DNA of 64,000 nt from Thermoplasmata archaeon (GTDB taxonomy: Archaea > Thermoplasmatota > Thermoplasmata > RBG-16-68-12 > JAFNFQ01). Of this stretch, positions 1 through 64,000 are shown in pieces. Within the stretch, counting starts at the first letter, position 1. The number at the start of each line of letters is the position of its first letter. The notes under the pieces are model-generated. The model had not been told where the DNA came from. It ran no database searches and was given only the letters and a program-made list of their open reading frames with translations. Position numbers and translations under genes: made by a program. The stretch covers positions 32,001 to 96,000 of the forward strand of contig JBGPQV010000005.1 of assembly GCA_041489255.1 (NCBI GenBank). The letters run 5' to 3'.

Positions 1-4
1 GAAC

Positions 5-514
5 GTGGAGAAAAGAACGATGGCACGGTGGAGAATCACACGGAGATACGCACGTCGCCGTTCCGTGGGCGTCTTGCTCTCCGCAGTGTTGCTCCTGATT
101 GGATTCGCATTATTCATTTCAGCCCTCGTGACCATTGCTGTCGCAGACAATCAATCCCAAGCGTCGTCTGAATCGGCTCAGGAGAGTCGAGAGAAAGCCG
201 CGTCTCTCGGGATCTGGGGGACGCTAGTTGCCTACATCGGCTCCGTCTTGCTAGTCGTCGCAACGCGTCATCCCGCCCTTCCAAACGAAGAGGCTCTGGA
301 TGTCACTTCGGGTATCAGGATTGAGCATGCTGGCAACCTATTCTTCATCATCATGCTGATCGCGTTGTGCCTGGTCTCCGTACTGGCCGTAATCTTCATT
401 GGGAGAATAGCCATTCCTATCGGACCGACTGGTCTCGTTTTTCTTCTGATTCTCAGGAGAGCCTACGTCGAAGATAGGCGCCGAGAAGCCGTGCGGCGAC
501 AGGACGTGGGATAG
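5..514 (+). CDS. hypothetical membrane protein (about 4 TM)
   Basis: 169-aa ORF with several hydrophobic segments; start may be the ATG at 20. Confidence 0.7.
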   Translation: MEKRTMARWRITRRYARRRSVGVLLSAVLLLIGFALFISALVTIAVADNQSQASSESAQESREKAASLGIWGTLVAYIGSVLLVVATRHPALPNEEALDVTSGIRIEHAGNLFFIIMLIALCLVSVLAVIFIGRIAIPIGPTGLVFLLILRRAYVEDRRREAVRRQDVG

Positions 515-639
515 CTCTCGAGCTTCGGCCAATTTCAAAGATTCCTGAATGGACGAGAACAGTGCTGTTGACTGAAAAGGAAAAGTGACCGCCACTGGGA
601 CGACATCACTATCGGAAAATAGCAGCTGCGTCTCAGCGC

Positions 640-746
640 ACTCGCAAGTCCACCGGTACTCCTTGGCACGTAGATTCGACCTGAAGCTCCCGGTGAGGGA
701 CTACGGCGGCATGAGCGAACACAATGTCATTGCGATCTTCCTCTGA
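640..746 (+). pseudogene. remnant 3' end of a PKD surface-protein paralog
   Basis: 640-710 matches 5233-5303 at 59/71 nt by manual alignment; translates SQVHRYSLARRFDLKLPVRDYGG...stop vs SQVHRYSSTGRYDLKLTVRDDDG. Confidence 0.8.
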
Positions 747-869
747 CTCTTGCTGCGTCCGCTCAGAGCGTTGCGACATCGATGACTGATAGATGACTGC
801 ACCAATATGCTTATAGAAACGGGCCTCCAGTGAGGTCGGAGTACCGACAGAGAGCTGCGAAGAGAGGAG

Positions 870-3800
870 GTGGACTGTGTGACCTCGGAAGTGCGCGGAA
901 AAAGGAGAGCGGCGGGAGTTATTGCGATGTGCACAATGTCAGCCTCGCTACTGGTGCTCGTCCCATCAGGGCTGCAGTCGGTCGACACGCCTTCGTCTGA
1001 TTTGGACGAAGGAATCGACATTGCCGCGCAAATGGGATTGCTTGGGGGCCATTTCATCGAGAATAGAGGACAGGTCGCGGATGGAATCAGATACTACTCG
1101 AGGGGGAATCCCTCGGTTGCGTTCAGAGACGACGGCGTGATGTTCGTGCTGACCGAAGCAGGTGAACAAGGACAGGATGAGTTCACAGGACCTGAGGGGC
1201 CGCCCCATTTCATGCCTCCTGCGTCAGATGAGCGATCAGCAGCGAGGTCTTATGCATATCTGATTCGTTTCGAGGGTTCAAACAAGGTCGCGCCTTTGGG
1301 CGTGGATGAACTCCCGTTCAACAGCAACTTCTTCATCGGAAACGACTCCAGCAAGTGGCTGACCGACGTGTCGAACTTTGGGCATGTCACCTATCGAAAT
1401 CTGTACGACGGCATCGATTTGGTTTATGGCAGGGAGCAGAGAGGCGTCAAGTACGAATTCATCGTCGGACCGGGGGCGGATCCTGAAGTCATCAGGATCA
1501 CCTACGAGGGAATCGACACCCTGAGTCTGATGGAGGGTCGCCTTGTCGCCGATACAAAGCTTGGAGGAGTGACTGACGCTTCACCTTATTCTTATCAGGA
1601 AACTGGACTGCAAGTCAAGTGCCATTTCGTCATGGCAGGCAGGCTCAGCTTCGGCTTTGAGTGCGGCGACTGGGATGCGTCCAAGACGCTTGTGATTGAC
1701 CCTCTCATCTACTCGACGTATCTGGGCGGCAATCAGGGCGAGAGGTTGAGTTCGGCGGCGATGGATTCCGCCAGGAACCTGTACATAACAGGGACGACCT
1801 ATTCGGCTAACTTTCCGACGACACCGGGGGCATTCGACACTATATATGGAGGTGGACAGGGTGACGCCTTCGTGACAAAACTCAACGCCAATGGTAGCAG
1901 CTTGGTGTACTCAACATTTCTCGCGGGGAATCATGATTGTGGATATTGCTGGGATGACGGATTCGGTATCACGGTGGATTCGGACGGGAACGCATACATC
2001 ACTGGCATGACGGCCAACGATGATTTCCCGGTGACCCCGGGCGCTTACGACACCACCTTCAACGATCCGTACGACGATGTCTTTTTGACGAAGCTTAATG
2101 CAACCGGCAATGGCCTGATTTATTCCACTTATATCGGTGGAGGGGGCCATGAATATGGAGAGTCCGTTGCAGTGGATTCAGCAGGAAATGCCTACATTAC
2201 CGGGACATCGGGTCAAGGCTACCCAGTAACTCCCGGCGCACTCTTTACACATGTCAGCCCATATAGTGAAGAAATCTTCGTGACGAAGTTCAACGCATTC
2301 GGAAGCGCGTTAGTCTACTCCGCTCTTTTCGGTGGCAGCTATGCAGATTACGGCATTTCGCTCAGAATAGATACTGAGGGGAATGTCTATCTTGCTGGGA
2401 TGACAAGTTCCTATGATTTCCAGGTCACCCCAGGAGCCTTCGACACACACTATGATGGCGCCTCGAGCGGTTCTGACGCCTACGTGGCAAAGCTGGACGC
2501 AAATGGGAGCAAGTTACTCTACGCCACATTCCTGGGCGGTTATGATTATGAGACACTCGGAGCAATCGCAATCGACTCTGCCGGAAATGCCTTCGTCACC
2601 GGCGCCACCTATTCCAGCGACTTCCCCACGACGGTCGGGGCTTATGACAGAACGTTCGGAGGCCTTTCAGACGCATATGTGTCCAAATTGAACCCCTCAG
2701 GCAGTGGTCTTGTCTACTCGACTCTCATCGGCGCCAATAATTACGACATGGGCTACTCCATAGAATTGGATGCCGAGGGCGATGCTTATGTCACCGGCAT
2801 GGCCTCCTCACCGAACTTCCCTGTGACCCCAAACGCGTTCGACATCAAGATGGGGGGAAACTGCGATGCATTTGTGTCAGAGATTAGTCCCGCAGGGGAT
2901 TCGCTTATCAACTCCACGTTCTTCGGAGGAAGCGACAATGATCACGGCTATGGCATTGTAGTGCCCGATGCGGCGAACGTCTACATCATCGGCGCGACGT
3001 GGTCGGGTGACTTGCCGACAAGTCCGGATGCATTCGACAAGACTTTTGGTGGGGCGGACGTCTGGTATGGCGACGGATTCGCGGCGAAGCTCAGCTTCGG
3101 ACGCAACAACACGCCGCCCGCGATATCATCGTTCACCGCCACTGTTGTCCAAGAAGGATTCCCTGTATTGTTCAGCGTGTCCGCCAACGACGCGCAGGGC
3201 GATATACTCACCTACGACTTCGACTTCGAATCTGACGGCACAATCGACGTTACCGGTCCCAACAATACGGCAACCCACACATGGGGAGATGACTTCGCGG
3301 GCATGGCGACAGTGAAGGTGAGCGACGGGACGGGCAGCGTCGAGGCGACCACTGATGTCAAGGTCCTCAACATCCTGCCCTCGGGCTCCGCAACCATATC
3401 CTCGGCGCAGCACGAAGGCAACACGATCCAGTTATCGGCTCATGTCGCCGACCCCGGCAGCGACGACCTCTTCCTAACATGGCACTGGGGAGACGGCACG
3501 CCTGACAGCACCTCCACATACTACAACAACGGGGTCAGCCCTGACCCGTACCCGAGCACCGACATCCACCCGAGGGACATCACCGACACCAAGAGCCATA
3601 CCTACGGCGACAACGGAGCTTTCACGGTCACAGTTTTCATCCAGGACGACGACAGCGGAAACAACGGAACGACACTCAAGATCACCGCCACGCCTGACAA
3701 CCTCCCTCCATCGGTCTCGGTCTCCGGCGGGATGAATATCGACGAAGGGCAGTCAGTCTCGCTCACCGCCACTGCCACGGATCCGGGGAGCGATGACTTG

Positions 3801-5345
3801 AAGTTCGATTGGTCCTGGGGAGAAGGTTCGTCCGACTCGAAGACCTACTACAATGACGGAATCGGACCGGACCCGCCGAACAGCCCAGGAGGGACCTGGC
3901 CCTTTGCCGCCACAGATGCTGCCGCGCATGCTTATGGAGACAATGGCATCTACGCGGTTTCGCTGAAAGTCACTGACGACGATGGCGGCTCCATCACTTG
4001 GGCGGGCCAGCTCGCGGTTGCCAACCTCCCGCCAACGATCGCACCGTTCGGACCTTTCACGGTCTGCGAGGGGGATTTGTTGGCGATGAACACGACCGCA
4101 ACGGATCCGGGAAGCGACGACCTCGTGTTCTCCAGGACCTTCGAGCTCGGTCCGACGCTCGACGATATCCATTACAACAACGGGATTGGCCCGGACCCGC
4201 CACAGAGCCCTGGAGGCGCATACCCGTTCACTGCGTCCGATTCAGCGGAGCACACCTACGGCGACAACGGAGTCTACGTTGTCACCCTGACAGTGACAGA
4301 CGATGATGGCGGCTCAGCTTCTTACTCCACAGAAGTGAACGTGACGAACCTCCCGCCATCGATCACTCCATTCGGTCCGTTCGAGGTGAACGAGGCAGAC
4401 CCGCTCACTGTGGCGACTGGTACAACGGACCCCGGAAGCGACGACCTGACGTTCACATGGACCTTCGAGTACGGACCGACGATGCAGGACGTCTTCTACA
4501 ACGACGGCATCGGTCCTGACCCGCCGAAGAGCCCCGAGGGCGTCTTCCCGTTCAGCGCTGCCGACACTACCTCTCACACGTATGGCGACAACGGAGTGTT
4601 CAAGATCGTTCTGGCAGTCCAGGACGACGATGGCGGTTTCGCCACGTACGAGACGCTCGTGACAGTCTTCAATATCGCGCCGGTCATCGACGGAGTGCAG
4701 GCGTACGTGATTGCGAACCTCACCCTCCGCGTGGCGGGGGAGAAGTGGCACGACGTCTGCATGGACCTCGTGCACAACGGCAACATCGAAGACTATGCTT
4801 GCGTCATCCGCTATCCCGGCTCGCCCGACGACCAGTCCAAGACGATCACCGGCAGGATCCATCTCCTCGGGGACTTCAAGATAGTCCTCTACTATACGCC
4901 GGATGACGACCCCGTGAACGGTCAGCCGAACGGCGCCAACCCCGCGTGGGTGACCATCGCCTTCCCGGATGGTCTCGAGGTTCGCCTACACCATACGTTC
5001 AACGTCCGGCACGACGACACGTGGGTCTGGACGATCGCTTACTTCAGTGCGTACCTTGTCGGCCAGAGCATCACTTTCAATGCGACCGCGAGCGACGTCG
5101 GCAGCGACGACCTCACTTTCACCTGGGACTGGGGAGACGGGACTCCAGCCACCGCCACGACCTACTTCAGTGACGGAACAGCACCTGACCCTTACCCCAG
5201 TCCTGGCGGCACATTCCCGTTCACCGCAATGGACTCGCAGGTCCACCGGTACTCCTCGACGGGAAGATACGACCTGAAACTCACGGTGAGGGACGACGAT
5301 GGCGATGAATGCGCGGCTCTCGTCGTCATCGTGATCGATGGCTAG
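870..5345 (+). CDS. secreted SBBP (beta-propeller repeat) + PKD-domain surface protein
   Basis: N-terminal hydrophobic segment; FIENRGQ and IDPLIYSTYLGG motifs; repeated VDSxGNAYITGxT-S-DFP-TPGAFD; C-terminal PKD repeats. Confidence 0.9.
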   Translation: MDCVTSEVRGKRRAAGVIAMCTMSASLLVLVPSGLQSVDTPSSDLDEGIDIAAQMGLLGGHFIENRGQVADGIRYYSRGNPSVAFRDDGVMFVLTEAGEQGQDEFTGPEGPPHFMPPASDERSAARSYAYLIRFEGSNKVAPLGVDELPFNSNFFIGNDSSKWLTDVSNFGHVTYRNLYDGIDLVYGREQRGVKYEFIVGPGADPEVIRITYEGIDTLSLMEGRLVADTKLGGVTDASPYSYQETGLQVKCHFVMAGRLSFGFECGDWDASKTLVIDPLIYSTYLGGNQGERLSSAAMDSARNLYITGTTYSANFPTTPGAFDTIYGGGQGDAFVTKLNANGSSLVYSTFLAGNHDCGYCWDDGFGITVDSDGNAYITGMTANDDFPVTPGAYDTTFNDPYDDVFLTKLNATGNGLIYSTYIGGGGHEYGESVAVDSAGNAYITGTSGQGYPVTPGALFTHVSPYSEEIFVTKFNAFGSALVYSALFGGSYADYGISLRIDTEGNVYLAGMTSSYDFQVTPGAFDTHYDGASSGSDAYVAKLDANGSKLLYATFLGGYDYETLGAIAIDSAGNAFVTGATYSSDFPTTVGAYDRTFGGLSDAYVSKLNPSGSGLVYSTLIGANNYDMGYSIELDAEGDAYVTGMASSPNFPVTPNAFDIKMGGNCDAFVSEISPAGDSLINSTFFGGSDNDHGYGIVVPDAANVYIIGATWSGDLPTSPDAFDKTFGGADVWYGDGFAAKLSFGRNNTPPAISSFTATVVQEGFPVLFSVSANDAQGDILTYDFDFESDGTIDVTGPNNTATHTWGDDFAGMATVKVSDGTGSVEATTDVKVLNILPSGSATISSAQHEGNTIQLSAHVADPGSDDLFLTWHWGDGTPDSTSTYYNNGVSPDPYPSTDIHPRDITDTKSHTYGDNGAFTVTVFIQDDDSGNNGTTLKITATPDNLPPSVSVSGGMNIDEGQSVSLTATATDPGSDDLKFDWSWGEGSSDSKTYYNDGIGPDPPNSPGGTWPFAATDAAAHAYGDNGIYAVSLKVTDDDGGSITWAGQLAVANLPPTIAPFGPFTVCEGDLLAMNTTATDPGSDDLVFSRTFELGPTLDDIHYNNGIGPDPPQSPGGAYPFTASDSAEHTYGDNGVYVVTLTVTDDDGGSASYSTEVNVTNLPPSITPFGPFEVNEADPLTVATGTTDPGSDDLTFTWTFEYGPTMQDVFYNDGIGPDPPKSPEGVFPFSAADTTSHTYGDNGVFKIVLAVQDDDGGFATYETLVTVFNIAPVIDGVQAYVIANLTLRVAGEKWHDVCMDLVHNGNIEDYACVIRYPGSPDDQSKTITGRIHLLGDFKIVLYYTPDDDPVNGQPNGANPAWVTIAFPDGLEVRLHHTFNVRHDDTWVWTIAYFSAYLVGQSITFNATASDVGSDDLTFTWDWGDGTPATATTYFSDGTAPDPYPSPGGTFPFTAMDSQVHRYSSTGRYDLKLTVRDDDGDECAALVVIVIDG
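3445..5305 (+). repeat. five ~108-aa PKD-like intragenic repeats
   Basis: DPGSDDLxFxW...YNxGxxPDPxxSP...HTYGDNG...VxDDDGG recurs near 3450, 3780, 4105, 4430 and 5095. Confidence 0.85.
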
Positions 5346-5393
5346 GGCTGACACCGAGAGAGGAACCGGGTTAGTTTCGAGGTTCGCGGGCCC

Positions 5394-5465
5394 GATTCGA
5401 ATCTCGCATCATTTATTGCGAAATTCGCAACTTGTCAAAAAGTCACTCCAAGTTCATAATATACC
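5394..5465 (+). promoter_or_regulatory. two palindromes (GATTCGAATC; TTGCGAA-A-TTCGCAA) upstream of a TATA-like element
   Basis: Perfect inverted repeats at 5394-5403 and 5416-5430; AT-rich ATAATATAC near 5457; upstream of the wHTH regulator. Confidence 0.45.
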
Positions 5466-5550
5466 TCTTAGTCACTTTCCGTCGCTGGGGCGAAGGAATC
5501 TGAACCGTAATGGCTTCACGGGAAGATACTGGAGAGGAACGACAATTGGA

Positions 5551-7089
5551 GTGCGTCGTCACAGCTCCTGCATCCTGCTGCTGATTCTCCTTCTCACCAT
5601 GACGTTATTGCCATGTCTTCCCCCGGCAGCAGCCGCGCCCGTCTACGAGAGCCGCCAGATCGCCCTCGGCCCGGGCCCCATAGGTGCCTGGGACCAAGCC
5701 GGCGTCATGCAGCCCACCGTGCTGCTGAGCGGCGGTCTTCACAAGATGTGGTACACGGGTACCGACGGTCTCACGACCGGCATAGGCTACGCGGTCTCCG
5801 GCGATGGCCGCCAATGGAACAGAGTCCTCACCGACCCTGTCACGATCGCTGGTCCCGGCTGGACTGGCGTGACGAAGCATCCGAGCGTGCTGCCTTGGGG
5901 GACCACGGGATACCAGATGTGGTTCTCGCGGGACATCACTGGCGGGGCGATCGGCCATGCGACGACCGCCGACGGCATCTCATGGGGAAACGCGAACACC
6001 GTGATGCAGGCCGACGTTTCAATTCCTTGGGAGAAGGGCGGGATCGGCGAACCAACGGTCCTCCGCGACCCGTCGGGCTTCTGGATGTGGTACGTCGGCG
6101 TTGACGCTTCCGGCGGGAACGCGTCCATCGGTCTGGCAACGTCTGCGGACGGTATCAACTGGAACAAGGCAGTCTCCAACCCGATCCTGCGTCCGGTGGC
6201 GGGAGATTGGCACTCTGCGGGCATCCGGAGCCCCGCCGCTGTCATCCTGAGCGACGGCACCTTCGTCCTGTGGTTCAACGGTACCGATGGCCAGTCGAGC
6301 CGGATAGGCCGCATGACATCCAAGGACGGGGTGAGCTGGAGCGCGCCGGAACTGGTCTTGGACTTGGGCGAGGCAGGCACGGCGGACGGCATCCAGGTCG
6401 GGGATCCCGCGCCTTCGTCGAACGACATGGATACCTTGTGGTACGCGGGCTTCGACGGCGTGACGTGGAGGATTCTCCTGGCGGTTCCTCAACGATTCGC
6501 CACGCCACCCTCGATTGTGACGAGTCCGAACGCGGCGGCAGCGTTCACGATGGGCGTCACTCTGGTCGCGGTCGGGGCTTTCATATCATCGGAGCGGTTC
6601 AAGTACGCTTTCTTCGCGATCCCCCTCGCTTTCAGATCACGCAGAGAGAAGAACCTCGACCCCTTCGTCCGCGGCCAGATTTACCAGTATATCAGGGAGA
6701 ACCCGGGCGACTATTACACCTCGATTATGCACGCCACAGGAGCGACGAACGGGAATCTCGCCCACCACCTGCACATGCTCGAAAAAGAGGAGTATATTGT
6801 ACATAAGGAGGATGGCCGCCTAGTCCGCTTCTATCCCAAGTGCACGCCCGTGCCTAGAGGGGACGGGATCCGCTACAGCGCCCTCCAAGTCCGCCTCCTC
6901 GAGGAGATCACGAAAGTGCCCGGCATCAACCAGACCGAACTGGCTAAGATGCTGGCTTTGAAGAAGCAGACGGTGGCATACAATGTCTGGGTTCTGGCGG
7001 ATAACGGCGTCATAGAGGTCAGGACGATAGGCAACAAGACCCACCTGCATATCGCAAAGGAGCCCGTCGGCCAGGAGGTCCCCGAATGA
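5551..7089 (+). CDS. membrane-anchored transcriptional regulator: extracellular 5-bladed GH32/43/130-like propeller + TM + tandem winged-helix domains
   Basis: Signal peptide after GTG 5551 (ORF track start 5338); five (M/L)W(Y/F) blades; TM helix; RGQIYQYIRENPG...GNLAHHLHMLEKE and PGINQTELAKML HTH motifs. Confidence 0.85.
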   Translation: MRRHSSCILLLILLLTMTLLPCLPPAAAAPVYESRQIALGPGPIGAWDQAGVMQPTVLLSGGLHKMWYTGTDGLTTGIGYAVSGDGRQWNRVLTDPVTIAGPGWTGVTKHPSVLPWGTTGYQMWFSRDITGGAIGHATTADGISWGNANTVMQADVSIPWEKGGIGEPTVLRDPSGFWMWYVGVDASGGNASIGLATSADGINWNKAVSNPILRPVAGDWHSAGIRSPAAVILSDGTFVLWFNGTDGQSSRIGRMTSKDGVSWSAPELVLDLGEAGTADGIQVGDPAPSSNDMDTLWYAGFDGVTWRILLAVPQRFATPPSIVTSPNAAAAFTMGVTLVAVGAFISSERFKYAFFAIPLAFRSRREKNLDPFVRGQIYQYIRENPGDYYTSIMHATGATNGNLAHHLHMLEKEEYIVHKEDGRLVRFYPKCTPVPRGDGIRYSALQVRLLEEITKVPGINQTELAKMLALKKQTVAYNVWVLADNGVIEVRTIGNKTHLHIAKEPVGQEVPE

Positions 7090-10000
7090 GCGTTGTCCAT
7101 GACGGGGTCGGCCCCGTTCGTCGGCTCCTGATTCTGTTCGCCGCGTCGACTCTGATGCTCTCGTCCGCGATTCTATCATCGTCCTTGGTTGCGGTCGCGC
7201 AGGGCGGCACTTGGGTGCAGTCGACGCGGCAGGACTTCGCGAACGGCACCGGATGGAACATCGACTTGGACTCGGACCCCGGCAACGTCACCCTGCAAGC
7301 TTCCACCACTACATGGATCGAGTCGCAGTTCAACCCGGGCCTGAGGCCGGGCCCCTCCGGTTCCTGGGACGACTCGGAGTTCATGAGCCCGACCGTCCTC
7401 AAGGAAGACGGCGTCTACAAGATGTGGTACGCGGGGGACGACTCCGGCTCGGGGACATACAGGATCGGCTATGCGGTTTCGAGCGACGGGGTCAACTGGA
7501 CCAAGCCGAAGCTCGGGCTCGTCGACTATGGCGGGAGCCTGAACAACAACATCGTGCTCGGCCTCAACTCGTCGCTTCCCTATGAGAACGCCTCGCTCGT
7601 GCCGGGCACGATAATACACGGGCCTGCGAAGTACCAGATGTGGTACTCGTGCAGGGGCACGAAGTGGGCCATATGCTATGCGGAATCGGGCGACGGTTTG
7701 AGGTGGTACCGGTACTTCGCGAACCCGGTCATCAAGCCGGGCGCGATCGTGGCGGGGCTATCATCGCCCGCGGTCGCCCCAAGCGGCTCAGGGTTCAGCA
7801 TGTGGTTCGCCGAGCTGAACTCCCTGGGGCACTATCACATGAGGCACGCGGTGTCTTTCACAGGTGATGCGTGGAGTCAGGATGTTCCACTCAGACCGGT
7901 CGGCCTGGGAGAATCCGGCGGGTGGTTCGATGGCGGGACCCTGCCAGGGACGGTTCAGCGCCTCTCGGGCGTCTGGCAGATGTGGTACGCCGGTCTCCAC
8001 GGCTCCGTGCAGTCGATCGGCTTCTCGAACTCCACGGACGGCTCGACTTGGGTCGAGGCCCCGCTGAACCCGATACAGGGATTTGGATTGCCAGGCTCGT
8101 GGGATTCGGCGAGCCTGTCGCGACCCTCGGTCATCCTGGACGGAAGGCGGTACAGGATGTGGTTCGCCGGCTTCGACGGGACCAGATGGGCCATCGGGAC
8201 TGCATCGTCCGCGCTGGGAGAACGGCCCGTCCCGCCGAAGACGAACCCCGCCATCCCGCTCGGGGACCTGGAGAGCTGGGACAGCGGCGGGATGTTCCGC
8301 CCCTCAGTGCTGTACAAGGACGGGGTCTACCACATGTGGTACACGGGGTCCTCGAGCGCAGACGGTTCCACGGGGTTCTCGATCGGCTACGCTAGATCGA
8401 GCGATGGCGTGAGCTGGGAGAAACCCTCACGCAACCCGGTGCTGAAGAAAAGCGCGTCAGGCTGGGACGGCTCCTGGGTCGGGTTCGCCTGGGTCGTCTG
8501 GGACGATTCGTCCGGTGGATTCAGAATGTGGTACACCGGCAGCGACGGGTCGTCCATCAGGATAGGTCTGGCCTCGTCCTCCGATGGGATGTCGTGGCAG
8601 AAGAACATCTCCAACCCCGCCGCGTTCGTCGGCAACCTCTCGTGGCTGAATCCCTCGGACATCAGATGCCCGTGGGTCGGATATGAGCCGGACAGATACG
8701 TGATGTTCGCGGGCACGAGGACCGCGACTAACGTTTCCCTCGCAAGATTCTCATCATGGGATGGCGGGCAGACGTGGGGAAGCGATGACCAACCGTTCCT
8801 GACGCCTGTCCCAGGAACGTGGGCAGATTCCAGTGTCAGCTGCCCGACTCTGTACAAGAACGAGACGGGCCAGTCTCGGGAAATGTGGTTCGAGGGATCT
8901 TCCGGCATGGACATCCTCGGGCGCGGAGGCATCGGCCACCTCGTCAGCGACGATTCCGGGAAGACTTACGGGCTTGACGCGAGGAATCCGGTGCTCTCGG
9001 CATCGCGGTCATGGGATTCGGCTGGAATCGGCGGGCCCGCGGTCGTCGGCGACGGTTCCTCATACCGCATGTGGTTCCACGGGGGCGATGGCGGGCTCAC
9101 CAGAATCGGATCGGCAGTCTCATCAGATGGGCAGGGATGGCATGAGATGTTCGTCCTCCCGCCGCTGTACTCATCCAGAGGCGCGACTGGCGTGTCCGCG
9201 CCCACGGTATTTGATGACGCGGGCTCACTCTCCATGTATTTGGCTGAGAACTACAGTGGTATGTGGCAGATCCGTGCCGCGAGCTACTCCGAGGCGATGG
9301 AGAGATGGTTCTATTCTCCGGTCATCATCTCTGGCTCCGGGAGTTGGGACTCAGGTGGCAGAAAACCTCTCGCTGCGATCAAGGACGGGTCAACGTTCAA
9401 GCTATGGTATGCAGGGCTCGATGCATCGGGGCGCTGGTCCATCGGCCTCGCGGATTCACAGTTGATTGGCGATTTGCAGGCTTATCCGGGAAATCCCATA
9501 TTTACTCCCGGTCCTCCACTGTCATGGGACAGCGAGGGCATCGACGGGGCCAGCGTCGTCCACCCCGGCCTCAGCCACGAATATGAGATGTGGTATTCGG
9601 GGTTCGACGGCGTGACCTGGCGGATAGGCTACGCGTTCTCGAGCGATGGGAAGGTGTGGACGAAACCATTGGGCTATCCCATCCTCTATCCTTCATCGGG
9701 CGTTTCATGGGACTGTGCCGGTGTCTCGAGCCCCAGGGTCATCATCGAGGGCGGGCTTTACCACATGTTCTACTCCGGATACGACGGAAGCGTCTGGTCT
9801 CTCGGTCACGCGTTCTCCGAGAACGGGTTCAGCTGGGTGAGGAGCAAGTACAATCCAATTCTGGGCGGCGAGTCATCCGCGGAGGATCCAGCGAACGTGC
9901 GGGATTCCTCTGTGCTGAGGGCGGACTCTGGTTATGAAATCTGGTTCTCCGACTCAGTACGGGAGAACAGCGCCATCGGCTACGCCCAGAGCCAGTCCCT

Positions 10001-12554
10001 GTCCGTCGGCACCCTGACGTCTGCACCGGTTGACTCCGGAATCCAGGGGACGACCTGGGAAACGCTGAACGTGGCATCTAGGGGCTCTACTTCTGCGAAG
10101 GTGGGCGCAACGGTCAGGACCGGCATGCCGCCGTTCTTGGGGGCAATGTGGTCGAGCTATTCCTTCTCCAGTTCCATCCAGCTACAGGTCCAGAGAAACA
10201 GATACCTGCAGTACAGGCTGACCCTCATCTCGCTAACCGGGGAGTGGAGTCCGACCGTCGAAGAGGTCGGCGGCGTGTATTTGCACGATCAGGGTCCGGT
10301 CGCGCAGCCCGCCAGCCCCGCTTTCGGTCAGTGCATAGGCGAAGTCAGGCCGACCTTCCGCTGGGACTATTCCGACTCGGAGGGAGACCCCCAGGGCTAC
10401 TTCTACCTCCAGGTGTCCGATGAGCCTACTTTCACATCGACCCACTATTCCGTCGAGGGGCCGCTGTCAGTCAGTTCCATCCGTCCCTCGCACACACTCG
10501 AGGACGGGATGTGGTTCTGGCGGGTGCAGGCCAGGGACGCCTTCATGATGCTTGGGCCATGGAGCGACGCATCCTACTTCTGCGTTGACACTGCCCAGCC
10601 GAGGACCGAGCTCGAATTCCAGGGTCCGCACCTCGGAACGTCTCCGACGTACATCTCCGGTTCGACTCTGATCTGGCTCAACATGACCGACCCAGGATGC
10701 GGCTATGGCACGACGTGGTTCAAGCTGGACGGCCTGTCTTTGCAGCCTTACACCCACTCGTTCACGCTGCCGGCGGGGCACCACACGATCACCTACAACA
10801 GCACGGACCTCGCGGGGAACCAGGACACGCCGCAATCGCTGGAATTGTGGGTCGACGTCACCGCGCCGACGACGAGCCTCTGGGTGGGATCCCCGCACTA
10901 CACGAGGAACGGGATCCTGTACGTCTCGAGCAGGACGCCGCTGGTGCTCGATTCGACAGATGCTGAGAGCGGTCTGGATGAACCGAATTCATATCAGTAC
11001 GGAATAGACACCGCCGAATCCTGGATCTCCAGCTCTCTTGTCGAGCCGATGTGGCCGGGACCGCACACGCTCTACTATCGGGCGTTGGACCGTGTCGGCA
11101 ACGTGGAGGCGGTGCACGCCGTGCAGGTCTTCGGGGACGATGTCGCGCCCGTGACATCGCTGACAATCAACGGACCGCACACAGGCGGCTCGCCGCTCTA
11201 TGTGACGCCATCGACCACGTTCAACTTCACCGCGACGGATGGCGGTGCAGGCGTCAGCAGCACATTCTACATCCTCGACGGTGTCGGCCCATACGCCTAC
11301 TCCGGCAACTTCTCGATCAGCGCCGGCGGCTTCCACACCCTCGAGTTCTATTCGACGGACAACCTGGAAAACGCGGAGCACCGGCCGATCACGCTCGTCG
11401 AGGTCGATGGTCAGGGCCCCGCCACGAGTCCTGCGATGCTGGGGCCGAGCTATCAGACGATCACGACCACCTATGTGACGTCGAGCACCGCGATGATGCT
11501 CGTGAGTTCGGACGCGAGCAGCGGGCTTGATCGAGTCTACTACAGGATTGACAGCGGCGGATGGACCCAGTACTCGTCGCCGTTCGGATTCAACGGCCCG
11601 GGAGACCACACGCTGTCCTTCTACGGCGTGGACATCCTGGGCAATGTGGAATCCACCAAGGTCATGGATGTGTTCGTTGACGACGCGCCGCCCGAGACGG
11701 CGATTTCGCTGAACGGGCTCACCGTCCAATACGGCGGTCTGACTTACATGGATGCTGGAGCATCGGCGGTCCTCTCGGCCACAGACAACGGGTCAGGCAT
11801 CTTGTTCGTGAGGTACCGCCTCGATGGCGGGAGCTGGAGCATCTACAACCGACCGATTATCCCCGCCACGGCGGGCACACACGTGCTGGAGTTCCAGGCG
11901 ACGGACAACCTAGGACTCGTGGAGCCATCGCAGCTGTTCATGGCGGTTGTCGACACATCACAACCCGTGGCCGACGCGGGTCACGATATCGCGGTGTTCG
12001 CGCCCGCGGAAATCTCGCTCGACGGGCTCGGCTCGACTGACGACACGATGATAGTGAGCTACGAGTGGGTGGCGGAGTCAAATCACAGCGTCGTGCTGAG
12101 CAAGGCGAGGGGCACGGTCCTGATCCAGACCCCGCGGGACTACATGTTCACGCTCAAGGTGCGCGACCCGCTCGGCCGCGTCTCGATCGACAGCATTACG
12201 GTGAAGGTCCTCCGGGATCCGGACTCCGACAAGGACACGCTGCCGGACGTCTGGGAGATCGGCAAATTCGGGAACCTTTCCTATGGGCCGGGCGATGATC
12301 CGGACGGGGACGGTGTCACCAACATCGAGGATTACGGGCGGGAGCAGGGCGGCGCGACGCAGTCTGACCTGGACACCGTGACAACGACCGGGGAATCCCA
12401 AGCTGGAGATGTGATTGTCCTGCTGCTACTTTGTCTCCTCGGCGTGATCACGGGGACCGCTATAACGCAATCGTTCAAAATCAGGAGGCTGAAGAGGCAG
12501 CTGGCGGACCTAGAGGCAGAGAAGAGCATCGAGATCGACGAGGATGGGCGGTGA
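7086..12554 (+). CDS. giant cell-surface protein: three 5-bladed propellers, Fn3/Ig-like repeats, PKD, DxDxDG Ca motifs, C-terminal TM anchor
   Basis: 15 repeats of WD..P.V....G.Y.MWY.G.DG....IG.A.S.DG..W..NP; repeats of GxHTLxFYxxDxxGNxE; DPDSDKDTLPD/DPDGDG; C-terminal TM; ATGA overlap with the upstream gene. Confidence 0.88.
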   Translation: MSVVHDGVGPVRRLLILFAASTLMLSSAILSSSLVAVAQGGTWVQSTRQDFANGTGWNIDLDSDPGNVTLQASTTTWIESQFNPGLRPGPSGSWDDSEFMSPTVLKEDGVYKMWYAGDDSGSGTYRIGYAVSSDGVNWTKPKLGLVDYGGSLNNNIVLGLNSSLPYENASLVPGTIIHGPAKYQMWYSCRGTKWAICYAESGDGLRWYRYFANPVIKPGAIVAGLSSPAVAPSGSGFSMWFAELNSLGHYHMRHAVSFTGDAWSQDVPLRPVGLGESGGWFDGGTLPGTVQRLSGVWQMWYAGLHGSVQSIGFSNSTDGSTWVEAPLNPIQGFGLPGSWDSASLSRPSVILDGRRYRMWFAGFDGTRWAIGTASSALGERPVPPKTNPAIPLGDLESWDSGGMFRPSVLYKDGVYHMWYTGSSSADGSTGFSIGYARSSDGVSWEKPSRNPVLKKSASGWDGSWVGFAWVVWDDSSGGFRMWYTGSDGSSIRIGLASSSDGMSWQKNISNPAAFVGNLSWLNPSDIRCPWVGYEPDRYVMFAGTRTATNVSLARFSSWDGGQTWGSDDQPFLTPVPGTWADSSVSCPTLYKNETGQSREMWFEGSSGMDILGRGGIGHLVSDDSGKTYGLDARNPVLSASRSWDSAGIGGPAVVGDGSSYRMWFHGGDGGLTRIGSAVSSDGQGWHEMFVLPPLYSSRGATGVSAPTVFDDAGSLSMYLAENYSGMWQIRAASYSEAMERWFYSPVIISGSGSWDSGGRKPLAAIKDGSTFKLWYAGLDASGRWSIGLADSQLIGDLQAYPGNPIFTPGPPLSWDSEGIDGASVVHPGLSHEYEMWYSGFDGVTWRIGYAFSSDGKVWTKPLGYPILYPSSGVSWDCAGVSSPRVIIEGGLYHMFYSGYDGSVWSLGHAFSENGFSWVRSKYNPILGGESSAEDPANVRDSSVLRADSGYEIWFSDSVRENSAIGYAQSQSLSVGTLTSAPVDSGIQGTTWETLNVASRGSTSAKVGATVRTGMPPFLGAMWSSYSFSSSIQLQVQRNRYLQYRLTLISLTGEWSPTVEEVGGVYLHDQGPVAQPASPAFGQCIGEVRPTFRWDYSDSEGDPQGYFYLQVSDEPTFTSTHYSVEGPLSVSSIRPSHTLEDGMWFWRVQARDAFMMLGPWSDASYFCVDTAQPRTELEFQGPHLGTSPTYISGSTLIWLNMTDPGCGYGTTWFKLDGLSLQPYTHSFTLPAGHHTITYNSTDLAGNQDTPQSLELWVDVTAPTTSLWVGSPHYTRNGILYVSSRTPLVLDSTDAESGLDEPNSYQYGIDTAESWISSSLVEPMWPGPHTLYYRALDRVGNVEAVHAVQVFGDDVAPVTSLTINGPHTGGSPLYVTPSTTFNFTATDGGAGVSSTFYILDGVGPYAYSGNFSISAGGFHTLEFYSTDNLENAEHRPITLVEVDGQGPATSPAMLGPSYQTITTTYVTSSTAMMLVSSDASSGLDRVYYRIDSGGWTQYSSPFGFNGPGDHTLSFYGVDILGNVESTKVMDVFVDDAPPETAISLNGLTVQYGGLTYMDAGASAVLSATDNGSGILFVRYRLDGGSWSIYNRPIIPATAGTHVLEFQATDNLGLVEPSQLFMAVVDTSQPVADAGHDIAVFAPAEISLDGLGSTDDTMIVSYEWVAESNHSVVLSKARGTVLIQTPRDYMFTLKVRDPLGRVSIDSITVKVLRDPDSDKDTLPDVWEIGKFGNLSYGPGDDPDGDGVTNIEDYGREQGGATQSDLDTVTTTGESQAGDVIVLLLLCLLGVITGTAITQSFKIRRLKRQLADLEAEKSIEIDEDGR

Positions 12555-12560
12555 AAAAAC

Positions 12561-13046
12561 TTGCAGGTTCCGCTCGCGGTGATTGAGGAAAGGCGAAAGA
12601 AACCTCGCCTTCTCCTGATTATCTTGGTTGTCATAATCATGACGATAATCGCCTCGACGGCGACCTGGATAATCCTGGGGGAGCTGTCGAAGGTCAGATA
12701 CATCACCTACACGTATACCGTCGGCGTGAGCGCGCCGGGGAACATGGCCTACTATCTGCTTCTGCCTTCCATTGTCGATGTGAACGGCAATGTTACACCG
12801 ATCATGGGGGATTTCGCAGTCGTAACAGGAGACGGGATGTTTGAACTGACGGACACTCAATTCGGCAAAGCAGTCAACCTGTCTGGCCAGGGACACATCG
12901 TCGCGGACGGTGGCATGAAGCGAGCGCTGGATGGCGACTTCCCCCCTTTGAATAGATCCCGCCATCCAAACGGAGACATGGACTTCGATTCGTGGACAGG
13001 CTCCGATCCCAATCCCGAAGACATCGATTTCGATCCTTGGGTTTGA
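12561..13046 (+). CDS. hypothetical protein with N-terminal membrane anchor (possibly truncated)
   Basis: RRKKPR followed by a TM helix; TTG start. Confidence 0.55.
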   Translation: MQVPLAVIEERRKKPRLLLIILVVIIMTIIASTATWIILGELSKVRYITYTYTVGVSAPGNMAYYLLLPSIVDVNGNVTPIMGDFAVVTGDGMFELTDTQFGKAVNLSGQGHIVADGGMKRALDGDFPPLNRSRHPNGDMDFDSWTGSDPNPEDIDFDPWV

Positions 13047-13051
13047 CGACG

Positions 13052-13906
13052 ATGGAAAGAGAGAAACGCCGCGATGAAATGAACCGCAAGACGGCCTTCA
13101 AAGTGACCGCTCTAGCGATAGCAATCATCCTCTTGGCGATTTCCGGATACTTGCTCCTCATGCCCGCAACTCCGCGCGAGGATTGCATGAAGGTATCCAG
13201 ATTCGACTTGTCGTACATCATGTCAGACGCAAACTTGGGAAAGAGATACTGCATCAACGATGAGGTCGTTTCATCTGAAACGACGACGACTCCTGAAATA
13301 ACGTATGATCCAACGAATGACACCTATATCGTTTGGAATTCCACAAGGACATACTCGGTGATTTTGTTCAATTCCACGAATCTTCCCCTATATTTCTTGG
13401 GCAATCGCACTCAGGAGTTCCAAGAAGGAGCGGACGTCACATTCTATCTGGAAGACAAGAGGTATGAGCATTTTGGATTCGAGAAGGTCATGGTTGAGCC
13501 AGAGTATGTGCTGAGCGTTCTTCTGAGAGGCTACTATCAAGGAGCAATAGGACACGGATTGTATCGACCCATTGAGACCGAAGCCAACTCAACCGCGACT
13601 CTACTGAAGCTCAACATAACAGCCGTCCACGACTCATATCCATTGCCGCTGAACTGGAGCGATATCCAGCTGCTCTATCGCAGCGGCTACATTGGCGTGA
13701 CTCCGAATTTCCAAGTCAGAATCGAAGATCAGATAGGTTCTCTGCTAGGGACTCTTCAAGTCCTTTCCGGACATAGTGAGAATCCGAATCTAAATCTCCA
13801 GGTCTCTGTCGGCCAGGTCCTTGTAATTCCTCTAGACACCGGCATTGTGTTTGACCGCATAGAGGTCGAAAGCAATACATGGTTACTCAATCGTATCCAC
13901 GTCTAG
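13052..13906 (+). CDS. hypothetical exported protein, lower GC
   Basis: N-terminal TM, many N-x-S/T sequons; ATG at 13052 or 13079. Confidence 0.7.
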   Translation: MEREKRRDEMNRKTAFKVTALAIAIILLAISGYLLLMPATPREDCMKVSRFDLSYIMSDANLGKRYCINDEVVSSETTTTPEITYDPTNDTYIVWNSTRTYSVILFNSTNLPLYFLGNRTQEFQEGADVTFYLEDKRYEHFGFEKVMVEPEYVLSVLLRGYYQGAIGHGLYRPIETEANSTATLLKLNITAVHDSYPLPLNWSDIQLLYRSGYIGVTPNFQVRIEDQIGSLLGTLQVLSGHSENPNLNLQVSVGQVLVIPLDTGIVFDRIEVESNTWLLNRIHV

Positions 13907-14027
13907 AGGAATCAGTAGGAAGTGGCGACCACCAGGTTGTCGAGAAAGCGGCGGGCTTGGCGAACATCGATCAACTCGAAGAGTGGATGCGGGCTCACCC
14001 ACCGTGGCATCGATGAGCCTGATTAGC

Positions 14028-15215
14028 CTAATGGTTAGAGCGCTTGGCGTTCTGCTTCAACGCAGCCCTGAAGTCCTCGATTAGATCAGCACTGGCCTCC
14101 AGCCCGACGCTGACCCTGATCAGCCCCTCGTCGATCCCCGCCAGCTTCCTCTCCTGTGGAGTCAGCGTGCCGTGGGTCATGCTCGCCGCGTGCTCGACCA
14201 GAGTCTCGACCCCGCCAGCGCTCACCGCCAGACTCGCCAGGCGGACGCCCTCGGCGAACCGCACCGCCGGCTTGTACCCGCCCTTGACCTGGAATGCCAA
14301 CATCCCGCCGAAGCCCTTCATCTGCCTCCTCGCGAGCCTGTGCTGCGGGAACGACCTCAGGCCGGGATAGTGCACGCGCGACACCGCCTTGTGCCCCTCA
14401 AGGAACTCGGCGAGCGCCATCGCGGTCTCGTTCTGCCTCTTCACGCGCAGGGGCAGCGTCTTGATGCCGCGGCGGACCAGGAACGCCTCGAACGGTCCTA
14501 TGGAGGGACCGAGCATCTTGTACACTTTCCATATCTTCTTGAACGTCTCCTCGTCCTTCGTGATCACCGCACCCGCGATGACGTCGGTGTGCCCGCCAAG
14601 GTACTTCGTCGCGGAGTGAACGACGACCTCCGCCCCGAGGTCCAGCGGCCTCTGGTTCACCGGCGTCGCGAAGGTGTTGTCGACGACGAGGGGCGCTCCG
14701 ACCTTCTCCGCCGCCTCGGCCGCTTCTCTGAGATCAGTCAGCTCCATCGTCGGATTGGCGGGAGACTCCACGTAGACCATGCAGGTGTCGCGGTTCACCG
14801 CCTTGAGGAACGCGCCTTCGACTGTTGTGTCGAGGAACTTCGTCTTGACCTTGAACTGCGGGAGGTACCGCGCGAGCATCTCCGTCGTCGCGCTGTATAG
14901 GCTCTTCCCCGCCACGACGTTCTTGCCGGGCCTGACGAAGGTGAGGACCGTGGACGAGACAGCCCCCATGCCGCTCCCCGTTGCTATGGCGTGAGAACCG
15001 CCCTCGATCTTCGCGAGCGCGAGCTCCAGGTCCCTGGTCGTGGGGTTGCCCCAGCGCGTGTAGAACTCCGGCGGGGCGGTTGAGAGGGAGAAATCGGCGC
15101 CCTGCTTGGCGTCCTTGAGCCTCCAGGTCGACGACATGAAGATCGGCTCGACCATCGGCCCGTGCCCCTTCTTCCTGACTGGATGGATGGCGATAGTCTC
15201 GATGTCTTCTGACAT
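14028..15215 (-). CDS. PLP-dependent Cys/Met metabolism enzyme (cystathionine gamma-lyase/synthase or methionine gamma-lyase family)
   Basis: YTRWGNPT, SGMGA, ESPANP, VDNTFATP, HSATKYLGGH (PLP Lys), GFGGML, RVSVGLE. Confidence 0.93.
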   Translation of the reverse strand: MSEDIETIAIHPVRKKGHGPMVEPIFMSSTWRLKDAKQGADFSLSTAPPEFYTRWGNPTTRDLELALAKIEGGSHAIATGSGMGAVSSTVLTFVRPGKNVVAGKSLYSATTEMLARYLPQFKVKTKFLDTTVEGAFLKAVNRDTCMVYVESPANPTMELTDLREAAEAAEKVGAPLVVDNTFATPVNQRPLDLGAEVVVHSATKYLGGHTDVIAGAVITKDEETFKKIWKVYKMLGPSIGPFEAFLVRRGIKTLPLRVKRQNETAMALAEFLEGHKAVSRVHYPGLRSFPQHRLARRQMKGFGGMLAFQVKGGYKPAVRFAEGVRLASLAVSAGGVETLVEHAASMTHGTLTPQERKLAGIDEGLIRVSVGLEASADLIEDFRAALKQNAKRSNH

Positions 15216-15337
15216 GGGTGCCGTGATGGAGGCCTCGCCTGAAATAGGTTTCCCGACGCACCGGGGAATACTCCAATGGTATGGTCATGGTAGGTTCAAG
15301 GCAATGCTTTTAGGGCAGCGGCGTCTTTTGAGAAAAC

Positions 15338-16195
15338 GTGGCCGACGAATCATGGAAAGCAGTCGCCGCTACGACCATCGTCATCATAGTCATCATCATA
15401 ATTTACTTCGAGCTGAGGTTCCTCAGACGGAAGCGCATGGCGAAGGCGGACACGGCCGGCATCGCTGACGAAGCTCATAACGCCGTGATCACGACGAAGG
15501 CCATCGCGTCCGCGCTGGAGCGCAGCGGGATCCGGAGCCTCGAGGCGAGGGAGTTGATACGCAGGGCGGAAATGGCACGCGCGTCAGGCGACAACAGGGC
15601 CACGCTGGATAATCTGGCAAACGCCAAGGAAGTCATGTTGCAGGAGAAGAAGCGGCATAAGGAGATCGGCGACCTCGCGAAGCTGCCGAAGACTGTGGCG
15701 GCCCCTGCGGTCCCGGAGGAGACGACGAAGGAGAAGCTGCAGAAGGAGCTGCCGAAGAACTACCTGCAGGCCAAGTTCATGCTCGGTTTCGCGCAGAAGG
15801 CGATCGACGAGCGTTTGAGCGAGGGCGGGGAGGTGAGCGAGGCGACCAAGCTCCTCGCGATCGCCCAAAAGGAGTTCGACGGAAAGGACTACGACGCCTC
15901 GCTGAAGCACGGGGTTCAGGCGAGGAGGGCGGCGGAGGAGCTGATAATCGAGATCAAGGACACGAGGTCGGTGGCACCAGTATCAGTCACCACGCCGGGG
16001 ACGACTTTGCCACCTGGAGTCGAGATCAGCGTATCCACGCTCAGGTGCAGGAGCTGCGGCGCCGACCTGAAAATCGACGACACGTTCTGCCGGAAATGCG
16101 GGGTGAAGGTCGAGCTGGCGGTGTGCCCGTCGTGCGGGACAAAGCCGACGACGGGAGACGCGTTCTGCAGGAAATGTGGAGTCGCGCTCGGCTAG
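15338..16195 (+). CDS. membrane-anchored helical protein with C-terminal double zinc ribbon
   Basis: N-terminal TM; CRSCG...FCRKCG...CPSCG...FCRKCG. Confidence 0.85.
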   Translation: MADESWKAVAATTIVIIVIIIIYFELRFLRRKRMAKADTAGIADEAHNAVITTKAIASALERSGIRSLEARELIRRAEMARASGDNRATLDNLANAKEVMLQEKKRHKEIGDLAKLPKTVAAPAVPEETTKEKLQKELPKNYLQAKFMLGFAQKAIDERLSEGGEVSEATKLLAIAQKEFDGKDYDASLKHGVQARRAAEELIIEIKDTRSVAPVSVTTPGTTLPPGVEISVSTLRCRSCGADLKIDDTFCRKCGVKVELAVCPSCGTKPTTGDAFCRKCGVALG

Positions 16196-16231
16196 GCCCA
16201 TCCCGGAAAACCGTTAAGTAACCGCCGGGCG

Positions 16232-17302
16232 ATGCGCTGGCGGGTTCTAGGATTGGGACGTGTTCTCAAGGGAGTGCCCCGTCTCGATTATGACGGACAG
16301 TTCCTGACGCCGATAGGGGCGCTCACTGCGGTGCTGCAATCATTGGGGCTCCACACCAGCTACGATCAGCTGATGTTCCTCGGCGGCGGGGCCTTCAGGA
16401 TCAGCTGGAGCCGGGATTGGCTCGCGGAGAGCGCCGTGGCGTGCAGCGAGGACATCGTTGCGAACGCGGCGGCTTCGCAGGGCTTCGTGGCGGAGACGCG
16501 CATGCACGGCGACCCGGAATCAGCTTGGACGAGAATCAGGGAATCAATTGACGCGGGAATCTCTCTCCTGACCAGCGGCATCCAGTCGCCACTAGAATGG
16601 GCGGCAATCATTGGATATGAAGAGGACCCGAGAAGGCTCGTTCTGAGGAGCTATTCCGATTCTACTCCAGAGCCAAGTGTCAGGCAGTTCGAGGCCTGGG
16701 AGGGCTGGACATACCAGGGAGAAGGCAAGATCCCGCTGACGACCCTGAGGAGGGTCGGGAAGGTCGTGGAGGAGGACCGGGCGGTCCCCGCCGCGCTCGA
16801 AAGGGCGATGAGGTTCGCCTTGGAGGGTGAGTTCACGTTCGGCGGTGGGAGCACGGGCCCGCAATCTTTCTATTCAGGCGCGAAGGCCTACTCCGAGCTG
16901 GTGGAGGACATTCCCGCGATTTCCGAGGGTGTCAAGGCCGAAATCCTCGGCGAACGAGTCCGTGTGTTGAACCTGGTCTTGCGAGCCGTCATCGACGCGC
17001 GCGAGGCCGCGGTGGACTATCTCGAGGTCATCAAGCGGCGGGGGGCGAAGAACCAGATCTACGACGCGACAGTGGCGGTGGACAGGTACGCCAGGGAGGT
17101 CCGGGCGCTCGAAGGCGCCTTGGGGGAGTTGCCATGGCCCTCTGAAGAACCCCTCGCGGATGCTTCAAGGGAGGCCGCCGCGGCGGCTGGAGACAAGGCG
17201 AGGCGGGAAAGATGCGCTGCCAGCATCGAGAGGGCGATGGAGGAGGAGGGCAAGGCGGTGGCCGCCCTTTCCCGCGTCCTGAGGCTCTTCCCCCGATTCT
17301 GA
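16232..17302 (+). CDS. hypothetical protein (BtrH N-terminal-like)
   Basis: Long ORF with host-like codon use; YDQLMFLGGGAFRISW segment; TATA-like element ~20 nt upstream. Confidence 0.65.
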   Translation: MRWRVLGLGRVLKGVPRLDYDGQFLTPIGALTAVLQSLGLHTSYDQLMFLGGGAFRISWSRDWLAESAVACSEDIVANAAASQGFVAETRMHGDPESAWTRIRESIDAGISLLTSGIQSPLEWAAIIGYEEDPRRLVLRSYSDSTPEPSVRQFEAWEGWTYQGEGKIPLTTLRRVGKVVEEDRAVPAALERAMRFALEGEFTFGGGSTGPQSFYSGAKAYSELVEDIPAISEGVKAEILGERVRVLNLVLRAVIDAREAAVDYLEVIKRRGAKNQIYDATVAVDRYAREVRALEGALGELPWPSEEPLADASREAAAAAGDKARRERCAASIERAMEEEGKAVAALSRVLRLFPRF

Positions 17303-17330
17303 TATAGAAACCTTAAAAACGAGGCGCTCA

Positions 17331-17663
17331 ATGCCTTCCGCGATGGTTGCGACGGAGGACATCGAAGCCGACTTGGAGAAATACTACGGCGAGGAGCAGG
17401 TGACCGCGGTCATCGCCCTCAAGGTGGACACCAAGGAGGCCGACAGGATCGCGGCGAGGGTCGCGGAGTTCCCCTCCATGCAGGATGTCTTCCTGGTGAC
17501 CGGCGACACGGATATAGTGGCGAAGGCCCGATTCGCAAACTATAAGGAGATGAAGGCGTTCGTGCTTCAGTCCCTCATGCCCATACGGGGCGTGAAGGAC
17601 GCTAGGACGCTCATGGTAGTGACCGCCTACAAAGAGGGCGGAATATCTAAGGAGATAGGGTAG
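17331..17663 (+). CDS. Lrp/AsnC ligand-binding (RAM) domain protein without HTH
   Basis: VFLVTGDTDIVAK...GVKDARTLMV. Confidence 0.85.
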   Translation: MPSAMVATEDIEADLEKYYGEEQVTAVIALKVDTKEADRIAARVAEFPSMQDVFLVTGDTDIVAKARFANYKEMKAFVLQSLMPIRGVKDARTLMVVTAYKEGGISKEIG

Positions 17664-17693
17664 GACAGATGGTCTTGGACAGGTGGTGGCAAG

Positions 17694-17945
17694 ATGAGTA
17701 CCGAGGACAGAATCAAGCAGATTATCGAAGTCCTCGATCAGCTTGCGGAGGACACGACCGTCCCGCGTAATATCCGAAGGGGAGCGAATGACGCGAAGAC
17801 CTACCTCCTGAAGACCGATGCATTGGACGTGAGGGTCGCGTCCGCCATAATGATCCTGGACGAGCTTGCGAACGACCCGAACATACCCCTCCACGGCAGG
17901 ACGCAGATCTGGAACCTGATCTCCCAGCTAGAGACGGTGAAGTGA
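17694..17945 (+). CDS. UPF0147 family protein
   Basis: [10 protein letters not shown] and [20 protein letters not shown] motifs. Confidence 0.92.
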
Positions 17946-18008
17946 AGCGGGAATCGCGTCTCGTTGGGCGGATTCATCCCCTGTCATCCGCGATGCCAAG
18001 GAACAGAT

Positions 18009-18935
18009 TCATTCCAGTTCTTCTTCCCTCATCTTCTTCAGCAGCGATGCCTTCTGTAAGATTCTCTTGGCCTTGTTTGCGTCGCCCAAGGCTTCAGCCA
18101 GCTGCTCGACACTTGCGCCGCCGATGGCCTCGATACCGTCGTATCCCGCCTCCACCAGCTTGTCGACTATCTTCGCAGACGCCGAGAGGTCTATCCTCAG
18201 GGATTTCTTTCTTGTCTCTAGATCTTTCCGCTGCCTCGTGTTCTCCTCGCTCGTTATGACGCCGTCCTTTATCGTGTACGTGCGGTCGCACATCATCGCC
18301 GCGGTCTCGGAATGCGTGACCAGAATCACGGTGGTCCTCCTCTCCCTGCTCAGCTTGTGCATCAGGTTGATTATCGCTTCCCCGGTCTTGGAGTCAAGGT
18401 TACCCGTCGGCTCGTCAGCCAGGATCATGGCCGGTTCGTTGGCCAATGCCCTGGCGATGGCGACCCGCTGCGCCTCTCCCCCGCTCAGCTTGAGGGGCTT
18501 GTAGTTCGCCCTCTTCGTCATGCCGACGGCGTCAAGGAGACCCGAAGCCCTCTCTCTCCGCTTCTTCTTGGGCACCTTGAGCGCCTCCATCGGCAGCTCC
18601 ACGTTCTCCATCGTGGTCAGGTTGGGTATGAGGTTGAACGTCTGGAAGACGAACCCGATAGTCCTCGCCCGGTATTCCGTGAGGTCGCTCTCTCTCATCT
18701 TTGAGATGTCCTTCCCGTTGACGTTGACCTCGCCCGAGGTGGGGAGATCCAGGGCACCGACCATTTGCAGCAGGGTCGTCTTCCCGCTGCCGCTGGGCCC
18801 CTTGATGGCGACCATCTGCCCTCTCTTCACCGTCATGTTCACGCCCTGCAGGGCGGCGACCTTCTCTCCCTTGCCCTTGACGTCATAGACCTTCATGACG
18901 TCCTTCAGGATCACGACATTCTCGCCGTCACTCAT
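18009..18935 (-). CDS. MacB/LolD-type ABC ATPase with C-terminal helix-hairpin-helix-like domain
   Basis: [32 protein letters not shown]; tail [25 protein letters not shown]. Confidence 0.92.
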
Positions 18936-20151
18936 AGCGAAGCGCCTCCGCGGGTTTCAGCTTCGTCGCCTTGATGACCGGGTACAGCGAACCGACCACT
19001 CCGAGCAGAATCGCCAGGCCGAGCGTGATAATCATCATGTCGGGCTGCAGCGCGAGGCCCATCCTAGCCACGAAGATCCCGGCCGGTCCGCCGCTCGGGG
19101 GCCCGCCCCCAGACGGGCTAGCACCTGTGCCGCCGCCCAAGACCAAGGTCGTTATCGACGGCCCTGCGATCAAGACGACGACCAGGCTCACGATGAAACC
19201 GAAGATCGCCAGCGTGACGGACTCGATGATGAACTGCCCGACGATGCTGGAACTCTTGAACCCGATCGCCTTCAGGACGCCAATCTCCCTCGTCCTCTCT
19301 CTCGCGATCAGTATCATGATGAAAGTCATGACCGCCACGCCGGTCAGCAGGGAGAGCCATAGCCCGGTCGCGCTGCTCGCCGCGATGCTGTTGAGCGAGC
19401 TCTGCATCTGAGAGGCGAAGGCAGATGCCGGGACGATGTCGTAGTCGTCCCCTAGGGTGCTTCTCAGGGAATCCACGACGTAGTCGACGTTCCCCGCGAA
19501 GTTGACATTCACGTACATCATGTTCATTCCGCTGATCTGGTACACCCGCTTCGCGGTCTGGTAAGGTATTATCAGAGCGGTGTCGCCGAAGCGGTTTCCG
19601 GTGGTGAATATCCCCACGACCTGGACGGACGTCCCGTTCAGGGTGACTGTGCCATACAAGCCGACAGCCTTGTCCTCCGAATAGCCCGACCCGATCAGTG
19701 CGACATTCGCATTCGCGTCTCCGGAGTTCAATGTCCTTCCGTCCGTGAGCGACATCGACCCCCCGCCGAAGAGCACTAGGGGTTGGCTCGGATCCTGACC
19801 CTGCACCATCGTCGGTCTCGCGCCCGTGCCGGGCTGCCCCATCTCGCCCTCCATATGTGTTATGACCGTCTGCACCGACACGACATGCGCCATCCTTTGA
19901 ACCGTCGGGACGATACTCTCGTCCATCGTAGCCTCATTGGAGAACCCGAAGCCGCCAAAACTGCCTGCAGGGCGCACGGTGACCTCGGTGTCAGATGTCT
20001 GCGATATGTCCCTCGCCCTGTTCGAGATGTCGGCGTTCACCGTCGACATCGCCATGAAGACCCCCAGGCAGAAGCCTATGATTAGGATCACAGATACGCT
20101 TCTGACCTTCTTCCTGAACACGTTTCTTACAGCTCTGCTGGCTACTCCCAT
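18928..20151 (-). CDS. MacB/FtsX-family ABC permease
   Basis: ERTREIGVLKAIG and [11 protein letters not shown]; TM + extracellular domain + 3 TM. Confidence 0.92.
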   Translation of the reverse strand: MGVASRAVRNVFRKKVRSVSVILIIGFCLGVFMAMSTVNADISNRARDISQTSDTEVTVRPAGSFGGFGFSNEATMDESIVPTVQRMAHVVSVQTVITHMEGEMGQPGTGARPTMVQGQDPSQPLVLFGGGSMSLTDGRTLNSGDANANVALIGSGYSEDKAVGLYGTVTLNGTSVQVVGIFTTGNRFGDTALIIPYQTAKRVYQISGMNMMYVNVNFAGNVDYVVDSLRSTLGDDYDIVPASAFASQMQSSLNSIAASSATGLWLSLLTGVAVMTFIMILIARERTREIGVLKAIGFKSSSIVGQFIIESVTLAIFGFIVSLVVVLIAGPSITTLVLGGGTGASPSGGGPPSGGPAGIFVARMGLALQPDMMIITLGLAILLGVVGSLYPVIKATKLKPAEALRYE

Positions 20152-20250
20152 TTCTGCAACCTCCCTTAGAGCGAATGTCCCTCTCCAATAATGTTCGCTA
20201 AGTCAGTCAAGACGCACTCAACCCCCTAGTCTGGGTGGAAATCCGCCGGT

Positions 20251-21048
20251 TCAAATCCCAGGCGGTGGACTCCTGGTTCCCGGACATGGCTGCTGTGGAG
20301 GAGGATTCCCTTCCCCTCCTCGCGGTGGATGTCTTGGCGGCTGATTCAAGTCCCCGGACGGGGGAGGGCAGGGGGGTTGGGGACCTGAGTCGTGCTGGCG
20401 TGGCGGTGGTGGGTTGCCCACCAGAACGACCGCATGACCGACGATGTGCTCTCCATCATAGTCTGTTACGACGGTGATGCAAGCGACACCGTTCGCAGTC
20501 GCGGTGAACAGACCGTTCTCGTCAATCGTGTCGACCGTTGGGATTGTGTCGTTCGCGTTGAGTGGTGGATTCGGCGGGGTCAGGGTCTCGACAGTCCAAT
20601 TGTAGGTGAGCCCCGAGATTGACTGGTTGTCCGCATCGTAGGCCTGCGCGGTTAAATGCTGCGTCGCGTTCACGTCAAGCCAGACGAACCTGGGTTCGAC
20701 GACTGTGTAGCTGGACGGTCCCGGCGACGTGCCTGTCCCGTTTGGCGGTGGCGGTGGTCTGGGCGGCGGGCTGGTGTTGTTGTAGCCTATCATGGGGGGT
20801 GGATTTGCCATGCAAATCAGAGGAGGAGGAAACTGATCATTTCCCATCGTGCCGTTGCCAGAACTCAGGTCGTCTCCCGTCCCCGCGCCGGAAGCGTCGT
20901 TGCCGCTTGCCGAGTTAAGGAACGAGATGCTGAGCGCGCTCACGAGAAGAAGGCAGGTGATCAAGGTGGCCAACGCGGTCTTGCCGTGACTCCCGAGCCT
21001 CTCCTCGCTTTCCAGCTCACTTTCCTTCTTCCTCAATGTCCATCTCAT
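20251..21048 (-). CDS. Pro-rich secreted protein with Ig-like (Big_2-like) domain
   Basis: Signal/TM; TQHLTAQAYD..TIDENGLFTA; poly-Pro tracts; SD AAGGTGAGG. Confidence 0.7.
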   Translation of the reverse strand: MRWTLRKKESELESEERLGSHGKTALATLITCLLLVSALSISFLNSASGNDASGAGTGDDLSSGNGTMGNDQFPPPLICMANPPPMIGYNNTSPPPRPPPPPNGTGTSPGPSSYTVVEPRFVWLDVNATQHLTAQAYDADNQSISGLTYNWTVETLTPPNPPLNANDTIPTVDTIDENGLFTATANGVACITVVTDYDGEHIVGHAVVLVGNPPPPRQHDSGPQPPCPPPSGDLNQPPRHPPRGGEGNPPPQQPCPGTRSPPPGI

Positions 21049-21093
21049 TTCCTCACCTTGTGTGTGCGTTCACGAGTCCTCTTTACGGGTGGA

Positions 21094-21140
21094 CTTGATA
21101 AGCCGTTTTGCCGCAATCGTTCCCAAATTCAACCCGAATC
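21094..21140 (-). promoter_or_regulatory. promoter with ~11-bp-phased GA(A)TT(T)GGG-like repeats upstream of BRE/TATA
   Basis: Minus strand GATTCGGGTT GAATTTGGGAAC GATTGCGGC AAAACGGC TTATCAAG; 21/29 nt identical to 21607-21635. Confidence 0.55.
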
Positions 21141-21151
21141 AGGGATTGATG

Positions 21152-21574
21152 CTACTCTAGGCTCAGATAGAGGAGGACGACGAGAGCCGCGGTGGCGAAG
21201 ATGTCGGGCAACATCGCGAATGGGCCAAGCCCGAAGGCCTGGAAGCCGAACAGGGTCTGCAAGAGCGGATTAGAGGTCAGCGCATAAAGCAGCAGGACCA
21301 GCATGACCATGACGAGCCCGAGTGTGAACTTCGACTTGACCTTGCGGTAGAGGTTCGAGTAGATGACCATGAGCGAGATGAGAAGAACGATGTTCACGAT
21401 AGAAATCACCGTCTTCGCGGTGTAGAACAGTTCGAAGTCGCCGGGTGGCAGAGGCGGAGGTCGTTGCGGCGGTTGCGGTCTCGAGAGAGGGAACACAGCA
21501 GTCAGCACGACACCCAGAAGTACAGCCACCAACACAAGAATCAAGATTAATCCAACGCCCGCAATCCTTCTCAT
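21152..21574 (-). CDS. small 4-TM membrane protein partnered with ArsR
   Basis: Hydrophobic ORF overlapping the ArsR stop; KSKFTLGL and SNPLL motifs. Confidence 0.8.
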   Translation of the reverse strand: MRRIAGVGLILILVLVAVLLGVVLTAVFPLSRPQPPQRPPPLPPGDFELFYTAKTVISIVNIVLLISLMVIYSNLYRKVKSKFTLGLVMVMLVLLLYALTSNPLLQTLFGFQAFGLGPFAMLPDIFATAALVVLLYLSLE

Positions 21575-21903
21575 GTCCTCACCTTTCTATCCGCTTCCTC
21601 ATTGATGCCGTTTTTCCCAATTCTCGCCCATATTCGATTGAAGAACTCGTAATTCTCCTCAAGCAAAGTGGAGAGGTTGTACATCTTGCCGTACCTGCCC
21701 CCCATCGATGTGATTAACCCGTTCTTCTCCAAGAGACCCAGGTGGTGCCTGACCGTTTTATAGTCCATGCCCAGTCTCTCCGCGAGCTGATTCGCGTTAT
21801 AGGGACGATCATTCAGAGCATGCACGATCCTCGCTCTGCTTGGCCCCCCCGCGCTACCGGCGAACAACCACCAGAGCAGTCTTTCAATCGTTTTCATCGT
21901 CAA
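21571..21903 (-). CDS. ArsR-like winged-helix transcriptional regulator (archaeal)
   Basis: LWWLFAGSAGGPSRARI...PYNANQLAERLGMDYKTVRHHL. Confidence 0.9.
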   Translation of the reverse strand: MTMKTIERLLWWLFAGSAGGPSRARIVHALNDRPYNANQLAERLGMDYKTVRHHLGLLEKNGLITSMGGRYGKMYNLSTLLEENYEFFNRIWARIGKNGINEEADRKVRT

Positions 21904-22281
21904 TCATCGACTCTATCGATTCTTCAGAGACTCCATTGGCAGGCTGGCCTTCTGGTGGACGGATACGGACGCAGCTCCTCGTTCCAGGTTGCGTCTGTCT
22001 GGTTCCATGCGGTGTGCTCTGGCGGGTCATGTCGCCGCTCAACTCGACCGTGCGTTTTTCACCGATAACCGCGAAATGCCGCACACCTCATCAGCTTTCT
22101 GCCCGTGCGGGGCTCTGGAGGCATCGTCACTCCCGATTCTGACCCTAATCTCATCTTCTGGATTGCATTCGTCGACTCGCAGCGGCGGAGCAGGAACCCG
22201 ATTCGACATGACGATTTTTCGATCATCTTGAGCAACCGTTCCGCTCTGGGCTGCGCTATTCAGCAGGTTTCTTGGCATGGG

Positions 22282-22812
22282 TCACAGAACGTCGGGAGGA
22301 TATCTCCTCTTGATGGGCGGCTGAAGGAGGTTGTGCATAGAACTCAACTGAAGGAGGTTGTGAAAAGCACCCACGGGAGAGAAGACGATTCCCGCCCCGA
22401 GGATTGCCCGGGCGAGGTTGGGATTCTCCTGGGATTCGACATCGGAGAATTCCCCGCCAAGCATCCGGACGGCCTTCTCAATCTCTCCAAGATCGAACCA
22501 TACACCCTTGCATTTGGCGCATACATCCAGCTTGATGTCCCCGACCGGGCGGTTCACCATCTTCCGCCCACAATGCGGACAGGCGAGGCTTGAGTCTCCT
22601 CCTGCATATTCGACAACCATCCGCTCGATCTCTCGACTGCCGGATATCTTCGTGATCTCTCCCTTGTCGAACCATGCCCCGCCGCACTTGGGACACACAT
22701 CAAGCTGAAACTGGCCCTTCCGCCCCTGGACAGACTCGAGGAGCACCTCCTTTCCATCGCGCGGGCATCGAAGCGCTTCCGCCACGACCATGAAAGGCAC
22801 ATCCGGATGCAT
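22282..22812 (-). CDS. tandem zf-TFIIB-type zinc finger protein
   Basis: CPRD..LDVCPKCGGAWFDKGE and CPHC..LDVCAKCKGVWFDLGE; start 22812 or 22791. Confidence 0.85.
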   Translation of the reverse strand: MHPDVPFMVVAEALRCPRDGKEVLLESVQGRKGQFQLDVCPKCGGAWFDKGEITKISGSREIERMVVEYAGGDSSLACPHCGRKMVNRPVGDIKLDVCAKCKGVWFDLGEIEKAVRMLGGEFSDVESQENPNLARAILGAGIVFSPVGAFHNLLQLSSMHNLLQPPIKRRYPPDVL

Positions 22813-22898
22813 AAGTCTTCCTGTCGAGCCATCCCTGAATTGTCCGCATCCGCCTCTCTCTGAAAGATTTATGAGTGCACCGCCATTAGGAGAGGACC

Positions 22899-22969
22899 GC
22901 GGCTGTAGTCTAATGGCAGGACTTGAGCTTCCCAAGCTCACAACGCGGGTTCGATTCCCGCCAGCCGCA
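22899..22969 (+). tRNA. tRNA-Gly (anticodon CCC), intronless, CCA not encoded
   Basis: Acceptor stem GCGGCTG/CAGCCGC, anticodon arm TGAGC-TTCCCAA-GCTCA, T-arm GCGGG-TTCGATT-CCCGC; TTTATGA TATA-like element ~25-30 nt upstream. Confidence 0.96.
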
Positions 22970-23066
22970 CTCTCGTTAAGGAACCTTCAATCAGATTGAA
23001 GATGGAAGGCTTTGCCCGGGAGACCGCTGCCTTCCTGTTCCGCCGTTCTTTCCTCGGCTGGTGTAA

Positions 23067-23462
23067 CTAGACCGCCATCGAGGCGAACAGCAGGGCGGCT
23101 AGGATGAGCACGCCGAGCTTCTGCATGTCGGTGAGTCTCTTGCTGCCGATGCCCCATATCGCTGCTGGGCCCGCGATGCCGAAGGCCCCGAAGGCCCACA
23201 GGAGCTGTCCAATCCTTATGTTATCGATGCTCCCACCTGCGAATATGAGCACCGCCCTACCCACGAACATCAGGATGGCGCCAATCAGGACTATGAAGAT
23301 GAGGAATGTCTTCCTCATCATTTCACCGAAGTCCGTCGGTTGCGCTGGCGGCATGTATTGCTGTCCGTAAGTCGGCGGCATCTGCTGCCCGTAGGTCGGT
23401 GGCATCTGCTCTGGCGCACCAGTCCCAGGCTGTATGTTTCCTCCGGCCATAGGAATCGGCAC
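23067..23462 (-). CDS. small membrane protein with Gln/Pro-rich N-terminus
   Basis: QMPPTYGQ repeats followed by 3 TM. Confidence 0.75.
   Translation of the reverse strand: MPIPMAGGNIQPGTGAPEQMPPTYGQQMPPTYGQQYMPPAQPTDFGEMMRKTFLIFIVLIGAILMFVGRAVLIFAGGSIDNIRIGQLLWAFGAFGIAGPAAIWGIGSKRLTDMQKLGVLILAALLFASMAV
23347..23410 (-). repeat. ~24-nt tandem repeat encoding QMPPTYGQ
   Basis: QMPPTYGQ-QMPPTYGQ-QYMPP. Confidence 0.7.
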
Positions 23463-23510
23463 ATACTTCGCTTTGCATACTTAAAGGTTGATGCTTCTGG
23501 AGGGAACGGG

Positions 23511-23870
23511 TCAGTGGAACTCTCTGCGGATGAGCAGCAGGTAGACCAGCAGCACCACGGCGACGAGTAGGGTGCAGATGTTGTAGGCTTGCGTGAGGAA
23601 CGGAAGGACGAGTATGGCCACGAGGGCCAGGATCGACAGGACCCACGCCCACATCCTGAGGTTCCAGAGCCCCAGCCCGGCCACGATCAAGATGATGCCG
23701 AATACGGTGAAGATGGCTCCAGTCAGAAAGACCATCCCCGCGGGGATTCCGAACCCGGGCAAGGACGCCAAGAACGCGCTGCCGATCAAGAACAGGATGC
23801 CCGCGATGAGAACGAGCACTCCGAAGAGAATGATCAGTATTGCCAGAATCGAAACGCCAATCGGTCGCAT
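23511..23870 (-). CDS. small 4-TM membrane protein
   Basis: MRPIGVSILAIL...GLWNLRMWAW...REF; SD GGAGGT before ATG 23870. Confidence 0.8.
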   Translation of the reverse strand: MRPIGVSILAILIILFGVLVLIAGILFLIGSAFLASLPGFGIPAGMVFLTGAIFTVFGIILIVAGLGLWNLRMWAWVLSILALVAILVLPFLTQAYNICTLLVAVVLLVYLLLIRREFH

Positions 23871-24115
23871 GTCAGACCTCCAATGTTCTTGTTCACCCCG
23901 ATGAGTCACCCGCCATAAAGCTATTGGCAATCATTTGCGCCCGCCATTTTCCATTTTGTTGATGGACCGCCACTTGCGGCGGTATGGTTTCATCGCGCTA
24001 TCCACCTCGACCGGCATGGTCAAAGGATGGAGAGATTTCGGAAAGTGTCACCGCATCCGAACATCTGCCGCCCATATCCGAATACCTTTATACCGAGGTG
24101 TCCTAGGGTACACCG

Positions 24116-26887
24116 ATGCCCGAGGCCTGGTACAACCTCAGCGTCGAGGAGACGCTGAACAAGCTTGGGTCGTCTGCGTCAGGCTTGAGCAACGAAGAGG
24201 CGAGAAGACGTCTCGAACGCTACGGGCCGAACGAGCTCGTCCGCACCCGCCGGAAGTCGCCTATCGTCATGTTCCTGAGCCAGTTCAACAACCTGCTCAT
24301 CATGATTCTGATCATCGCCGCCGCCCTCTCGGCCGCGCTTGACGAATGGATCAACGCGGTGGTCATCCTGATTATCGTGTTCCTGAACGCCGTTCTCGGA
24401 TTCGTCCAAGAGAATCGCGCGGAGAACGCCCTAGAAGCGCTGAAGGTCCTGGCGGCTCCCAGGTGCCGCGCGCTTCGGAACAAGGAACCGCACACGATTG
24501 AGACCAAGGATTTGGTGCCGGGCGACGTCGTCCTGCTAGCGGCGGGGGACAAGGTCCCTGCCGACCTCCGGCTGATGGATACCGCGGGTCTGAGGGTCAA
24601 CGAGGCGCCTCTGACCGGGGAGTCGGTCCCCATCACCAAGACCACAGAGCCCGTGAGGGGCGAGGTGTTCCTGGGCGACCAGAGGAACATGTGCTTCCTC
24701 GGATGCACCGTCGAGGCGGGCAGGGGCACTGGTGTCGTCACGAGCACCGGAATGGCGACCCAGCTCGGCAAGATTGCCGGGCTGGTTCAGGCCGAGCCGG
24801 CGACCCAGACGCCGATGCAGAAGCAGCTGGCCAAGCTGGCCCGGCAGCTGGGCATCGCGATTCTCGGGCTGGTCATCGTAATCTTCGTCATAGAGTACGT
24901 CCGCCTCGGGACCGCTTCGGACATCGTTGAGCTATTCCTGACATCGGTGAGCCTCGCGGTCGCAGCGATTCCCGAGGGCCTGCCCGCGGTCGTCACGATA
25001 AGCCTGGCGCTCGGCCTGCAGAGGATGGCAAAGCGGAACGCGCTGGTCAGGCGGCTGGCCGCTGCCGAAACGCTCGGGAGCGCATCGGTCATCTGCACAG
25101 ACAAGACCGGCACCCTCACGAGGGGCGAGATGAACGTGGTGATGATATACTCCGGCGGCGTGGACTACCGGGTCGAGGGAGAGGGCTTCAGCCCAGAGGG
25201 CCGCGTGACCCGAGAAGGAAAAACGGCGGATATCTCCAGCATGCGCGAACTCGAGATCCTTCTGAAGGCGGGTCTGCTGTGCAACGACGCCTCGCTGGGG
25301 AAGACCGAGAAGGCTTGGACGGTGACCGGGGACACCACCGAGGGTGCGCTGCTGGTGGCCGGCATGCGTGCCGGCCTGAGCAAGGAGGTCCTTGAGTCCG
25401 AATCGCCCAGGGTCGCGGAGATCGCTTTTACGTCAGAACGGAAGATGATGAGCACGGTCCACATACGCAGGGACTTGGCCGTCGAGCGAGGGCTCGATGC
25501 GCTCCCCGAGGCTGAACGTCTCAGCCGCCTCAAGGAAATTCCGGGCAAGACCGTCTTCGTCAAAGGCGCCCCTGAGAGGGTCGTGAGGGCATGCGACTTC
25601 ATCATGAAGGATGGCAAGGTGGGGCTGCTAATTGATGCCGAGAGGCACGAGCTTACCTACAGGAATCAGGAGATGGCGGCGAAAGGGCTCAGGGTTTTGG
25701 GCATCGCCTACAGGGAGCTCCCGGACCACTTCCCCGATTTCTCGGAGAAAGAGCTCGAGAGCAAGCTTACCTTCCTGGGTTTCGTAGGGATGATGGACAC
25801 GCCGCGCAAGGACGCCGTGGATGCCCTCAAGGAGTGCCAGAGGGCGGGCATCACTGTGGTGATGATAACCGGGGACCACAAGCTGACCGCCATGGCGGTC
25901 GCGGCGGACATGGGCATCCTCTCGAAAGGTCAGAAGGCCCTCACCGGCGAGGAACTCGGCAAGCTGACGGACGAGGAGTTGCACGAGACAGTCGAGGACG
26001 TGAGGGTGTACGCGAGAGTGTCCCCAGAGGACAAGATGCGCATCCTGAAGGCCTGGAAGAAGAGGGGGCGGATCGTCGTCATGACCGGGGACGGGGTGAA
26101 CGACGCGCCCGCGTTGAGGAGTTCCGATCTCGGGGTGGCAATGGGCGTCACCGGGACCGATGTCGCCAAGGAAAGCGCGGACATGGTGCTGACCGACGAC
26201 AACTTCGCCTCGATCGTCGGCGCCGTGGAGGAAGGGCGCGGCATCTACCAGAACATCCGCAAGTTCGTCCGCTATCTGCTGAGCACGAACTCGGGCGAGG
26301 TCATGACGATATTCGCCGCCGCGTTGCTCTTCATGCCGCTGCCCTTGGTGCCGCTCCAGATATTGTGGATCAACTTAGTCACGGACGGCCTGCCCGCCGT
26401 GGCCCTTGGCGTGGAGCCGAAGGAAAGGGGTCTTATGCGCCAGAAACCGCGGAACCCCAGAGCGGGCATCCTTTCGGGTGGCATGGCTTTCCATATAGTC
26501 TGGGTCGGCACACTAATGACAGTTGGCACGCTCGCGATGTTTTCGTGGACATTGAGTTTCCGTGACATCAAAGAGGCCCGGACCTTGGTTTTCTACACGC
26601 TCACCATGTTCCAGATGTTCCACGTGCTTGCCATACGAGTCGAACGCGAGTCAGTCTTCACGGTCGGCTTCTTCGCCAACAAGTTCCTAATCGCGGCGGT
26701 GCTCTCGACGATCGCCTTGCAGTTCATGGTAATATACGTGCCATTCTTCCAGGGGCCGTTTGAGACTCGAGCTCTGCCTCTGGAGGAACTGCTTATTGCC
26801 ACGCTCGTTGCGAGTTCGGTCTTCTTCGCGGTGGAGTTGGAGAAGTTGAGGCGCCGACGCGTCGAGGAAAGGCAAACGATGGGATGA
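24116..26887 (+). CDS. cation-translocating P-type ATPase (type IIA, Ca2+-like)
   Basis: [49 protein letters not shown]; CTTTATA ~25 nt upstream. Confidence 0.96.
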
Positions 26888-27930
26888 ACGTGCCGACCGG
26901 ACCTGGCTTTGTTGAGATTGACGGCTCTCACGGCGAGGGCGGAGGGCAGCTGCTCAGGACCGCGGTCGCGCTCTCCGCGATAACGGGAAGAGCTGTGCGC
27001 GTCAAGGCGATAAGGGCTGGGCGGGAGAGGCCCGGGCTCCAGGCACAGCATCTGAAAGGCGTGGAGGCTGTCGCGACCCTGTGCGGCGCGAAGCTTCATG
27101 GCGCGAATTTAGGCTCGACGGACCTGATGTTCGAGCCGGGCAGCATCCGGCCGCAGCCGATAAGAATCGATGTGGGCACGGCGGGGGCGGTCTCGCTCGT
27201 GCTCCAGGCCCTCGTGCTGGCGGCGGGGAGGGCTGAAGGGAAGACCGCCGTCGAGCTGATCGGAGGGACGCACGTCGCTTGGAGCCCGCCAATGGACTAC
27301 TTCAAGGAGGTCTTCTGCCGTCATTTGAAGTCCATAGGTGTCGAGGTCGAAGTGAGGATTCTCGCGCATGGTTTCTATCCGAGGGGCGGGGGCCGCGTGC
27401 AAGTGGAGATCGAAGGTTCGGATAAATGGAGACCAATGGAATCGGATTCGCCGGGCGCGGTGCAGAGCATCGCAGCGAGATCCGTCGCATCCGAGGAATT
27501 GAGGAACGCGCGGGTCGCCGAGAGACAGATGGAGGCGTTCAAATCGATTCTACCGGCGGCGGTTCCGGAGGAGGTGGCCTATGTCCGAAGCCTTTCGACG
27601 GGTTCGGCGGTCTTCGGCCGTGCGGACTGCGCATCGGCATTCCTGGGCGCGGATTCGCTGGGGAAGAGAGGAGTCAGGGCCGAGGATGTCGGCAAAGAGG
27701 CGGCCATGAAGCTGAAGGCCGAAATCGACGGCGGGGCATCTCTCGACATGCACGCCGCCGACATGATGATACCGTATCTGGCGCTCGCATCGCAACCTTC
27801 CTCCTTCACGGTGAGGGAAATGAGCGATCATCTGACGTCTGTGCAGTGGCTCGTCCGTCAGTTCATCGATGTGGAATTCGAATCGGAAAGAAAGGGGAAT
27901 CTGCACAGGATTTCTGTGAGGCCACGGTAA
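26884..27930 (+). CDS. rtcA: RNA 3'-terminal phosphate cyclase
   Basis: IDGSHGEGGGQLLR, RPGLQAQH, GFYPRGGG, DMHAAD (catalytic His). Confidence 0.95.
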   Translation: MNVPTGPGFVEIDGSHGEGGGQLLRTAVALSAITGRAVRVKAIRAGRERPGLQAQHLKGVEAVATLCGAKLHGANLGSTDLMFEPGSIRPQPIRIDVGTAGAVSLVLQALVLAAGRAEGKTAVELIGGTHVAWSPPMDYFKEVFCRHLKSIGVEVEVRILAHGFYPRGGGRVQVEIEGSDKWRPMESDSPGAVQSIAARSVASEELRNARVAERQMEAFKSILPAAVPEEVAYVRSLSTGSAVFGRADCASAFLGADSLGKRGVRAEDVGKEAAMKLKAEIDGGASLDMHAADMMIPYLALASQPSSFTVREMSDHLTSVQWLVRQFIDVEFESERKGNLHRISVRPR

Positions 27931-27945
27931 GGCAGCTGCAGGCCT

Positions 27946-28707
27946 TCAACCGTACATGCTCGGCCTGATTGGCTGCGTGGGCTTCTTGGCCGCCTCGGTC
28001 TGGTCATGAATCGACTTGAGCTGCATCTCAATTCTCTCCGCCTCTTCGTACAATGGCTTCGCATCCAGCCTCGTGTGGAGAAGCAGCTTGTTGATGGTCT
28101 CGATGACCCTCGCGGCCGCTCGCGCGTCAGGGTATTCCGGGTGTGCCTCGGACAGGAGCGTGACGACGTCGAAGTCCTTCTTGCGCCCTTCGTTGAGGAG
28201 AACGCCCGCGACACCCGTTATGACGCCTTCCTCGAATATCGTGACCTTGTTCTTCCTGAGAAGTTCCATTGAACTCTCGGTCGACCCTATGCCATAGACC
28301 TCGATTTCCCTCTCGCCGGGAGCATCCTCCGAGTCTACGATGAGACCCTCCGGGCACACGAGGAGATTGCACTTCTGGTCAAGCGCCCAGTCCAGGACGG
28401 TCGACGCTATCTCCTTCACGAGGTTCGGCGGGGGCTGGAACTCGCTGATGAAGACGACAAGCTGGTCCGCTCCCTCCTGCTTCGGTCCCGCATAGATTCG
28501 CACGGGGTTCATCGGCTCGCCGTTCCTGACGAGCGAGACAGTCGGGAAGTAGGCCGAATCCATGATTCCTATCTGCTGAAGGCCCAGGGCGTTGATGAGA
28601 TAGTTCGCCACGATGGACGACACGAGACCGACGCTCGGGAAGCCGTCGATCACCGTCGCGTCCCGCAAATCCATCCGTTTCAGTTCATAAATCTGGATTC
28701 CTTCCAT
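27946..28707 (-). CDS. PAC2-family proteasome assembly chaperone
   Basis: IDGFPSVGLVSSI, NPVRIY, YPDARAAA, C-terminal MYG motif. Confidence 0.92.
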   Translation of the reverse strand: MEGIQIYELKRMDLRDATVIDGFPSVGLVSSIVANYLINALGLQQIGIMDSAYFPTVSLVRNGEPMNPVRIYAGPKQEGADQLVVFISEFQPPPNLVKEIASTVLDWALDQKCNLLVCPEGLIVDSEDAPGEREIEVYGIGSTESSMELLRKNKVTIFEEGVITGVAGVLLNEGRKKDFDVVTLLSEAHPEYPDARAAARVIETINKLLLHTRLDAKPLYEEAERIEMQLKSIHDQTEAAKKPTQPIRPSMYG

Positions 28708-28788
28708 GGCACCGAGGCTATCCAAAGCGGGGGTTTTAAAGGTATCTTTGTGAGTCTCGGTATCGAGACATACATCTAGCCTCGCTGG

Positions 28789-29214
28789 CTAGGTCGCCTC
28801 GATGATTCTGTGCGAGGCCGTTATGGTCGCCCCCCCGCGTACGACCGAATTGGTCGCGGAGCAGTACTTCTCGTGGGACAGGCGGATCGCCGTCGCAATC
28901 GCTTTCTCTTTGAGCCCCTTGCCGGCGACCAAGTATTCGATGTGGATCTTGGTGAACATCTTGGGATCCGTCGAAGCCCTCTCGGCCTGCAGGTGGAGCT
29001 CGAGCCTCTGCAGCTGGACGCGCTGCTTCCTGAGGATCCACACGACGTCCGAGGCGGTGCATGCCCCAATCCCAATGAGCATCAATTCCATCGGCCCGGG
29101 ACCGATCCTTTCCCCCTCGTGACCTTCCTCGGGGACATCGACCACGATGCCGCATTTCGAATCGCCGCTCGCGATGAACCTCATGTCCTTGATCCACGTG
29201 ACCTCCGCCTTCAT
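28789..29214 (-). CDS. OsmC/YhfA family protein
   Basis: GPGPMEL..IGACTASDV; SHEKYCS. Confidence 0.92.
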   Translation of the reverse strand: MKAEVTWIKDMRFIASGDSKCGIVVDVPEEGHEGERIGPGPMELMLIGIGACTASDVVWILRKQRVQLQRLELHLQAERASTDPKMFTKIHIEYLVAGKGLKEKAIATAIRLSHEKYCSATNSVVRGGATITASHRIIEAT

Positions 29215-29362
29215 TTTTCACACCGTCGAAGGTCAAGGCGGTGGGGATATTTCTGCCTTCTATTCCGGGGGACATTGGACAAGGCTTAAAGACGCCGCAT
29301 GGATTCCAGTCGCCGGCGGAACACCGCCAGCGAGCTTGCTTGCACAGGAGCCGTGATCCAAA

Positions 29363-30004
29363 ATGGTCGAGTTCAGTCTGGTGCATTCGATAACGACCGA
29401 GATGTGCACGGGATTCCTCACGCTCTCGGCGTTCTGCATCTTGTTGAAGTTGATTGTCGACGGATATCTCAAGAGGTTCCAGGGGAAGTTCAAACGTCTG
29501 GACTGGCTCGCCACGAAATTCTCCCAGTACGCCGATCCTGCATCATACATCGCCATGGGCGGCGGCGTGATCATGGTCCTGGTGTCCGGGACGACCGGCC
29601 TCCTCTCATGGCAGTTTGACAGGCTCGCCCAGTCGGGCCTCGCCCACAACAAAGTGCTCCTCACCGTCGCGTCCGAGGTCATTTTCATCGGCGCTTTCAT
29701 CCTGAGGGCCAGATACTCGTCGAAGCTTTGGGCGGACCGCCTGACCGCCTGGATTTACACGGCGCTGGCGATGGTCGCCTTCCTCTTGCTCGTCCTCCAG
29801 AACTCGGTGGCGGGCCAGATGGCCAAGGGCAAGAGCCTGCTCGACTACTTCTTCCCCTGGCTGAAGGGCATGGAGGCCCAGGCGATTTCGTTCCCCGTCT
29901 GGGGTTCGATTCTGACGATTGTCGGGACCGTCGTGATCGTGCTGGTGGCTTTCATCATCACGAGGCGCAAGGTAGAATCCGCGAGGAAGTACACTCCTGC
30001 ATAG
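29363..30004 (+). CDS. multi-pass membrane protein (possibly DUF2231-like)
   Basis: About 5 TM helices with His residues near helix starts; SD AGGAG. Confidence 0.7.
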   Translation: MVEFSLVHSITTEMCTGFLTLSAFCILLKLIVDGYLKRFQGKFKRLDWLATKFSQYADPASYIAMGGGVIMVLVSGTTGLLSWQFDRLAQSGLAHNKVLLTVASEVIFIGAFILRARYSSKLWADRLTAWIYTALAMVAFLLLVLQNSVAGQMAKGKSLLDYFFPWLKGMEAQAISFPVWGSILTIVGTVVIVLVAFIITRRKVESARKYTPA

Positions 30005-30011
30005 GTGGCAA

Positions 30012-30428
30012 TCAAGGCGGGGGATGGCCAACCGCCACATCCTGCGCGACGAGTATCCAGTAACCGCCGTCACGCTGCAATACGCCTTTGACTATCATCT
30101 CTTTTCCCACTTCGAATGCTTCCGGCAAGGACGTGAATCGCACGGTGGGGTTCGAGACGCCATCGCCGAGCACGAATGTGTTATTCGTGAGATTCAGGGA
30201 CTCGGCAAGCCCCCGGACCTGCACGCTCTTTCCCTCCAAGTCCTGCGGGGCCGCGAGGACCTGGCTCGGGGTGTAGCTCTTCTGAGGCTGGGATCCCCAG
30301 AACACTACGACCACGAGGACGATCACTATGACGACAGCAGCGACGGCGACCCGCTTCGTCCTCCGCGAAACGCGCTTGGGCGCAGGCGGGGGATTCGCCC
30401 TCGCTTCCTCAGCCCGGCTTCCTTCCAC
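30012..30428 (-). CDS. ccmE: cytochrome c maturation heme chaperone CcmE (atypical C-terminus GHPPP)
   Basis: N-terminal TM, OB-fold (GKSVQVRG, LPEAFEVGKEMIVKG), last gene of the ccm cluster. Confidence 0.8.
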   Translation of the reverse strand: MEGSRAEEARANPPPAPKRVSRRTKRVAVAAVVIVIVLVVVVFWGSQPQKSYTPSQVLAAPQDLEGKSVQVRGLAESLNLTNNTFVLGDGVSNPTVRFTSLPEAFEVGKEMIVKGVLQRDGGYWILVAQDVAVGHPPP

Positions 30429-30561
30429 TCCTGACCATCTCCTGGAGCAGCTTGGCGTCGCGCTCCAGCTGACGCTGTCGCATCTGGAGAGACAACAGAT
30501 ACAGGAATAGGCCGATCGCCACCAATGCTAGTGCTCCGAACAGGAACGCTTCCTCGCTCAA
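30409..30561 (-). CDS. ccmD: CcmD-like small membrane protein (50 aa, absent from ORF track)
   Basis: TTG start overlapping the ccmC stop; MSEEAFLFGALALVAIGLFLYLLSLQMRQRQLERDAKLLQEMVRSGRKPG (TM + charged tail); lies between ccmC and ccmE. Confidence 0.8.
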   Translation of the reverse strand: MSEEAFLFGALALVAIGLFLYLLSLQMRQRQLERDAKLLQEMVRSGRKPG

Positions 30562-31247
30562 ATCGATTCCTCCATTTCCTCCTTGATTATTTCAAGTTGC
30601 GCTCTCAGGTTCTCCTGGTAGATGCGGACACGCAGGAGACAGAAGAACAGCAAGGTCAGCGCCACCACGCCCACTAAAAGGGTGATTGCGTTCTCTGGCG
30701 GGAAGAAACCGGGCGTCGTGGGATGCAGACTCGTGGGACTCCTTGAGGATATGTACGACAGTGGGACGAAGACGAAGCTGATGATTCCGAAGACGGCGGA
30801 GACTCTCGCTTTGGCATCTCCCCTCACACCCGCGCGAAGGGCAAGATACGCGACATACGCCATCCACAGGATGAACGTCGTGAAAAGCCTCGCATCCCCC
30901 CATCTCCAGTAATAGTCCTGCTCGGCCTTGCTCCAGAGAGCGCCTGTCAGCAGGGCCAGGGTCGTGAGGAGGACGCCCACTTCAGCAGAGCATGAGGCGA
31001 CGATATCCCACTTCGGCTTTCTGGTCCTCAGATACGCGACGCTCGCGACGAACACGGTGCCGAACGAGAGATAGGCGGTCCAGGCCAGGGGTATGTGAAA
31101 GAAAAAGATCCGGAAGGCGATGGGCGCGTGCCAGCCTGGGGCATCGAATGGCAGCACGATGTAGAACATCGACATGTATGCGAGCAGAAGCATCGTCACG
31201 AGCATGGCGGCGAGGAGCGCGACGTCATGCCTCTTCGTCCAGTCCAT
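30558..31247 (-). CDS. ccmC: heme exporter protein C
   Basis: IFFFHIPLAW, TGALW..., YYWRWGDARL (WWD domain), SLHP. Confidence 0.92.
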   Translation of the reverse strand: MDWTKRHDVALLAAMLVTMLLLAYMSMFYIVLPFDAPGWHAPIAFRIFFFHIPLAWTAYLSFGTVFVASVAYLRTRKPKWDIVASCSAEVGVLLTTLALLTGALWSKAEQDYYWRWGDARLFTTFILWMAYVAYLALRAGVRGDAKARVSAVFGIISFVFVPLSYISSRSPTSLHPTTPGFFPPENAITLLVGVVALTLLFFCLLRVRIYQENLRAQLEIIKEEMEESI

Positions 31248-31937
31248 TCAATCCTCCACGATGTCGTCGAATAGCAGATAAGACAACAGCAGTGCTATCA
31301 CGGTGAAGGCGCCGACGTAGACGACGTTAGAAACAACGGCATCGATATCCCCGGAGAGCAGGCCAGCTGTGGCATTGATCGAAGGCACGATGACTGTGAA
31401 GAGTGCGACGGTTATTAAGAGCATGGGGAGGAGAATGTCTCTGGTCTTCGCGCTGGACGAGAGCGCCGAGACGGTGACGCCGATGCTCGAGTATCCCAGG
31501 GTCCCGAGCAAGGTCACGGCGATCAATGGCCCCCACTGCCCCGAATAGTCGTAGTTGAAGAAGACGGCGAAGAAGATCAAAGTGGAAAGGCTGACAACGA
31601 AGATGAACACCAGGCTGGACGCCAGCTTGCCGAGGTAGAGTGCGAACCGGTTGGTCGGGACCAGCAACAATCCGCCCATCGTGCCGGCGTCGGCCTCCTT
31701 GGCGAAGGCGGGCGCGAGCCCCAGCATCCCGGCGAAGAAGAACGTCACCCAGAGGATCGCCGCCACGATAGACCGACTCTCCTGCACTTGATCCACGTGG
31801 ATATCGAAGAAGCCGAACGCGAATCGGAAGGAAAGGACGACCATCAGCGAGAAGATGACCATGGAAGAGAGGCGCTCTCTCGTCCTCGCCTCCAGGCGAA
31901 AATCCTTCCCCGCAATCGCCAGAGCTTCCCGCATCAT
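31248..31937 (-). CDS. ccmB: heme exporter protein B
   Basis: KDFRLEARTRE, FAKEADAGTM, LYLGK, RDILLPML. Confidence 0.92.
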   Translation of the reverse strand: MMREALAIAGKDFRLEARTRERLSSMVIFSLMVVLSFRFAFGFFDIHVDQVQESRSIVAAILWVTFFFAGMLGLAPAFAKEADAGTMGGLLLVPTNRFALYLGKLASSLVFIFVVSLSTLIFFAVFFNYDYSGQWGPLIAVTLLGTLGYSSIGVTVSALSSSAKTRDILLPMLLITVALFTVIVPSINATAGLLSGDIDAVVSNVVYVGAFTVIALLLSYLLFDDIVED

Positions 31938-32638
31938 TTTGTCGCGCCAACCATCTTCTTGTACTCCTCGACGAAATCCCCTCTGGAGACCGCCGTCTTC
32001 TCTTTGTCGTAGACGAGCGCGCCATCGACCAGAACGAGCAACCTATGTCCGAGGTCGTACCCCAATTCCGGGTCATGGGCGGTCAGCAGGACCGTCGCAC
32101 CGTCGGCAATCGCCTGCGTCAGCAGTGATGAGACCTGCCCCCTCGCCTTGATGTCCAGACCCGAGAAAGGCTCGTCCAGCAGCAGAACCTTCGGACTCCC
32201 TAGCATTGCCCTAGCGATCGAGAGCCTCTGCTTCATGCCGCGGGAGAAGGTCCCGACCCTGTCATTCCTCCGGTGGAGGAGGCCGAATCGGGAGAGCATC
32301 TCGTCGATTACCGACTCCTCCGAGGGAACGCCAAGCAGATGCGAATAGAACGTCAGGTTCTCGGCTGCCGTGAGATCCTCGTACAGGAGGGTCTCGTGGA
32401 GCGCAACGCCCACTAGCTTCCGCACCTCGACGGGATTATCGAGTACGCTGTGTCCCCCGATCACCGCATCGCCACTGCTTGGCCGCGAGAGCGTGCATAT
32501 CAGCCTGAGCAGGGTGCTCTTGCCTGCCCCATTAGGTCCAAGGATCACGCAGAGCTGGCCCGGTTCGACATTCAGGTTCAAACCTCTGAGGGCAGGCTTG
32601 CCGCCGTACCTCTTGCCCAGGTCGCGCAGAACCAGCAT
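31934..32638 (-). CDS. ccmA: heme ABC exporter ATPase
   Basis: GPNGAGKS, FSRGMKQRLSIARA, LDEPFSGLD; upstream of ccmB. Confidence 0.9.
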   Translation of the reverse strand: MLVLRDLGKRYGGKPALRGLNLNVEPGQLCVILGPNGAGKSTLLRLICTLSRPSSGDAVIGGHSVLDNPVEVRKLVGVALHETLLYEDLTAAENLTFYSHLLGVPSEESVIDEMLSRFGLLHRRNDRVGTFSRGMKQRLSIARAMLGSPKVLLLDEPFSGLDIKARGQVSSLLTQAIADGATVLLTAHDPELGYDLGHRLLVLVDGALVYDKEKTAVSRGDFVEEYKKMVGATK

Positions 32639-32664
32639 GGTGCGGTGTGCAACTTTGAGGGCAG

Positions 32665-32678
32665 TATAAAGCCTTTAT
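32665..32678 (-). promoter_or_regulatory. BRE/TATA for a leaderless ccmA transcript, within inverted repeat ATAAAG-C-CTTTAT
   Basis: Minus strand AAAGGCTTTATA about 26 nt before the ccmA ATG. Confidence 0.5.
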
Positions 32679-32685
32679 TCGAAGA

Positions 32686-32931
32686 TCATTGCTCCATCAT
32701 GATGCGCTTGATGATAACATCCCGACCTTCCACGGTCTCAAGCACGAGTTCGGCATCCTTGAAATCCGTGTCGGCAACGAGGAGTTCGTACGCCTGCTTG
32801 AGGCTCTCTGTCGAATAGCCGGAGGAGTTGCCCACGCTGAGCTCGATCAGAGTGACTTTGTTCGCTTCCTTTGCCTTCATCTCGGCAAGCGTCTTCTCGA
32901 TGAGATCTTGGATCAACGCAAACTCGTGCAT
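32686..32931 (-). CDS. hypA: HypA-like nickel metallochaperone lacking the zinc finger
   Basis: N-terminal MHE, ELSVGxxSG..ESL, AEL, GRDVIIKRI; no cysteines. Confidence 0.85.
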   Translation of the reverse strand: MHEFALIQDLIEKTLAEMKAKEANKVTLIELSVGNSSGYSTESLKQAYELLVADTDFKDAELVLETVEGRDVIIKRIMMEQ

Positions 32932-33455
32932 CGACTCGCCTCAGACTTCTCCTCTTGACTTTCGCTTCTTGGCGGTGCTCCTCGGATGGATTCCTGGGTC
33001 GTGCTGTAGCCCCATTGCGCAACGACTTTCATAACTTCTTGGACAAGAGCGGGGATTCCTCGGCGCACCTCTGCACTCACTCCCGCCCCGATAACCTGCG
33101 AGTCGCCTATCTGCATCGCGACGACGACCACGCGGCGGGGGATTGTCATTCCCGCGTGTCTCGCCAGCTCCAGAGCCTCAGGGAGTCCTAGGTAGTGGGC
33201 CGAAGGAACAATCCTGGGACCCATTTCCGACAGACTCAGCTGCACAACCTCTCCGGGTTTATCGCCGATGACGGAGTCCACGACTACGAGGTCGTCGAAT
33301 CCTTCGACTAGGTCGACGAGATACAGGCCGGAGAGAGCGCTCTTTGCGACCTTGGCTCCAGGGATTGACAGCCGCTCGAGAGCGTCTGCCGCCAGCAGGC
33401 CAACCCCATCGTCCCCCAGCAAGTCGTTTCCGAGAGCGAGGATCAGGAGGGACAT
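32913..33455 (-). CDS. hydrogenase maturation protease
   Basis: LGNDLLGDDGVG, VVVDS, SAH; ATG at 33455 overlaps the mvhA end. Confidence 0.9.
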   Translation of the reverse strand: MSLLILALGNDLLGDDGVGLLAADALERLSIPGAKVAKSALSGLYLVDLVEGFDDLVVVDSVIGDKPGEVVQLSLSEMGPRIVPSAHYLGLPEALELARHAGMTIPRRVVVVAMQIGDSQVIGAGVSAEVRRGIPALVQEVMKVVAQWGYSTTQESIRGAPPRSESQEEKSEASRCTSLR

Positions 33456-34933
33456 GTCTCGCTCTGTCTCACGATCTCCTGCAGAAGCTTGCCGCGCAAG
33501 TCGAACACTTGCACCTTCAGTGGCATGCTCCCCGGCATGGAGTGAGTCGCGCAGGCATGGCAAGGGTCGTAGGCGCGGAAGGCCATCTCGATTTTGTTGA
33601 GTATTCCGTCATCGACCACCCCGCCCTTTATTGCGGAGCGAGCCGCCTTGTCCACCGACATCGCAATCCTAGCCGAGTTGTGTTGCGTCGCAACGAGGAG
33701 GTTGGCACTCGTGAGGATTCCTCTCTCATCGCTCTTGTAGTGGTGGATGAGAGTACCACGCGGGGCCTCCGTGACGCCCATGCCCTCGCTTGGCTTCTCC
33801 GTCGGCAAGTTCCTGATGTCGGTCCCTGTTATGTCCGGATCGTTGACCAGCTCCTTGAATCGCTCGGCCGCGTACACAATCTCGATTACCCTGGCCCAGT
33901 GGTTCGCCAGCGTGTGATGCACAGGCTTGGTGCCCAAGGTCTTGAAGAACTTCTCGTAGAGCTTCTGGGCATTCGGTGTCGCCATGCCGTCCGAGGCATT
34001 AAGTCTGGCTAGGGGTGCGACGCTGTAGATCCCGCTCTCGGGACCGTCAACGAAGCCGTGCCATCCCAGTCTCTTCAGGTACGGGAATTTGACGTACGTC
34101 CATGGCTCCGAATGCTCTGCAATGTGGCTCAGATAGTCCTGTACCCGGAATTTCTCAGTTTCCTTGCCGGACGGATCAACAACCCTGATCATTCCGTCGT
34201 AGAAGTTCACGTGGTTGTTCTTGTCCATGAGGCCCATGTAGCTGGTCTTATGAGTGTAGGCGTCGGAGACGATCATGTTCACGTAGTCCTTGTTGCTCAA
34301 CACCAGATCCTCGAGGACCTTCTCGCAAAAGAGAGCGAACTCCACGCCTCGGTCCGCCACTTTCGCGTATCGATCCCTGGCCTCCTCCGTCACGCCCTTC
34401 GCGACGCCGCCAGGCAGGCCAAATACCGGATGGATGACTTTGCCGCCCAACTCCTGGATGATGTTCCTCAGATCCTTCCTCATGAAAATGACCTTCTTCC
34501 CAACTTCCAGGCCAACCTTCTGAAGGACGCCGAGGATGTTTCTGTCCCCCTTGGGGGCAGTCGGGCCCACTATGAAGTCCGGCCCGCCGAGGAAGAACAG
34601 ATGCAGCGAGTGGTCCTCCAGTATGAAGACGCTGTAGAGCATCTCCCTGATCTTCTTGGCGGTCTTTGTGGGCTCGACCTTGAACAAGTCGTCCAGGGCC
34701 TTCGTAGCCGCCATGTGGTGGGCGGTTGGGCATACCCCGCATATCCTAGACGTAATCTGCGGAGCATCCTCAGCTTGGCGTCCAACCAGGAAGTTCTCGA
34801 AACCCCTCAGTTCGGGAATCTGGAAATAGGCCCTCGACACATCGCCACGGTCGTCCAGGAAAATGACGATCCTGCCGTGCCCTTCCAGTCTCGTTATGGG
34901 GTTTACGACTATTTGTTTGGTTGCACCGGTCAT
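33443..34933 (-). CDS. mvhA: group 3c [NiFe] hydrogenase large subunit
   Basis: TRLEGHG, ELRGFE, RICGVC (L1), RAYDPCHACATH (L2) + cleavable tail. Confidence 0.95.
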   Translation of the reverse strand: MTGATKQIVVNPITRLEGHGRIVIFLDDRGDVSRAYFQIPELRGFENFLVGRQAEDAPQITSRICGVCPTAHHMAATKALDDLFKVEPTKTAKKIREMLYSVFILEDHSLHLFFLGGPDFIVGPTAPKGDRNILGVLQKVGLEVGKKVIFMRKDLRNIIQELGGKVIHPVFGLPGGVAKGVTEEARDRYAKVADRGVEFALFCEKVLEDLVLSNKDYVNMIVSDAYTHKTSYMGLMDKNNHVNFYDGMIRVVDPSGKETEKFRVQDYLSHIAEHSEPWTYVKFPYLKRLGWHGFVDGPESGIYSVAPLARLNASDGMATPNAQKLYEKFFKTLGTKPVHHTLANHWARVIEIVYAAERFKELVNDPDITGTDIRNLPTEKPSEGMGVTEAPRGTLIHHYKSDERGILTSANLLVATQHNSARIAMSVDKAARSAIKGGVVDDGILNKIEMAFRAYDPCHACATHSMPGSMPLKVQVFDLRGKLLQEIVRQSETCPS

Positions 34934-35907
34934 TCTCGTTTCACCTCCAAGGTCCTTCTCATGAAAGAGGTTGGGAGTGAGTACCTGTAGAAGAGACCAA
35001 CAGGGTCGGGGACCTTCTCCAAGACCTTGGCGATGTCCTTCTCCTCGTTGAAGTCCACAATCGACGAGAGGAAAGCGACTCCCTTGGCCCCGTAGTCCTT
35101 GACCTCGTCAGTCGGACCGAAGCAGCCAGTGCAGGGCATGTTCCCGCCAATGCAGAGGGCCTCGCAGCCGCCACGGGTGACGGGCCCCAGGCACAGCACT
35201 CCCTGCGCCAGGAGGCACTTCTTCGGGTCAACCTGCACTTCGTGGACCCTCTTCAACTCCTTCAAGAGGAGCTTCTCTGGCTTGGACTCGTTGAGGTTGC
35301 ACTCGTGGCACAACGCCCGCGTCCCAGCCAGCACGGATCCGGGTGGCGGAAGCTTCCCGCTGAGCAGCGCCTGGACGGCATTCGCGAGGAGCTTCGGAGT
35401 CGGAGGGCATCCCGGGAGGTAGTAGTCCACCTTGATCACTTGATCGAGGGACTTGACCGTGTCCCAGAAAGACGGCAGCTCCAACATCCCCTCGGGCACC
35501 TCGACCTTCATTAGAGGCTCGCTGCCGTTCTGCCCTTGGACGGTGGGGCCCTTGTGGTAGTAGTAATCGAAGATTGAGTCTTTATCCCACAGGTTCGCCA
35601 GGCCGGGGATGCCACCCATGTGGGAGCAACTCCCGAAGGCTATGACGACCTGAGACTTCTTCCGGAGGAGCTTGGCCATCTCTTCCTGTTCGGAGAGCCT
35701 GACGGCACCGTTGATGAAGCTCACCGTTATGCTCCCGTCCTTCATGGCTTCCACGTCTTCCACCTTGAAGTCCAAGGCCACCGGCCAAAACACGATGTCC
35801 ACTGCGGCGACAACGTCCAGCACGGCCTCGGCGAGGTCAACAACCGCCTCCTCGCAGCCTCCGCAGGATGCGCACCAATAGAAAGCCACCTTCGGTTTCT
35901 TCGCCAT
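34930..35907 (-). CDS. mvhG: group 3c hydrogenase small subunit
   Basis: CASCGGC, FGSC, PGCPP, CHEC, CLLAQGVLCLGPVTRGGC...PCTGC. Confidence 0.93.
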   Translation of the reverse strand: MAKKPKVAFYWCASCGGCEEAVVDLAEAVLDVVAAVDIVFWPVALDFKVEDVEAMKDGSITVSFINGAVRLSEQEEMAKLLRKKSQVVIAFGSCSHMGGIPGLANLWDKDSIFDYYYHKGPTVQGQNGSEPLMKVEVPEGMLELPSFWDTVKSLDQVIKVDYYLPGCPPTPKLLANAVQALLSGKLPPPGSVLAGTRALCHECNLNESKPEKLLLKELKRVHEVQVDPKKCLLAQGVLCLGPVTRGGCEALCIGGNMPCTGCFGPTDEVKDYGAKGVAFLSSIVDFNEEKDIAKVLEKVPDPVGLFYRYSLPTSFMRRTLEVKRE

Positions 35908-36330
35908 CTACTTGCCCCCGTTCTCTTTGACAGGTCCCAGTTTCCTTACATGCTCTGTCATTTCCTCTACCGCTCGTCTGAACTTCTCCGGCTCCGATGC
36001 AGAAATCCACTCCAGGCGGAGCCGCTCATCCTCGAAGCCTAGCTGCGAAAGCATCTTCTTCAGGAGGAGGTACCGCCTGAGGGTCTTGTAGTTGCCCTCA
36101 TTGTAGTGGCAATCCCTTGGATGGCAACCACAGATCATCACGCCGTCGGCCCCTTTCTCGAACGCGGACATGACGAACTGGGGATCCACCCGCCCGGAAC
36201 ACATCAGCCTGATGAGCCGGACATTGGGTGAGTACCTGGCCCGGGCCGTCCCGGCAGCGTCAGCGGCAATGTAGGTACACCAGTTGCACACGAAGGCCAC
36301 AATCCTCGGCTCGAACCGCTCTGACGTCAT
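35908..36330 (-). CDS. mvhD: [2Fe-2S] adaptor subunit
   Basis: CNWCTY, MCSGRVDP, GCHPRDCHY, WISASE. Confidence 0.95.
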   Translation of the reverse strand: MTSERFEPRIVAFVCNWCTYIAADAAGTARARYSPNVRLIRLMCSGRVDPQFVMSAFEKGADGVMICGCHPRDCHYNEGNYKTLRRYLLLKKMLSQLGFEDERLRLEWISASEPEKFRRAVEEMTEHVRKLGPVKENGGK

Positions 36331-38312
36331 ATTGTCAACACCCCCGAGATCTCGGCCATGATCTGGTCATACTCGAACAGCTTCTGACGCGCCGCTCCGC
36401 TCGGGCAGGCCGCGACACACACGCCACAGCCCTTGCAGAGGACGTCGTTGATGACCGCCACCTTTTTCTCCTTGACCAAGGCGATTGCCGTGTATGGGCA
36501 AAGCGCGATGCAGACTTGACAGCCCGAGCACAGCTCCTCCTCGATGTAGGCGAGGTTGGGCTCCAGAGTGAGGAAGCCCTTGGAAGTTAAGGATATGGCC
36601 CCTGCTGCGGCTGCCTCGCCTTGGGCCACCGACTCCGGGATGTCCTTCGGGCCCTGACAGGTGCCTGCTATGTAGATTCCCTCGGTGATCGTGGCGACTG
36701 GCGCAAGCTTTGGGTGCTTCTCCATGAAAAAGCCTTCGCTGCTGCACGCCATGTTCAGCAGGCGCCGGACATCCTCCTTGTCCGGCTGGGGCTCCAGTCC
36801 CACACTGAGTATCACCATGTCCACAGGAATGCGCCTAATCGTCCCCAACAAGGTGTCCTCCGCGACGATTACTAGCTTCTCCCCTTCCTCCGTCGACTCG
36901 GCAACTTCAGTCACCTCTGCCACCTTGCCGCGTATGAAGTTGACACCCTCTCCAAGAAGTCGCTGATAGAACTCCTCGTATGATTTGCCAGGAGTGCGTA
37001 TGTCAATGTAGAAGTTGTAGACATCCGCACCCGTTCTTTCCTTCACAAGATGAGCCATCTTCAGAGAGTACATGCAGCACACCTTGGAACAGTACGTGTT
37101 GTAGTTCTCGTCCCTGGAGCCGACGCAGTGGATGATGCCAACGGCCTTGGGCTTCCGTCCGTTCCGATTGACAACTTCACCACCCGTGGGTCCGCTTGGG
37201 GAAAACATCCTCTCCATCTCCAGAGCATTGTACACCTCAGGGTACTTCCCATAGCCGTAGTTGCTCATCTTTGAGGCATCGAATATCTTATGGCCGGTTG
37301 CGACGATGATTGTTCCCACATCTAACTCCACTATCTGCTCCTTCTGATCGAAGTCGATTGCGTTCCTGTCTCCGCAGGCTGCCACACAGGTCTTCTTGCA
37401 GTTGTGCGTCTTGAACTCGATGCAAGTGTTTGGATCGATAGTGGCTACCTGAGGGATTGCCTGAGGGAACGGGATGTAGATGGGCTTCCTCTTCCCTAGG
37501 CCCAAGTCGAACTCGCTTGGGAACCTGGCTTCCTTGTAGACGCAATTCTCGATGCACTCATAGCAGCCAACGCATTTCTCTTCGTCGACGTACCTGGGCC
37601 TGCGTCTGACAGTAACCTTGAAGTTGCCAACATATCCGTCGACCTTAGTCACGTCGGAATAGGAGAGCAGCTTGATGTTGTGGCGGTTCTTCACTGTGGT
37701 CATTTTCGGAGTGAGGATGCAGGCCGAGCAGTCCAGAGTCGGGAAGGTCTTGTCGAACTTCGCCATGTGACCTCCTATTGATGGCTCTTTCTCCACCAGA
37801 TAGACCTGTTTGCCTGCATCTGATGCCGTGAGCGCAGCTTGGATGCCAGCAATGCCCCCGCCAATGATCAGAATCTCGTCTCTGACTGGAACTTTGCGAC
37901 GCTCCAGCGGGGTATGGTGGACAATCCTCGCCACGCCAGCGGCCACCAGCGCCTTCGCTTTCTCGGTCGCTTCGTGCTTGTCGCTTGTCACCCACGATGC
38001 TTGCTCGCGAATGTTCACCATATGGGAAAGGAAGGGATTGCCTCCAGCTTCTTCCACAGCGGTGCGGAACGTGGCCTCGTGGAGATGCGGCGAACAAGAA
38101 GCCACCACGATCCGATTCAGGCCAAGTTCGCGGACATCTTTCTTGATCATATCCTGGCCCGGGCTGGAACACATATACTTGTACTCTCTAGCCACCGCAA
38201 CTCCCCTGAGTCCTTTCGCGAACTCGACCACTTCTGGGACGTTGACGACGCCAGCTATGTTCGTACCACAATCACAGACGTAGACACCTATCTTGATTTC
38301 CTGCTCTGTCAT
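36327..38312 (-). CDS. hdrA: heterodisulfide reductase subunit A (FAD, Fe-S)
   Basis: IGVYVCDCGTNI, GGGIAG, DKTFPTLDC, HCVGSRD, CSKVCC, GPKDIP, ferredoxin motifs; ATG at 38312. Confidence 0.96.
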   Translation of the reverse strand: MTEQEIKIGVYVCDCGTNIAGVVNVPEVVEFAKGLRGVAVAREYKYMCSSPGQDMIKKDVRELGLNRIVVASCSPHLHEATFRTAVEEAGGNPFLSHMVNIREQASWVTSDKHEATEKAKALVAAGVARIVHHTPLERRKVPVRDEILIIGGGIAGIQAALTASDAGKQVYLVEKEPSIGGHMAKFDKTFPTLDCSACILTPKMTTVKNRHNIKLLSYSDVTKVDGYVGNFKVTVRRRPRYVDEEKCVGCYECIENCVYKEARFPSEFDLGLGKRKPIYIPFPQAIPQVATIDPNTCIEFKTHNCKKTCVAACGDRNAIDFDQKEQIVELDVGTIIVATGHKIFDASKMSNYGYGKYPEVYNALEMERMFSPSGPTGGEVVNRNGRKPKAVGIIHCVGSRDENYNTYCSKVCCMYSLKMAHLVKERTGADVYNFYIDIRTPGKSYEEFYQRLLGEGVNFIRGKVAEVTEVAESTEEGEKLVIVAEDTLLGTIRRIPVDMVILSVGLEPQPDKEDVRRLLNMACSSEGFFMEKHPKLAPVATITEGIYIAGTCQGPKDIPESVAQGEAAAAGAISLTSKGFLTLEPNLAYIEEELCSGCQVCIALCPYTAIALVKEKKVAVINDVLCKGCGVCVAACPSGAARQKLFEYDQIMAEISGVLTI

Positions 38313-40300
38313 AATGCCTCCTCCACTAACTCTATTAGGTCCTTGATATGGAGGGTATTCTCCAATCCAGCGGCTTTCACCGCGTCCGTAAACATCACAT
38401 AGTCTTTGGGGCAAGCCACAATAAGTGTGTTCACACCCGGGAGGCCTGCCGCTTCCTTGACTCTTATCTCAGCCGGTCGCTCCTTTTCACCAGGGATTTC
38501 TTCCATCCAGATTCTCCCGCCACCGGCACCGCAGCAGAAGCTCTTCGTCTTGTTTCGGGGCATCTCCACCAAGTCAACACCCAGAGCCTTCAGGACGTTC
38601 CTGGGAGCCTGGTAAATCCCGTTGTAGCGTCCTAGGTAGCACGGGTCGTGGTATGTGACTTTATACCCGAGTTTTCGAGAGAGCTTCAAGCGACCACTTT
38701 GCATGAGTTCATCCAGAAGCTCTGTATAGTGGAGTACTCTCCCCCCGTTGACGCGCGGATATTCGTTCTTCAGAGTGTTGTAGGTATGGGGATCTGTTGT
38801 GACGATGTCATGGAAGTTGCTGCCTTTGATAGTCTCCAGGTTTTCGTCTCGCAGCTTCCCGAAGAGGCCCTCCTCCCCGGCTCTCCGAACGTCATTCCCC
38901 GCATTCCGTTCTCCCTCATACATGATTCCGTAGTCGACGCCCAGCCGTGAAAGCACGTTGGCGGTCTTGACGGATAGTTCCTGGCATCGGGCATCGTAGG
39001 ACGCGTAGTCCCCCACGAACCAGAGCTTGTCCGTCAGCTCTTTTCTCGTATCCTTGATGGGCGGTGTGATTTTCCGGGTCCACTTGGTTCGGGCCTTGGG
39101 GGTGCCCTTGAACGAGTTCCCGTACCGGTCAAGGCTCTCCAAGGCTCTTTGGAGGCCCGCGTCAACATTGCCCTTCGACACAAGGTGTCGCCGCATCTCC
39201 AGGATCTTGGAAAGATGATCGTTGAACACGGGGCAACCGTCAACACAGGACAGGCAGGTCATGCACGCCCACGTGGCTTCGGGGCTCTGGACTGAGATGA
39301 ACAAGTCTTGGGCAACCGGCACGCCGCCGTCCGCGGGCAACCTTGTCGGCTCTGCCAATGGCCCGGCTTTCCCGAGTGATGCGTCTCTCAACCGAGTCAT
39401 AAGGTGCATGGGATCTAGGGAGGTGCCGCTGATGTTGGAGGGGCAATTGTCCGTGCACCGACCGCACTCCGTGCAAGCGAAGCCGTTCAGGAGGGAAATC
39501 CATGATAGATCGAAGACCGACCGGGCTCCTGGAGAGTCGGCCTTTTCGGGCGGCACAGGGCTCATTGTCCCTAGCGGTTCGGGCCTCCTGAAGAAGATGT
39601 TGAGAACCGCGAAGATGAGGTGGGAGTGTTTTGTGTACGGGAACCAAGCCAAGAACACGAAGAGGGCCGCCAAATGGAGCCACCGCATCGAGAACTCCAG
39701 TCCCGGAGCATTCCCTGCAAGACCCGTCCAGTTCAGGCCGCTAGCTATGAAGGAACTCACGGGCCTCCATGACCCCAATGCAGTTGCCTCGTCCTCGATG
39801 ATCTTGGCCGAGTTGAGGAACAGGAAGGAGACTAGGATGGTCAGGATGAAAAGGAGCATCACGATGGCCGCGCGGTTGCCCTCATGCATCAATCGTTTTG
39901 GCTTAGAGATGGTGCGGCGATATATGGCCATACCCACGCCGACGATGCCCAGGGCCGACACCAAGTCTTGTCCCAAATACAGCGGACCGTTGAGAGGTCC
40001 GAATGGTAGCACGTAGCCCTCTATGTATCCCTCGGCGACTATCTCCGCCACGCTGAAGAAGAGAAACACGAAGGCCCAGAAGATGAAGGCATGAAGAAAC
40101 CCAGAGGACTTCTCCCTGTACACCTTCCGCTGGAAGATGCCATACACAATGACATTCCATATCCTCTGCCCTAGGTGGTCTGTCCATTTCTCTTTGGTTC
40201 CCTTCCTTACGGCGCGAATGATCTGGTACAGCCTGAAGAAGAAGAAGGCAAGACTGGCGCCTATCAGTGCAGTGAGTACGATTTGCCCCTCTAGATTCAT
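38309..40300 (-). CDS. membrane Fe-S oxidoreductase (NarI-like cytochrome b + 2x[4Fe-4S] + CCG; HdrF/FadF/EMO-like)
   Basis: N-terminal TMs with FLHAFIFW, WLHLA and KHSH; CTECGRC, CMTCLSC; YHDPCYLGR, SFCCGAGGG. Confidence 0.9.
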   Translation of the reverse strand: MNLEGQIVLTALIGASLAFFFFRLYQIIRAVRKGTKEKWTDHLGQRIWNVIVYGIFQRKVYREKSSGFLHAFIFWAFVFLFFSVAEIVAEGYIEGYVLPFGPLNGPLYLGQDLVSALGIVGVGMAIYRRTISKPKRLMHEGNRAAIVMLLFILTILVSFLFLNSAKIIEDEATALGSWRPVSSFIASGLNWTGLAGNAPGLEFSMRWLHLAALFVFLAWFPYTKHSHLIFAVLNIFFRRPEPLGTMSPVPPEKADSPGARSVFDLSWISLLNGFACTECGRCTDNCPSNISGTSLDPMHLMTRLRDASLGKAGPLAEPTRLPADGGVPVAQDLFISVQSPEATWACMTCLSCVDGCPVFNDHLSKILEMRRHLVSKGNVDAGLQRALESLDRYGNSFKGTPKARTKWTRKITPPIKDTRKELTDKLWFVGDYASYDARCQELSVKTANVLSRLGVDYGIMYEGERNAGNDVRRAGEEGLFGKLRDENLETIKGSNFHDIVTTDPHTYNTLKNEYPRVNGGRVLHYTELLDELMQSGRLKLSRKLGYKVTYHDPCYLGRYNGIYQAPRNVLKALGVDLVEMPRNKTKSFCCGAGGGRIWMEEIPGEKERPAEIRVKEAAGLPGVNTLIVACPKDYVMFTDAVKAAGLENTLHIKDLIELVEEAL

Positions 40301-41283
40301 GCCCCACCTTTAGATTCCTTGATCTTCTCCGTGAGAACTGGAACCAAGTCCTGGACGTCCAGCGTCGTACCATAGTGGGCGACCTCAAAGATGGGGGCAT
40401 CCGGATCGGTGTTGACAGCGACTATCAGCTCCGAGTCCTTCATGCCCTCGACATGCTCAGGGGCGCCACTGATTCCCAAGGCCAGGTAGAGGCGCGGCTT
40501 CACGATTGCGCCAGACCTACCCACCTGTCGCGTTCTGGGAAGCCATCCTTGGTCTACCACAGGCCTCGTGCCGCACACGGCACCACCTAGGAGTTCGGCC
40601 AGTTCGGTCAGGGCCTTCACGTTATCAGCTCCCTGAACTCCGCGCCCAGCGCCAACAAGAACGGGGACTTTCGTCAGATCGACGTCTGCTGCATCAGGTT
40701 CGACAAGTTCCCGGAACTGGATTCGAAGGCCAGTCAAAGGCACAGGGGAGTCCCGAATCTCAACCTCTGGGACCACATTCTTCGTACCTCCTTCCTTAGG
40801 GTAGCTTCCAGACATCAGGACGCAGAGAACCATCCCCTGCTCCACTTCGCTTCGAGCTGTGAGCTTGCCGCCGTACAGCTTGCTTGTGACCAGCACCTTA
40901 CCACCGTCGAGTTCAATTCGTGTACAGTTGCCAACTGTGGTGGCACCCAAGGCGACGGAGAGGGATCCTGCGAGATCCATCCCTATGCTCGTGCTCCCCA
41001 TGAGAACGAGTCTCGGAGACAAATCCTTCAGCAGGTGGCTCAGCACCTTGGTGTAGGCCTCCGGGTTGAACGCGCCCAAAATCGGATCCTTCACAATGAT
41101 TGTTTTGTTCGAAGCGAATGGCAACGCTTTGAATGGTCCAGGGTCGCTCGTCAGGACTACGCAGATTAACCCGGACCCGGAAGCATCAGCAAGCTCCCGG
41201 CCGCAGGCCAACATCTCCAAAGTGATGTCCGCCAACTCGCCTCTTAGGTGCTCCGCCACGACTACGATGCCGCCGGGACTCAT
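40297..41283 (-). CDS. etfA: electron transfer flavoprotein alpha (copy 1)
   Basis: TRPVVDQGW, QVGRSG, GISGAPEH, VNTDPDAPIF. Confidence 0.95.
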   Translation of the reverse strand: MSPGGIVVVAEHLRGELADITLEMLACGRELADASGSGLICVVLTSDPGPFKALPFASNKTIIVKDPILGAFNPEAYTKVLSHLLKDLSPRLVLMGSTSIGMDLAGSLSVALGATTVGNCTRIELDGGKVLVTSKLYGGKLTARSEVEQGMVLCVLMSGSYPKEGGTKNVVPEVEIRDSPVPLTGLRIQFRELVEPDAADVDLTKVPVLVGAGRGVQGADNVKALTELAELLGGAVCGTRPVVDQGWLPRTRQVGRSGAIVKPRLYLALGISGAPEHVEGMKDSELIVAVNTDPDAPIFEVAHYGTTLDVQDLVPVLTEKIKESKGGA

Positions 41284-42047
41284 AGCAGTCCACGCTCCTT
41301 CAAGAGACCGGCAATCCCGGCTGCGACCTTCGCCTCATCGCCTTCTAGCATCTTTGCCCTGGCACCAGCCTCAGGCTTCTGCAGCTGGGTGATGTGGACT
41401 CCCGCCACACCTGGCACGGGCGTCTTCAATTCCTTGACTTGCAGCGTCTTCTTGGCCTGCATCACCTTGCTCACGGGCACGTATCTGGGCGGTTGCTCTG
41501 AAGACTGTATTCCTAGGACAGCAGGAGAAGTGACGTCCATCACACCGATGCGACCGCCGGGGTACTCCTTCTTGACTGTGGCTTTCCCGCCACCGGGAGG
41601 CATGTCGACGCCCACAAGGCCACCCACATATGGCATTGAGAGGTGGGAGGCCAGAAGGCCACCGAGGCTACCATCCACCTGATCGGCCGCCTGCATACCG
41701 GAGAGGATGAGGTCGAATCCCCCATCTCGCAGAAGGGAGGCCAGGTGCATGGCCAGCTTGTGGTTGTCTCCGCGGTCCTTGAATTCCAATGGGACGTAGA
41801 CGGCTTCATCGGCTCCCTTGGCCACAGACGTGGCCAGAGCGTCCCGCGCCTCGCTCCCTCCGATGCCGTAGGCGGCAACATGGGCGCCATGACGCCCCTT
41901 CAGGATGAGGGCCTGCTCCAGAGCGTGATCATCCAGCTCGTTTGTGATGTACATCACATCGTCTTCGGACAGGCTCCGTCCATCCTCGGCTATCACGAGC
42001 TCTTCCACCACGTCTGGAACCTGGCGGATGATTACCGCCACCTTCAT
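41280..42047 (-). CDS. etfB: electron transfer flavoprotein beta (copy 1)
   Basis: RQVPD, NELDDHALEQAL, GMQAAD, PPRY. Confidence 0.95.
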   Translation of the reverse strand: MKVAVIIRQVPDVVEELVIAEDGRSLSEDDVMYITNELDDHALEQALILKGRHGAHVAAYGIGGSEARDALATSVAKGADEAVYVPLEFKDRGDNHKLAMHLASLLRDGGFDLILSGMQAADQVDGSLGGLLASHLSMPYVGGLVGVDMPPGGGKATVKKEYPGGRIGVMDVTSPAVLGIQSSEQPPRYVPVSKVMQAKKTLQVKELKTPVPGVAGVHITQLQKPEAGARAKMLEGDEAKVAAGIAGLLKERGLL

Positions 42048-42050
42048 TCC

Positions 42051-43286
42051 CTACACGCCCCCTACGAGGCCCAAGGCATCGGCAAGCATGTGAGAAATCT
42101 CCCTCACTTGCAGACGACCCTCGAGACCGGAACTCTTTATGGCATCTTCGAAGCGTGGAATCTCCAAAGGACAGGAGACGGCAAGAATGTCAGCTCCGGT
42201 CCTTGCCGCTTCTTGGACTCTCTGGATCGGGAGGGGCACCCTCGTGCGCTCCCAGATGAAGCTGTCGAGCCACATGGCTCCTCCACCGCCACCGCAACAG
42301 AGTGCGTTCTCCTTGTTCCTCGGCATCTCCAGTATCTTGACACCTGGAATAGTCTCAAGGAGACTCCTAGGTGCCTCGTATATCTCGTTCTTGCGACCGA
42401 GGCAACAAGAATCATGGTAGGTGACTTTTGCATCGATCTTCTTTTTCAGAAGCTTGGTCAGCTGCGGAATTCTCTCCTCCAGGAACTGTGTGTAGTGGTT
42501 TATGTGGTAGGCAGTCCCCATGCGAGCGTACTCCTGGGAGAGTGCATTGTAGGCGTGGGGGTCGCCTACCAGGACTTCATTGAAACTCCTGCCGGCGAGT
42601 TGCAGGGAATTGTGTTCATAAAGCAGGTTGAACAACCCCTCTTCTCCCACAGCAGTGCAGCGCAGATCTCCAGCGCACCATTCGTCAGAACCCATGATCC
42701 CGAAGTCTACATCGAGGACATTCAGCAGCTTGGCGAGAGCTATCGTATCTTTGAGGTTCGCCTTATTGTATGAGGGAAAGCATCCGACGTGCCAGAGGAC
42801 ATCTGCCGAATCTCCTTCTTTGAGGACTCGCACCTTCACTCCGGCCTCTTTGATCCATGCGTCCCTCTTCTTTGGGGACTCCCCGAAGGGATTGCCGTAT
42901 CTGGCGGTCCTTTCGAAAGCGGTTTGCAGCTCCTTGGGAACTCCGACACCTGTCATCAGCAGCTCCTCTCGCAGGGAAGGTATTAGCCTCTCAGCCAAGG
43001 GGATGCCGCTGGGGCATCGATAGCTGCAGTTGAAGCACGTGACGCATAGCCAGATGCTGTCGCTTCGGAACAGGTCATCAAGACGCCCTGCGCGCAGCGC
43101 CGCTATTATTCGCCGCGGCGGGTAGTCCATTGCATAACCATGCGGGCAGACACCAGCACACATGCCGCACTGGATGCAGTCTCGTACCTTCATGCCGTCC
43201 GGAAGTTTCTCCAGGCGATTCATGAAGGCCTGGGTTACGCTCAATTCAGGGATCGCGGACACTTCATTCGGAACGGTGCTAGACAC
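42051..43286 (-). CDS. soluble HdrC/HdrB-type fusion (HdrD-like) Fe-S CCG protein
   Basis: CIQCGMCAGVCP, CVTCFNCSYRCP, YHDSCCLGR, ALCCGGGGG; SD AAGGAGG + GTG. Confidence 0.9.
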   Translation of the reverse strand: MSSTVPNEVSAIPELSVTQAFMNRLEKLPDGMKVRDCIQCGMCAGVCPHGYAMDYPPRRIIAALRAGRLDDLFRSDSIWLCVTCFNCSYRCPSGIPLAERLIPSLREELLMTGVGVPKELQTAFERTARYGNPFGESPKKRDAWIKEAGVKVRVLKEGDSADVLWHVGCFPSYNKANLKDTIALAKLLNVLDVDFGIMGSDEWCAGDLRCTAVGEEGLFNLLYEHNSLQLAGRSFNEVLVGDPHAYNALSQEYARMGTAYHINHYTQFLEERIPQLTKLLKKKIDAKVTYHDSCCLGRKNEIYEAPRSLLETIPGVKILEMPRNKENALCCGGGGGAMWLDSFIWERTRVPLPIQRVQEAARTGADILAVSCPLEIPRFEDAIKSSGLEGRLQVREISHMLADALGLVGGV

Positions 43287-43980
43287 GTCGAACTACCTCC
43301 TTCAGAGTAGGGCTCTCCAACACAACCCAGTTCACAAGACTCGCACAAGTCTCTTCGTCGGCTCTGGTCATCTCGACTATGTTCACTGCAAAGCCTCCCG
43401 CGGACGGGTGTTATGACGAACGAGAATCGCGAAGGTTGATGATTGGTATCTTCTTATTCCATATATACACAGGAATGTCTAAAGCCGTCCTATATATAGC
43501 TAATATGAATATGCGCGAATGGATAATGATTATCGAAGAAGTCAGTCCGCAGCAAGTTAGCGATAGCTCTGTAACCGTATCGACCATCAAGGAAGATACT
43601 GGAAGCACAGAAGAGGAGATTGAATGGAGCGCCCCATCTCATACTTGCTCTCCATGAACGACTTGGCAGCAGGTCGCCAAGGCCAGTGAGTTCGATTCGC
43701 GTTTCTTGTGGCGTCATCGGCTGCAATCGAGATTGATTCATCGACGACAAGATGATGTTTCGCGGCCCGGAGAGGGATCTTAGGCGAGAAGTGTTCGCCG
43801 CTGTCGTGCGAACTCATGGGCCGACCGACTAGGTCTTTAGTGATTGCCAAGGCGATTCCGAACCGAATGGCGCATACAGTATATTCGGCATGCTCTCAGA
43901 TAAGAGGCAGATATCTATCGGCAAAAAAAAACGCTCGCAAACAAGCTCTCCACGACTCCAAGTGAAAGGAGGCTCACACA

Positions 43981-44262
43981 ATGCCCTTCACGGAGCTAGA
44001 TATCGCCCTGAATCTGGTTGCAACCGTTGTGACTGTGGCTTTTAACGCACTTGCCATGCAATAGAAGAACTTGACGCGGGCGGTCTTCTCCTTCGCAGTT
44101 GCCAGTGCGTCCCTCGCGACGTTGTTTTTCCTTCTTGCTTCACCGTTTGCCGCCGTGCTCGAACTCACCGTGGGTGCCGGGCTCATAGTTGTCTTGTTCT
44201 TGGTGGCTCTCACTCTGTCGATGGGAGAAGAGAAAGAGGTTGCCGAAGGAGGCGAGACATGA
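43981..44262 (+). pseudogene. paralog of 48714 (NuoJ-N/MbhD-like) with in-frame TAG at 44062
   Basis: MPFTELDIALNLV...AMQ*KNLTRAVFSFAV aligns with MALTEIDLVLNVV...AVQQKDLMRAVFSFAV (CAG->TAG). Confidence 0.85.
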
Positions 44263-44501
44263 GATCGGCCAAGACGGTTGCCGCAGGAATCCTCTCGCTC
44301 CTCGTCGTTGCACTCTTGATTTCTCTTTTCTTGAAGACAACGTTTCACGAGCCCCATGCGACTCCACAGAGCGCGAGTCCTGGCGGGACTCTCTGGGACT
44401 CGCGGAACTTCGAGACGATTCTGCAGGGCCTGCTGATCCTCAGCGGTGTGTTTGCGACACTAATGCTGCTCAGGTCGTCGACGAAGGAGACGAAGCAATG
44501 A
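44259..44501 (+). CDS. paralog of 48992 small hydrogenase membrane subunit (frame intact, in decayed operon)
   Basis: LWDSRNFETILQGLLIL vs LWESRDFETILQGLLIL. Confidence 0.75.
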   Translation: MRSAKTVAAGILSLLVVALLISLFLKTTFHEPHATPQSASPGGTLWDSRNFETILQGLLILSGVFATLMLLRSSTKETKQ

Positions 44502-44548
44502 CAAGCCCAGGAGACCTTGCAGTGGGGGCGGACCTCACCGCCATTGCC
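44498..44548 (+). pseudogene. first ~17 codons of a NuoK/MbhG-like paralog, truncated at the junction
   Basis: MTSPGDLAVGADLTAIA vs MTTPGDLIVAVDFTAIA at 49231. Confidence 0.8.
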
Positions 44549-45063
44549 GCTCCCGCGTCCTGGACGATCCGAGCCGCGTTGTAGAGTAGGAAGGAGACCA
44601 GGGTGGCCAAGATGAAGAGTAGCATAACGATGGCCGCACGGTCCCCTTCGTGCATGAGGCGTTTCGGCTTCGAGACGGTCCGGCGATAGACTGCCATGAG
44701 CACGCCCACTATGCCGAGGGTGGCCACGAGATCCTGCCCGAGGTAGAGAGGTCCATTCAGCGGGCCCAGAGGGAGCGTGTAACCGGGGATGTACCCCGCC
44801 GCGACAATCTCGACGACGCTGAAGAAAAGGAACACGAAGGCCCAGAAGATGAAGGCGCGGAGAATCCCAGCCGGGCGTTCGCGGCAGATCTTCCTCTGGA
44901 AGATCCCATCCAGCACGACGTGTTTGATGAGGACTCCTAGGTGGTCCCACCATTTCTCCGGTATCCCCTTGCTGACGCCCTAGATGATCGTGACGACCCT
45001 CATGAGGACGAAGAGGGCCGAGACGCCGAGGATTCCCGTGAGGGCGATCTGATCGGGGTTCAT
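44549..45063 (-). pseudogene. N-terminal fragment of a second membrane Fe-S oxidoreductase (HdrF-like)
   Basis: Aligns with the first ~170 aa of 38309-40300; in-frame TAG at 44980-44982; FLHAF->ILRAF; truncated near 44550. Confidence 0.88.
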
Positions 45064-46046
45064 TGGCCGCCCTTCGCTTCCTTGATCTTTTCCAACAGGA
45101 TCGGGACGAGCTCGAGCAAGTCCACCGTCGCGCCGTAGTGGGCGATGTCGAAGATGGGTGCCTCTGGGTCCTTGTTCACCGCGATGATGAGCTCCGATCC
45201 GTTCATGCCCTCTGTGTGTTCCGGGGCGCCGCTGACCCCTAGCGCCAGGTAGAGCCGCGGCTTGACAGTCATCCCCGACCGACCGACCTGACGGGTCCTC
45301 GGAAGCCATCCTTGGTCGACGACGGGCCTCGTTGCGCAAAGAGCGCCTCCGAGTTCCCTGGCCAATGCCTCCAACTCGGCGAGGTTGTCCTTGGATTGCA
45401 CGCCTCTGCCTGCGGCGACCAGGAACGGAATCTTCCTCACATCGACGTCTTCCATCTTCGGCTCGATGAGTTCCACAAAGCGAACGGAGAGGGGCTTGAC
45501 GGCCGCCGGAGCCGACCGGATCTCGAAGGGCGGGACCTCGTCCCGCATTCCGAGTTCGCGGTGGAAGCTCCCGGGCATCACGAGCACGATGACCAACCCC
45601 TCCCCTTGCTCGATGCGCGCGACGAGCTTGCCGCCGCATAGCCGGCTCGTGACGACGATTCGGTCTCCTTCCGCGCGGAGCCCCACGCATCCGCTGATGG
45701 CAGGAGCCCCGAGGCCGTAGGAAAGGGGACCCGCGAGGTCGATGCCGATGCTCGTGTTCCCCAGGATTACGAGCCGTGGGGCCAGATCCTTCAGTAAACG
45801 CGGGAGGACGCGCGCATAGGCCGCCGGGTTGGGCGCCCCCAAGCTGGAATCCTTCACGACGAGGACCTTGTCTGCCACGAGCGACAGCCCCTGGAACGGC
45901 TTCGGGTCGTCCGCGAGGATGAGGCACGTGACGTGCCACCCGACGGAGTAGGCAAGCTCGCGAGCACCCGCGAGCATTTCGAGGGTGATGTCGCTGAGCT
46001 CCCCTCCCATATGCTCGGCAACGACGACGATCTCGCGCGGGATCAT
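45060..46046 (-). CDS. etfA: electron transfer flavoprotein alpha (copy 2)
   Basis: Same length (328 aa) and motifs as copy 1. Confidence 0.93.
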   Translation of the reverse strand: MIPREIVVVAEHMGGELSDITLEMLAGARELAYSVGWHVTCLILADDPKPFQGLSLVADKVLVVKDSSLGAPNPAAYARVLPRLLKDLAPRLVILGNTSIGIDLAGPLSYGLGAPAISGCVGLRAEGDRIVVTSRLCGGKLVARIEQGEGLVIVLVMPGSFHRELGMRDEVPPFEIRSAPAAVKPLSVRFVELIEPKMEDVDVRKIPFLVAAGRGVQSKDNLAELEALARELGGALCATRPVVDQGWLPRTRQVGRSGMTVKPRLYLALGVSGAPEHTEGMNGSELIIAVNKDPEAPIFDIAHYGATVDLLELVPILLEKIKEAKGGQ

Positions 46047-46810
46047 GCGATACCACGCTCCCGGAGGATGCGGACCAGCTGCTCCGCGACATGCTTCGCG
46101 TCACCAGGGAGCATCTCGGCCCGGGCCGCCGCGCTCGACTTGGTCAGCTTCGCCGCCCGCATCCCCCCAACCACCTGGGGGGGCTCCGCCAGCTCTATGA
46201 CCTGGAGCGTGCGCTTCGCTTGCACGACCCGGCTCACCGGGACGTACCGGGGAGGCTGCTCGGCCGACTGGATGCCGAACACGGCGGGAAGGGAGACCTC
46301 CATCACTCCGAGGCGGCTCCCGGGGAACTCCTTGCGGACGGTTCCCTTGGTCCCGTCCGGCTCGAGGGAAACCGACATCACGCCGCCCACGTACGGAACG
46401 GAGAGGTGCATCGCGAGGAGACCGGGCAAGCCGGCGTCCACCTGGTCCGCGGCCCAGACTCCGGTTAGGATTAGGCTGTACCCCGCCGACTTCATCGCCG
46501 GGCTGAGGACCGAAGCGAGCCGCACATTGTCGCCCCGATGCTCAGATGGGATGGGGACCAGGATGGCCTCGTCCGCCCCCTTTGCCGTTGCGGTCGCCAA
46601 GGCATCCTTCGCGTCGTCTCCGCCCACGGCCACCGCGGTGACCCTTGCCGCGTGGCGGGCTTTCAGGATGAGAGCCTCTTCCAAGGCGTGCTCGTCCCCC
46701 TCATTCGTGATGTGCATGACTTCGTCTTCCGCGAGGCTCCTTCCGTCCTCGGCGATCACAAGTTCCTCGACGACGTCGGGAACCTGTCGGAGGATGACCG
46801 CAATCTTCAT
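46043..46810 (-). CDS. etfB: electron transfer flavoprotein beta (copy 2)
   Basis: MKIAVILRQVPDVVEEL; true start ATG 46810 (ORF-track extension to 47317 is spurious). Confidence 0.93.
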   Translation of the reverse strand: MKIAVILRQVPDVVEELVIAEDGRSLAEDEVMHITNEGDEHALEEALILKARHAARVTAVAVGGDDAKDALATATAKGADEAILVPIPSEHRGDNVRLASVLSPAMKSAGYSLILTGVWAADQVDAGLPGLLAMHLSVPYVGGVMSVSLEPDGTKGTVRKEFPGSRLGVMEVSLPAVFGIQSAEQPPRYVPVSRVVQAKRTLQVIELAEPPQVVGGMRAAKLTKSSAAARAEMLPGDAKHVAEQLVRILRERGIA

Positions 46811-46998
46811 GGGTTGAACCCCCCAACGAGTCCCATTGCCTCCGCCACCATGTGAGAGATTTCCCGGACTTGAAGGCGGCCCTCGAGGCCCGATGTCTTG
46901 ACCATCGGAAGCTTGAGCATCCGACGCATGAATTCCTCCATGGCGCCGCCCCCCGTCCCCCGCTCTTCGAAGTTCACAAGCAACGATTCCGCAGACAC
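46807..46998 (-). pseudogene. HdrD-like paralog with a large in-frame internal deletion
   Basis: FMRRMLKLP (cf. N-terminal FMNRLEKLP) fused to KTSGLEGRLQVREISHM...GLVGG (cf. C-terminus of 42051-43286). Confidence 0.85.
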
Positions 46999-47417
46999 GA
47001 CTCATCACTCTCCAAGTACATGCGAGGAAGAGAACTGGAGTGCCTCCGCGCCCAGCGAACCGGCGATGCCGGGAAGCGTTCGACCACAGGACAACGAGGC
47101 TCAGGTCGGGCTCTGCACTCGAGCTGGCCGGGGTGACACGCGCCAGACCGCTGGTCCCCAACACCGCGAACGACGGACTCCCACGCGGCTCGAAACGGGC
47201 GAGGCCCTGTGAAGGGCTGCATAAGTCCCATAATCCCGATTGCCCGCGGTGGATCCGCGGACACTCCCTCTGCTCGGCGCATGTGACGCGGTGACGTTTC
47301 AAAGACCTATTGAGCATCTTCTATGTGTTCTCGGTCGAAGAATATACCATCGCGTCCCCTCGCAAGGGAATATACGGGACGCCTTCGGGCGCTTGGAGAG
47401 GGAGTACACTCCGAGTC

Positions 47418-47609
47418 ATGCGCGTGGCTGACGAAGCATGCACGTACAAAACAATACGACAAGGGCCCTTGAATTTCGTCATCTCGGCTGCATGTGGGGC
47501 GGAACGCGCGCGACCCCAAGTTTTATGCACGTTCATCGAGGAAAACAACGGCACGGATTCCCCCCTCATCCACCTTGACACGCTCGAGGAAGGCATGCCC
47601 CTCTGGTGA
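47418..47609 (+). CDS. small hypothetical protein
   Basis: ATG after a GGAG-rich SD; 63 aa; no recognisable motif. Confidence 0.3.
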   Translation: MRVADEACTYKTIRQGPLNFVISAACGAERARPQVLCTFIEENNGTDSPLIHLDTLEEGMPLW

Positions 47610-47815
47610 CCACACCGGGTGAGGCAGCGCATTCGAGGTCAATCCGACCAGGCGCAAGATGCGGCCTCCTGGAATCCGCCGAATCGTGACGGGAGAGGTC
47701 GGACTCGCTGCCCACGGACCGAGGGCAGCCACTAACGACATGCACGTTCAGATGCAGCGTCATCTCTTTATAGCCCTTCGGCGGTCTCGGGCCGGGGTTT
47801 TGTATTCGCGCGTTT

Positions 47816-48034
47816 GTGCTTGTGAAAATCGCCACGGGCAAGGAGAGGGAGGCGCTCAACGCTCTTAATGACATTGCGGGCCTGGAGGAGATTAACTTCC
47901 TCTTCGGCGACTACGACTACATCCTGACCCTGCAGGCGCCGGACACGGTCACCATGGCGAGGGTCATTAGGAATCGAATCCGGAAGGCACCGGGGACGAT
48001 CCAGACGATCACGATGATCGAAGCGCCCATGTGA
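47816..48034 (+). CDS. Lrp/AsnC ligand-binding (RAM) domain protein without HTH
   Basis: (IRAF)VLVKIATGKE...FLFGDYDYIL...IRKAPGTIQTITMI; start codon uncertain. Confidence 0.8.
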   Translation: MLVKIATGKEREALNALNDIAGLEEINFLFGDYDYILTLQAPDTVTMARVIRNRIRKAPGTIQTITMIEAPM

Positions 48035-48078
48035 GATCCTGGTCCTGTGCGGGACTCGCCACAAGCATCCTTGATTGA

Positions 48079-48213
48079 TCACGGGTTGGGTGCGCCTCTC
48101 TCGACCTGAGCCAATAGGCCTAGGTTCTCCTCGGCCTCCTCCAGGGAGAGGAGCTGGACGATTAGCCCGGCGTAGGTCAGGTCGTAGTCCCCCTTCGAAA
48201 CGCTCTGCTTCAA
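48079..48213 (-). CDS. putative 44-aa small protein (absent from ORF track)
   Basis: TTG-KQSVSKGDYDLTYAGLIVQLLSLEEAEENLGLLAQVERGAPNP-stop; mostly G/C third positions; TTTATA upstream. Confidence 0.35.
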   Translation of the reverse strand: MKQSVSKGDYDLTYAGLIVQLLSLEEAEENLGLLAQVERGAPNP

Positions 48214-48713
48214 GGGCAGAAAGCAAGGGAGTGAAAACCGAATCCATCTTACTCAATATAAACGCCCAGTCGCTGGAGGACTGGCTATATGTAGATGTCA
48301 TGCCAATCTCTCCATGTGTGGCAATAGATATTTTCGCGTGGAAATCGGGAGAATACGAGTATAGTTTTCTGTACAATCTTGGAGGCATGCCCTGTGATGC
48401 GTGCGTTCCGGTCTGAGTGTTCATTGTGTATAGTCGTGAACGGCAGAAGAGAAGATTCGCAAGACGGCTTGTCACCGAGCACCTATCCACATGGAGTCCG
48501 CATCGCCTGTCCGCGCCATACTCGCCCGATGATCATCGGCGGTGAAGGCCAAGAGAACATCTCCGGCGCGCCGCGAGCGGTCGAACCCGCCGAGTCTCTA
48601 CAATGAATGATGTATATTCTCAGGCTTCCGATATAAATGCTAACTATTTAGTATAATGGACTTGTCGCAAACTTGCTTTCCAAGAGGTCGGATAGGGTAA
48701 GGAGGCTAATAAC

Positions 48714-48995
48714 TTGGCGCTCACGGAAATCGACCTGGTTTTGAACGTCGTCGCGGTCCTGGGCACGATCGGCTTCGGTGCCTACGCGGTGCAACAGAAA
48801 GACCTCATGCGCGCGGTCTTCTCCTTCGCGGTGTCGAGCGCGTTCCTCGCGATGCTTTTCTTCCTCCTTGCTTCACCGTTCGCCGGAGTGCTCGAGCTCA
48901 CAGTGGGCGCAGGCCTTATCCTAGTGCTGTTCCTGGTAGCGCTGACTCTCTCCATGGGGGTCGAGGGCGAGAGCCCGGAGGGTGGTGAGTCATGA
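48714..48995 (+). CDS. group 4 hydrogenase small membrane subunit (NuoJ-N/MbhD-like)
   Basis: 3 TM, KDLMRAV, LELTVGAGL; SD AAGGAGG + TTG. Confidence 0.85.
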   Translation: MALTEIDLVLNVVAVLGTIGFGAYAVQQKDLMRAVFSFAVSSAFLAMLFFLLASPFAGVLELTVGAGLILVLFLVALTLSMGVEGESPEGGES

Positions 48996-49234
48996 GCAGC
49001 AGCAAGACCGCAGCCGCCGTGATTCTTTCAGTCCTGGTCGTGATCCTCATGCTCTCACTCCTGCTCAAGGCGGCATTCCACGAGCCCGCCAATGCCCCGG
49101 ACGGCGCCAGCCCTGGCAGCGTGCTTTGGGAATCGCGCGATTTCGAGACGATTCTCCAAGGTCTCTTGATCCTTGGCGGGGTGGTCGCAATCCTGATGCT
49201 GCTCAGGTCATCGAAAGCGGAGGCGCAGAGATGA
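48992..49234 (+). CDS. small membrane subunit (NuoJ-C/MbhE-like)
   Basis: LWxxRxFET..Q motif; translationally coupled. Confidence 0.75.
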   Translation: MSSSKTAAAVILSVLVVILMLSLLLKAAFHEPANAPDGASPGSVLWESRDFETILQGLLILGGVVAILMLLRSSKAEAQR

Positions 49235-49569
49235 CGACACCGGGTGACCTGATCGTGGCGGTAGATTTCACCGCAATAGCCTCGCTCTTTGGCCTCGGGC
49301 TGTTCTGCATCATCTCCAAGACGAATTTGATCAAGATGGTCATCGGCATCGAGCTCATGGGGAAGGCAGTGACTTTGAGTTTCATCCTCGGCGGTTTCCT
49401 CAACGGAAATGTCGGCCTGTCGCAAGGTGTCGTCTTTACCATCATCGCGATCGAGGCGGTCGTGGCGGCGCTTGCCCTCGCCTTGGCCATCATCGGGAGA
49501 GGCGCGTTCAACACGCTAGACGTCGAGAAGATAAATGAGATCGCAGCAAAGGAGGCGAGAAGGGAATGA
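49231..49569 (+). CDS. NuoK/MbhG/MrpC-like subunit
   Basis: KTNLIKMVIGIELM, IAIEAVVAALAL; ATG at 49231. Confidence 0.88.
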   Translation: MTTPGDLIVAVDFTAIASLFGLGLFCIISKTNLIKMVIGIELMGKAVTLSFILGGFLNGNVGLSQGVVFTIIAIEAVVAALALALAIIGRGAFNTLDVEKINEIAAKEARRE

Positions 49570-52500
49570 TCGACCCGACAATCTTCCTCCTCGCGACGGT
49601 CCTGACGCCATTCATCGGGCTCATCGCGATAATGTCCCTCTCGAAATGGCCGAACGCGCGGGAAGGCGCGAGCATCGCCACCGCCGTCCTGACGTTCGCG
49701 TTCGCGGCGATCATGCTACCCGAGGTGTTCGCCGGCAACACGGTGAACATCACCGCCGCCGAAATCCTGCCCGGGCTCAAGATCGCGTTCTGGGCCGAGC
49801 CATTCGGGGTATTGTTCGCCACGCTCGCATCATTCCTTTGGATATTCACCACGGTTTATTCGATTGGTTACATGCGCGGGCTCAAGGAACACGCCCAGAC
49901 CCGGTATTACTCGTGCTTCGCGATAGTCATCGGGGCGACGATGGGGATTGCGCTGTCCTCCAACCTGTTCAGCCTGTTCATTTTCTATGAGATTCTGACG
50001 ATAGCCACCTACCCGCTCGTCGCTCACAAGGAGACGGAGGAGGCGTTCAAGGCCGGGCGGAAGTACTTGATATTCACGCTCACCGGCGGGCTTGCGATAT
50101 TGGCTGGGCTGGTCCTTATGTATGTCACATCGGGCACGGTCGACTTCATGGCGGGTGGCCAGACCAAGCTCATCCCCTTGTCGGCCGACATCATCAAACC
50201 GATGTTCGTGTTGCTGATTGCAGGCTTCGGCGTCAAGGCCACCCTGATGCCGTTGCACTCCTGGCTGCCGACCGCGATGATAGCGCCGACGCCGGTCAGC
50301 GGCCTGCTGCACGCGGTGGCGGTGGTGAAGGCTGGCGTCTTCGGCCTGCTGAGGGTCGTGTACTTCGTCTTCGGTCCCGCCCTGCTGGCGACGTACGGGC
50401 TGCAAATCATGCTGATTGTGATGGCGATCATCACGATTATAATCGCCTCGCTCATCGCTCTCGTCAAGGATGATATCAAGGCGCGGCTGGCCTACTCGAC
50501 GATCAGCCAGTTGTCGTACATCGTCCTTGGCGCCGCGCTGCTCACGCCCGCGGGTCTCACCGGTAGCCTGTTCCAGATAGCGGCTCACGCGTTCGCAAAG
50601 CTGACCATGTTCTTCGTTGCGGGAGCGATCCTCGTCACCTCGGGCAAGACGAAGATCTCGCAGCTGGACGGCATCGCGAAGAAGATGCCCATCTCCATGG
50701 CAATGTTCACGGTCGCGGCTATCGGCATGGTAGGTCTCCCGCCGTTGGCGGGCTTCGGCGCGAAATGGTTCCTCGCGGCAGGCGTCACGGGCGCACCGGG
50801 GCTGGGCGACTGGGCCCAGGCAGCACTCCTGCTGTCCCTCGTCGCATCCTCAGTGCTCAATGCCGCTTACTTCTTCCCGATAGTTTTCAGGGCGTACTTC
50901 GGCAAGACAGATGAGGACATCAAGGAGGCCAACTGGAAGCTCACGCTCCCGTTGACAGTCACCGCCATCGGCGCGATAGTGATCGGCATGTGGACAGCCA
51001 TGCCACTCGGCTGGTTCAATCTCTCGGCCTTAGGCCAGAACAGCATATCCAGCTTCATACCGTTGCTGGCGCCAATCGATTTCCCAATCAAAGACATCAC
51101 TTACATCCCGCCTTTCCTCATCTTCCTCATAGGCGCGCCGCTGATATTCTTCCTCAAAGGCAAGGCACGTAAGATCGGCCTCATCGTCATCGCGGGTCTA
51201 GCCCTGCTTGACGTCTTCCTCATGCCGACGTTCCTGGCGACGCCTTTCCAGGGCTGGAAGCTCGACATCATGGGATTCCAGCTCACGTTCCTGAACGTCG
51301 ATTCGCTGTCGCTGTTCACGGGTTACATCTTCGTCATCATCACGTTCCTGGCGACAATCTACCTGACCGCCTTCGACGTGAAGCACATGGAGCTGTTCGC
51401 GCTGCTCTATGCGGGCACCTCGATGGGCGCCGTGTTCGCGGGCGACTTCCTCACGCTGCTGATTTTCTGGGAGGCGATGGCGCTCACCTCAACCGCCCTC
51501 GTCGTGGTATATGGCGGGGACGCTGTGAAGGCGGGCTTCAGGTACCTGCTCTTCCACGTTTTCGGCGGGAGCATGTTCCTGGCGGGGATCGCGATGAATT
51601 ACATTGTCACCGGCGGGAGCCTTGCGCTCGGACCGATGGCATACGGATATGCGTTCGTCTTTGCGTTCATAGGGATCGCGGTGAACCTGGCCATGGTGCC
51701 CTTCCACACATGGCTGCCAGACACCTATCCGAGACCGCACGTCGCGGCCTCGGTGTTCCTGAGCGTCTACACGACCAAGGCAGCGGTATACGCGCTCGTC
51801 AGGGTGATGCCGCCGATCGACATCGGCGCGGCGACTCCCTACATGGCGATAATCGCTTACATGGGCGGCATCATGGCGGTGTACGGCGTGTCCCTGGCCG
51901 TCGTCCAGACGAACATGCGCAAGCTGCTCTCCTATCATATCGTGAGTCAGGTTGGCTACATGGTCGCCGGAGTCGGAATGGCATTCCCGATGGCCGTCAA
52001 TGGCGGCATGGCCCACGTCTTCAACCATATCCTCTACAAAGCCCTGCTCTTCATGACGGTGGGAGCTGTCATCTACAGGACTCAGCAGCAAGACATGTCG
52101 AAGCTCGGTGGGCTATGGAAAGTCATGCCCGTCACCGCCATAGCGTTCTGGATCGCGGCGTTCTCGATCTCGGGCGTTCCGCTCTTCAACGGTTTCGTCA
52201 GCAAGGGCATGGTCATCACTTCGGCGGCCGAAGGCGGCGCGGAGCTGTTCTGGTTGAGGGTACTGCTCGAGATTGCCTCGTTCGGAACGTTCCTCTCCTT
52301 CCTCAAGATGGGCTGGTTCGTGTTCATGAAGAAGAACGTGAACGGGCTTGAGGTGAAGACGCAGGGCGATGCGCCCCTGCCGATGAAGGTGGCGATGGTT
52401 GGCACGGCGATCCTATGCGTCGCGATCGGCGTCTACCCGGCGCTGCTGTTCAACATACTGCCCGTGCCGATGCACGGCGAGGAATACGTCCCGTACGCCC

Positions 52501-52835
52501 TGGAGCATGTGCTCGAGACCCTGCTGATACTCGGCGCCGCGGCGCTGTTCTTCTTCACGATTGGAGTGAGGATTCTGAAGCCAAAATCCGCGCATGAGAT
52601 CGCGGACATCGACGAGGTCTACAAGGCGGGAGGGAAGGCGGTCAACGTCGGGTCCGCGGGCATCTCCGGCGGGTTCGGCTACTTCTATCAAGGTGCGTCT
52701 GCGGTCGGCAACTGGCTCGTCAACCTCGGTCGTAGGGCGACCACCGCCGAGACCAGGGATGTGAACTGGAACCTCGTGGCTTTCGCACTCCTGATCGTGC
52801 TCTGCGTCGAGGCCATCCTGTTGGGGGTGAGCTGA
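49566..52835 (+). CDS. fusion of two MrpD/NuoL-M-type antiporter-like subunits
   Basis: Two motif sets: FYE..GFGVKATLMPLHSWLP..LAYSTISQ..HAFAK and FWE..PFHTWLPD..LSYHIVSQ..HILYKALLF..GFVSK. Confidence 0.92.
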   Translation: MIDPTIFLLATVLTPFIGLIAIMSLSKWPNAREGASIATAVLTFAFAAIMLPEVFAGNTVNITAAEILPGLKIAFWAEPFGVLFATLASFLWIFTTVYSIGYMRGLKEHAQTRYYSCFAIVIGATMGIALSSNLFSLFIFYEILTIATYPLVAHKETEEAFKAGRKYLIFTLTGGLAILAGLVLMYVTSGTVDFMAGGQTKLIPLSADIIKPMFVLLIAGFGVKATLMPLHSWLPTAMIAPTPVSGLLHAVAVVKAGVFGLLRVVYFVFGPALLATYGLQIMLIVMAIITIIIASLIALVKDDIKARLAYSTISQLSYIVLGAALLTPAGLTGSLFQIAAHAFAKLTMFFVAGAILVTSGKTKISQLDGIAKKMPISMAMFTVAAIGMVGLPPLAGFGAKWFLAAGVTGAPGLGDWAQAALLLSLVASSVLNAAYFFPIVFRAYFGKTDEDIKEANWKLTLPLTVTAIGAIVIGMWTAMPLGWFNLSALGQNSISSFIPLLAPIDFPIKDITYIPPFLIFLIGAPLIFFLKGKARKIGLIVIAGLALLDVFLMPTFLATPFQGWKLDIMGFQLTFLNVDSLSLFTGYIFVIITFLATIYLTAFDVKHMELFALLYAGTSMGAVFAGDFLTLLIFWEAMALTSTALVVVYGGDAVKAGFRYLLFHVFGGSMFLAGIAMNYIVTGGSLALGPMAYGYAFVFAFIGIAVNLAMVPFHTWLPDTYPRPHVAASVFLSVYTTKAAVYALVRVMPPIDIGAATPYMAIIAYMGGIMAVYGVSLAVVQTNMRKLLSYHIVSQVGYMVAGVGMAFPMAVNGGMAHVFNHILYKALLFMTVGAVIYRTQQQDMSKLGGLWKVMPVTAIAFWIAAFSISGVPLFNGFVSKGMVITSAAEGGAELFWLRVLLEIASFGTFLSFLKMGWFVFMKKNVNGLEVKTQGDAPLPMKVAMVGTAILCVAIGVYPALLFNILPVPMHGEEYVPYALEHVLETLLILGAAALFFFTIGVRILKPKSAHEIADIDEVYKAGGKAVNVGSAGISGGFGYFYQGASAVGNWLVNLGRRATTAETRDVNWNLVAFALLIVLCVEAILLGVS

Positions 52836-54343
52836 TGGACGGTCTGATTGCGGCGGCGATGGTCTCCCCGATGATTCTCGCCATAGGCGGCATCGCGTGC
52901 TTCGGCTTCGCGAACCTGGCGAAGGGCAAGATGCGGGCGTGGACCGGGACGCTTGCCGCGATATTCTTCGTGGCCATGTTCGGCGTATTCGTCGCTCTCG
53001 CGGTCAGGGGATTCGATGCCCATGCGGAAGTCCCGTTCGCCGTCCTGGCTCCGAGCGACCTCGGCATCTTGATGGGACTATTAGTCACAGGTCTAGGCGC
53101 AGTTGCGAGCATCTACTCGCAGGGCGCGATAGATCCCGAGGGGCCGGTGGGCTACTACTACCCACTCCTGATGTTTGCGCTGGCGGGAACCGTCGCGATC
53201 GGATTCGCGGTGGACCTCTTCACGATGTTCGTCATGGTGGAGCTGTCCGCCATCCCATCGTACGCTCTCGTTGCCTACAACTACCGCAAGAGGCGGGCCG
53301 CCATGGCGGCCGCGATCAAGTACCTGATCCAGGGTGTCGCCGGGACGCTCACCGCTCTGCTCGGCATTTCCATCCTATACGTTTCCACGGGCAGCTTGCA
53401 CGTGGACGTCATATGGAGAGTGTTCACAGGCCCTGATATGCTATTGTCTCTCGCGGCAATCTTGGTCGTCACCGGGTACGGCGTGAAGATCGCATTGGTC
53501 CCCCTGCACACGTGGTTGCCGGATGCCTACTACGAGGCGCCGATGGGCGTGACCGCGATCATGGCGGGGGCCACGAAGGCGGGTGCGCTGGTTGCCCTAT
53601 TCAGGGCAGTCGCGGCGCTGCCATTCGTCAGCGTCAGCGTTGCCCAGGTCGGCCTGATTGTCAGCGTTCTCGCAATCGCGACGATGACCGTCGGCAACAT
53701 CATCGCGCTCGGCCAGAAGGACCTGAGGAGGATGCTCGCCTACTCGAGCATCGCGCAGATGGGCTACATCCTGTTGGGGTTCGGAGTCGGCCTTCACTAT
53801 GGAATCTCAATCGGGCTGGCGGCTGGGCTGTTCTACCTCACCGTCTACGGCATAATGAAAGGAGGCGCTTTCCTCTGCGCGGGGGCATTCGGCAAGGCGA
53901 CGAACGGCGGCGTCACGTTCGAGCAGTTGAGGGGAGCAGGAGTGAGGAACCCTGTCGTGGGGATCTCCTTCCTTCTCTTCATCCTCGGTCTGATCGGGAT
54001 TCCCGCCACGGCCGGTTTCCCGGGAAAGCTGATGCTCTTCCAAGCCGGGCTGGAGTCACAGGTCGTGACCAACACCTGGCTGAACTGGGGCACGTTGCTG
54101 TCGATCGCCCTTGCTCTGAACAGCGCACTATCCTTGGGCTACTACGTGCCCGCGCTGAATTATCTCCTTTTCAAGCCGGGACACCACGGAGAACATGAGG
54201 GGAAGTCGAAGATTCCAATCGCCATGGTCGCCGCAATCGTCCCGTTGGCGGTGCTCACCGTGATCTTCGGTCTGTACCCGCAGGCAGTGATGAACCTCAC
54301 GAACCCAGCTTCCACATTCTTCAAACCAGGAGGAATGCCATGA
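52835..54343 (+). CDS. NuoN/MrpD-like antiporter subunit
   Basis: GVKIALVPLHTWLPDAY, KDLRRMLAYSSIAQMGY, GIPATAGFPGK. Confidence 0.92.
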   Translation: MDGLIAAAMVSPMILAIGGIACFGFANLAKGKMRAWTGTLAAIFFVAMFGVFVALAVRGFDAHAEVPFAVLAPSDLGILMGLLVTGLGAVASIYSQGAIDPEGPVGYYYPLLMFALAGTVAIGFAVDLFTMFVMVELSAIPSYALVAYNYRKRRAAMAAAIKYLIQGVAGTLTALLGISILYVSTGSLHVDVIWRVFTGPDMLLSLAAILVVTGYGVKIALVPLHTWLPDAYYEAPMGVTAIMAGATKAGALVALFRAVAALPFVSVSVAQVGLIVSVLAIATMTVGNIIALGQKDLRRMLAYSSIAQMGYILLGFGVGLHYGISIGLAAGLFYLTVYGIMKGGAFLCAGAFGKATNGGVTFEQLRGAGVRNPVVGISFLLFILGLIGIPATAGFPGKLMLFQAGLESQVVTNTWLNWGTLLSIALALNSALSLGYYVPALNYLLFKPGHHGEHEGKSKIPIAMVAAIVPLAVLTVIFGLYPQAVMNLTNPASTFFKPGGMP

Positions 54344-54684
54344 CCGACCTTCTGATGGACATCGTGACCTCGCCGCTACTGGTCTTCGCGCTGACCCTGC
54401 TCGTCGCTTGGGCCCTGTATTGGCTCGGCGGCAAGATGTCGCCGAGTTTCCTCGCCGAAGGCGGAAAGGCGAAAGCCTATACCGGCGGGGAGAATATTCC
54501 AGGCAAGAAACAGCGTGTATCCTACCAGTTCTATCATCTGGCGCTCATCTTCACGGTGCTCCACGTCACCACGCTGGTTGTGGCGACCGCATTCCTCGCA
54601 GGAGCCGGGATAGTCGCGATCTTCTACCTGCTAATTGGCACCACGGCCGTGGTCGTGGTTCTAGTGGGGTGGCAAAATGTTTGA
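54340..54684 (+). CDS. NuoA-like subunit
   Basis: TM - K..AYTGGE loop - FYHLALIFTVLHV - TM. Confidence 0.8.
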   Translation: MTDLLMDIVTSPLLVFALTLLVAWALYWLGGKMSPSFLAEGGKAKAYTGGENIPGKKQRVSYQFYHLALIFTVLHVTTLVVATAFLAGAGIVAIFYLLIGTTAVVVVLVGWQNV

Positions 54685-55177
54685 AAATCTGGTTAAGTGG
54701 GCAAGGAAAAAGTCGCCTTGGATTCTGCTGTTCAACAGCGGCAGCTGCAACGCCTGCGACATCGAGGTGATTGCGGCTGTGACCCCGAGGTTCGACGTCG
54801 AACGATTCGGCATACAGGTCAAGGGCAGCCCCCGCCACGCCGACATTCTCGTCGTGACCGGGCCTGTGACCCGCCAGCAGGCATCGAGGCTGAGGCGGAT
54901 CTACGACCAGATGCCCGACCCGAAGTACGTCGTCGCGATGGGGAGCTGCGGTTCCACTGGCGGTGTGTTCAAAGGTCTCTACAATGTCATGGATGGCGTT
55001 GACAAGGTGCTCCCCGTGGACGCCTATGTCGCCGGATGCCCGCCGAGGCCGGACGAGATAATCGACGGTGTCATCGCGGTCCTGGGCATGATAGAATCGG
55101 GCGATGGTCGCAAGAGGGCGAGGGGAAAGGATCCGATTCGCATCGAGAGGAAGCCGCTTGCGGAGGTGACGACGTGA
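54677..55177 (+). CDS. group 4 hydrogenase small subunit (NuoB/MbhJ-like)
   Basis: GSCNACDIE, SPRHAD, GSCG, GCPPRP. Confidence 0.93.
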   Translation: MFENLVKWARKKSPWILLFNSGSCNACDIEVIAAVTPRFDVERFGIQVKGSPRHADILVVTGPVTRQQASRLRRIYDQMPDPKYVVAMGSCGSTGGVFKGLYNVMDGVDKVLPVDAYVAGCPPRPDEIIDGVIAVLGMIESGDGRKRARGKDPIRIERKPLAEVTT

Positions 55178-55674
55178 CGGACGAGAATCCCATGCTCGCG
55201 GTGGTGAAGCAGGATCTGGGCACCAAGGCGGTCGAGGTGACGGCTCCCCGCCGGAAGCGCATCACGATCGCCGCCACTCCGGGGACATATCGCGACGTCA
55301 TCAAGTACCTGCAGGACAAGATGGACTGCTATCACCTCAGCGTCCTCCAGGGTGTGGACAACAGGACGAGCTTCGAGGTGGTCTACCACTTCTGGAGCGA
55401 CCGCAACGGCATGTTCACGGTGAAGGTCGCGCTCCCGCACGACAAGCCGGCGATAGGTACGATCACGGACATCGTGCCCGCCGCGATACTATACGAGCGC
55501 GAGGTTCACGACCTGTTCGGCATAGAATTCCCTGGGCACCCGGACATGAGGCGACTACTCCTCAACGACGAATGGCCCAAGGACGAGCACCCGCTGAGGA
55601 AGGACTGGAAGATGGACGAGAAGAAGTTCTATGGCGGCGTCAGGTCTTCGACCGGAGGTGAGAAGTCTGGCTGA
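55174..55674 (+). CDS. NuoC/MbhK-like subunit
   Basis: YEREVHDLFGIEFPGHPD, HPLRKD; GTG at 55174. Confidence 0.92.
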   Translation: MTDENPMLAVVKQDLGTKAVEVTAPRRKRITIAATPGTYRDVIKYLQDKMDCYHLSVLQGVDNRTSFEVVYHFWSDRNGMFTVKVALPHDKPAIGTITDIVPAAILYEREVHDLFGIEFPGHPDMRRLLLNDEWPKDEHPLRKDWKMDEKKFYGGVRSSTGGEKSG

Positions 55675-55675
55675 G

Positions 55676-56860
55676 ATGAAGATTCCGATCGGACCGCAGC
55701 ACCCCGCCCTCAAGGAGCCCGTGGGGTTCATGGTGAATGTCGAGGGTGAGAGGATCAAGTCGCTCGACCTCGACGTGAGCTACAACCACCGCGGCATCGA
55801 GAAAGGCGTGGAGCAGAGGGACTTCAACCAGTCGCTCTACCTCATTGAGCGCATCTGTGGCATCTGTTCGCACGCGCACGCGACGAACTTCGTAAAGGGC
55901 GTCGAGGAACTCATGAACCTGGAGATCCCCAAGAGGGCCACCTATATCCGACTCATCGTCGGTGAGCTCGAGCGCATCCACAGTCACTATCTCTGGGTCG
56001 GCGTGGCTGGCCACGAGATCGGCTTCGACACGCTATTCATGTACACGTGGCGGGACCGAGAGCTAGTGCAGGACCTGCTCGAGATCATAAGCGGGAACCG
56101 CGTGAACTATGCAATCAATTGCCTCGGTGGCGTAAGGCGCGACCTCAGTGAGAAGACAATCAACCTCGCCTTGGACCACCTGAAGAAGCTCGGCGAGAGA
56201 GCCATCTATTACACCAGGCTTGCGACCACAGAGGAGACCATGGTCGGTAGGCTGGCGGGCGTGGGCAAGTTGTCGCACGAGAAGGCGAAGACCCTCGGGT
56301 CCGTCGGTCCGACCGCGAGGGGTTCCGGCGTGGACAGCGACGTGAGGCGGGACGACCCCTACCTGGCGTACGCCGATGTGCCGTTCAAGGTGATCACCGC
56401 AAACAACTGCGACGTTCTCGGCCGCACGATAGTCAGGGCGGGCGAGCTGGCGCAGTCGATTGAAATGACCAAGTGGGCGCTGGAGAACCTCCCGCCCGGA
56501 GAAATCAAGAAAGCCCCGCCAAGGTCCGCGCCGCCCGGAGAGGTCATCAGCAGATACGAGGCGCCGCGCGGGGAGCTGGTGCACTACATCAAGAGCAACA
56601 ACACCGACAAGGCGGAAAGGTTCGGAGTCAGGACGCCGACGATGGCGAACTGGCCGTCGGTGGTCGAGGGCTTGACCGGGCAGAACATCGCCGACATACC
56701 GATCGTTGTAGCCGCCATCGACCCTTGCCTGAGCTGCACGTCGAGGACCACGTTCGTGGACACCGACAGCCGCAAGTCGTGGGTCTGGAACTGGGACGAG
56801 CTGAGGAACTACAGCATTAGATGGTACCGGGAGAACAAGGGCATCTATTGGGGTGACTGA
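55676..56860 (+). CDS. group 4 [NiFe] hydrogenase large subunit (NuoD/MbhL-like)
   Basis: GPQHP, HRGIEK, ERICGICS (L1), IDPCLSCTSR (L2) + 37-aa extension; start 55676 or CTG 55667. Confidence 0.93.
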   Translation: MKIPIGPQHPALKEPVGFMVNVEGERIKSLDLDVSYNHRGIEKGVEQRDFNQSLYLIERICGICSHAHATNFVKGVEELMNLEIPKRATYIRLIVGELERIHSHYLWVGVAGHEIGFDTLFMYTWRDRELVQDLLEIISGNRVNYAINCLGGVRRDLSEKTINLALDHLKKLGERAIYYTRLATTEETMVGRLAGVGKLSHEKAKTLGSVGPTARGSGVDSDVRRDDPYLAYADVPFKVITANNCDVLGRTIVRAGELAQSIEMTKWALENLPPGEIKKAPPRSAPPGEVISRYEAPRGELVHYIKSNNTDKAERFGVRTPTMANWPSVVEGLTGQNIADIPIVVAAIDPCLSCTSRTTFVDTDSRKSWVWNWDELRNYSIRWYRENKGIYWGD

Positions 56861-57836
56861 GTTGGATGCCTGGCTGGTCTTCCTGTACGTCCTGGTCTTC
56901 CCAGGCATATTCTTCCTGCTGGGCTACAGCTTCTTCGCCGAGTGGTTCGACAGGAAGATGTACGCCAAGATGCAGAACAGGGTCGGCCCGCCGCTGGTCC
57001 AGCCGTTCGCCGACTTCATCAAGCTGCTGTCCAAGGAGGATATAATGCCGGAAGGGGTCGAGGCGAAGCCCTACAACGTCCTGCCCCTGTTCGCGTTCGC
57101 CGCCGTTGCGACGTCGTTCATCTATATCCCGACATTCATGTCTAGCAGTCCGGTCGGGTTCCAGGGCGATCTCCTCCTCGTGCTCTACATGCTGACGTTG
57201 CCGACGATTATCCTCTTCCTGGTCGGCTGGTACTCCCACAACACCTTCGCGACGATCGGCGCGTACAGGGCGGTGAGCCAGCTGTTCGTCTACGAAGTGC
57301 CTCTGTTCATAGCGGCACTCGGCCCGGCGCTGTGGGTCAAGAGCTGGTCGGTCAGCGACATCGTCTCCTGGCAGCAGGGCAACCCCTGGCTGTTCCTGAT
57401 ACAGCCGCTTGGATTCATCATCGCGATCATCTGCCTGCAGGCGAAGCTTGAGCGGATACCGTTCGACATACCCGAGGCCGAGACCGAGATCGTCGGCGGG
57501 CCTCTGGTCGAGTACTCCGGCAGGAAGCTCGCGCTCTTCCGCATAGCGACCGACATGCTGATGGTGACCGGCGCGTCGCTGATTGGGGCGCTGTACCTCG
57601 GGGGCCCCAGCGTCGGGTTCTCCCTCGATTCGCTGCCGTTCTGGGCGGCGGGCGTCATCGGCTTCGTCGCTTTCCTGCTCAAGACCCTCCTGATAGTCTT
57701 CCTGCTTTCCTTCATCAGGGCGGCATTCGCCCGCCTGAGGATCGACCAGATGACCAGCTTCGGCTGGAAATGGCTGGCATCTTTGGCGCTGTTTCAAATA
57801 TTCCTCGTGATAGGTATGCGGATGGTGGTCCAGTGA
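56853..57836 (+). CDS. NuoH/MbhM-like membrane subunit
   Basis: RKMYAKMQNRVGPP, ADFIKLLSKE, PFDIPEAETEIVGG..EYSG, RLRIDQ. Confidence 0.94.
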   Translation: MTELDAWLVFLYVLVFPGIFFLLGYSFFAEWFDRKMYAKMQNRVGPPLVQPFADFIKLLSKEDIMPEGVEAKPYNVLPLFAFAAVATSFIYIPTFMSSSPVGFQGDLLLVLYMLTLPTIILFLVGWYSHNTFATIGAYRAVSQLFVYEVPLFIAALGPALWVKSWSVSDIVSWQQGNPWLFLIQPLGFIIAIICLQAKLERIPFDIPEAETEIVGGPLVEYSGRKLALFRIATDMLMVTGASLIGALYLGGPSVGFSLDSLPFWAAGVIGFVAFLLKTLLIVFLLSFIRAAFARLRIDQMTSFGWKWLASLALFQIFLVIGMRMVVQ

Positions 57837-58228
57837 CGAGGCCAGGCGCGGCGTTCTCCGAGCTTCTAAGATCCCTGACGAAGAGGAGAGCGACGGTTCT
57901 CTACCCCTACGAGAAGGTCGACGTTCCGAGCGATTTCAGGGGAAGGATCGAGGTCAGGGACGACCTGTGCATCGGATGCTCGAAATGCGCAATCGCGTGC
58001 CCCGCCGACGCGATAGAGATGGCGGCCGAGAAGGGCGAGAAGAAGATCAAATACGGCGGCAAGGAGATTCCGAGGAAGAAGCACCCCGAGGTCAACCTCC
58101 TGAGCTGCATCAGGTGTGATGTGTGCGAGGAGGTCTGCCCGACCGCACCGAAGGCGATCTACATCACGGCCAAGTTCAGCGGCGCCTCGGACAAGAACGT
58201 CATACTGGTCGTCCCGACGGTGCCTTGA
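57833..58228 (+). CDS. NuoI/MbhN-like 2x[4Fe-4S] subunit
   Basis: TVLYPYEK..FRG; CIGCSKCAIACP; CIRCDVCEEVCP; GTG at 57833. Confidence 0.92.
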   Translation: MTRPGAAFSELLRSLTKRRATVLYPYEKVDVPSDFRGRIEVRDDLCIGCSKCAIACPADAIEMAAEKGEKKIKYGGKEIPRKKHPEVNLLSCIRCDVCEEVCPTAPKAIYITAKFSGASDKNVILVVPTVP

Positions 58229-58732
58229 ATGGCGGCCGAGAGCTTCGAAGAGGAGCTCAAGGCTCTCCTGAAGGGCGCGAAGAAGACCGTTGTCATGGCG
58301 GTGGGAGACGAGCTGGATCCTCGAGACTGCCTAGGGCACTTGGCAGGACGCAGGGTTTCCGCCCTGAATCTGAAGGGAGTCGATGTGCTGCTCACCTCTC
58401 AGATGCCGGAGAACTTCACATCAGTCGTCAGGCGGATGAAACCTAGTCATGTCGTCCTCATCGACGCGGCTCAGATGGGCAGGAGTCCTGGTGATGTGGC
58501 CATCATAGACTCAGGGAAGATTTCTGCCACTCGAGTCTCCACGCACGCTTTGCCCCTTTCGGTGCTTATGGACTACCTGAAGAAGGAGCTGAAGGTGAAG
58601 GTCGCTCTCATAGGTATCCAGCCAACATCCTCAGAGGAGTACGGCGAGGCCGAGCAGCCTCCCGCAATCCAGAGAGGCATCGAGAGAATCGCCAGCGGGA
58701 TCAAGGCGGCGATTGGCGGCCGAGTTCGGTGA
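58229..58732 (+). CDS. hycI: HycI-like hydrogenase maturation protease
   Basis: PENF, LIDAA.MG..PG, STHALPLS, IGIQP. Confidence 0.88.
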   Translation: MAAESFEEELKALLKGAKKTVVMAVGDELDPRDCLGHLAGRRVSALNLKGVDVLLTSQMPENFTSVVRRMKPSHVVLIDAAQMGRSPGDVAIIDSGKISATRVSTHALPLSVLMDYLKKELKVKVALIGIQPTSSEEYGEAEQPPAIQRGIERIASGIKAAIGGRVR

Positions 58733-58808
58733 GACGGAAGCCGCTGCGGTCAGGTCCGAGCTCGCGCTCAACTGCAAGGAATTCAAGAAGCAGCGGGCGG
58801 CGGGTCCA

Positions 58809-59081
58809 TTACGCTAAGTGCAGATGTCGCCCCTCGATGTAGGTCGCCATGCGCTCGATCCCGGGCAGCGTCCTGATTTTGTGCATCATTATCTCGGCCA
58901 GATCCTCGGGACCCTTCCCTTTCACTGTCACCAGGTACTCGTACCCGTCGACGATGAAGTAGGTGTCCTTCACCTCCGGTATGTCGTATAGGCCGGAGAA
59001 GAACCTGCGCTCGGCGCCAGGCTCGACCTTGAGCAACGCATAGCCTCGAAGTTCGCCATTCTGCTGGTTCATCATGTCCAA
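58809..59081 (-). CDS. Lrp/AsnC ligand-binding (RAM) domain protein without HTH
   Basis: GYALLKVEPGAE...IRTLPGIERMATYI. Confidence 0.8.
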   Translation of the reverse strand: MDMMNQQNGELRGYALLKVEPGAERRFFSGLYDIPEVKDTYFIVDGYEYLVTVKGKGPEDLAEIMMHKIRTLPGIERMATYIEGRHLHLA

Positions 59082-59388
59082 GACTGCTCCGATTGATTCA
59101 TTGTATGGGCGTGGGAGGGTAACTAATTTGTCAAAATACAGTGGGGTTTGCGGGACACCGGCAAATTACATGGCGTTCATCGCGCGGAAGGCCATTACAT
59201 CCCATCCTATTCCCAGAGTCGAAATTAGTAATATGGATTAGCGTACCGCCGAACGAACTGAATATACTCTGGTCGCCGGGAACATACTTAATTCAATTAA
59301 ATCCCGAAAAATCTCAAACGGGTCGTCCTGGCCTCAAGACCAACTGGATCCGACAGATGATTGCGATTCACCATCGCTACAGAAAACA

Positions 59389-60291
59389 TCAGGCGAGGCG
59401 AGGCGCTCCTTCAGGATCCACATGGATGACGAGGTATCGACACCCGGTCGCCTCCGTCACGCGCTTGTGCACCTCGATGGATATCCGGTCTCCCTCTTCG
59501 ATCGACATTCCCCTCTTGACCTCGATGTGGAACCCCGCGTGGATGGCATCTGGCCCCACATACTCCGCCAGGATCTTGTGGACTCCGATCACGCCTTCGA
59601 CCGAGCGGGCGGCTGTCTCCAGCTTCTTGATGAACTCCGGTCCGGGGGATGTCCCGAGGAGCATGGACATGTTCTCCCTGAACAGCTTGACCGCCGCATA
59701 TGCGATGACCGTCGCGACGATGATCGCCGCAATAGGGTCAGCGAGGGGCTCTCCCCAGATGATGAACAGCGTGCCGGCAAAGGCAGCGACGAGACCGAGC
59801 TCGTCATTGATCAGCTCTCTCATCTGCGCCTTGGCCACGGGTCCACGGTTCTTGATCCGCAGGAAGCTGAGAAAGGGGATCGAGGAGATCACCATGGAGA
59901 CGGCGATCACTCCGAGCGCGAGCGGCAGGTTCTGATACACGGCTGTCTCGTGGCTATACAGTCTCGGGATTGCCTCCTCGTACAGCTTGAAGCTCGTGAA
60001 GGAAATGAAGAGGGTAGCGGCGACGAGGGCGGCCACGCCTTGAGCGCGCCCGTGCCCGAACAGATGTTCCTTGTCAGCGCCCTTGCTCGACCATATCGAG
60101 GCGAAGAGCAGGAAGCCCGAGATGATGATGTCGCTGAGGGTATGGACGGCCTCGGCGAAGAGGACGATGACCCCGGTCACGAGGAAGACGGCTATTTTCA
60201 GCACGAAGACGACGAGGTAGACGGCCACGGCGAGCTTCAGCGCCCCAGTTTCGCCGGATCCCCGAATCGCCGGATTAAATGTCTGATTCAT
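59389..60291 (-). CDS. cation diffusion facilitator (FieF-like)
   Basis: AEAVHTLSD, DKEHLFGHGRAQ, ADPIAA, IHVDP; likely ATG at 60291. Confidence 0.9.
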   Translation of the reverse strand: MNQTFNPAIRGSGETGALKLAVAVYLVVFVLKIAVFLVTGVIVLFAEAVHTLSDIIISGFLLFASIWSSKGADKEHLFGHGRAQGVAALVAATLFISFTSFKLYEEAIPRLYSHETAVYQNLPLALGVIAVSMVISSIPFLSFLRIKNRGPVAKAQMRELINDELGLVAAFAGTLFIIWGEPLADPIAAIIVATVIAYAAVKLFRENMSMLLGTSPGPEFIKKLETAARSVEGVIGVHKILAEYVGPDAIHAGFHIEVKRGMSIEEGDRISIEVHKRVTEATGCRYLVIHVDPEGAPRLA

Positions 60292-60478
60292 TTTGGGTTG
60301 CGGACATGATAGGAAGGAACATGATAAGATTCTTCGGATAGATTTCGGGGGATTCCACCAGCATCGATGAGAACCTATAAATGTCGAGGCAAGATGCCCT
60401 TGAAGAATCCTGTAGAACCCTGACCAGGAGAGTGTTAGCATCAGAAAGAACGCGAAGCTTGGTAGCGTCATCCTAGGA

Positions 60479-61978
60479 ATGCTTGTGCTTGCCTCGATAT
60501 TCGTTGCGGCGATGCCTCGGACTCCGAGCGCGGCGGGAGACTCCGGGACACGTTCAAGGATCGCGACGTTGACATCCGCACTCGTGCCGACAACGCCGGT
60601 TCTGGACGGCCAAGGCACCGACACGGCTTGGAGTCAGGCCAATGAGATTGTGGTAACCGTCAGCGGTGGTGAGAACACCGTCGGGAACGTGGACGTCCAC
60701 CTGAAGTCTGCGTATGTCGGCGGCAGGGTGTATTTCCTGGCGCAATGGGCAGATCCGAATGACAGCAAGGACAGGTTCCCCTGGGAATATGATGTCGCGG
60801 CAGGCGAGTGGGAGCAGAAAGGCGACATCAGCAGCGGTCAGGAGAATACCTATTACGAGGACAAGCTCGCGATGATCTGGGACATCGGGGGGACGGTGTC
60901 CGGCTTCGGCGGCCCCACAGGCACCGGTCCGACGACCACATGCCACAGTGGCTTGCATTACACCAATGGTCCGGCAGAATTGGCGGACATCTGGCACTGG
61001 AAGCGCGTCAGGACCGGACCCGTGAACCAGATGGACGATCAGTACATGAACAGCAGCAACGGGGCCGGATGGCCTGAGGGAGGTCGACACAGCGACCCCA
61101 AGACCAGCGGTGGCTACTCCGACAACAACCAGACGCTGAATTACGAAGACAACCCGGGTGTCCAAGCGTACGTGCCCAAGGCATGGGTTCCGGCGGCATC
61201 GGGTAATGATCTGTACTGGGTCAGGAATTCCGATCTCGGTGTCAGGGCCTACAATATAACGAAGGTCTGGACGAATGGCACGATGCAGGACGAACAGGGC
61301 ACTTATATCCTCAATTCGACGGCCCAGATTCCAGGAATACTCGTCGCTCCATTCGTCGGAGATCGAGGTAACATCACGGCCGGGGCTCTGTGGAGCAGCG
61401 GCTCATGGACTTTGGAGTTCGGCAGAGACTTGGTCACCGGCAGCCAATTTGACGTACAGTTCAGCGACACCAGTCCGGCCGCCACCTACGATTTCGGCCT
61501 TGCCACTTTCAACAACTCGCAGAAGGGACACAACAAGGAGTTCAACGCGGTCTACGGGTTTGTGTTCGGGCAGCCGAACCAGCCGCCGACCACGCCGACG
61601 ATAAGCACCAGTCCCTCGAGCCCTGTTGCGGGCGAGGCGGTCACATTCACCGCCACAGCAACGGATCCGGATACAGGAGATTCGCTCACCTACACCTGGG
61701 AGTTCGGTGACGGGACATCAAGCGTCACGGGCAATCCCGCGACTCACACCTACGACTCAGTCGGCAATTACACGGTGAACGTGACGGTGGACGATGGGCA
61801 CGGGCACACGAGGTCCGCATCACTGATCATCACGGTGGGCGAGAGCACGGGGTTGTCGAACACAGTGGTAATCATCATTGTGGCGGTGATCGTGATACTC
61901 GTCCTTCTGATGGCAGTCGGGCTGAGCAGGCGGAAGAAGCCAGAGCCGCCGGCATCGCCCCCGCCACCATCACAATAA
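60479..61978 (+). CDS. ethylbenzene-dehydrogenase-gamma/DOMON-like heme-binding surface protein with PKD domain and C-terminal TM
   Basis: PVLDG..D.AW, YFLAQWADP, YEDKLAMIW, TCH, DIWHWK, WTLEFGRDL, DVQF; PKD WEFGDG; TM tail. Confidence 0.82.
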   Translation: MLVLASIFVAAMPRTPSAAGDSGTRSRIATLTSALVPTTPVLDGQGTDTAWSQANEIVVTVSGGENTVGNVDVHLKSAYVGGRVYFLAQWADPNDSKDRFPWEYDVAAGEWEQKGDISSGQENTYYEDKLAMIWDIGGTVSGFGGPTGTGPTTTCHSGLHYTNGPAELADIWHWKRVRTGPVNQMDDQYMNSSNGAGWPEGGRHSDPKTSGGYSDNNQTLNYEDNPGVQAYVPKAWVPAASGNDLYWVRNSDLGVRAYNITKVWTNGTMQDEQGTYILNSTAQIPGILVAPFVGDRGNITAGALWSSGSWTLEFGRDLVTGSQFDVQFSDTSPAATYDFGLATFNNSQKGHNKEFNAVYGFVFGQPNQPPTTPTISTSPSSPVAGEAVTFTATATDPDTGDSLTYTWEFGDGTSSVTGNPATHTYDSVGNYTVNVTVDDGHGHTRSASLIITVGESTGLSNTVVIIIVAVIVILVLLMAVGLSRRKKPEPPASPPPPSQ

Positions 61979-62041
61979 GCCAAGACCGCAGGTGGCAGAA
62001 AGGAGAGAGGAACGGTCGAGTCCCTCTCCATCTTCATTTCT

Positions 62042-64000
62042 TCAAGAGGCGATGGTCTTCTTTTTTACCCTCTCTTTGCGATAGAGGGTCGCCTCGGACC
62101 ACATCCTGATGCAGATCCCCGCCGCCATCAGCCAACCGCCACCCCATAGGGACGCCATCATCGGGTTCTCACGGACTCCGAACCACACGCTAGTCAATGC
62201 TGAGTTGTCCGTCCTGTACGGCTCATGCGTGAGCGGGTCGGGCTGATCGTTCACCGTGAAATTCTGATTCCCCGCATTGAAACCTGTGAAGGTGAAGTAG
62301 AGATCTCCGCCGAAGTCCGAGCGGATCAGCGGGTCCGATGCGTAGTGGAAGAAGCCTCCACTACCGCGCTGCCACATCATCTTGAGTGATAGGGTGAAGA
62401 GATGCCCGCCACCGTCCGATACGTCAACGATTGCGGTTATTTCCTCATAAAGAGTATCGCCATTGACGTCGACACCGCTCGAGTCCAGAAGCTGGAACCT
62501 GTAGCCTGACGGGATGTTCGATGCTCGGTCGGTGAACGCCGTGACATCGTGATTCGAGGCGAAGTATGTGCTCGACGCATAGCCGAGGATGAGGAGAGCG
62601 ACTCCAAGATGGACCAGCTGAGGACTCGCGCCACGGAGGACGGAGGTAAATGAGACTCTTCTATGGCTTTTCTTCTGAAGGAACTCGCGACGCGATAGGA
62701 TCACGAGCGCAAGTGCAATCATAGAGAGGGCGAGTCCTATGACGAATCCGATGAGGACGGCTCCTACCAGCGTGGAACATACCCACAGACGAATGTCGTG
62801 CTTGCTCACTGCCAGAGCGAGCAAGAGCAGCCCGACAAGAGAAAGAGCCGCGAGGGTGATGTCGAGGGGGACTGTTGTTTGGAGGTTCGATTGACGCAGA
62901 CCGAGCGAGGTTATCCCAGAACTCCACATCACGAAGGCGAGGAGGAGGGAAATGAGGGTCAGCATCGCCGCAATGCGAAGGTTTCTTGACAGGATGGCGG
63001 GAGCCCAGGATTTGGATATCCTCAGGCTGACCGCGAAGATGATCGCGAGCACCAGAGGGAAATACATGGCTCCGATGTTTGACGCGAAGAGGAAGTAGCT
63101 CGCAAGGATCGCGCTGACAAGAATGACGAGGACGATGGGCAGTCTCCTCTTGGTGAAGAGTCTCCATGTGAGGATAGCGAAAAGCACCGCCCCGACAGGA
63201 ATCAGGAGGAAAGGCAGACGACCTTCGAACTCTCCAGGACTGAGGGCATTCGCCCCCAATATCATCAGGGCGAGGGTCACGAGCGTCCAGAGGATGAACA
63301 GCGCGAGGGCTCCGCTCATTGCGTTATCGTCACTGATCCAACTCATCTTACCTTCCTTAGGAGTCTCATCGGAGGGCGAGGTCGCCAGCATCCAGAGCAG
63401 CGGGACTCCGATGAATACCATGGCCAGCAATGCAAATCCAAGTGCCCCATTGCCGAAGCTGAATGCGCCAGCGACGCTGAGCACGGCGCCGGTGATTCCT
63501 TTGGTATCGAGGATAGACCAGACGATTGCCATCAAGTAGACGGCGAGAAAAGCCCAAGGCACGACCGCCATCGCGCCGGACGTGCGTCCCTCGCGTTTCC
63601 GCATCCTGGCGAAATGGAGCATGAACAGCGCGGCGGTCGCGAGCAAAGACACCGCCATCAGCGTGAAGAAAGGAGGTGCCGCCCCGCCAGAGCCGAGGAT
63701 GTCGAGGAGCCTTGCCCCGAGGTCTTCTTGGACACCGCCAGTGGCGATGAAGCTGTGGACCGAGGCTATGATGCCCGTGCGCGTCTCGAAGGTCGCGAAC
63801 ATCGCCAGGGCGAAGACAATGGATGCCAGAGCGGGGGCAAGATGGGCGAACTGCCCCTTGCGCCTGTTCCAAAGCTGCGCATGGACGAGGGCCGTGAGGG
63901 GCAGCCATATCGTCAGATTGGCTGTCTGAACAGGGTCCCATGCCCAGTATCCGCCCCAGCCCAGCACGGTGTATGACCACAGCGCGCCGATGACAAGCGC
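62042..64000 (-). CDS. ccmF: cytochrome c biogenesis protein CcmF (5' end beyond the window)
   Basis: ALWSYTVLGWGGYWAWDPVQT, LVH, SVHSF, VHLGV; many TMs. Confidence 0.9.
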   Translation of the reverse strand, partial: ALVIGALWSYTVLGWGGYWAWDPVQTANLTIWLPLTALVHAQLWNRRKGQFAHLAPALASIVFALAMFATFETRTGIIASVHSFIATGGVQEDLGARLLDILGSGGAAPPFFTLMAVSLLATAALFMLHFARMRKREGRTSGAMAVVPWAFLAVYLMAIVWSILDTKGITGAVLSVAGAFSFGNGALGFALLAMVFIGVPLLWMLATSPSDETPKEGKMSWISDDNAMSGALALFILWTLVTLALMILGANALSPGEFEGRLPFLLIPVGAVLFAILTWRLFTKRRLPIVLVILVSAILASYFLFASNIGAMYFPLVLAIIFAVSLRISKSWAPAILSRNLRIAAMLTLISLLLAFVMWSSGITSLGLRQSNLQTTVPLDITLAALSLVGLLLLALAVSKHDIRLWVCSTLVGAVLIGFVIGLALSMIALALVILSRREFLQKKSHRRVSFTSVLRGASPQLVHLGVALLILGYASSTYFASNHDVTAFTDRASNIPSGYRFQLLDSSGVDVNGDTLYEEITAIVDVSDGGGHLFTLSLKMMWQRGSGGFFHYASDPLIRSDFGGDLYFTFTGFNAGNQNFTVNDQPDPLTHEPYRTDNSALTSVWFGVRENPMMASLWGGGWLMAAGICIRMWSEATLYRKERVKKKTIAS

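Follow-up and report, generated by a model that had tools for sequence, protein, structure and literature searches.

In sulfur oxidizers, a route from sHdrB3 through EtfAB and the membrane protein EMO to menaquinone was already proposed (PMC11094781), and the type II sulfur-oxidizing Hdr clusters carry the genes in the arrangement shdrC1B1AHB3-etfAB-emo. A preprint on a solved EMO:ETF complex places the ETF flavin 12 and 13 Å from two non-cubane clusters (10.64898/2026.08.18.745454), so that either cluster could accept electrons. HdrB was described as binding two thiols with both of its non-cubane sites. The potentials reported for the electron carriers concerned are about -414 mV for H2, about -450 mV for ferredoxin and about -74 mV for menaquinone (PMC10734219; PMC9304861). 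The association of the genes considered here was already pointed out in a 2021 Chloroflexi preprint.

Here, a window of 64,000 nucleotides (the whole stretch of DNA that was analyzed) from an uncultured Thermoplasmata archaeon is described, in which the known quinone-output module (B3-EtfAB-EMO) is joined to a methanogen-type MvhAGD-HdrA module. The HdrD-like protein encoded there is of the same type as the sHdrB3 of type II clusters, and B3 is used throughout this paper to refer to it.

Gene organization and protein features

Ten translationally coupled genes occupy positions 32686-43286 of the minus strand (Table 1). A sequence-only reading had listed them as a continuous series from the hdrD-like gene to hypA, which was confirmed, since all ten ORFs matched the expected families (Pfam, NCBIfam). 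The junctions consist of five 4-nt ATGA overlaps (etfA/etfB among them), one 3-nt gap, one pair of directly abutting genes and two longer overlaps (13 and 19 nt); ribosome-binding sites are also present. The 4-nt start/stop overlaps argue for a single transcript and hence for one operon, and the one between the EMO stop and the hdrA start extends the coupling across both modules. A hdrA start at TTG 38414 was rejected in favor of ATG 38312, which lies behind GGAGGAGG; the protease start was corrected to ATG 33455.

Table 1. Features of the operon and of the region upstream of it (window positions).
Feature	Position	Strand	Evidence or remark
sHdrB3-type HdrD-like protein (B3), 411 aa	42051..43286	-	Pfam Fer4 + CCG; GTG start behind GGAGG
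EtfB, 255 aa	41280..42047	-	Pfam ETF
EtfA with FAD domain, 328 aa	40297..41283	-	Pfam ETF + ETF_alpha
Membrane HdrF/EMO/EtfD-type ETF:quinone oxidoreductase, 663 aa	38309..40300	-	NCBIfam QmoC-like; Pfam Fer4 + CCG
Full-length HdrA, 661 aa	36327..38312	-	HdrA2 model; 5odc_A match
MvhD, 140 aa	35908..36330	-	Pfam FlpD, E 1.8e-54; VhuD, 139 bits
MvhG, hydrogenase small subunit, 325 aa	34930..35907	-	VhuG, 203 bits; Oxidored_q6
MvhA, group 3c [NiFe] large subunit, 496 aa	33443..34933	-	VhuA, 387 bits
Hydrogenase maturation endopeptidase, 180 aa	32913..33455	-	TIGR00072, 90 bits; Pfam HycI
Short HypA-like nickel chaperone, 81 aa	32686..32931	-	Pfam HypA, model positions 1-69 of 112
Unique 770-nt upstream region	43287..44056		Sequence reading; AT-rich TATA-like stretches ~43450-43520
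Diverged partial copy (operon 5' half and neighboring mbh 5' region)	44057..46902	-	tblastn, blastn
70%-identical copy of 48790-49274	44057-44541		Part of diverged copy
EMO N-terminal fragment	44542-45051		In-frame TAG; H70 changed to R
Intact etfA2	45060-46046		ETF family match
Intact etfB2	46049-46810		ETF family match
B3 gene remnant, last 28 codons	46819-46902		Part of diverged copy

B3 is soluble, with no TM segment predicted. Two cubane motifs lie in its HdrC-like domain, whereas its CCG/NCB domain has the ligands of just a single non-cubane cluster. Among solved structures, B3 matches the soluble part of EtfD best (9ojn_A, E 3.5e-50); HdrC chains score E ~1e-15 and HdrB only 8e-4. In the alignment of 32 orthologues, C37, C40, C43, C47, C81, C84, C87, C91, C294, C330, C331 and C372 are invariant, the last-Cys position is occupied by E375, and no more than 19 of the 32 sequences retain C169 and C204; four of the five non-cubane ligands are present at one site and at most two of five at the other. 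B3 is an HdrC-HdrB fusion that, judged from these ligands, looks like an electron-transfer adaptor rather than a disulfide reductase; it lacks the ligands of the second non-cubane cluster, which is used in heterodisulfide reduction, and cannot hold it.

The two ETF subunits give conflicting indications of a plain one-FAD carrier: the solved structure closest to EtfB is the non-bifurcating 1o94_C (102 bits, vs 64 bits for 5ol2_B), whereas the bifurcating 5ol2_A scores highest for EtfA (167 bits, vs 147 bits for 1o94_D). EtfB is 28-31% identical to the two other EtfBs of the genome and 36-68% identical to EtfBs of B3/EMO clusters elsewhere, and the corresponding values for EtfA are 30-33 and 37-69%. 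The operon ETF belongs to a lineage found only adjoining B3 and/or EMO.

EMO contains a NarI-like membrane domain (predicted TM segments 7-25, 71-89 and 144-162, plus weaker ones; QmoC-like at residues 31-158), two cubane motifs and an NCB domain of the single-cluster kind, which lacks all four N-terminal CCG cysteines and has D633 in place of the last Cys. It matches 9ojn_A over both parts (E 2e-73). Its histidines H70 and H227, both invariant, line up with the region around the heme ligands His78/His241 of Mycobacterium smegmatis EtfD, so that the operon EMO shares the heme-b ligands of this mono-heme enzyme. A separate canonical EMO with all cysteines is encoded on contig C1 of the genome. 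The single-cluster subtype also occurs beside etfBA alone, e.g., in Mesorhizobium and Solirubrobacterales loci, which indicates that EtfAB-EMO can work without Hdr.

HdrA, presumed to be the bifurcating flavoprotein, scores 823 bits with the HdrA2 model and 716 bits with residues 2-649 of 654 of 5odc_A, with all Cys motifs in the alignment matched; the one insertion, of 6 residues, lies within the inserted ferredoxin domain. MvhD contains six cysteines. MvhA carries the motifs RICGVCPTAHH and AYDPCHACATH, which are consistent with the L1/L2 motifs given in PMC6085437, and no other large subunit of the group-3 type was found in the genome. HypA, the sole genomic match to its family, has the MHE N-terminus and lacks the zinc-ribbon part; in G038, a related genome, an 80-aa counterpart follows the protease.

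Distribution and genomic context

A B3 orthologue is present in 13 of the 79 genomes of the order. The nine-gene core (B3-etfB-etfA-EMO-hdrA-mvhDGA-protease) is syntenic in ten of them, the contigs of the remaining three being too short to show it. Conservation of the etf/hdrF linkage to hdrA-mvh, on which the sequence-only reading had depended, was borne out: the full core occurs in nine further genomes of the order, in two other families, in a Thermoplasmata MAG (L021), and at bacterial loci from six or more phyla (Chloroflexota, Acidobacteriota, Verrucomicrobiota, Ignavibacteriota, Bacteroidota and Zixibacteria). The genes of the Verrucomicrobiota, Ignavibacteriota and Bacteroidota loci are arranged as etfBA-EMO-B3-hdrA, with B3 directly before hdrA. 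In some Chloroflexota versions, EMO and hdrA are separated by two sensor kinases and an additional pair of HdrC and HdrB, and a disulfide-type acceptor may coexist there.

Co-occurrence was assessed in 40 loci that contain a full EMO flanked by 7 kb or more in both directions, among which kin are not independent. B3 with full HdrA was found with MvhA in 12 loci and without MvhA in reach in two, B3 with a short sHdrA in ten, and neither B3 nor HdrA in 16; no locus had one without the other, i.e., next to EtfBA-EMO both occur in 24 and neither in 16. In L030 and L036, B3 and HdrA are present and Mvh is absent within 10 kb. The archaeal HdrA is nested within a bacterial cluster-linked clade, and sHdr-type loci form the nearest sister group in the B3 tree. 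Judged from this pattern, the module appears to be mobile and common to one Thermoplasmata order and several bacterial phyla.

The expectation of a probably non-methanogenic host agrees with the 96.5%-complete genome, in which McrA was not found, and separate hdrB/hdrC genes were, as had been stated, not found among the 41 window ORFs scanned, which lie from 24 kb rightward. A hdrCB pair does exist outside the window, on contig C7, but in a hdrC-hdrB-hdrA-mvhD set, adjoining its own hdrA and mvhD; it could in principle also serve the operon HdrA. Contig C1 encodes an HdrA-MvhD fusion. MenA is present above the family cut-off, ccm genes lie directly downstream of the operon, and a group 4 membrane hydrogenase is encoded 5 kb away in the same window.

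Proposed electron path and alternative readings

The earlier proposal of an H2-linked module whose high-potential branch passes via Etf to a membrane carrier is supported by the conserved linkage and by the ligand loss of B3. We give about an even chance to the operon encoding H2-dependent flavin-based bifurcation in which the membrane quinone pool, instead of a heterodisulfide, serves as the high-potential acceptor. H2 would be oxidized by MvhAG and its electrons passed through MvhD to the FAD of HdrA, from which one electron would go uphill to ferredoxin via the ferredoxin domains of HdrA. B3 would dock on HdrA in the manner of HdrC, and the other electron would run downhill through its cubane clusters to its single non-cubane cluster. 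EtfAB would accept this electron at its FAD and, by means of its mobile domain, hand it to the corresponding cluster of EMO, from which it would reach heme b and menaquinone. With the potentials given above, such a reaction would be exergonic. It would also be reversible, reduced ETF or quinol together with reduced ferredoxin then yielding H2. The occurrence of the operon in at least six bacterial phyla suggests how non-methanogens use the group 3c hydrogenase type.

In an alternative reading, the physiological direction of the same complex is H2 production (confurcation). Reduced ferredoxin would meet reduced ETF at HdrA, the ETF having received its electrons from acyl-CoA dehydrogenases, from other flavin dehydrogenases or, via EMO, from quinol; a fermenting or syntrophic organism would thereby gain an outlet for high-potential electrons. 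The cofactor chains are all reversible in known relatives, a preprint describes EMO in syntrophs as working in reverse electron transport, five acyl-CoA dehydrogenases are encoded in the genome, and near-identical DNA was found only in runs labelled sediment, wetland or freshwater-sediment metagenomes. We nevertheless consider this direction unlikely. The two other ETF pairs of the genome, 28-33% identical to the operon ETF, could serve the acyl-CoA dehydrogenases and are their likelier partners, with the canonical EMO paralogue available for that route; the His pattern of the operon EMO points to a mono-heme enzyme running downhill to menaquinone and not to the tri-heme, pmf-driven form; and the nearby group 4 hydrogenase would provide for ferredoxin-driven H2 evolution. 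MAGs of Acidobacteriota and Verrucomicrobiota, which are mostly respiratory, are also among the carriers.

That the 16 of 40 well-flanked loci have same-subtype EtfBA-EMO without any Hdr gene would suit two independent neighbors, MvhAGD-HdrA-B3 as a soluble disulfide or polysulfide reductase and EtfAB-EMO as an ordinary beta-oxidation link to quinone. This is quite improbable, as B3 always accompanies etfBA-EMO in the loci examined and always an HdrA-type gene (24/24 well-flanked), it may either precede etfB or lie between EMO and hdrA while the set stays together across seven phyla, translational coupling crosses the supposed boundary, and B3 has lost ligands at one of the two non-cubane sites that HdrB is described as needing for thiols. 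More doubtful still is a type II sHdr system for sulfur oxidation, or something related to one, with the hydrogenase subunits as accessories. B3-etfBA-EMO is the type II signature, which PMC11094781 also places in Thermoplasmatota, and sHdr-type loci appear as the nearest sister group of B3 in the tree; however, the operon lacks sHdrC1, sHdrB1, short sHdrA and sHdrH, its HdrA is of the full-length methanogen type, and a lipoate-binding protein, DsrE and TusA were not seen among the 41 ORFs scanned. An Alicyclobacillus locus, unlike the operon, has HdrC1, HdrB1, a 355-aa sHdrA and a GcvH-type protein, and in the tree the B3 proteins linked to full HdrA are placed opposite the sHdr-linked clade (99 support).

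Upstream region and diverged partial copy

The 770 nt preceding B3 likely form the archaeal promoter region of the operon. No similarity was found in five related loci and no match in Rfam; a terminator-like hairpin followed by T9 lies at 43946-43933, in a scan whose site counts were not above chance. Directly upstream of this region lies the diverged partial copy, which had been missed in the sequence-only reading. It is 65% identical to the operon in nucleotide sequence over 2.4 kb (tblastn, blastn), and its junctions are bridged by contigs from other samples.

Organization and genomic setting of the Mvh-HdrA operon

All ten ORFs of the minus-strand operon matched, in Pfam and NCBIfam, the ten gene families that the sequence-only reading had named, including B3, the HdrD-like protein of the sHdrB3 type, and EMO, the membrane protein of the HdrF/EMO/EtfD type. 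Based on reading of the start regions, two starts were corrected: hdrA begins at ATG 38312, preceded by GGAGGAGG, and encodes 661 aa, and the protease gene begins at ATG 33455. ATGA overlaps are present at five junctions (etfB/etfA, etfA/EMO, EMO/hdrA, hdrA/mvhD, and mvhG/mvhA), and at the remaining junctions the genes are 3 nt apart, abut, or overlap by 13 or 19 nt, a pattern that marks one operon with translational coupling. Upstream of the operon lies a unique 770-nt region in which AT-rich, TATA-like stretches can be read; the 1.25 kb of sequence upstream of the operon, this region included, had no similarity in five related Thermoplasmata loci, and no match to the upstream region was obtained in Rfam. 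A scan with a sigma-70-type promoter model, a bacterial model not applicable to archaea, gave 4 sites against 5.9 expected, and the terminator-like sites numbered 15 against 13.8 expected, so that the scan carries no information.

Features of the operon and its surroundings, with coordinates in the window
Feature	Position	Strand	Basis or remark
ccmA, ccmB, ccmC and CcmE-like gene	30012-32638	-	
HypA-like protein	32686-32931	-	
HdrA, MvhD, MvhG, MvhA, maturation endopeptidase	within 32686-43286	-	Pfam/NCBIfam
EMO, 663 aa: QmoC/NarI-like membrane N-terminus, dicluster domain, CCG domain	38309-40300	-	Pfam/NCBIfam
EtfA	40297-41283	-	Pfam/NCBIfam
EtfB	41280-42047	-	Pfam/NCBIfam
B3, soluble: two-cluster ferredoxin domain, CCG domain	42051-43286	-	Pfam/NCBIfam
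Diverged tandem duplication	44057-49274 versus 39775-44541		period about 4.7 kb
Duplicated segment, second member at 5' end of mbh/mrp operon	44057-44541 and 48790-49274		70% identical
Duplicated segment, second member within operon	44541-46899 and 39775-42137		65% identical
Group 4 membrane-bound [NiFe] hydrogenase with Mrp-antiporter-type subunits	48714-58732	+	
Group 4 large subunit	55631-56860		both CxxC nickel-iron motifs kept

The input side resembles that of the methanogen MvhAGD-HdrABC complex (PDB 5odc), with which the operon shares a full-length HdrA, a group 3c MvhA, MvhD, MvhG, and an HdrC-like domain. HdrA scored 716 bits against 5odc_A over residues 2-649 of 654, with all Cys motifs matched in the alignment, and has the FAD and Fe-S features of this protein. 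The VhuA, VhuG, and VhuD models of NCBIfam matched MvhA, MvhG, and MvhD. MvhA carries RICGVCPTAHH (L1, ICGxCxxxH) and AYDPCHACATH (L2, AYDPCxxCATH), the L1 and L2 motifs quoted for the group 3c [NiFe] large subunit (PMC6085437), and it is the only group-3-type large subunit in the genome. Unlike MvhAGD-HdrABC, the operon has no separate HdrB or HdrC, and EtfAB and a membrane protein are added. Elsewhere in the genome, an hdrC-hdrB-hdrA-mvhD set lies on contig C7, and an HdrA-MvhD fusion is encoded on contig C1.

The genome has 2.74 Mb and is 96.5% complete. The suspicion that the organism is not a methanogen was supported, as McrA (MCR_alpha) was not found in it, with the correct signal obtained from control genomes; production of CoM-S-S-CoB is thus unlikely. 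Menaquinone synthesis was searched for with MenA and MqnA: MenA is present above the curated cut-off, and no MqnA match, marking the futalosine pathway, was obtained in the genome. Five acyl-CoA dehydrogenases and two other ETF pairs, 28-33% identical to the operon's ETF, are also encoded. A third Hdr-ETF neighbourhood (contig C3, 143445-150044) encodes an MvhD-like/ferredoxin protein together with an HdrD-type protein of 384 aa that has two CCG matches; a canonical etfB-etfA pair lies ~3.5 kb further on.

The HypA-like protein, 81 aa long, keeps the N-terminal MHE nickel site and lacks the zinc-ribbon half; it is the sole HypA homologue in the genome, and an 80-aa gene akin to it follows the protease gene in the relative G038. 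Its origin as a frameshifted remainder was excluded, since merely 47 nt lie between hypA and ccmA. The ccm genes, on the same strand as the operon at that distance downstream of hypA, may be co-transcribed with it and point to c-type cytochromes in this archaeon. The group 4 hydrogenase operon, upstream of the Mvh operon, ends with its own HycI-type protease gene; the two operons form a hydrogen-metabolism island.

Composition of the B3-ETF-EMO module

B3 has no TM segment. Among solved proteins, it matched the soluble part of EtfD (E 3.5e-50) and, far more weakly, HdrB (E 8e-4), and its N-terminus matched HdrC chains at ~59 bits as a two-cubane, HdrC-like domain. In an alignment of 32 orthologues from ~38 candidates (one dropped for a stop codon in its coordinates, the remainder left out), the invariant Cys were the eight of the two cubane motifs and C294, C330, C331, and C372. 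Within the N-terminal half of the CCG domain, only 19 of the 32 orthologues retain C169 and C204, and B3 reads DPHA where EtfD has CPxC; in the C-terminal half, an invariant Glu occupies the last Cys position. The EMO of the operon reads D, N, D, and T at the N-terminal CCG positions (0/4 Cys) and Asp at the last Cys of the C-terminal motif, so that its NCB domain, the domain with CCG motifs for non-cubane clusters, has four Cys and can ligate one non-cubane site at most. This pattern, at the N-terminal positions and at the last Cys alike, recurs in 50 of 63 aligned EMO rows. Cys occupies most CCG positions in 11 rows, including the genome's own canonical paralogue on contig C1, which keeps all Cys; the other two (L076 and L077) differ again and, at 32% identity, are possibly misaligned. 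According to a preprint, the two non-cubane clusters of HdrB are ligated by ten Cys, and each cluster takes up one of the two heterodisulfide thiols. Compared with this set, the losses in B3 and EMO leave each CCG domain with at most one non-cubane cluster, and unlike the methanogen complex with its two complete CCG motifs, the HdrB-like domain of B3 lacks the ligands of the second cluster. These CCG domains look like electron-transfer domains rather than disulfide reductase sites.

EMO matched M. smegmatis EtfD (9ojn_A) with E 2e-73 over both the membrane and the soluble parts, and its membrane domain was recognized by an NCBIfam QmoC-like match and TM segments. The eight cubane Cys (C276, 279, 282, 286, 346, 349, 352, and 356) are invariant. 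In 63/63 rows, H70 and H227 are conserved as well, and they align to the region of the EtfD heme ligands His78/His241, in a register read by eye that may be off by one. M. smegmatis EtfD is described as carrying one heme b, from which electrons go downhill to menaquinone. The EMO/EtfD/HdrF class (9ojn; S. aciditrophicus EMO; D. autotrophicum HdrF3) comprises membrane ETF:(methyl)menaquinone oxidoreductases with a NarI-like domain, two cubanes, and an NCB domain, encoded beside etfBA, and the operon's emo also adjoins etfBA; the architecture given for HdrF where it was defined is that of the operon's EMO (PMC2702500). The solved EMO-type enzymes keep both non-cubane sites in modified form, according to a preprint, and we read the single-site NCB domain as probably a subtype, with no exclusion from this class. 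Unlike the three members named, this EMO is also linked to HdrA and Mvh.

EtfB was nearest to the AMP-binding 1o94_C (102 bits versus 64 bits for 5ol2_B), and the top score of EtfA was with 5ol2_A. In the alignment, EtfB reads 'MQAADQVDGSLG' where 5ol2_B has 'QAIDGDTAQVG', a segment which we take to tell the bifurcating (two-FAD) type from the plain type. An ETF:quinone oxidoreductase of the FixC/FixX type was not found in the operon with Pfam and NCBIfam.

The same module is known from type II sHdr. Loci without mvh that carry an upstream 'HdrA' of 31-38% identity were identified as clusters of type II sHdr. At the Alicyclobacillus tolerans locus (L049), Pfam assignments place first an HdrC-like protein of 282 aa, then a CCG protein of 397 aa, a flavoprotein of 355 aa, and a protein of 247 aa with no family, ahead of a B3 homologue, etfB, etfA, EMO, and a GcvH-type protein. 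This is the arrangement shdrC1B1AHB3-etfAB-emo described in PMC11094781 (citing Cao 2018, Justice 2014, and Kumpel 2024), where sHdrB3, an HdrC2 and HdrB2 fusion that has a single non-cubane site, precedes etfAB and emo; on these grounds the HdrD-like protein belongs to the sHdrB3 type. Both systems contain B3, a dedicated EtfBA, and a single-cluster EMO in the order B3-etfB-etfA-emo, with identities of 41-49% for B3, 39-47% for EtfA, and 38-40% for EMO, and in both the proposed role of the output module is delivery of electrons to menaquinone. Judged by gene content and order, the operon joins this putative output module to an Mvh-HdrA input module of methanogen type.

Distribution and exchange between domains

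The linkage of etf and hdrF to hdrA-mvh, on which the sequence-only reading had been made to depend, is conserved: the full gene order occurs in 10 of the 13 B3-bearing genomes of the order. Orthologues of B3 (E <= 1e-90) were found in 13/79 genomes, namely in 8/44 of family f4, 4/14 of f7, and in f1 only in the genome studied here; none was detected in the 19 genomes of f2, f3, f5, and f6 or in the same-genus genome G001. Complete B3-etfB-etfA-EMO-hdrA-mvhD-mvhG-mvhA-protease sets are present in G000 (the genome studied here), G015, G022, G038, G446, G448, G449, G472, G473, and G478; G033 is cut inside hdrA, and G030 and G032 have B3 on contigs of 1.7 and 5.0 kb. Public genomes were covered by a pattern scan with the EMO alignment (80 loci of 605 matches), whose patterns favour the operon's EMO subtype. 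Among these 80 loci, the full set was found in one record titled Thermoplasmata archaeon and in bacterial records of Chloroflexota/Anaerolineales, Terriglobia/Solibacter/Bryobacteraceae, and Verrucomicrobiota/Opitutaceae, and further of Ignavibacteriota, Bacteroidetes, and Zixiibacteriota. B3 is placed between EMO and hdrA in Verrucomicrobiota, Ignavibacteriota, and Bacteroidota. Some Chloroflexota versions have two sensor kinases and an extra pair of HdrC and HdrB between EMO and hdrA. In Chloroflexota and Terriglobia (L023, 11903-16985; L026, 3000-6553), the cluster has beside or inside it a histidine kinase of the Cache-HAMP type and a hybrid kinase/receiver, and in L023 the extra pair before hdrA consists of an HdrC of 187 aa and an HdrB of 302 aa with two CCG. 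The operon is thus real and occurs widely, and it is uncharacterised; all carriers of the Mvh-type cluster encountered in this analysis are MAGs.

In a sample of 401 genomes of the phylum, which included only the genome studied here among the order's own carriers, 26 genomes matched at E <= 1e-200, and no HdrA exceeded 54% identity except this genome's own; an EMO gene upstream of hdrA was found at 0/27 other loci from the sample. The bacterial cluster-linked HdrAs are 55-66% identical to the operon HdrA. In a quick maximum-likelihood tree (50 rows, SH-aLRT support only, midpoint root), five Thermoplasmata cluster HdrAs formed one clade (100), nested in clades of 13 rows (100) and 21 rows (100) whose other members are all bacterial and, except L081, from loci with full-length EMO; the phylum's other HdrAs were placed elsewhere. 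The position of the archaeal cluster HdrAs inside bacterial clades indicates that the operon has crossed between domains, in one direction or the other. Two allelic types of the etfBA and EMO genes, combined differently, are found in family f4, which indicates that parts of the operon were exchanged as well.

The tandem duplication next to the operon left an upstream copy in which etfB2 and etfA2 are intact, B3 is reduced to 28 codons, and EMO to 170 codons; the EMO fragment has a TAG within it and Arg for the heme-ligand His. The etfBA of G015, G472, G473, and G478 are nearer to this copy (76-84%) than to the operon's etfBA (57-62%). In X7, one of four samples compared, contigs of at least 95% identity cover 31500-37737 and 44966-48779 with nothing between, as though, over 37847-44770, a related strain had a B3-etfBA-EMO part that is divergent or single-copy; contigs of the samples X3, X4, and X5 cover the whole compared stretch, duplication junctions included. 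A joint that 'goes back 4733' was rejected as an independent rearrangement, as it arises from the paralogous copy at the stretch end.

Proposed electron path and alternatives

In the best-supported reading, held with moderate confidence, H2 would be bifurcated at HdrA to ferredoxin and, via B3, ETF, and EMO, to menaquinone. Synteny and co-occurrence, losses of ligands, family membership, and the structure of the operon are demonstrated, and all protein contacts and the electron path are inferred, as follows. H2 would be oxidized by MvhAGD and its electrons bifurcated at the FAD of HdrA, one going to ferredoxin and the other leaving via B3, seated at the place of HdrC/HdrB on HdrA. The single non-cubane cluster of B3 would reduce the FAD of the dedicated ETF, which would pass the electron to the equivalent cluster of EMO, then to heme b and menaquinone. 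From the described architectures, the membrane domain of HdrDE and EMO would cover the side on which the HdrC-like domain would contact HdrA, and such blocking would explain the need for a soluble B3 and an ETF shuttle. In the solved EMO:ETF complex (10.64898/2026.08.18.745454), distances of 12 and 13 A separate the flavin from the two non-cubane clusters, so a one-cluster domain can still partner ETF. Given potentials of ~-414 mV (H2), ~-450 mV (ferredoxin), and ~-74 mV (menaquinone), taken from PMC10734219 and PMC9304861, the overall reaction would be exergonic and formally that of EtfABCX with H2 replacing NADH. EtfABCX/FixABCX is an unrelated, functional analogue in which a mid-potential donor is bifurcated to ferredoxin and menaquinone, with output through ETF and a membrane-associated ETF:quinone oxidoreductase (PMC10734219). 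The bifurcating flavin would sit in HdrA, not in EtfB, and the quinone reductase would be an HdrDE-like EMO, not FixCX.

The same machine might instead work towards H2, which is unlikely. It is still less probable that the operon holds two independent units, one of Mvh-HdrA with B3 and one of EtfAB-EMO. Complex prediction of EtfA, EtfB, and B3, with alignments as input, gave 0.70 versus 0.63 for a control with EtfA replaced and the verdict 'no answer', which speaks neither for nor against binding. Gene co-occurrence was compared in 40 loci with full-length EMO and at least 7 kb on each side, which, as related genomes are not independent, gives a pattern and no statistic. B3 was accompanied by full HdrA and MvhA in 12/40 loci, by full HdrA with no Mvh within reach in two (L030 and L036), and by a short sHdrA in ten, and 16 had neither B3 nor an HdrA-type gene; in none of the 40 did B3 occur without an HdrA-type gene or the reverse.

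Very improbable is a sulfur-oxidising relative of sHdr, to which the shared output module would correspond. The input modules differ, with full-length HdrA, MvhD, MvhG, MvhA, and a protease in the operon and sHdrC1, sHdrB1, a short sHdrA (~355 aa), sHdrH, and LbpA in type II sHdr. With Pfam and NCBIfam, shdrC1, shdrB1, short shdrA, and shdrH, all present in the A. tolerans locus, were not found in the operon, nor were the GCV_H, DsrE, and TusA families (LbpA and sulfur transferases) among the 41 window ORFs scanned from 24 to 59 kb. The two contexts lie on opposite sides of the B3 tree, ten sHdr-linked proteins (99) standing apart from those linked to full-length HdrA (85); the context of L078 is unknown. 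Protein-bound sulfane sulfur feeds type II sHdr, whereas H2 would feed the operon system, in which bifurcation to ferredoxin is possible because HdrA carries ferredoxin domains, unlike in type II sHdr.

Returning to the path from H2 to ferredoxin and menaquinone, we tentatively propose, with somewhat less assurance, that the operon represents an uncharacterised class of respiratory hydrogenase: an H2:menaquinone oxidoreductase that would also reduce ferredoxin by HdrA bifurcation, with a two-step B3-ETF wire to EMO. It would supply the long-missing non-methanogen acceptor of group 3c and would be a mobile module of bacteria and Thermoplasmata, sister of type II sHdr.

Clusters of group 3c, HdrA2B2C2D, and ETF genes were reported in Anaerolineae and Dehalococcoidia (10.1101/2021.08.23.457424). 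In the parts of that preprint available, a legend lists ETF-QO, ETF beta, ETF alpha, HdrD, HdrC2, HdrB2, HdrA2, hydrogenase subunits, and HycI protease, and HdrABC 'and in some cases' ETF genes stand ahead of the group 3c genes of Chloroflexi. This is evidently the same gene set, but in versions with extra HdrB2C2 (cf. L023). Those parts give no acceptor or electron path and mention no archaeal occurrence, B3 identity, single-cluster NCB domains, or cross-phylum co-occurrence. In a preprint on Thermoplasmata lineages basal to Methanomassiliicoccales, the Hdr/Mvh acceptor was left as an unknown disulfide. Our literature search returned no paper that assigns a function or acceptor to the operon or describes it in archaea.

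Hydrogenases of the Mvh type (group 3c) are commonly found with HdrA in non-methanogens, both bacterial and archaeal, which make no CoM-S-S-CoB, and genome papers usually leave their acceptor as an 'unknown heterodisulfide'. A B3-ETF-EMO wire replacing HdrBC would offer a concrete, testable acceptor, the quinone pool. If true, sediment, wetland, and soil organisms would use H2 for both the respiratory chain and low-potential ferredoxin with no membrane potential spent, and a further case of operon-level exchange between bacteria and archaea would be added. B3-EtfAB-EMO would then serve HdrA-type flavoproteins generally as a plug-in output, the input being H2 in this operon and sulfane sulfur in type II sHdr.

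Longer, fused relatives of B3 were also searched for. None of the 33 matches was fused to HdrA or ETF, a blank that is weak evidence, and an apparent B3-EtfB fusion in L054 was ruled out by a stop and a 30-nt spacer in the DNA. The best eight of these relatives are fused to an HTH and WYL regulator; the closest, Anaerolineales P0001-P0008 (746-754 aa, 43-46% identity), have N-terminal HTH_11 and WYL domains, and this fusion with an Fe-S protein may represent a transcription factor that arose from B3 and senses redox state.
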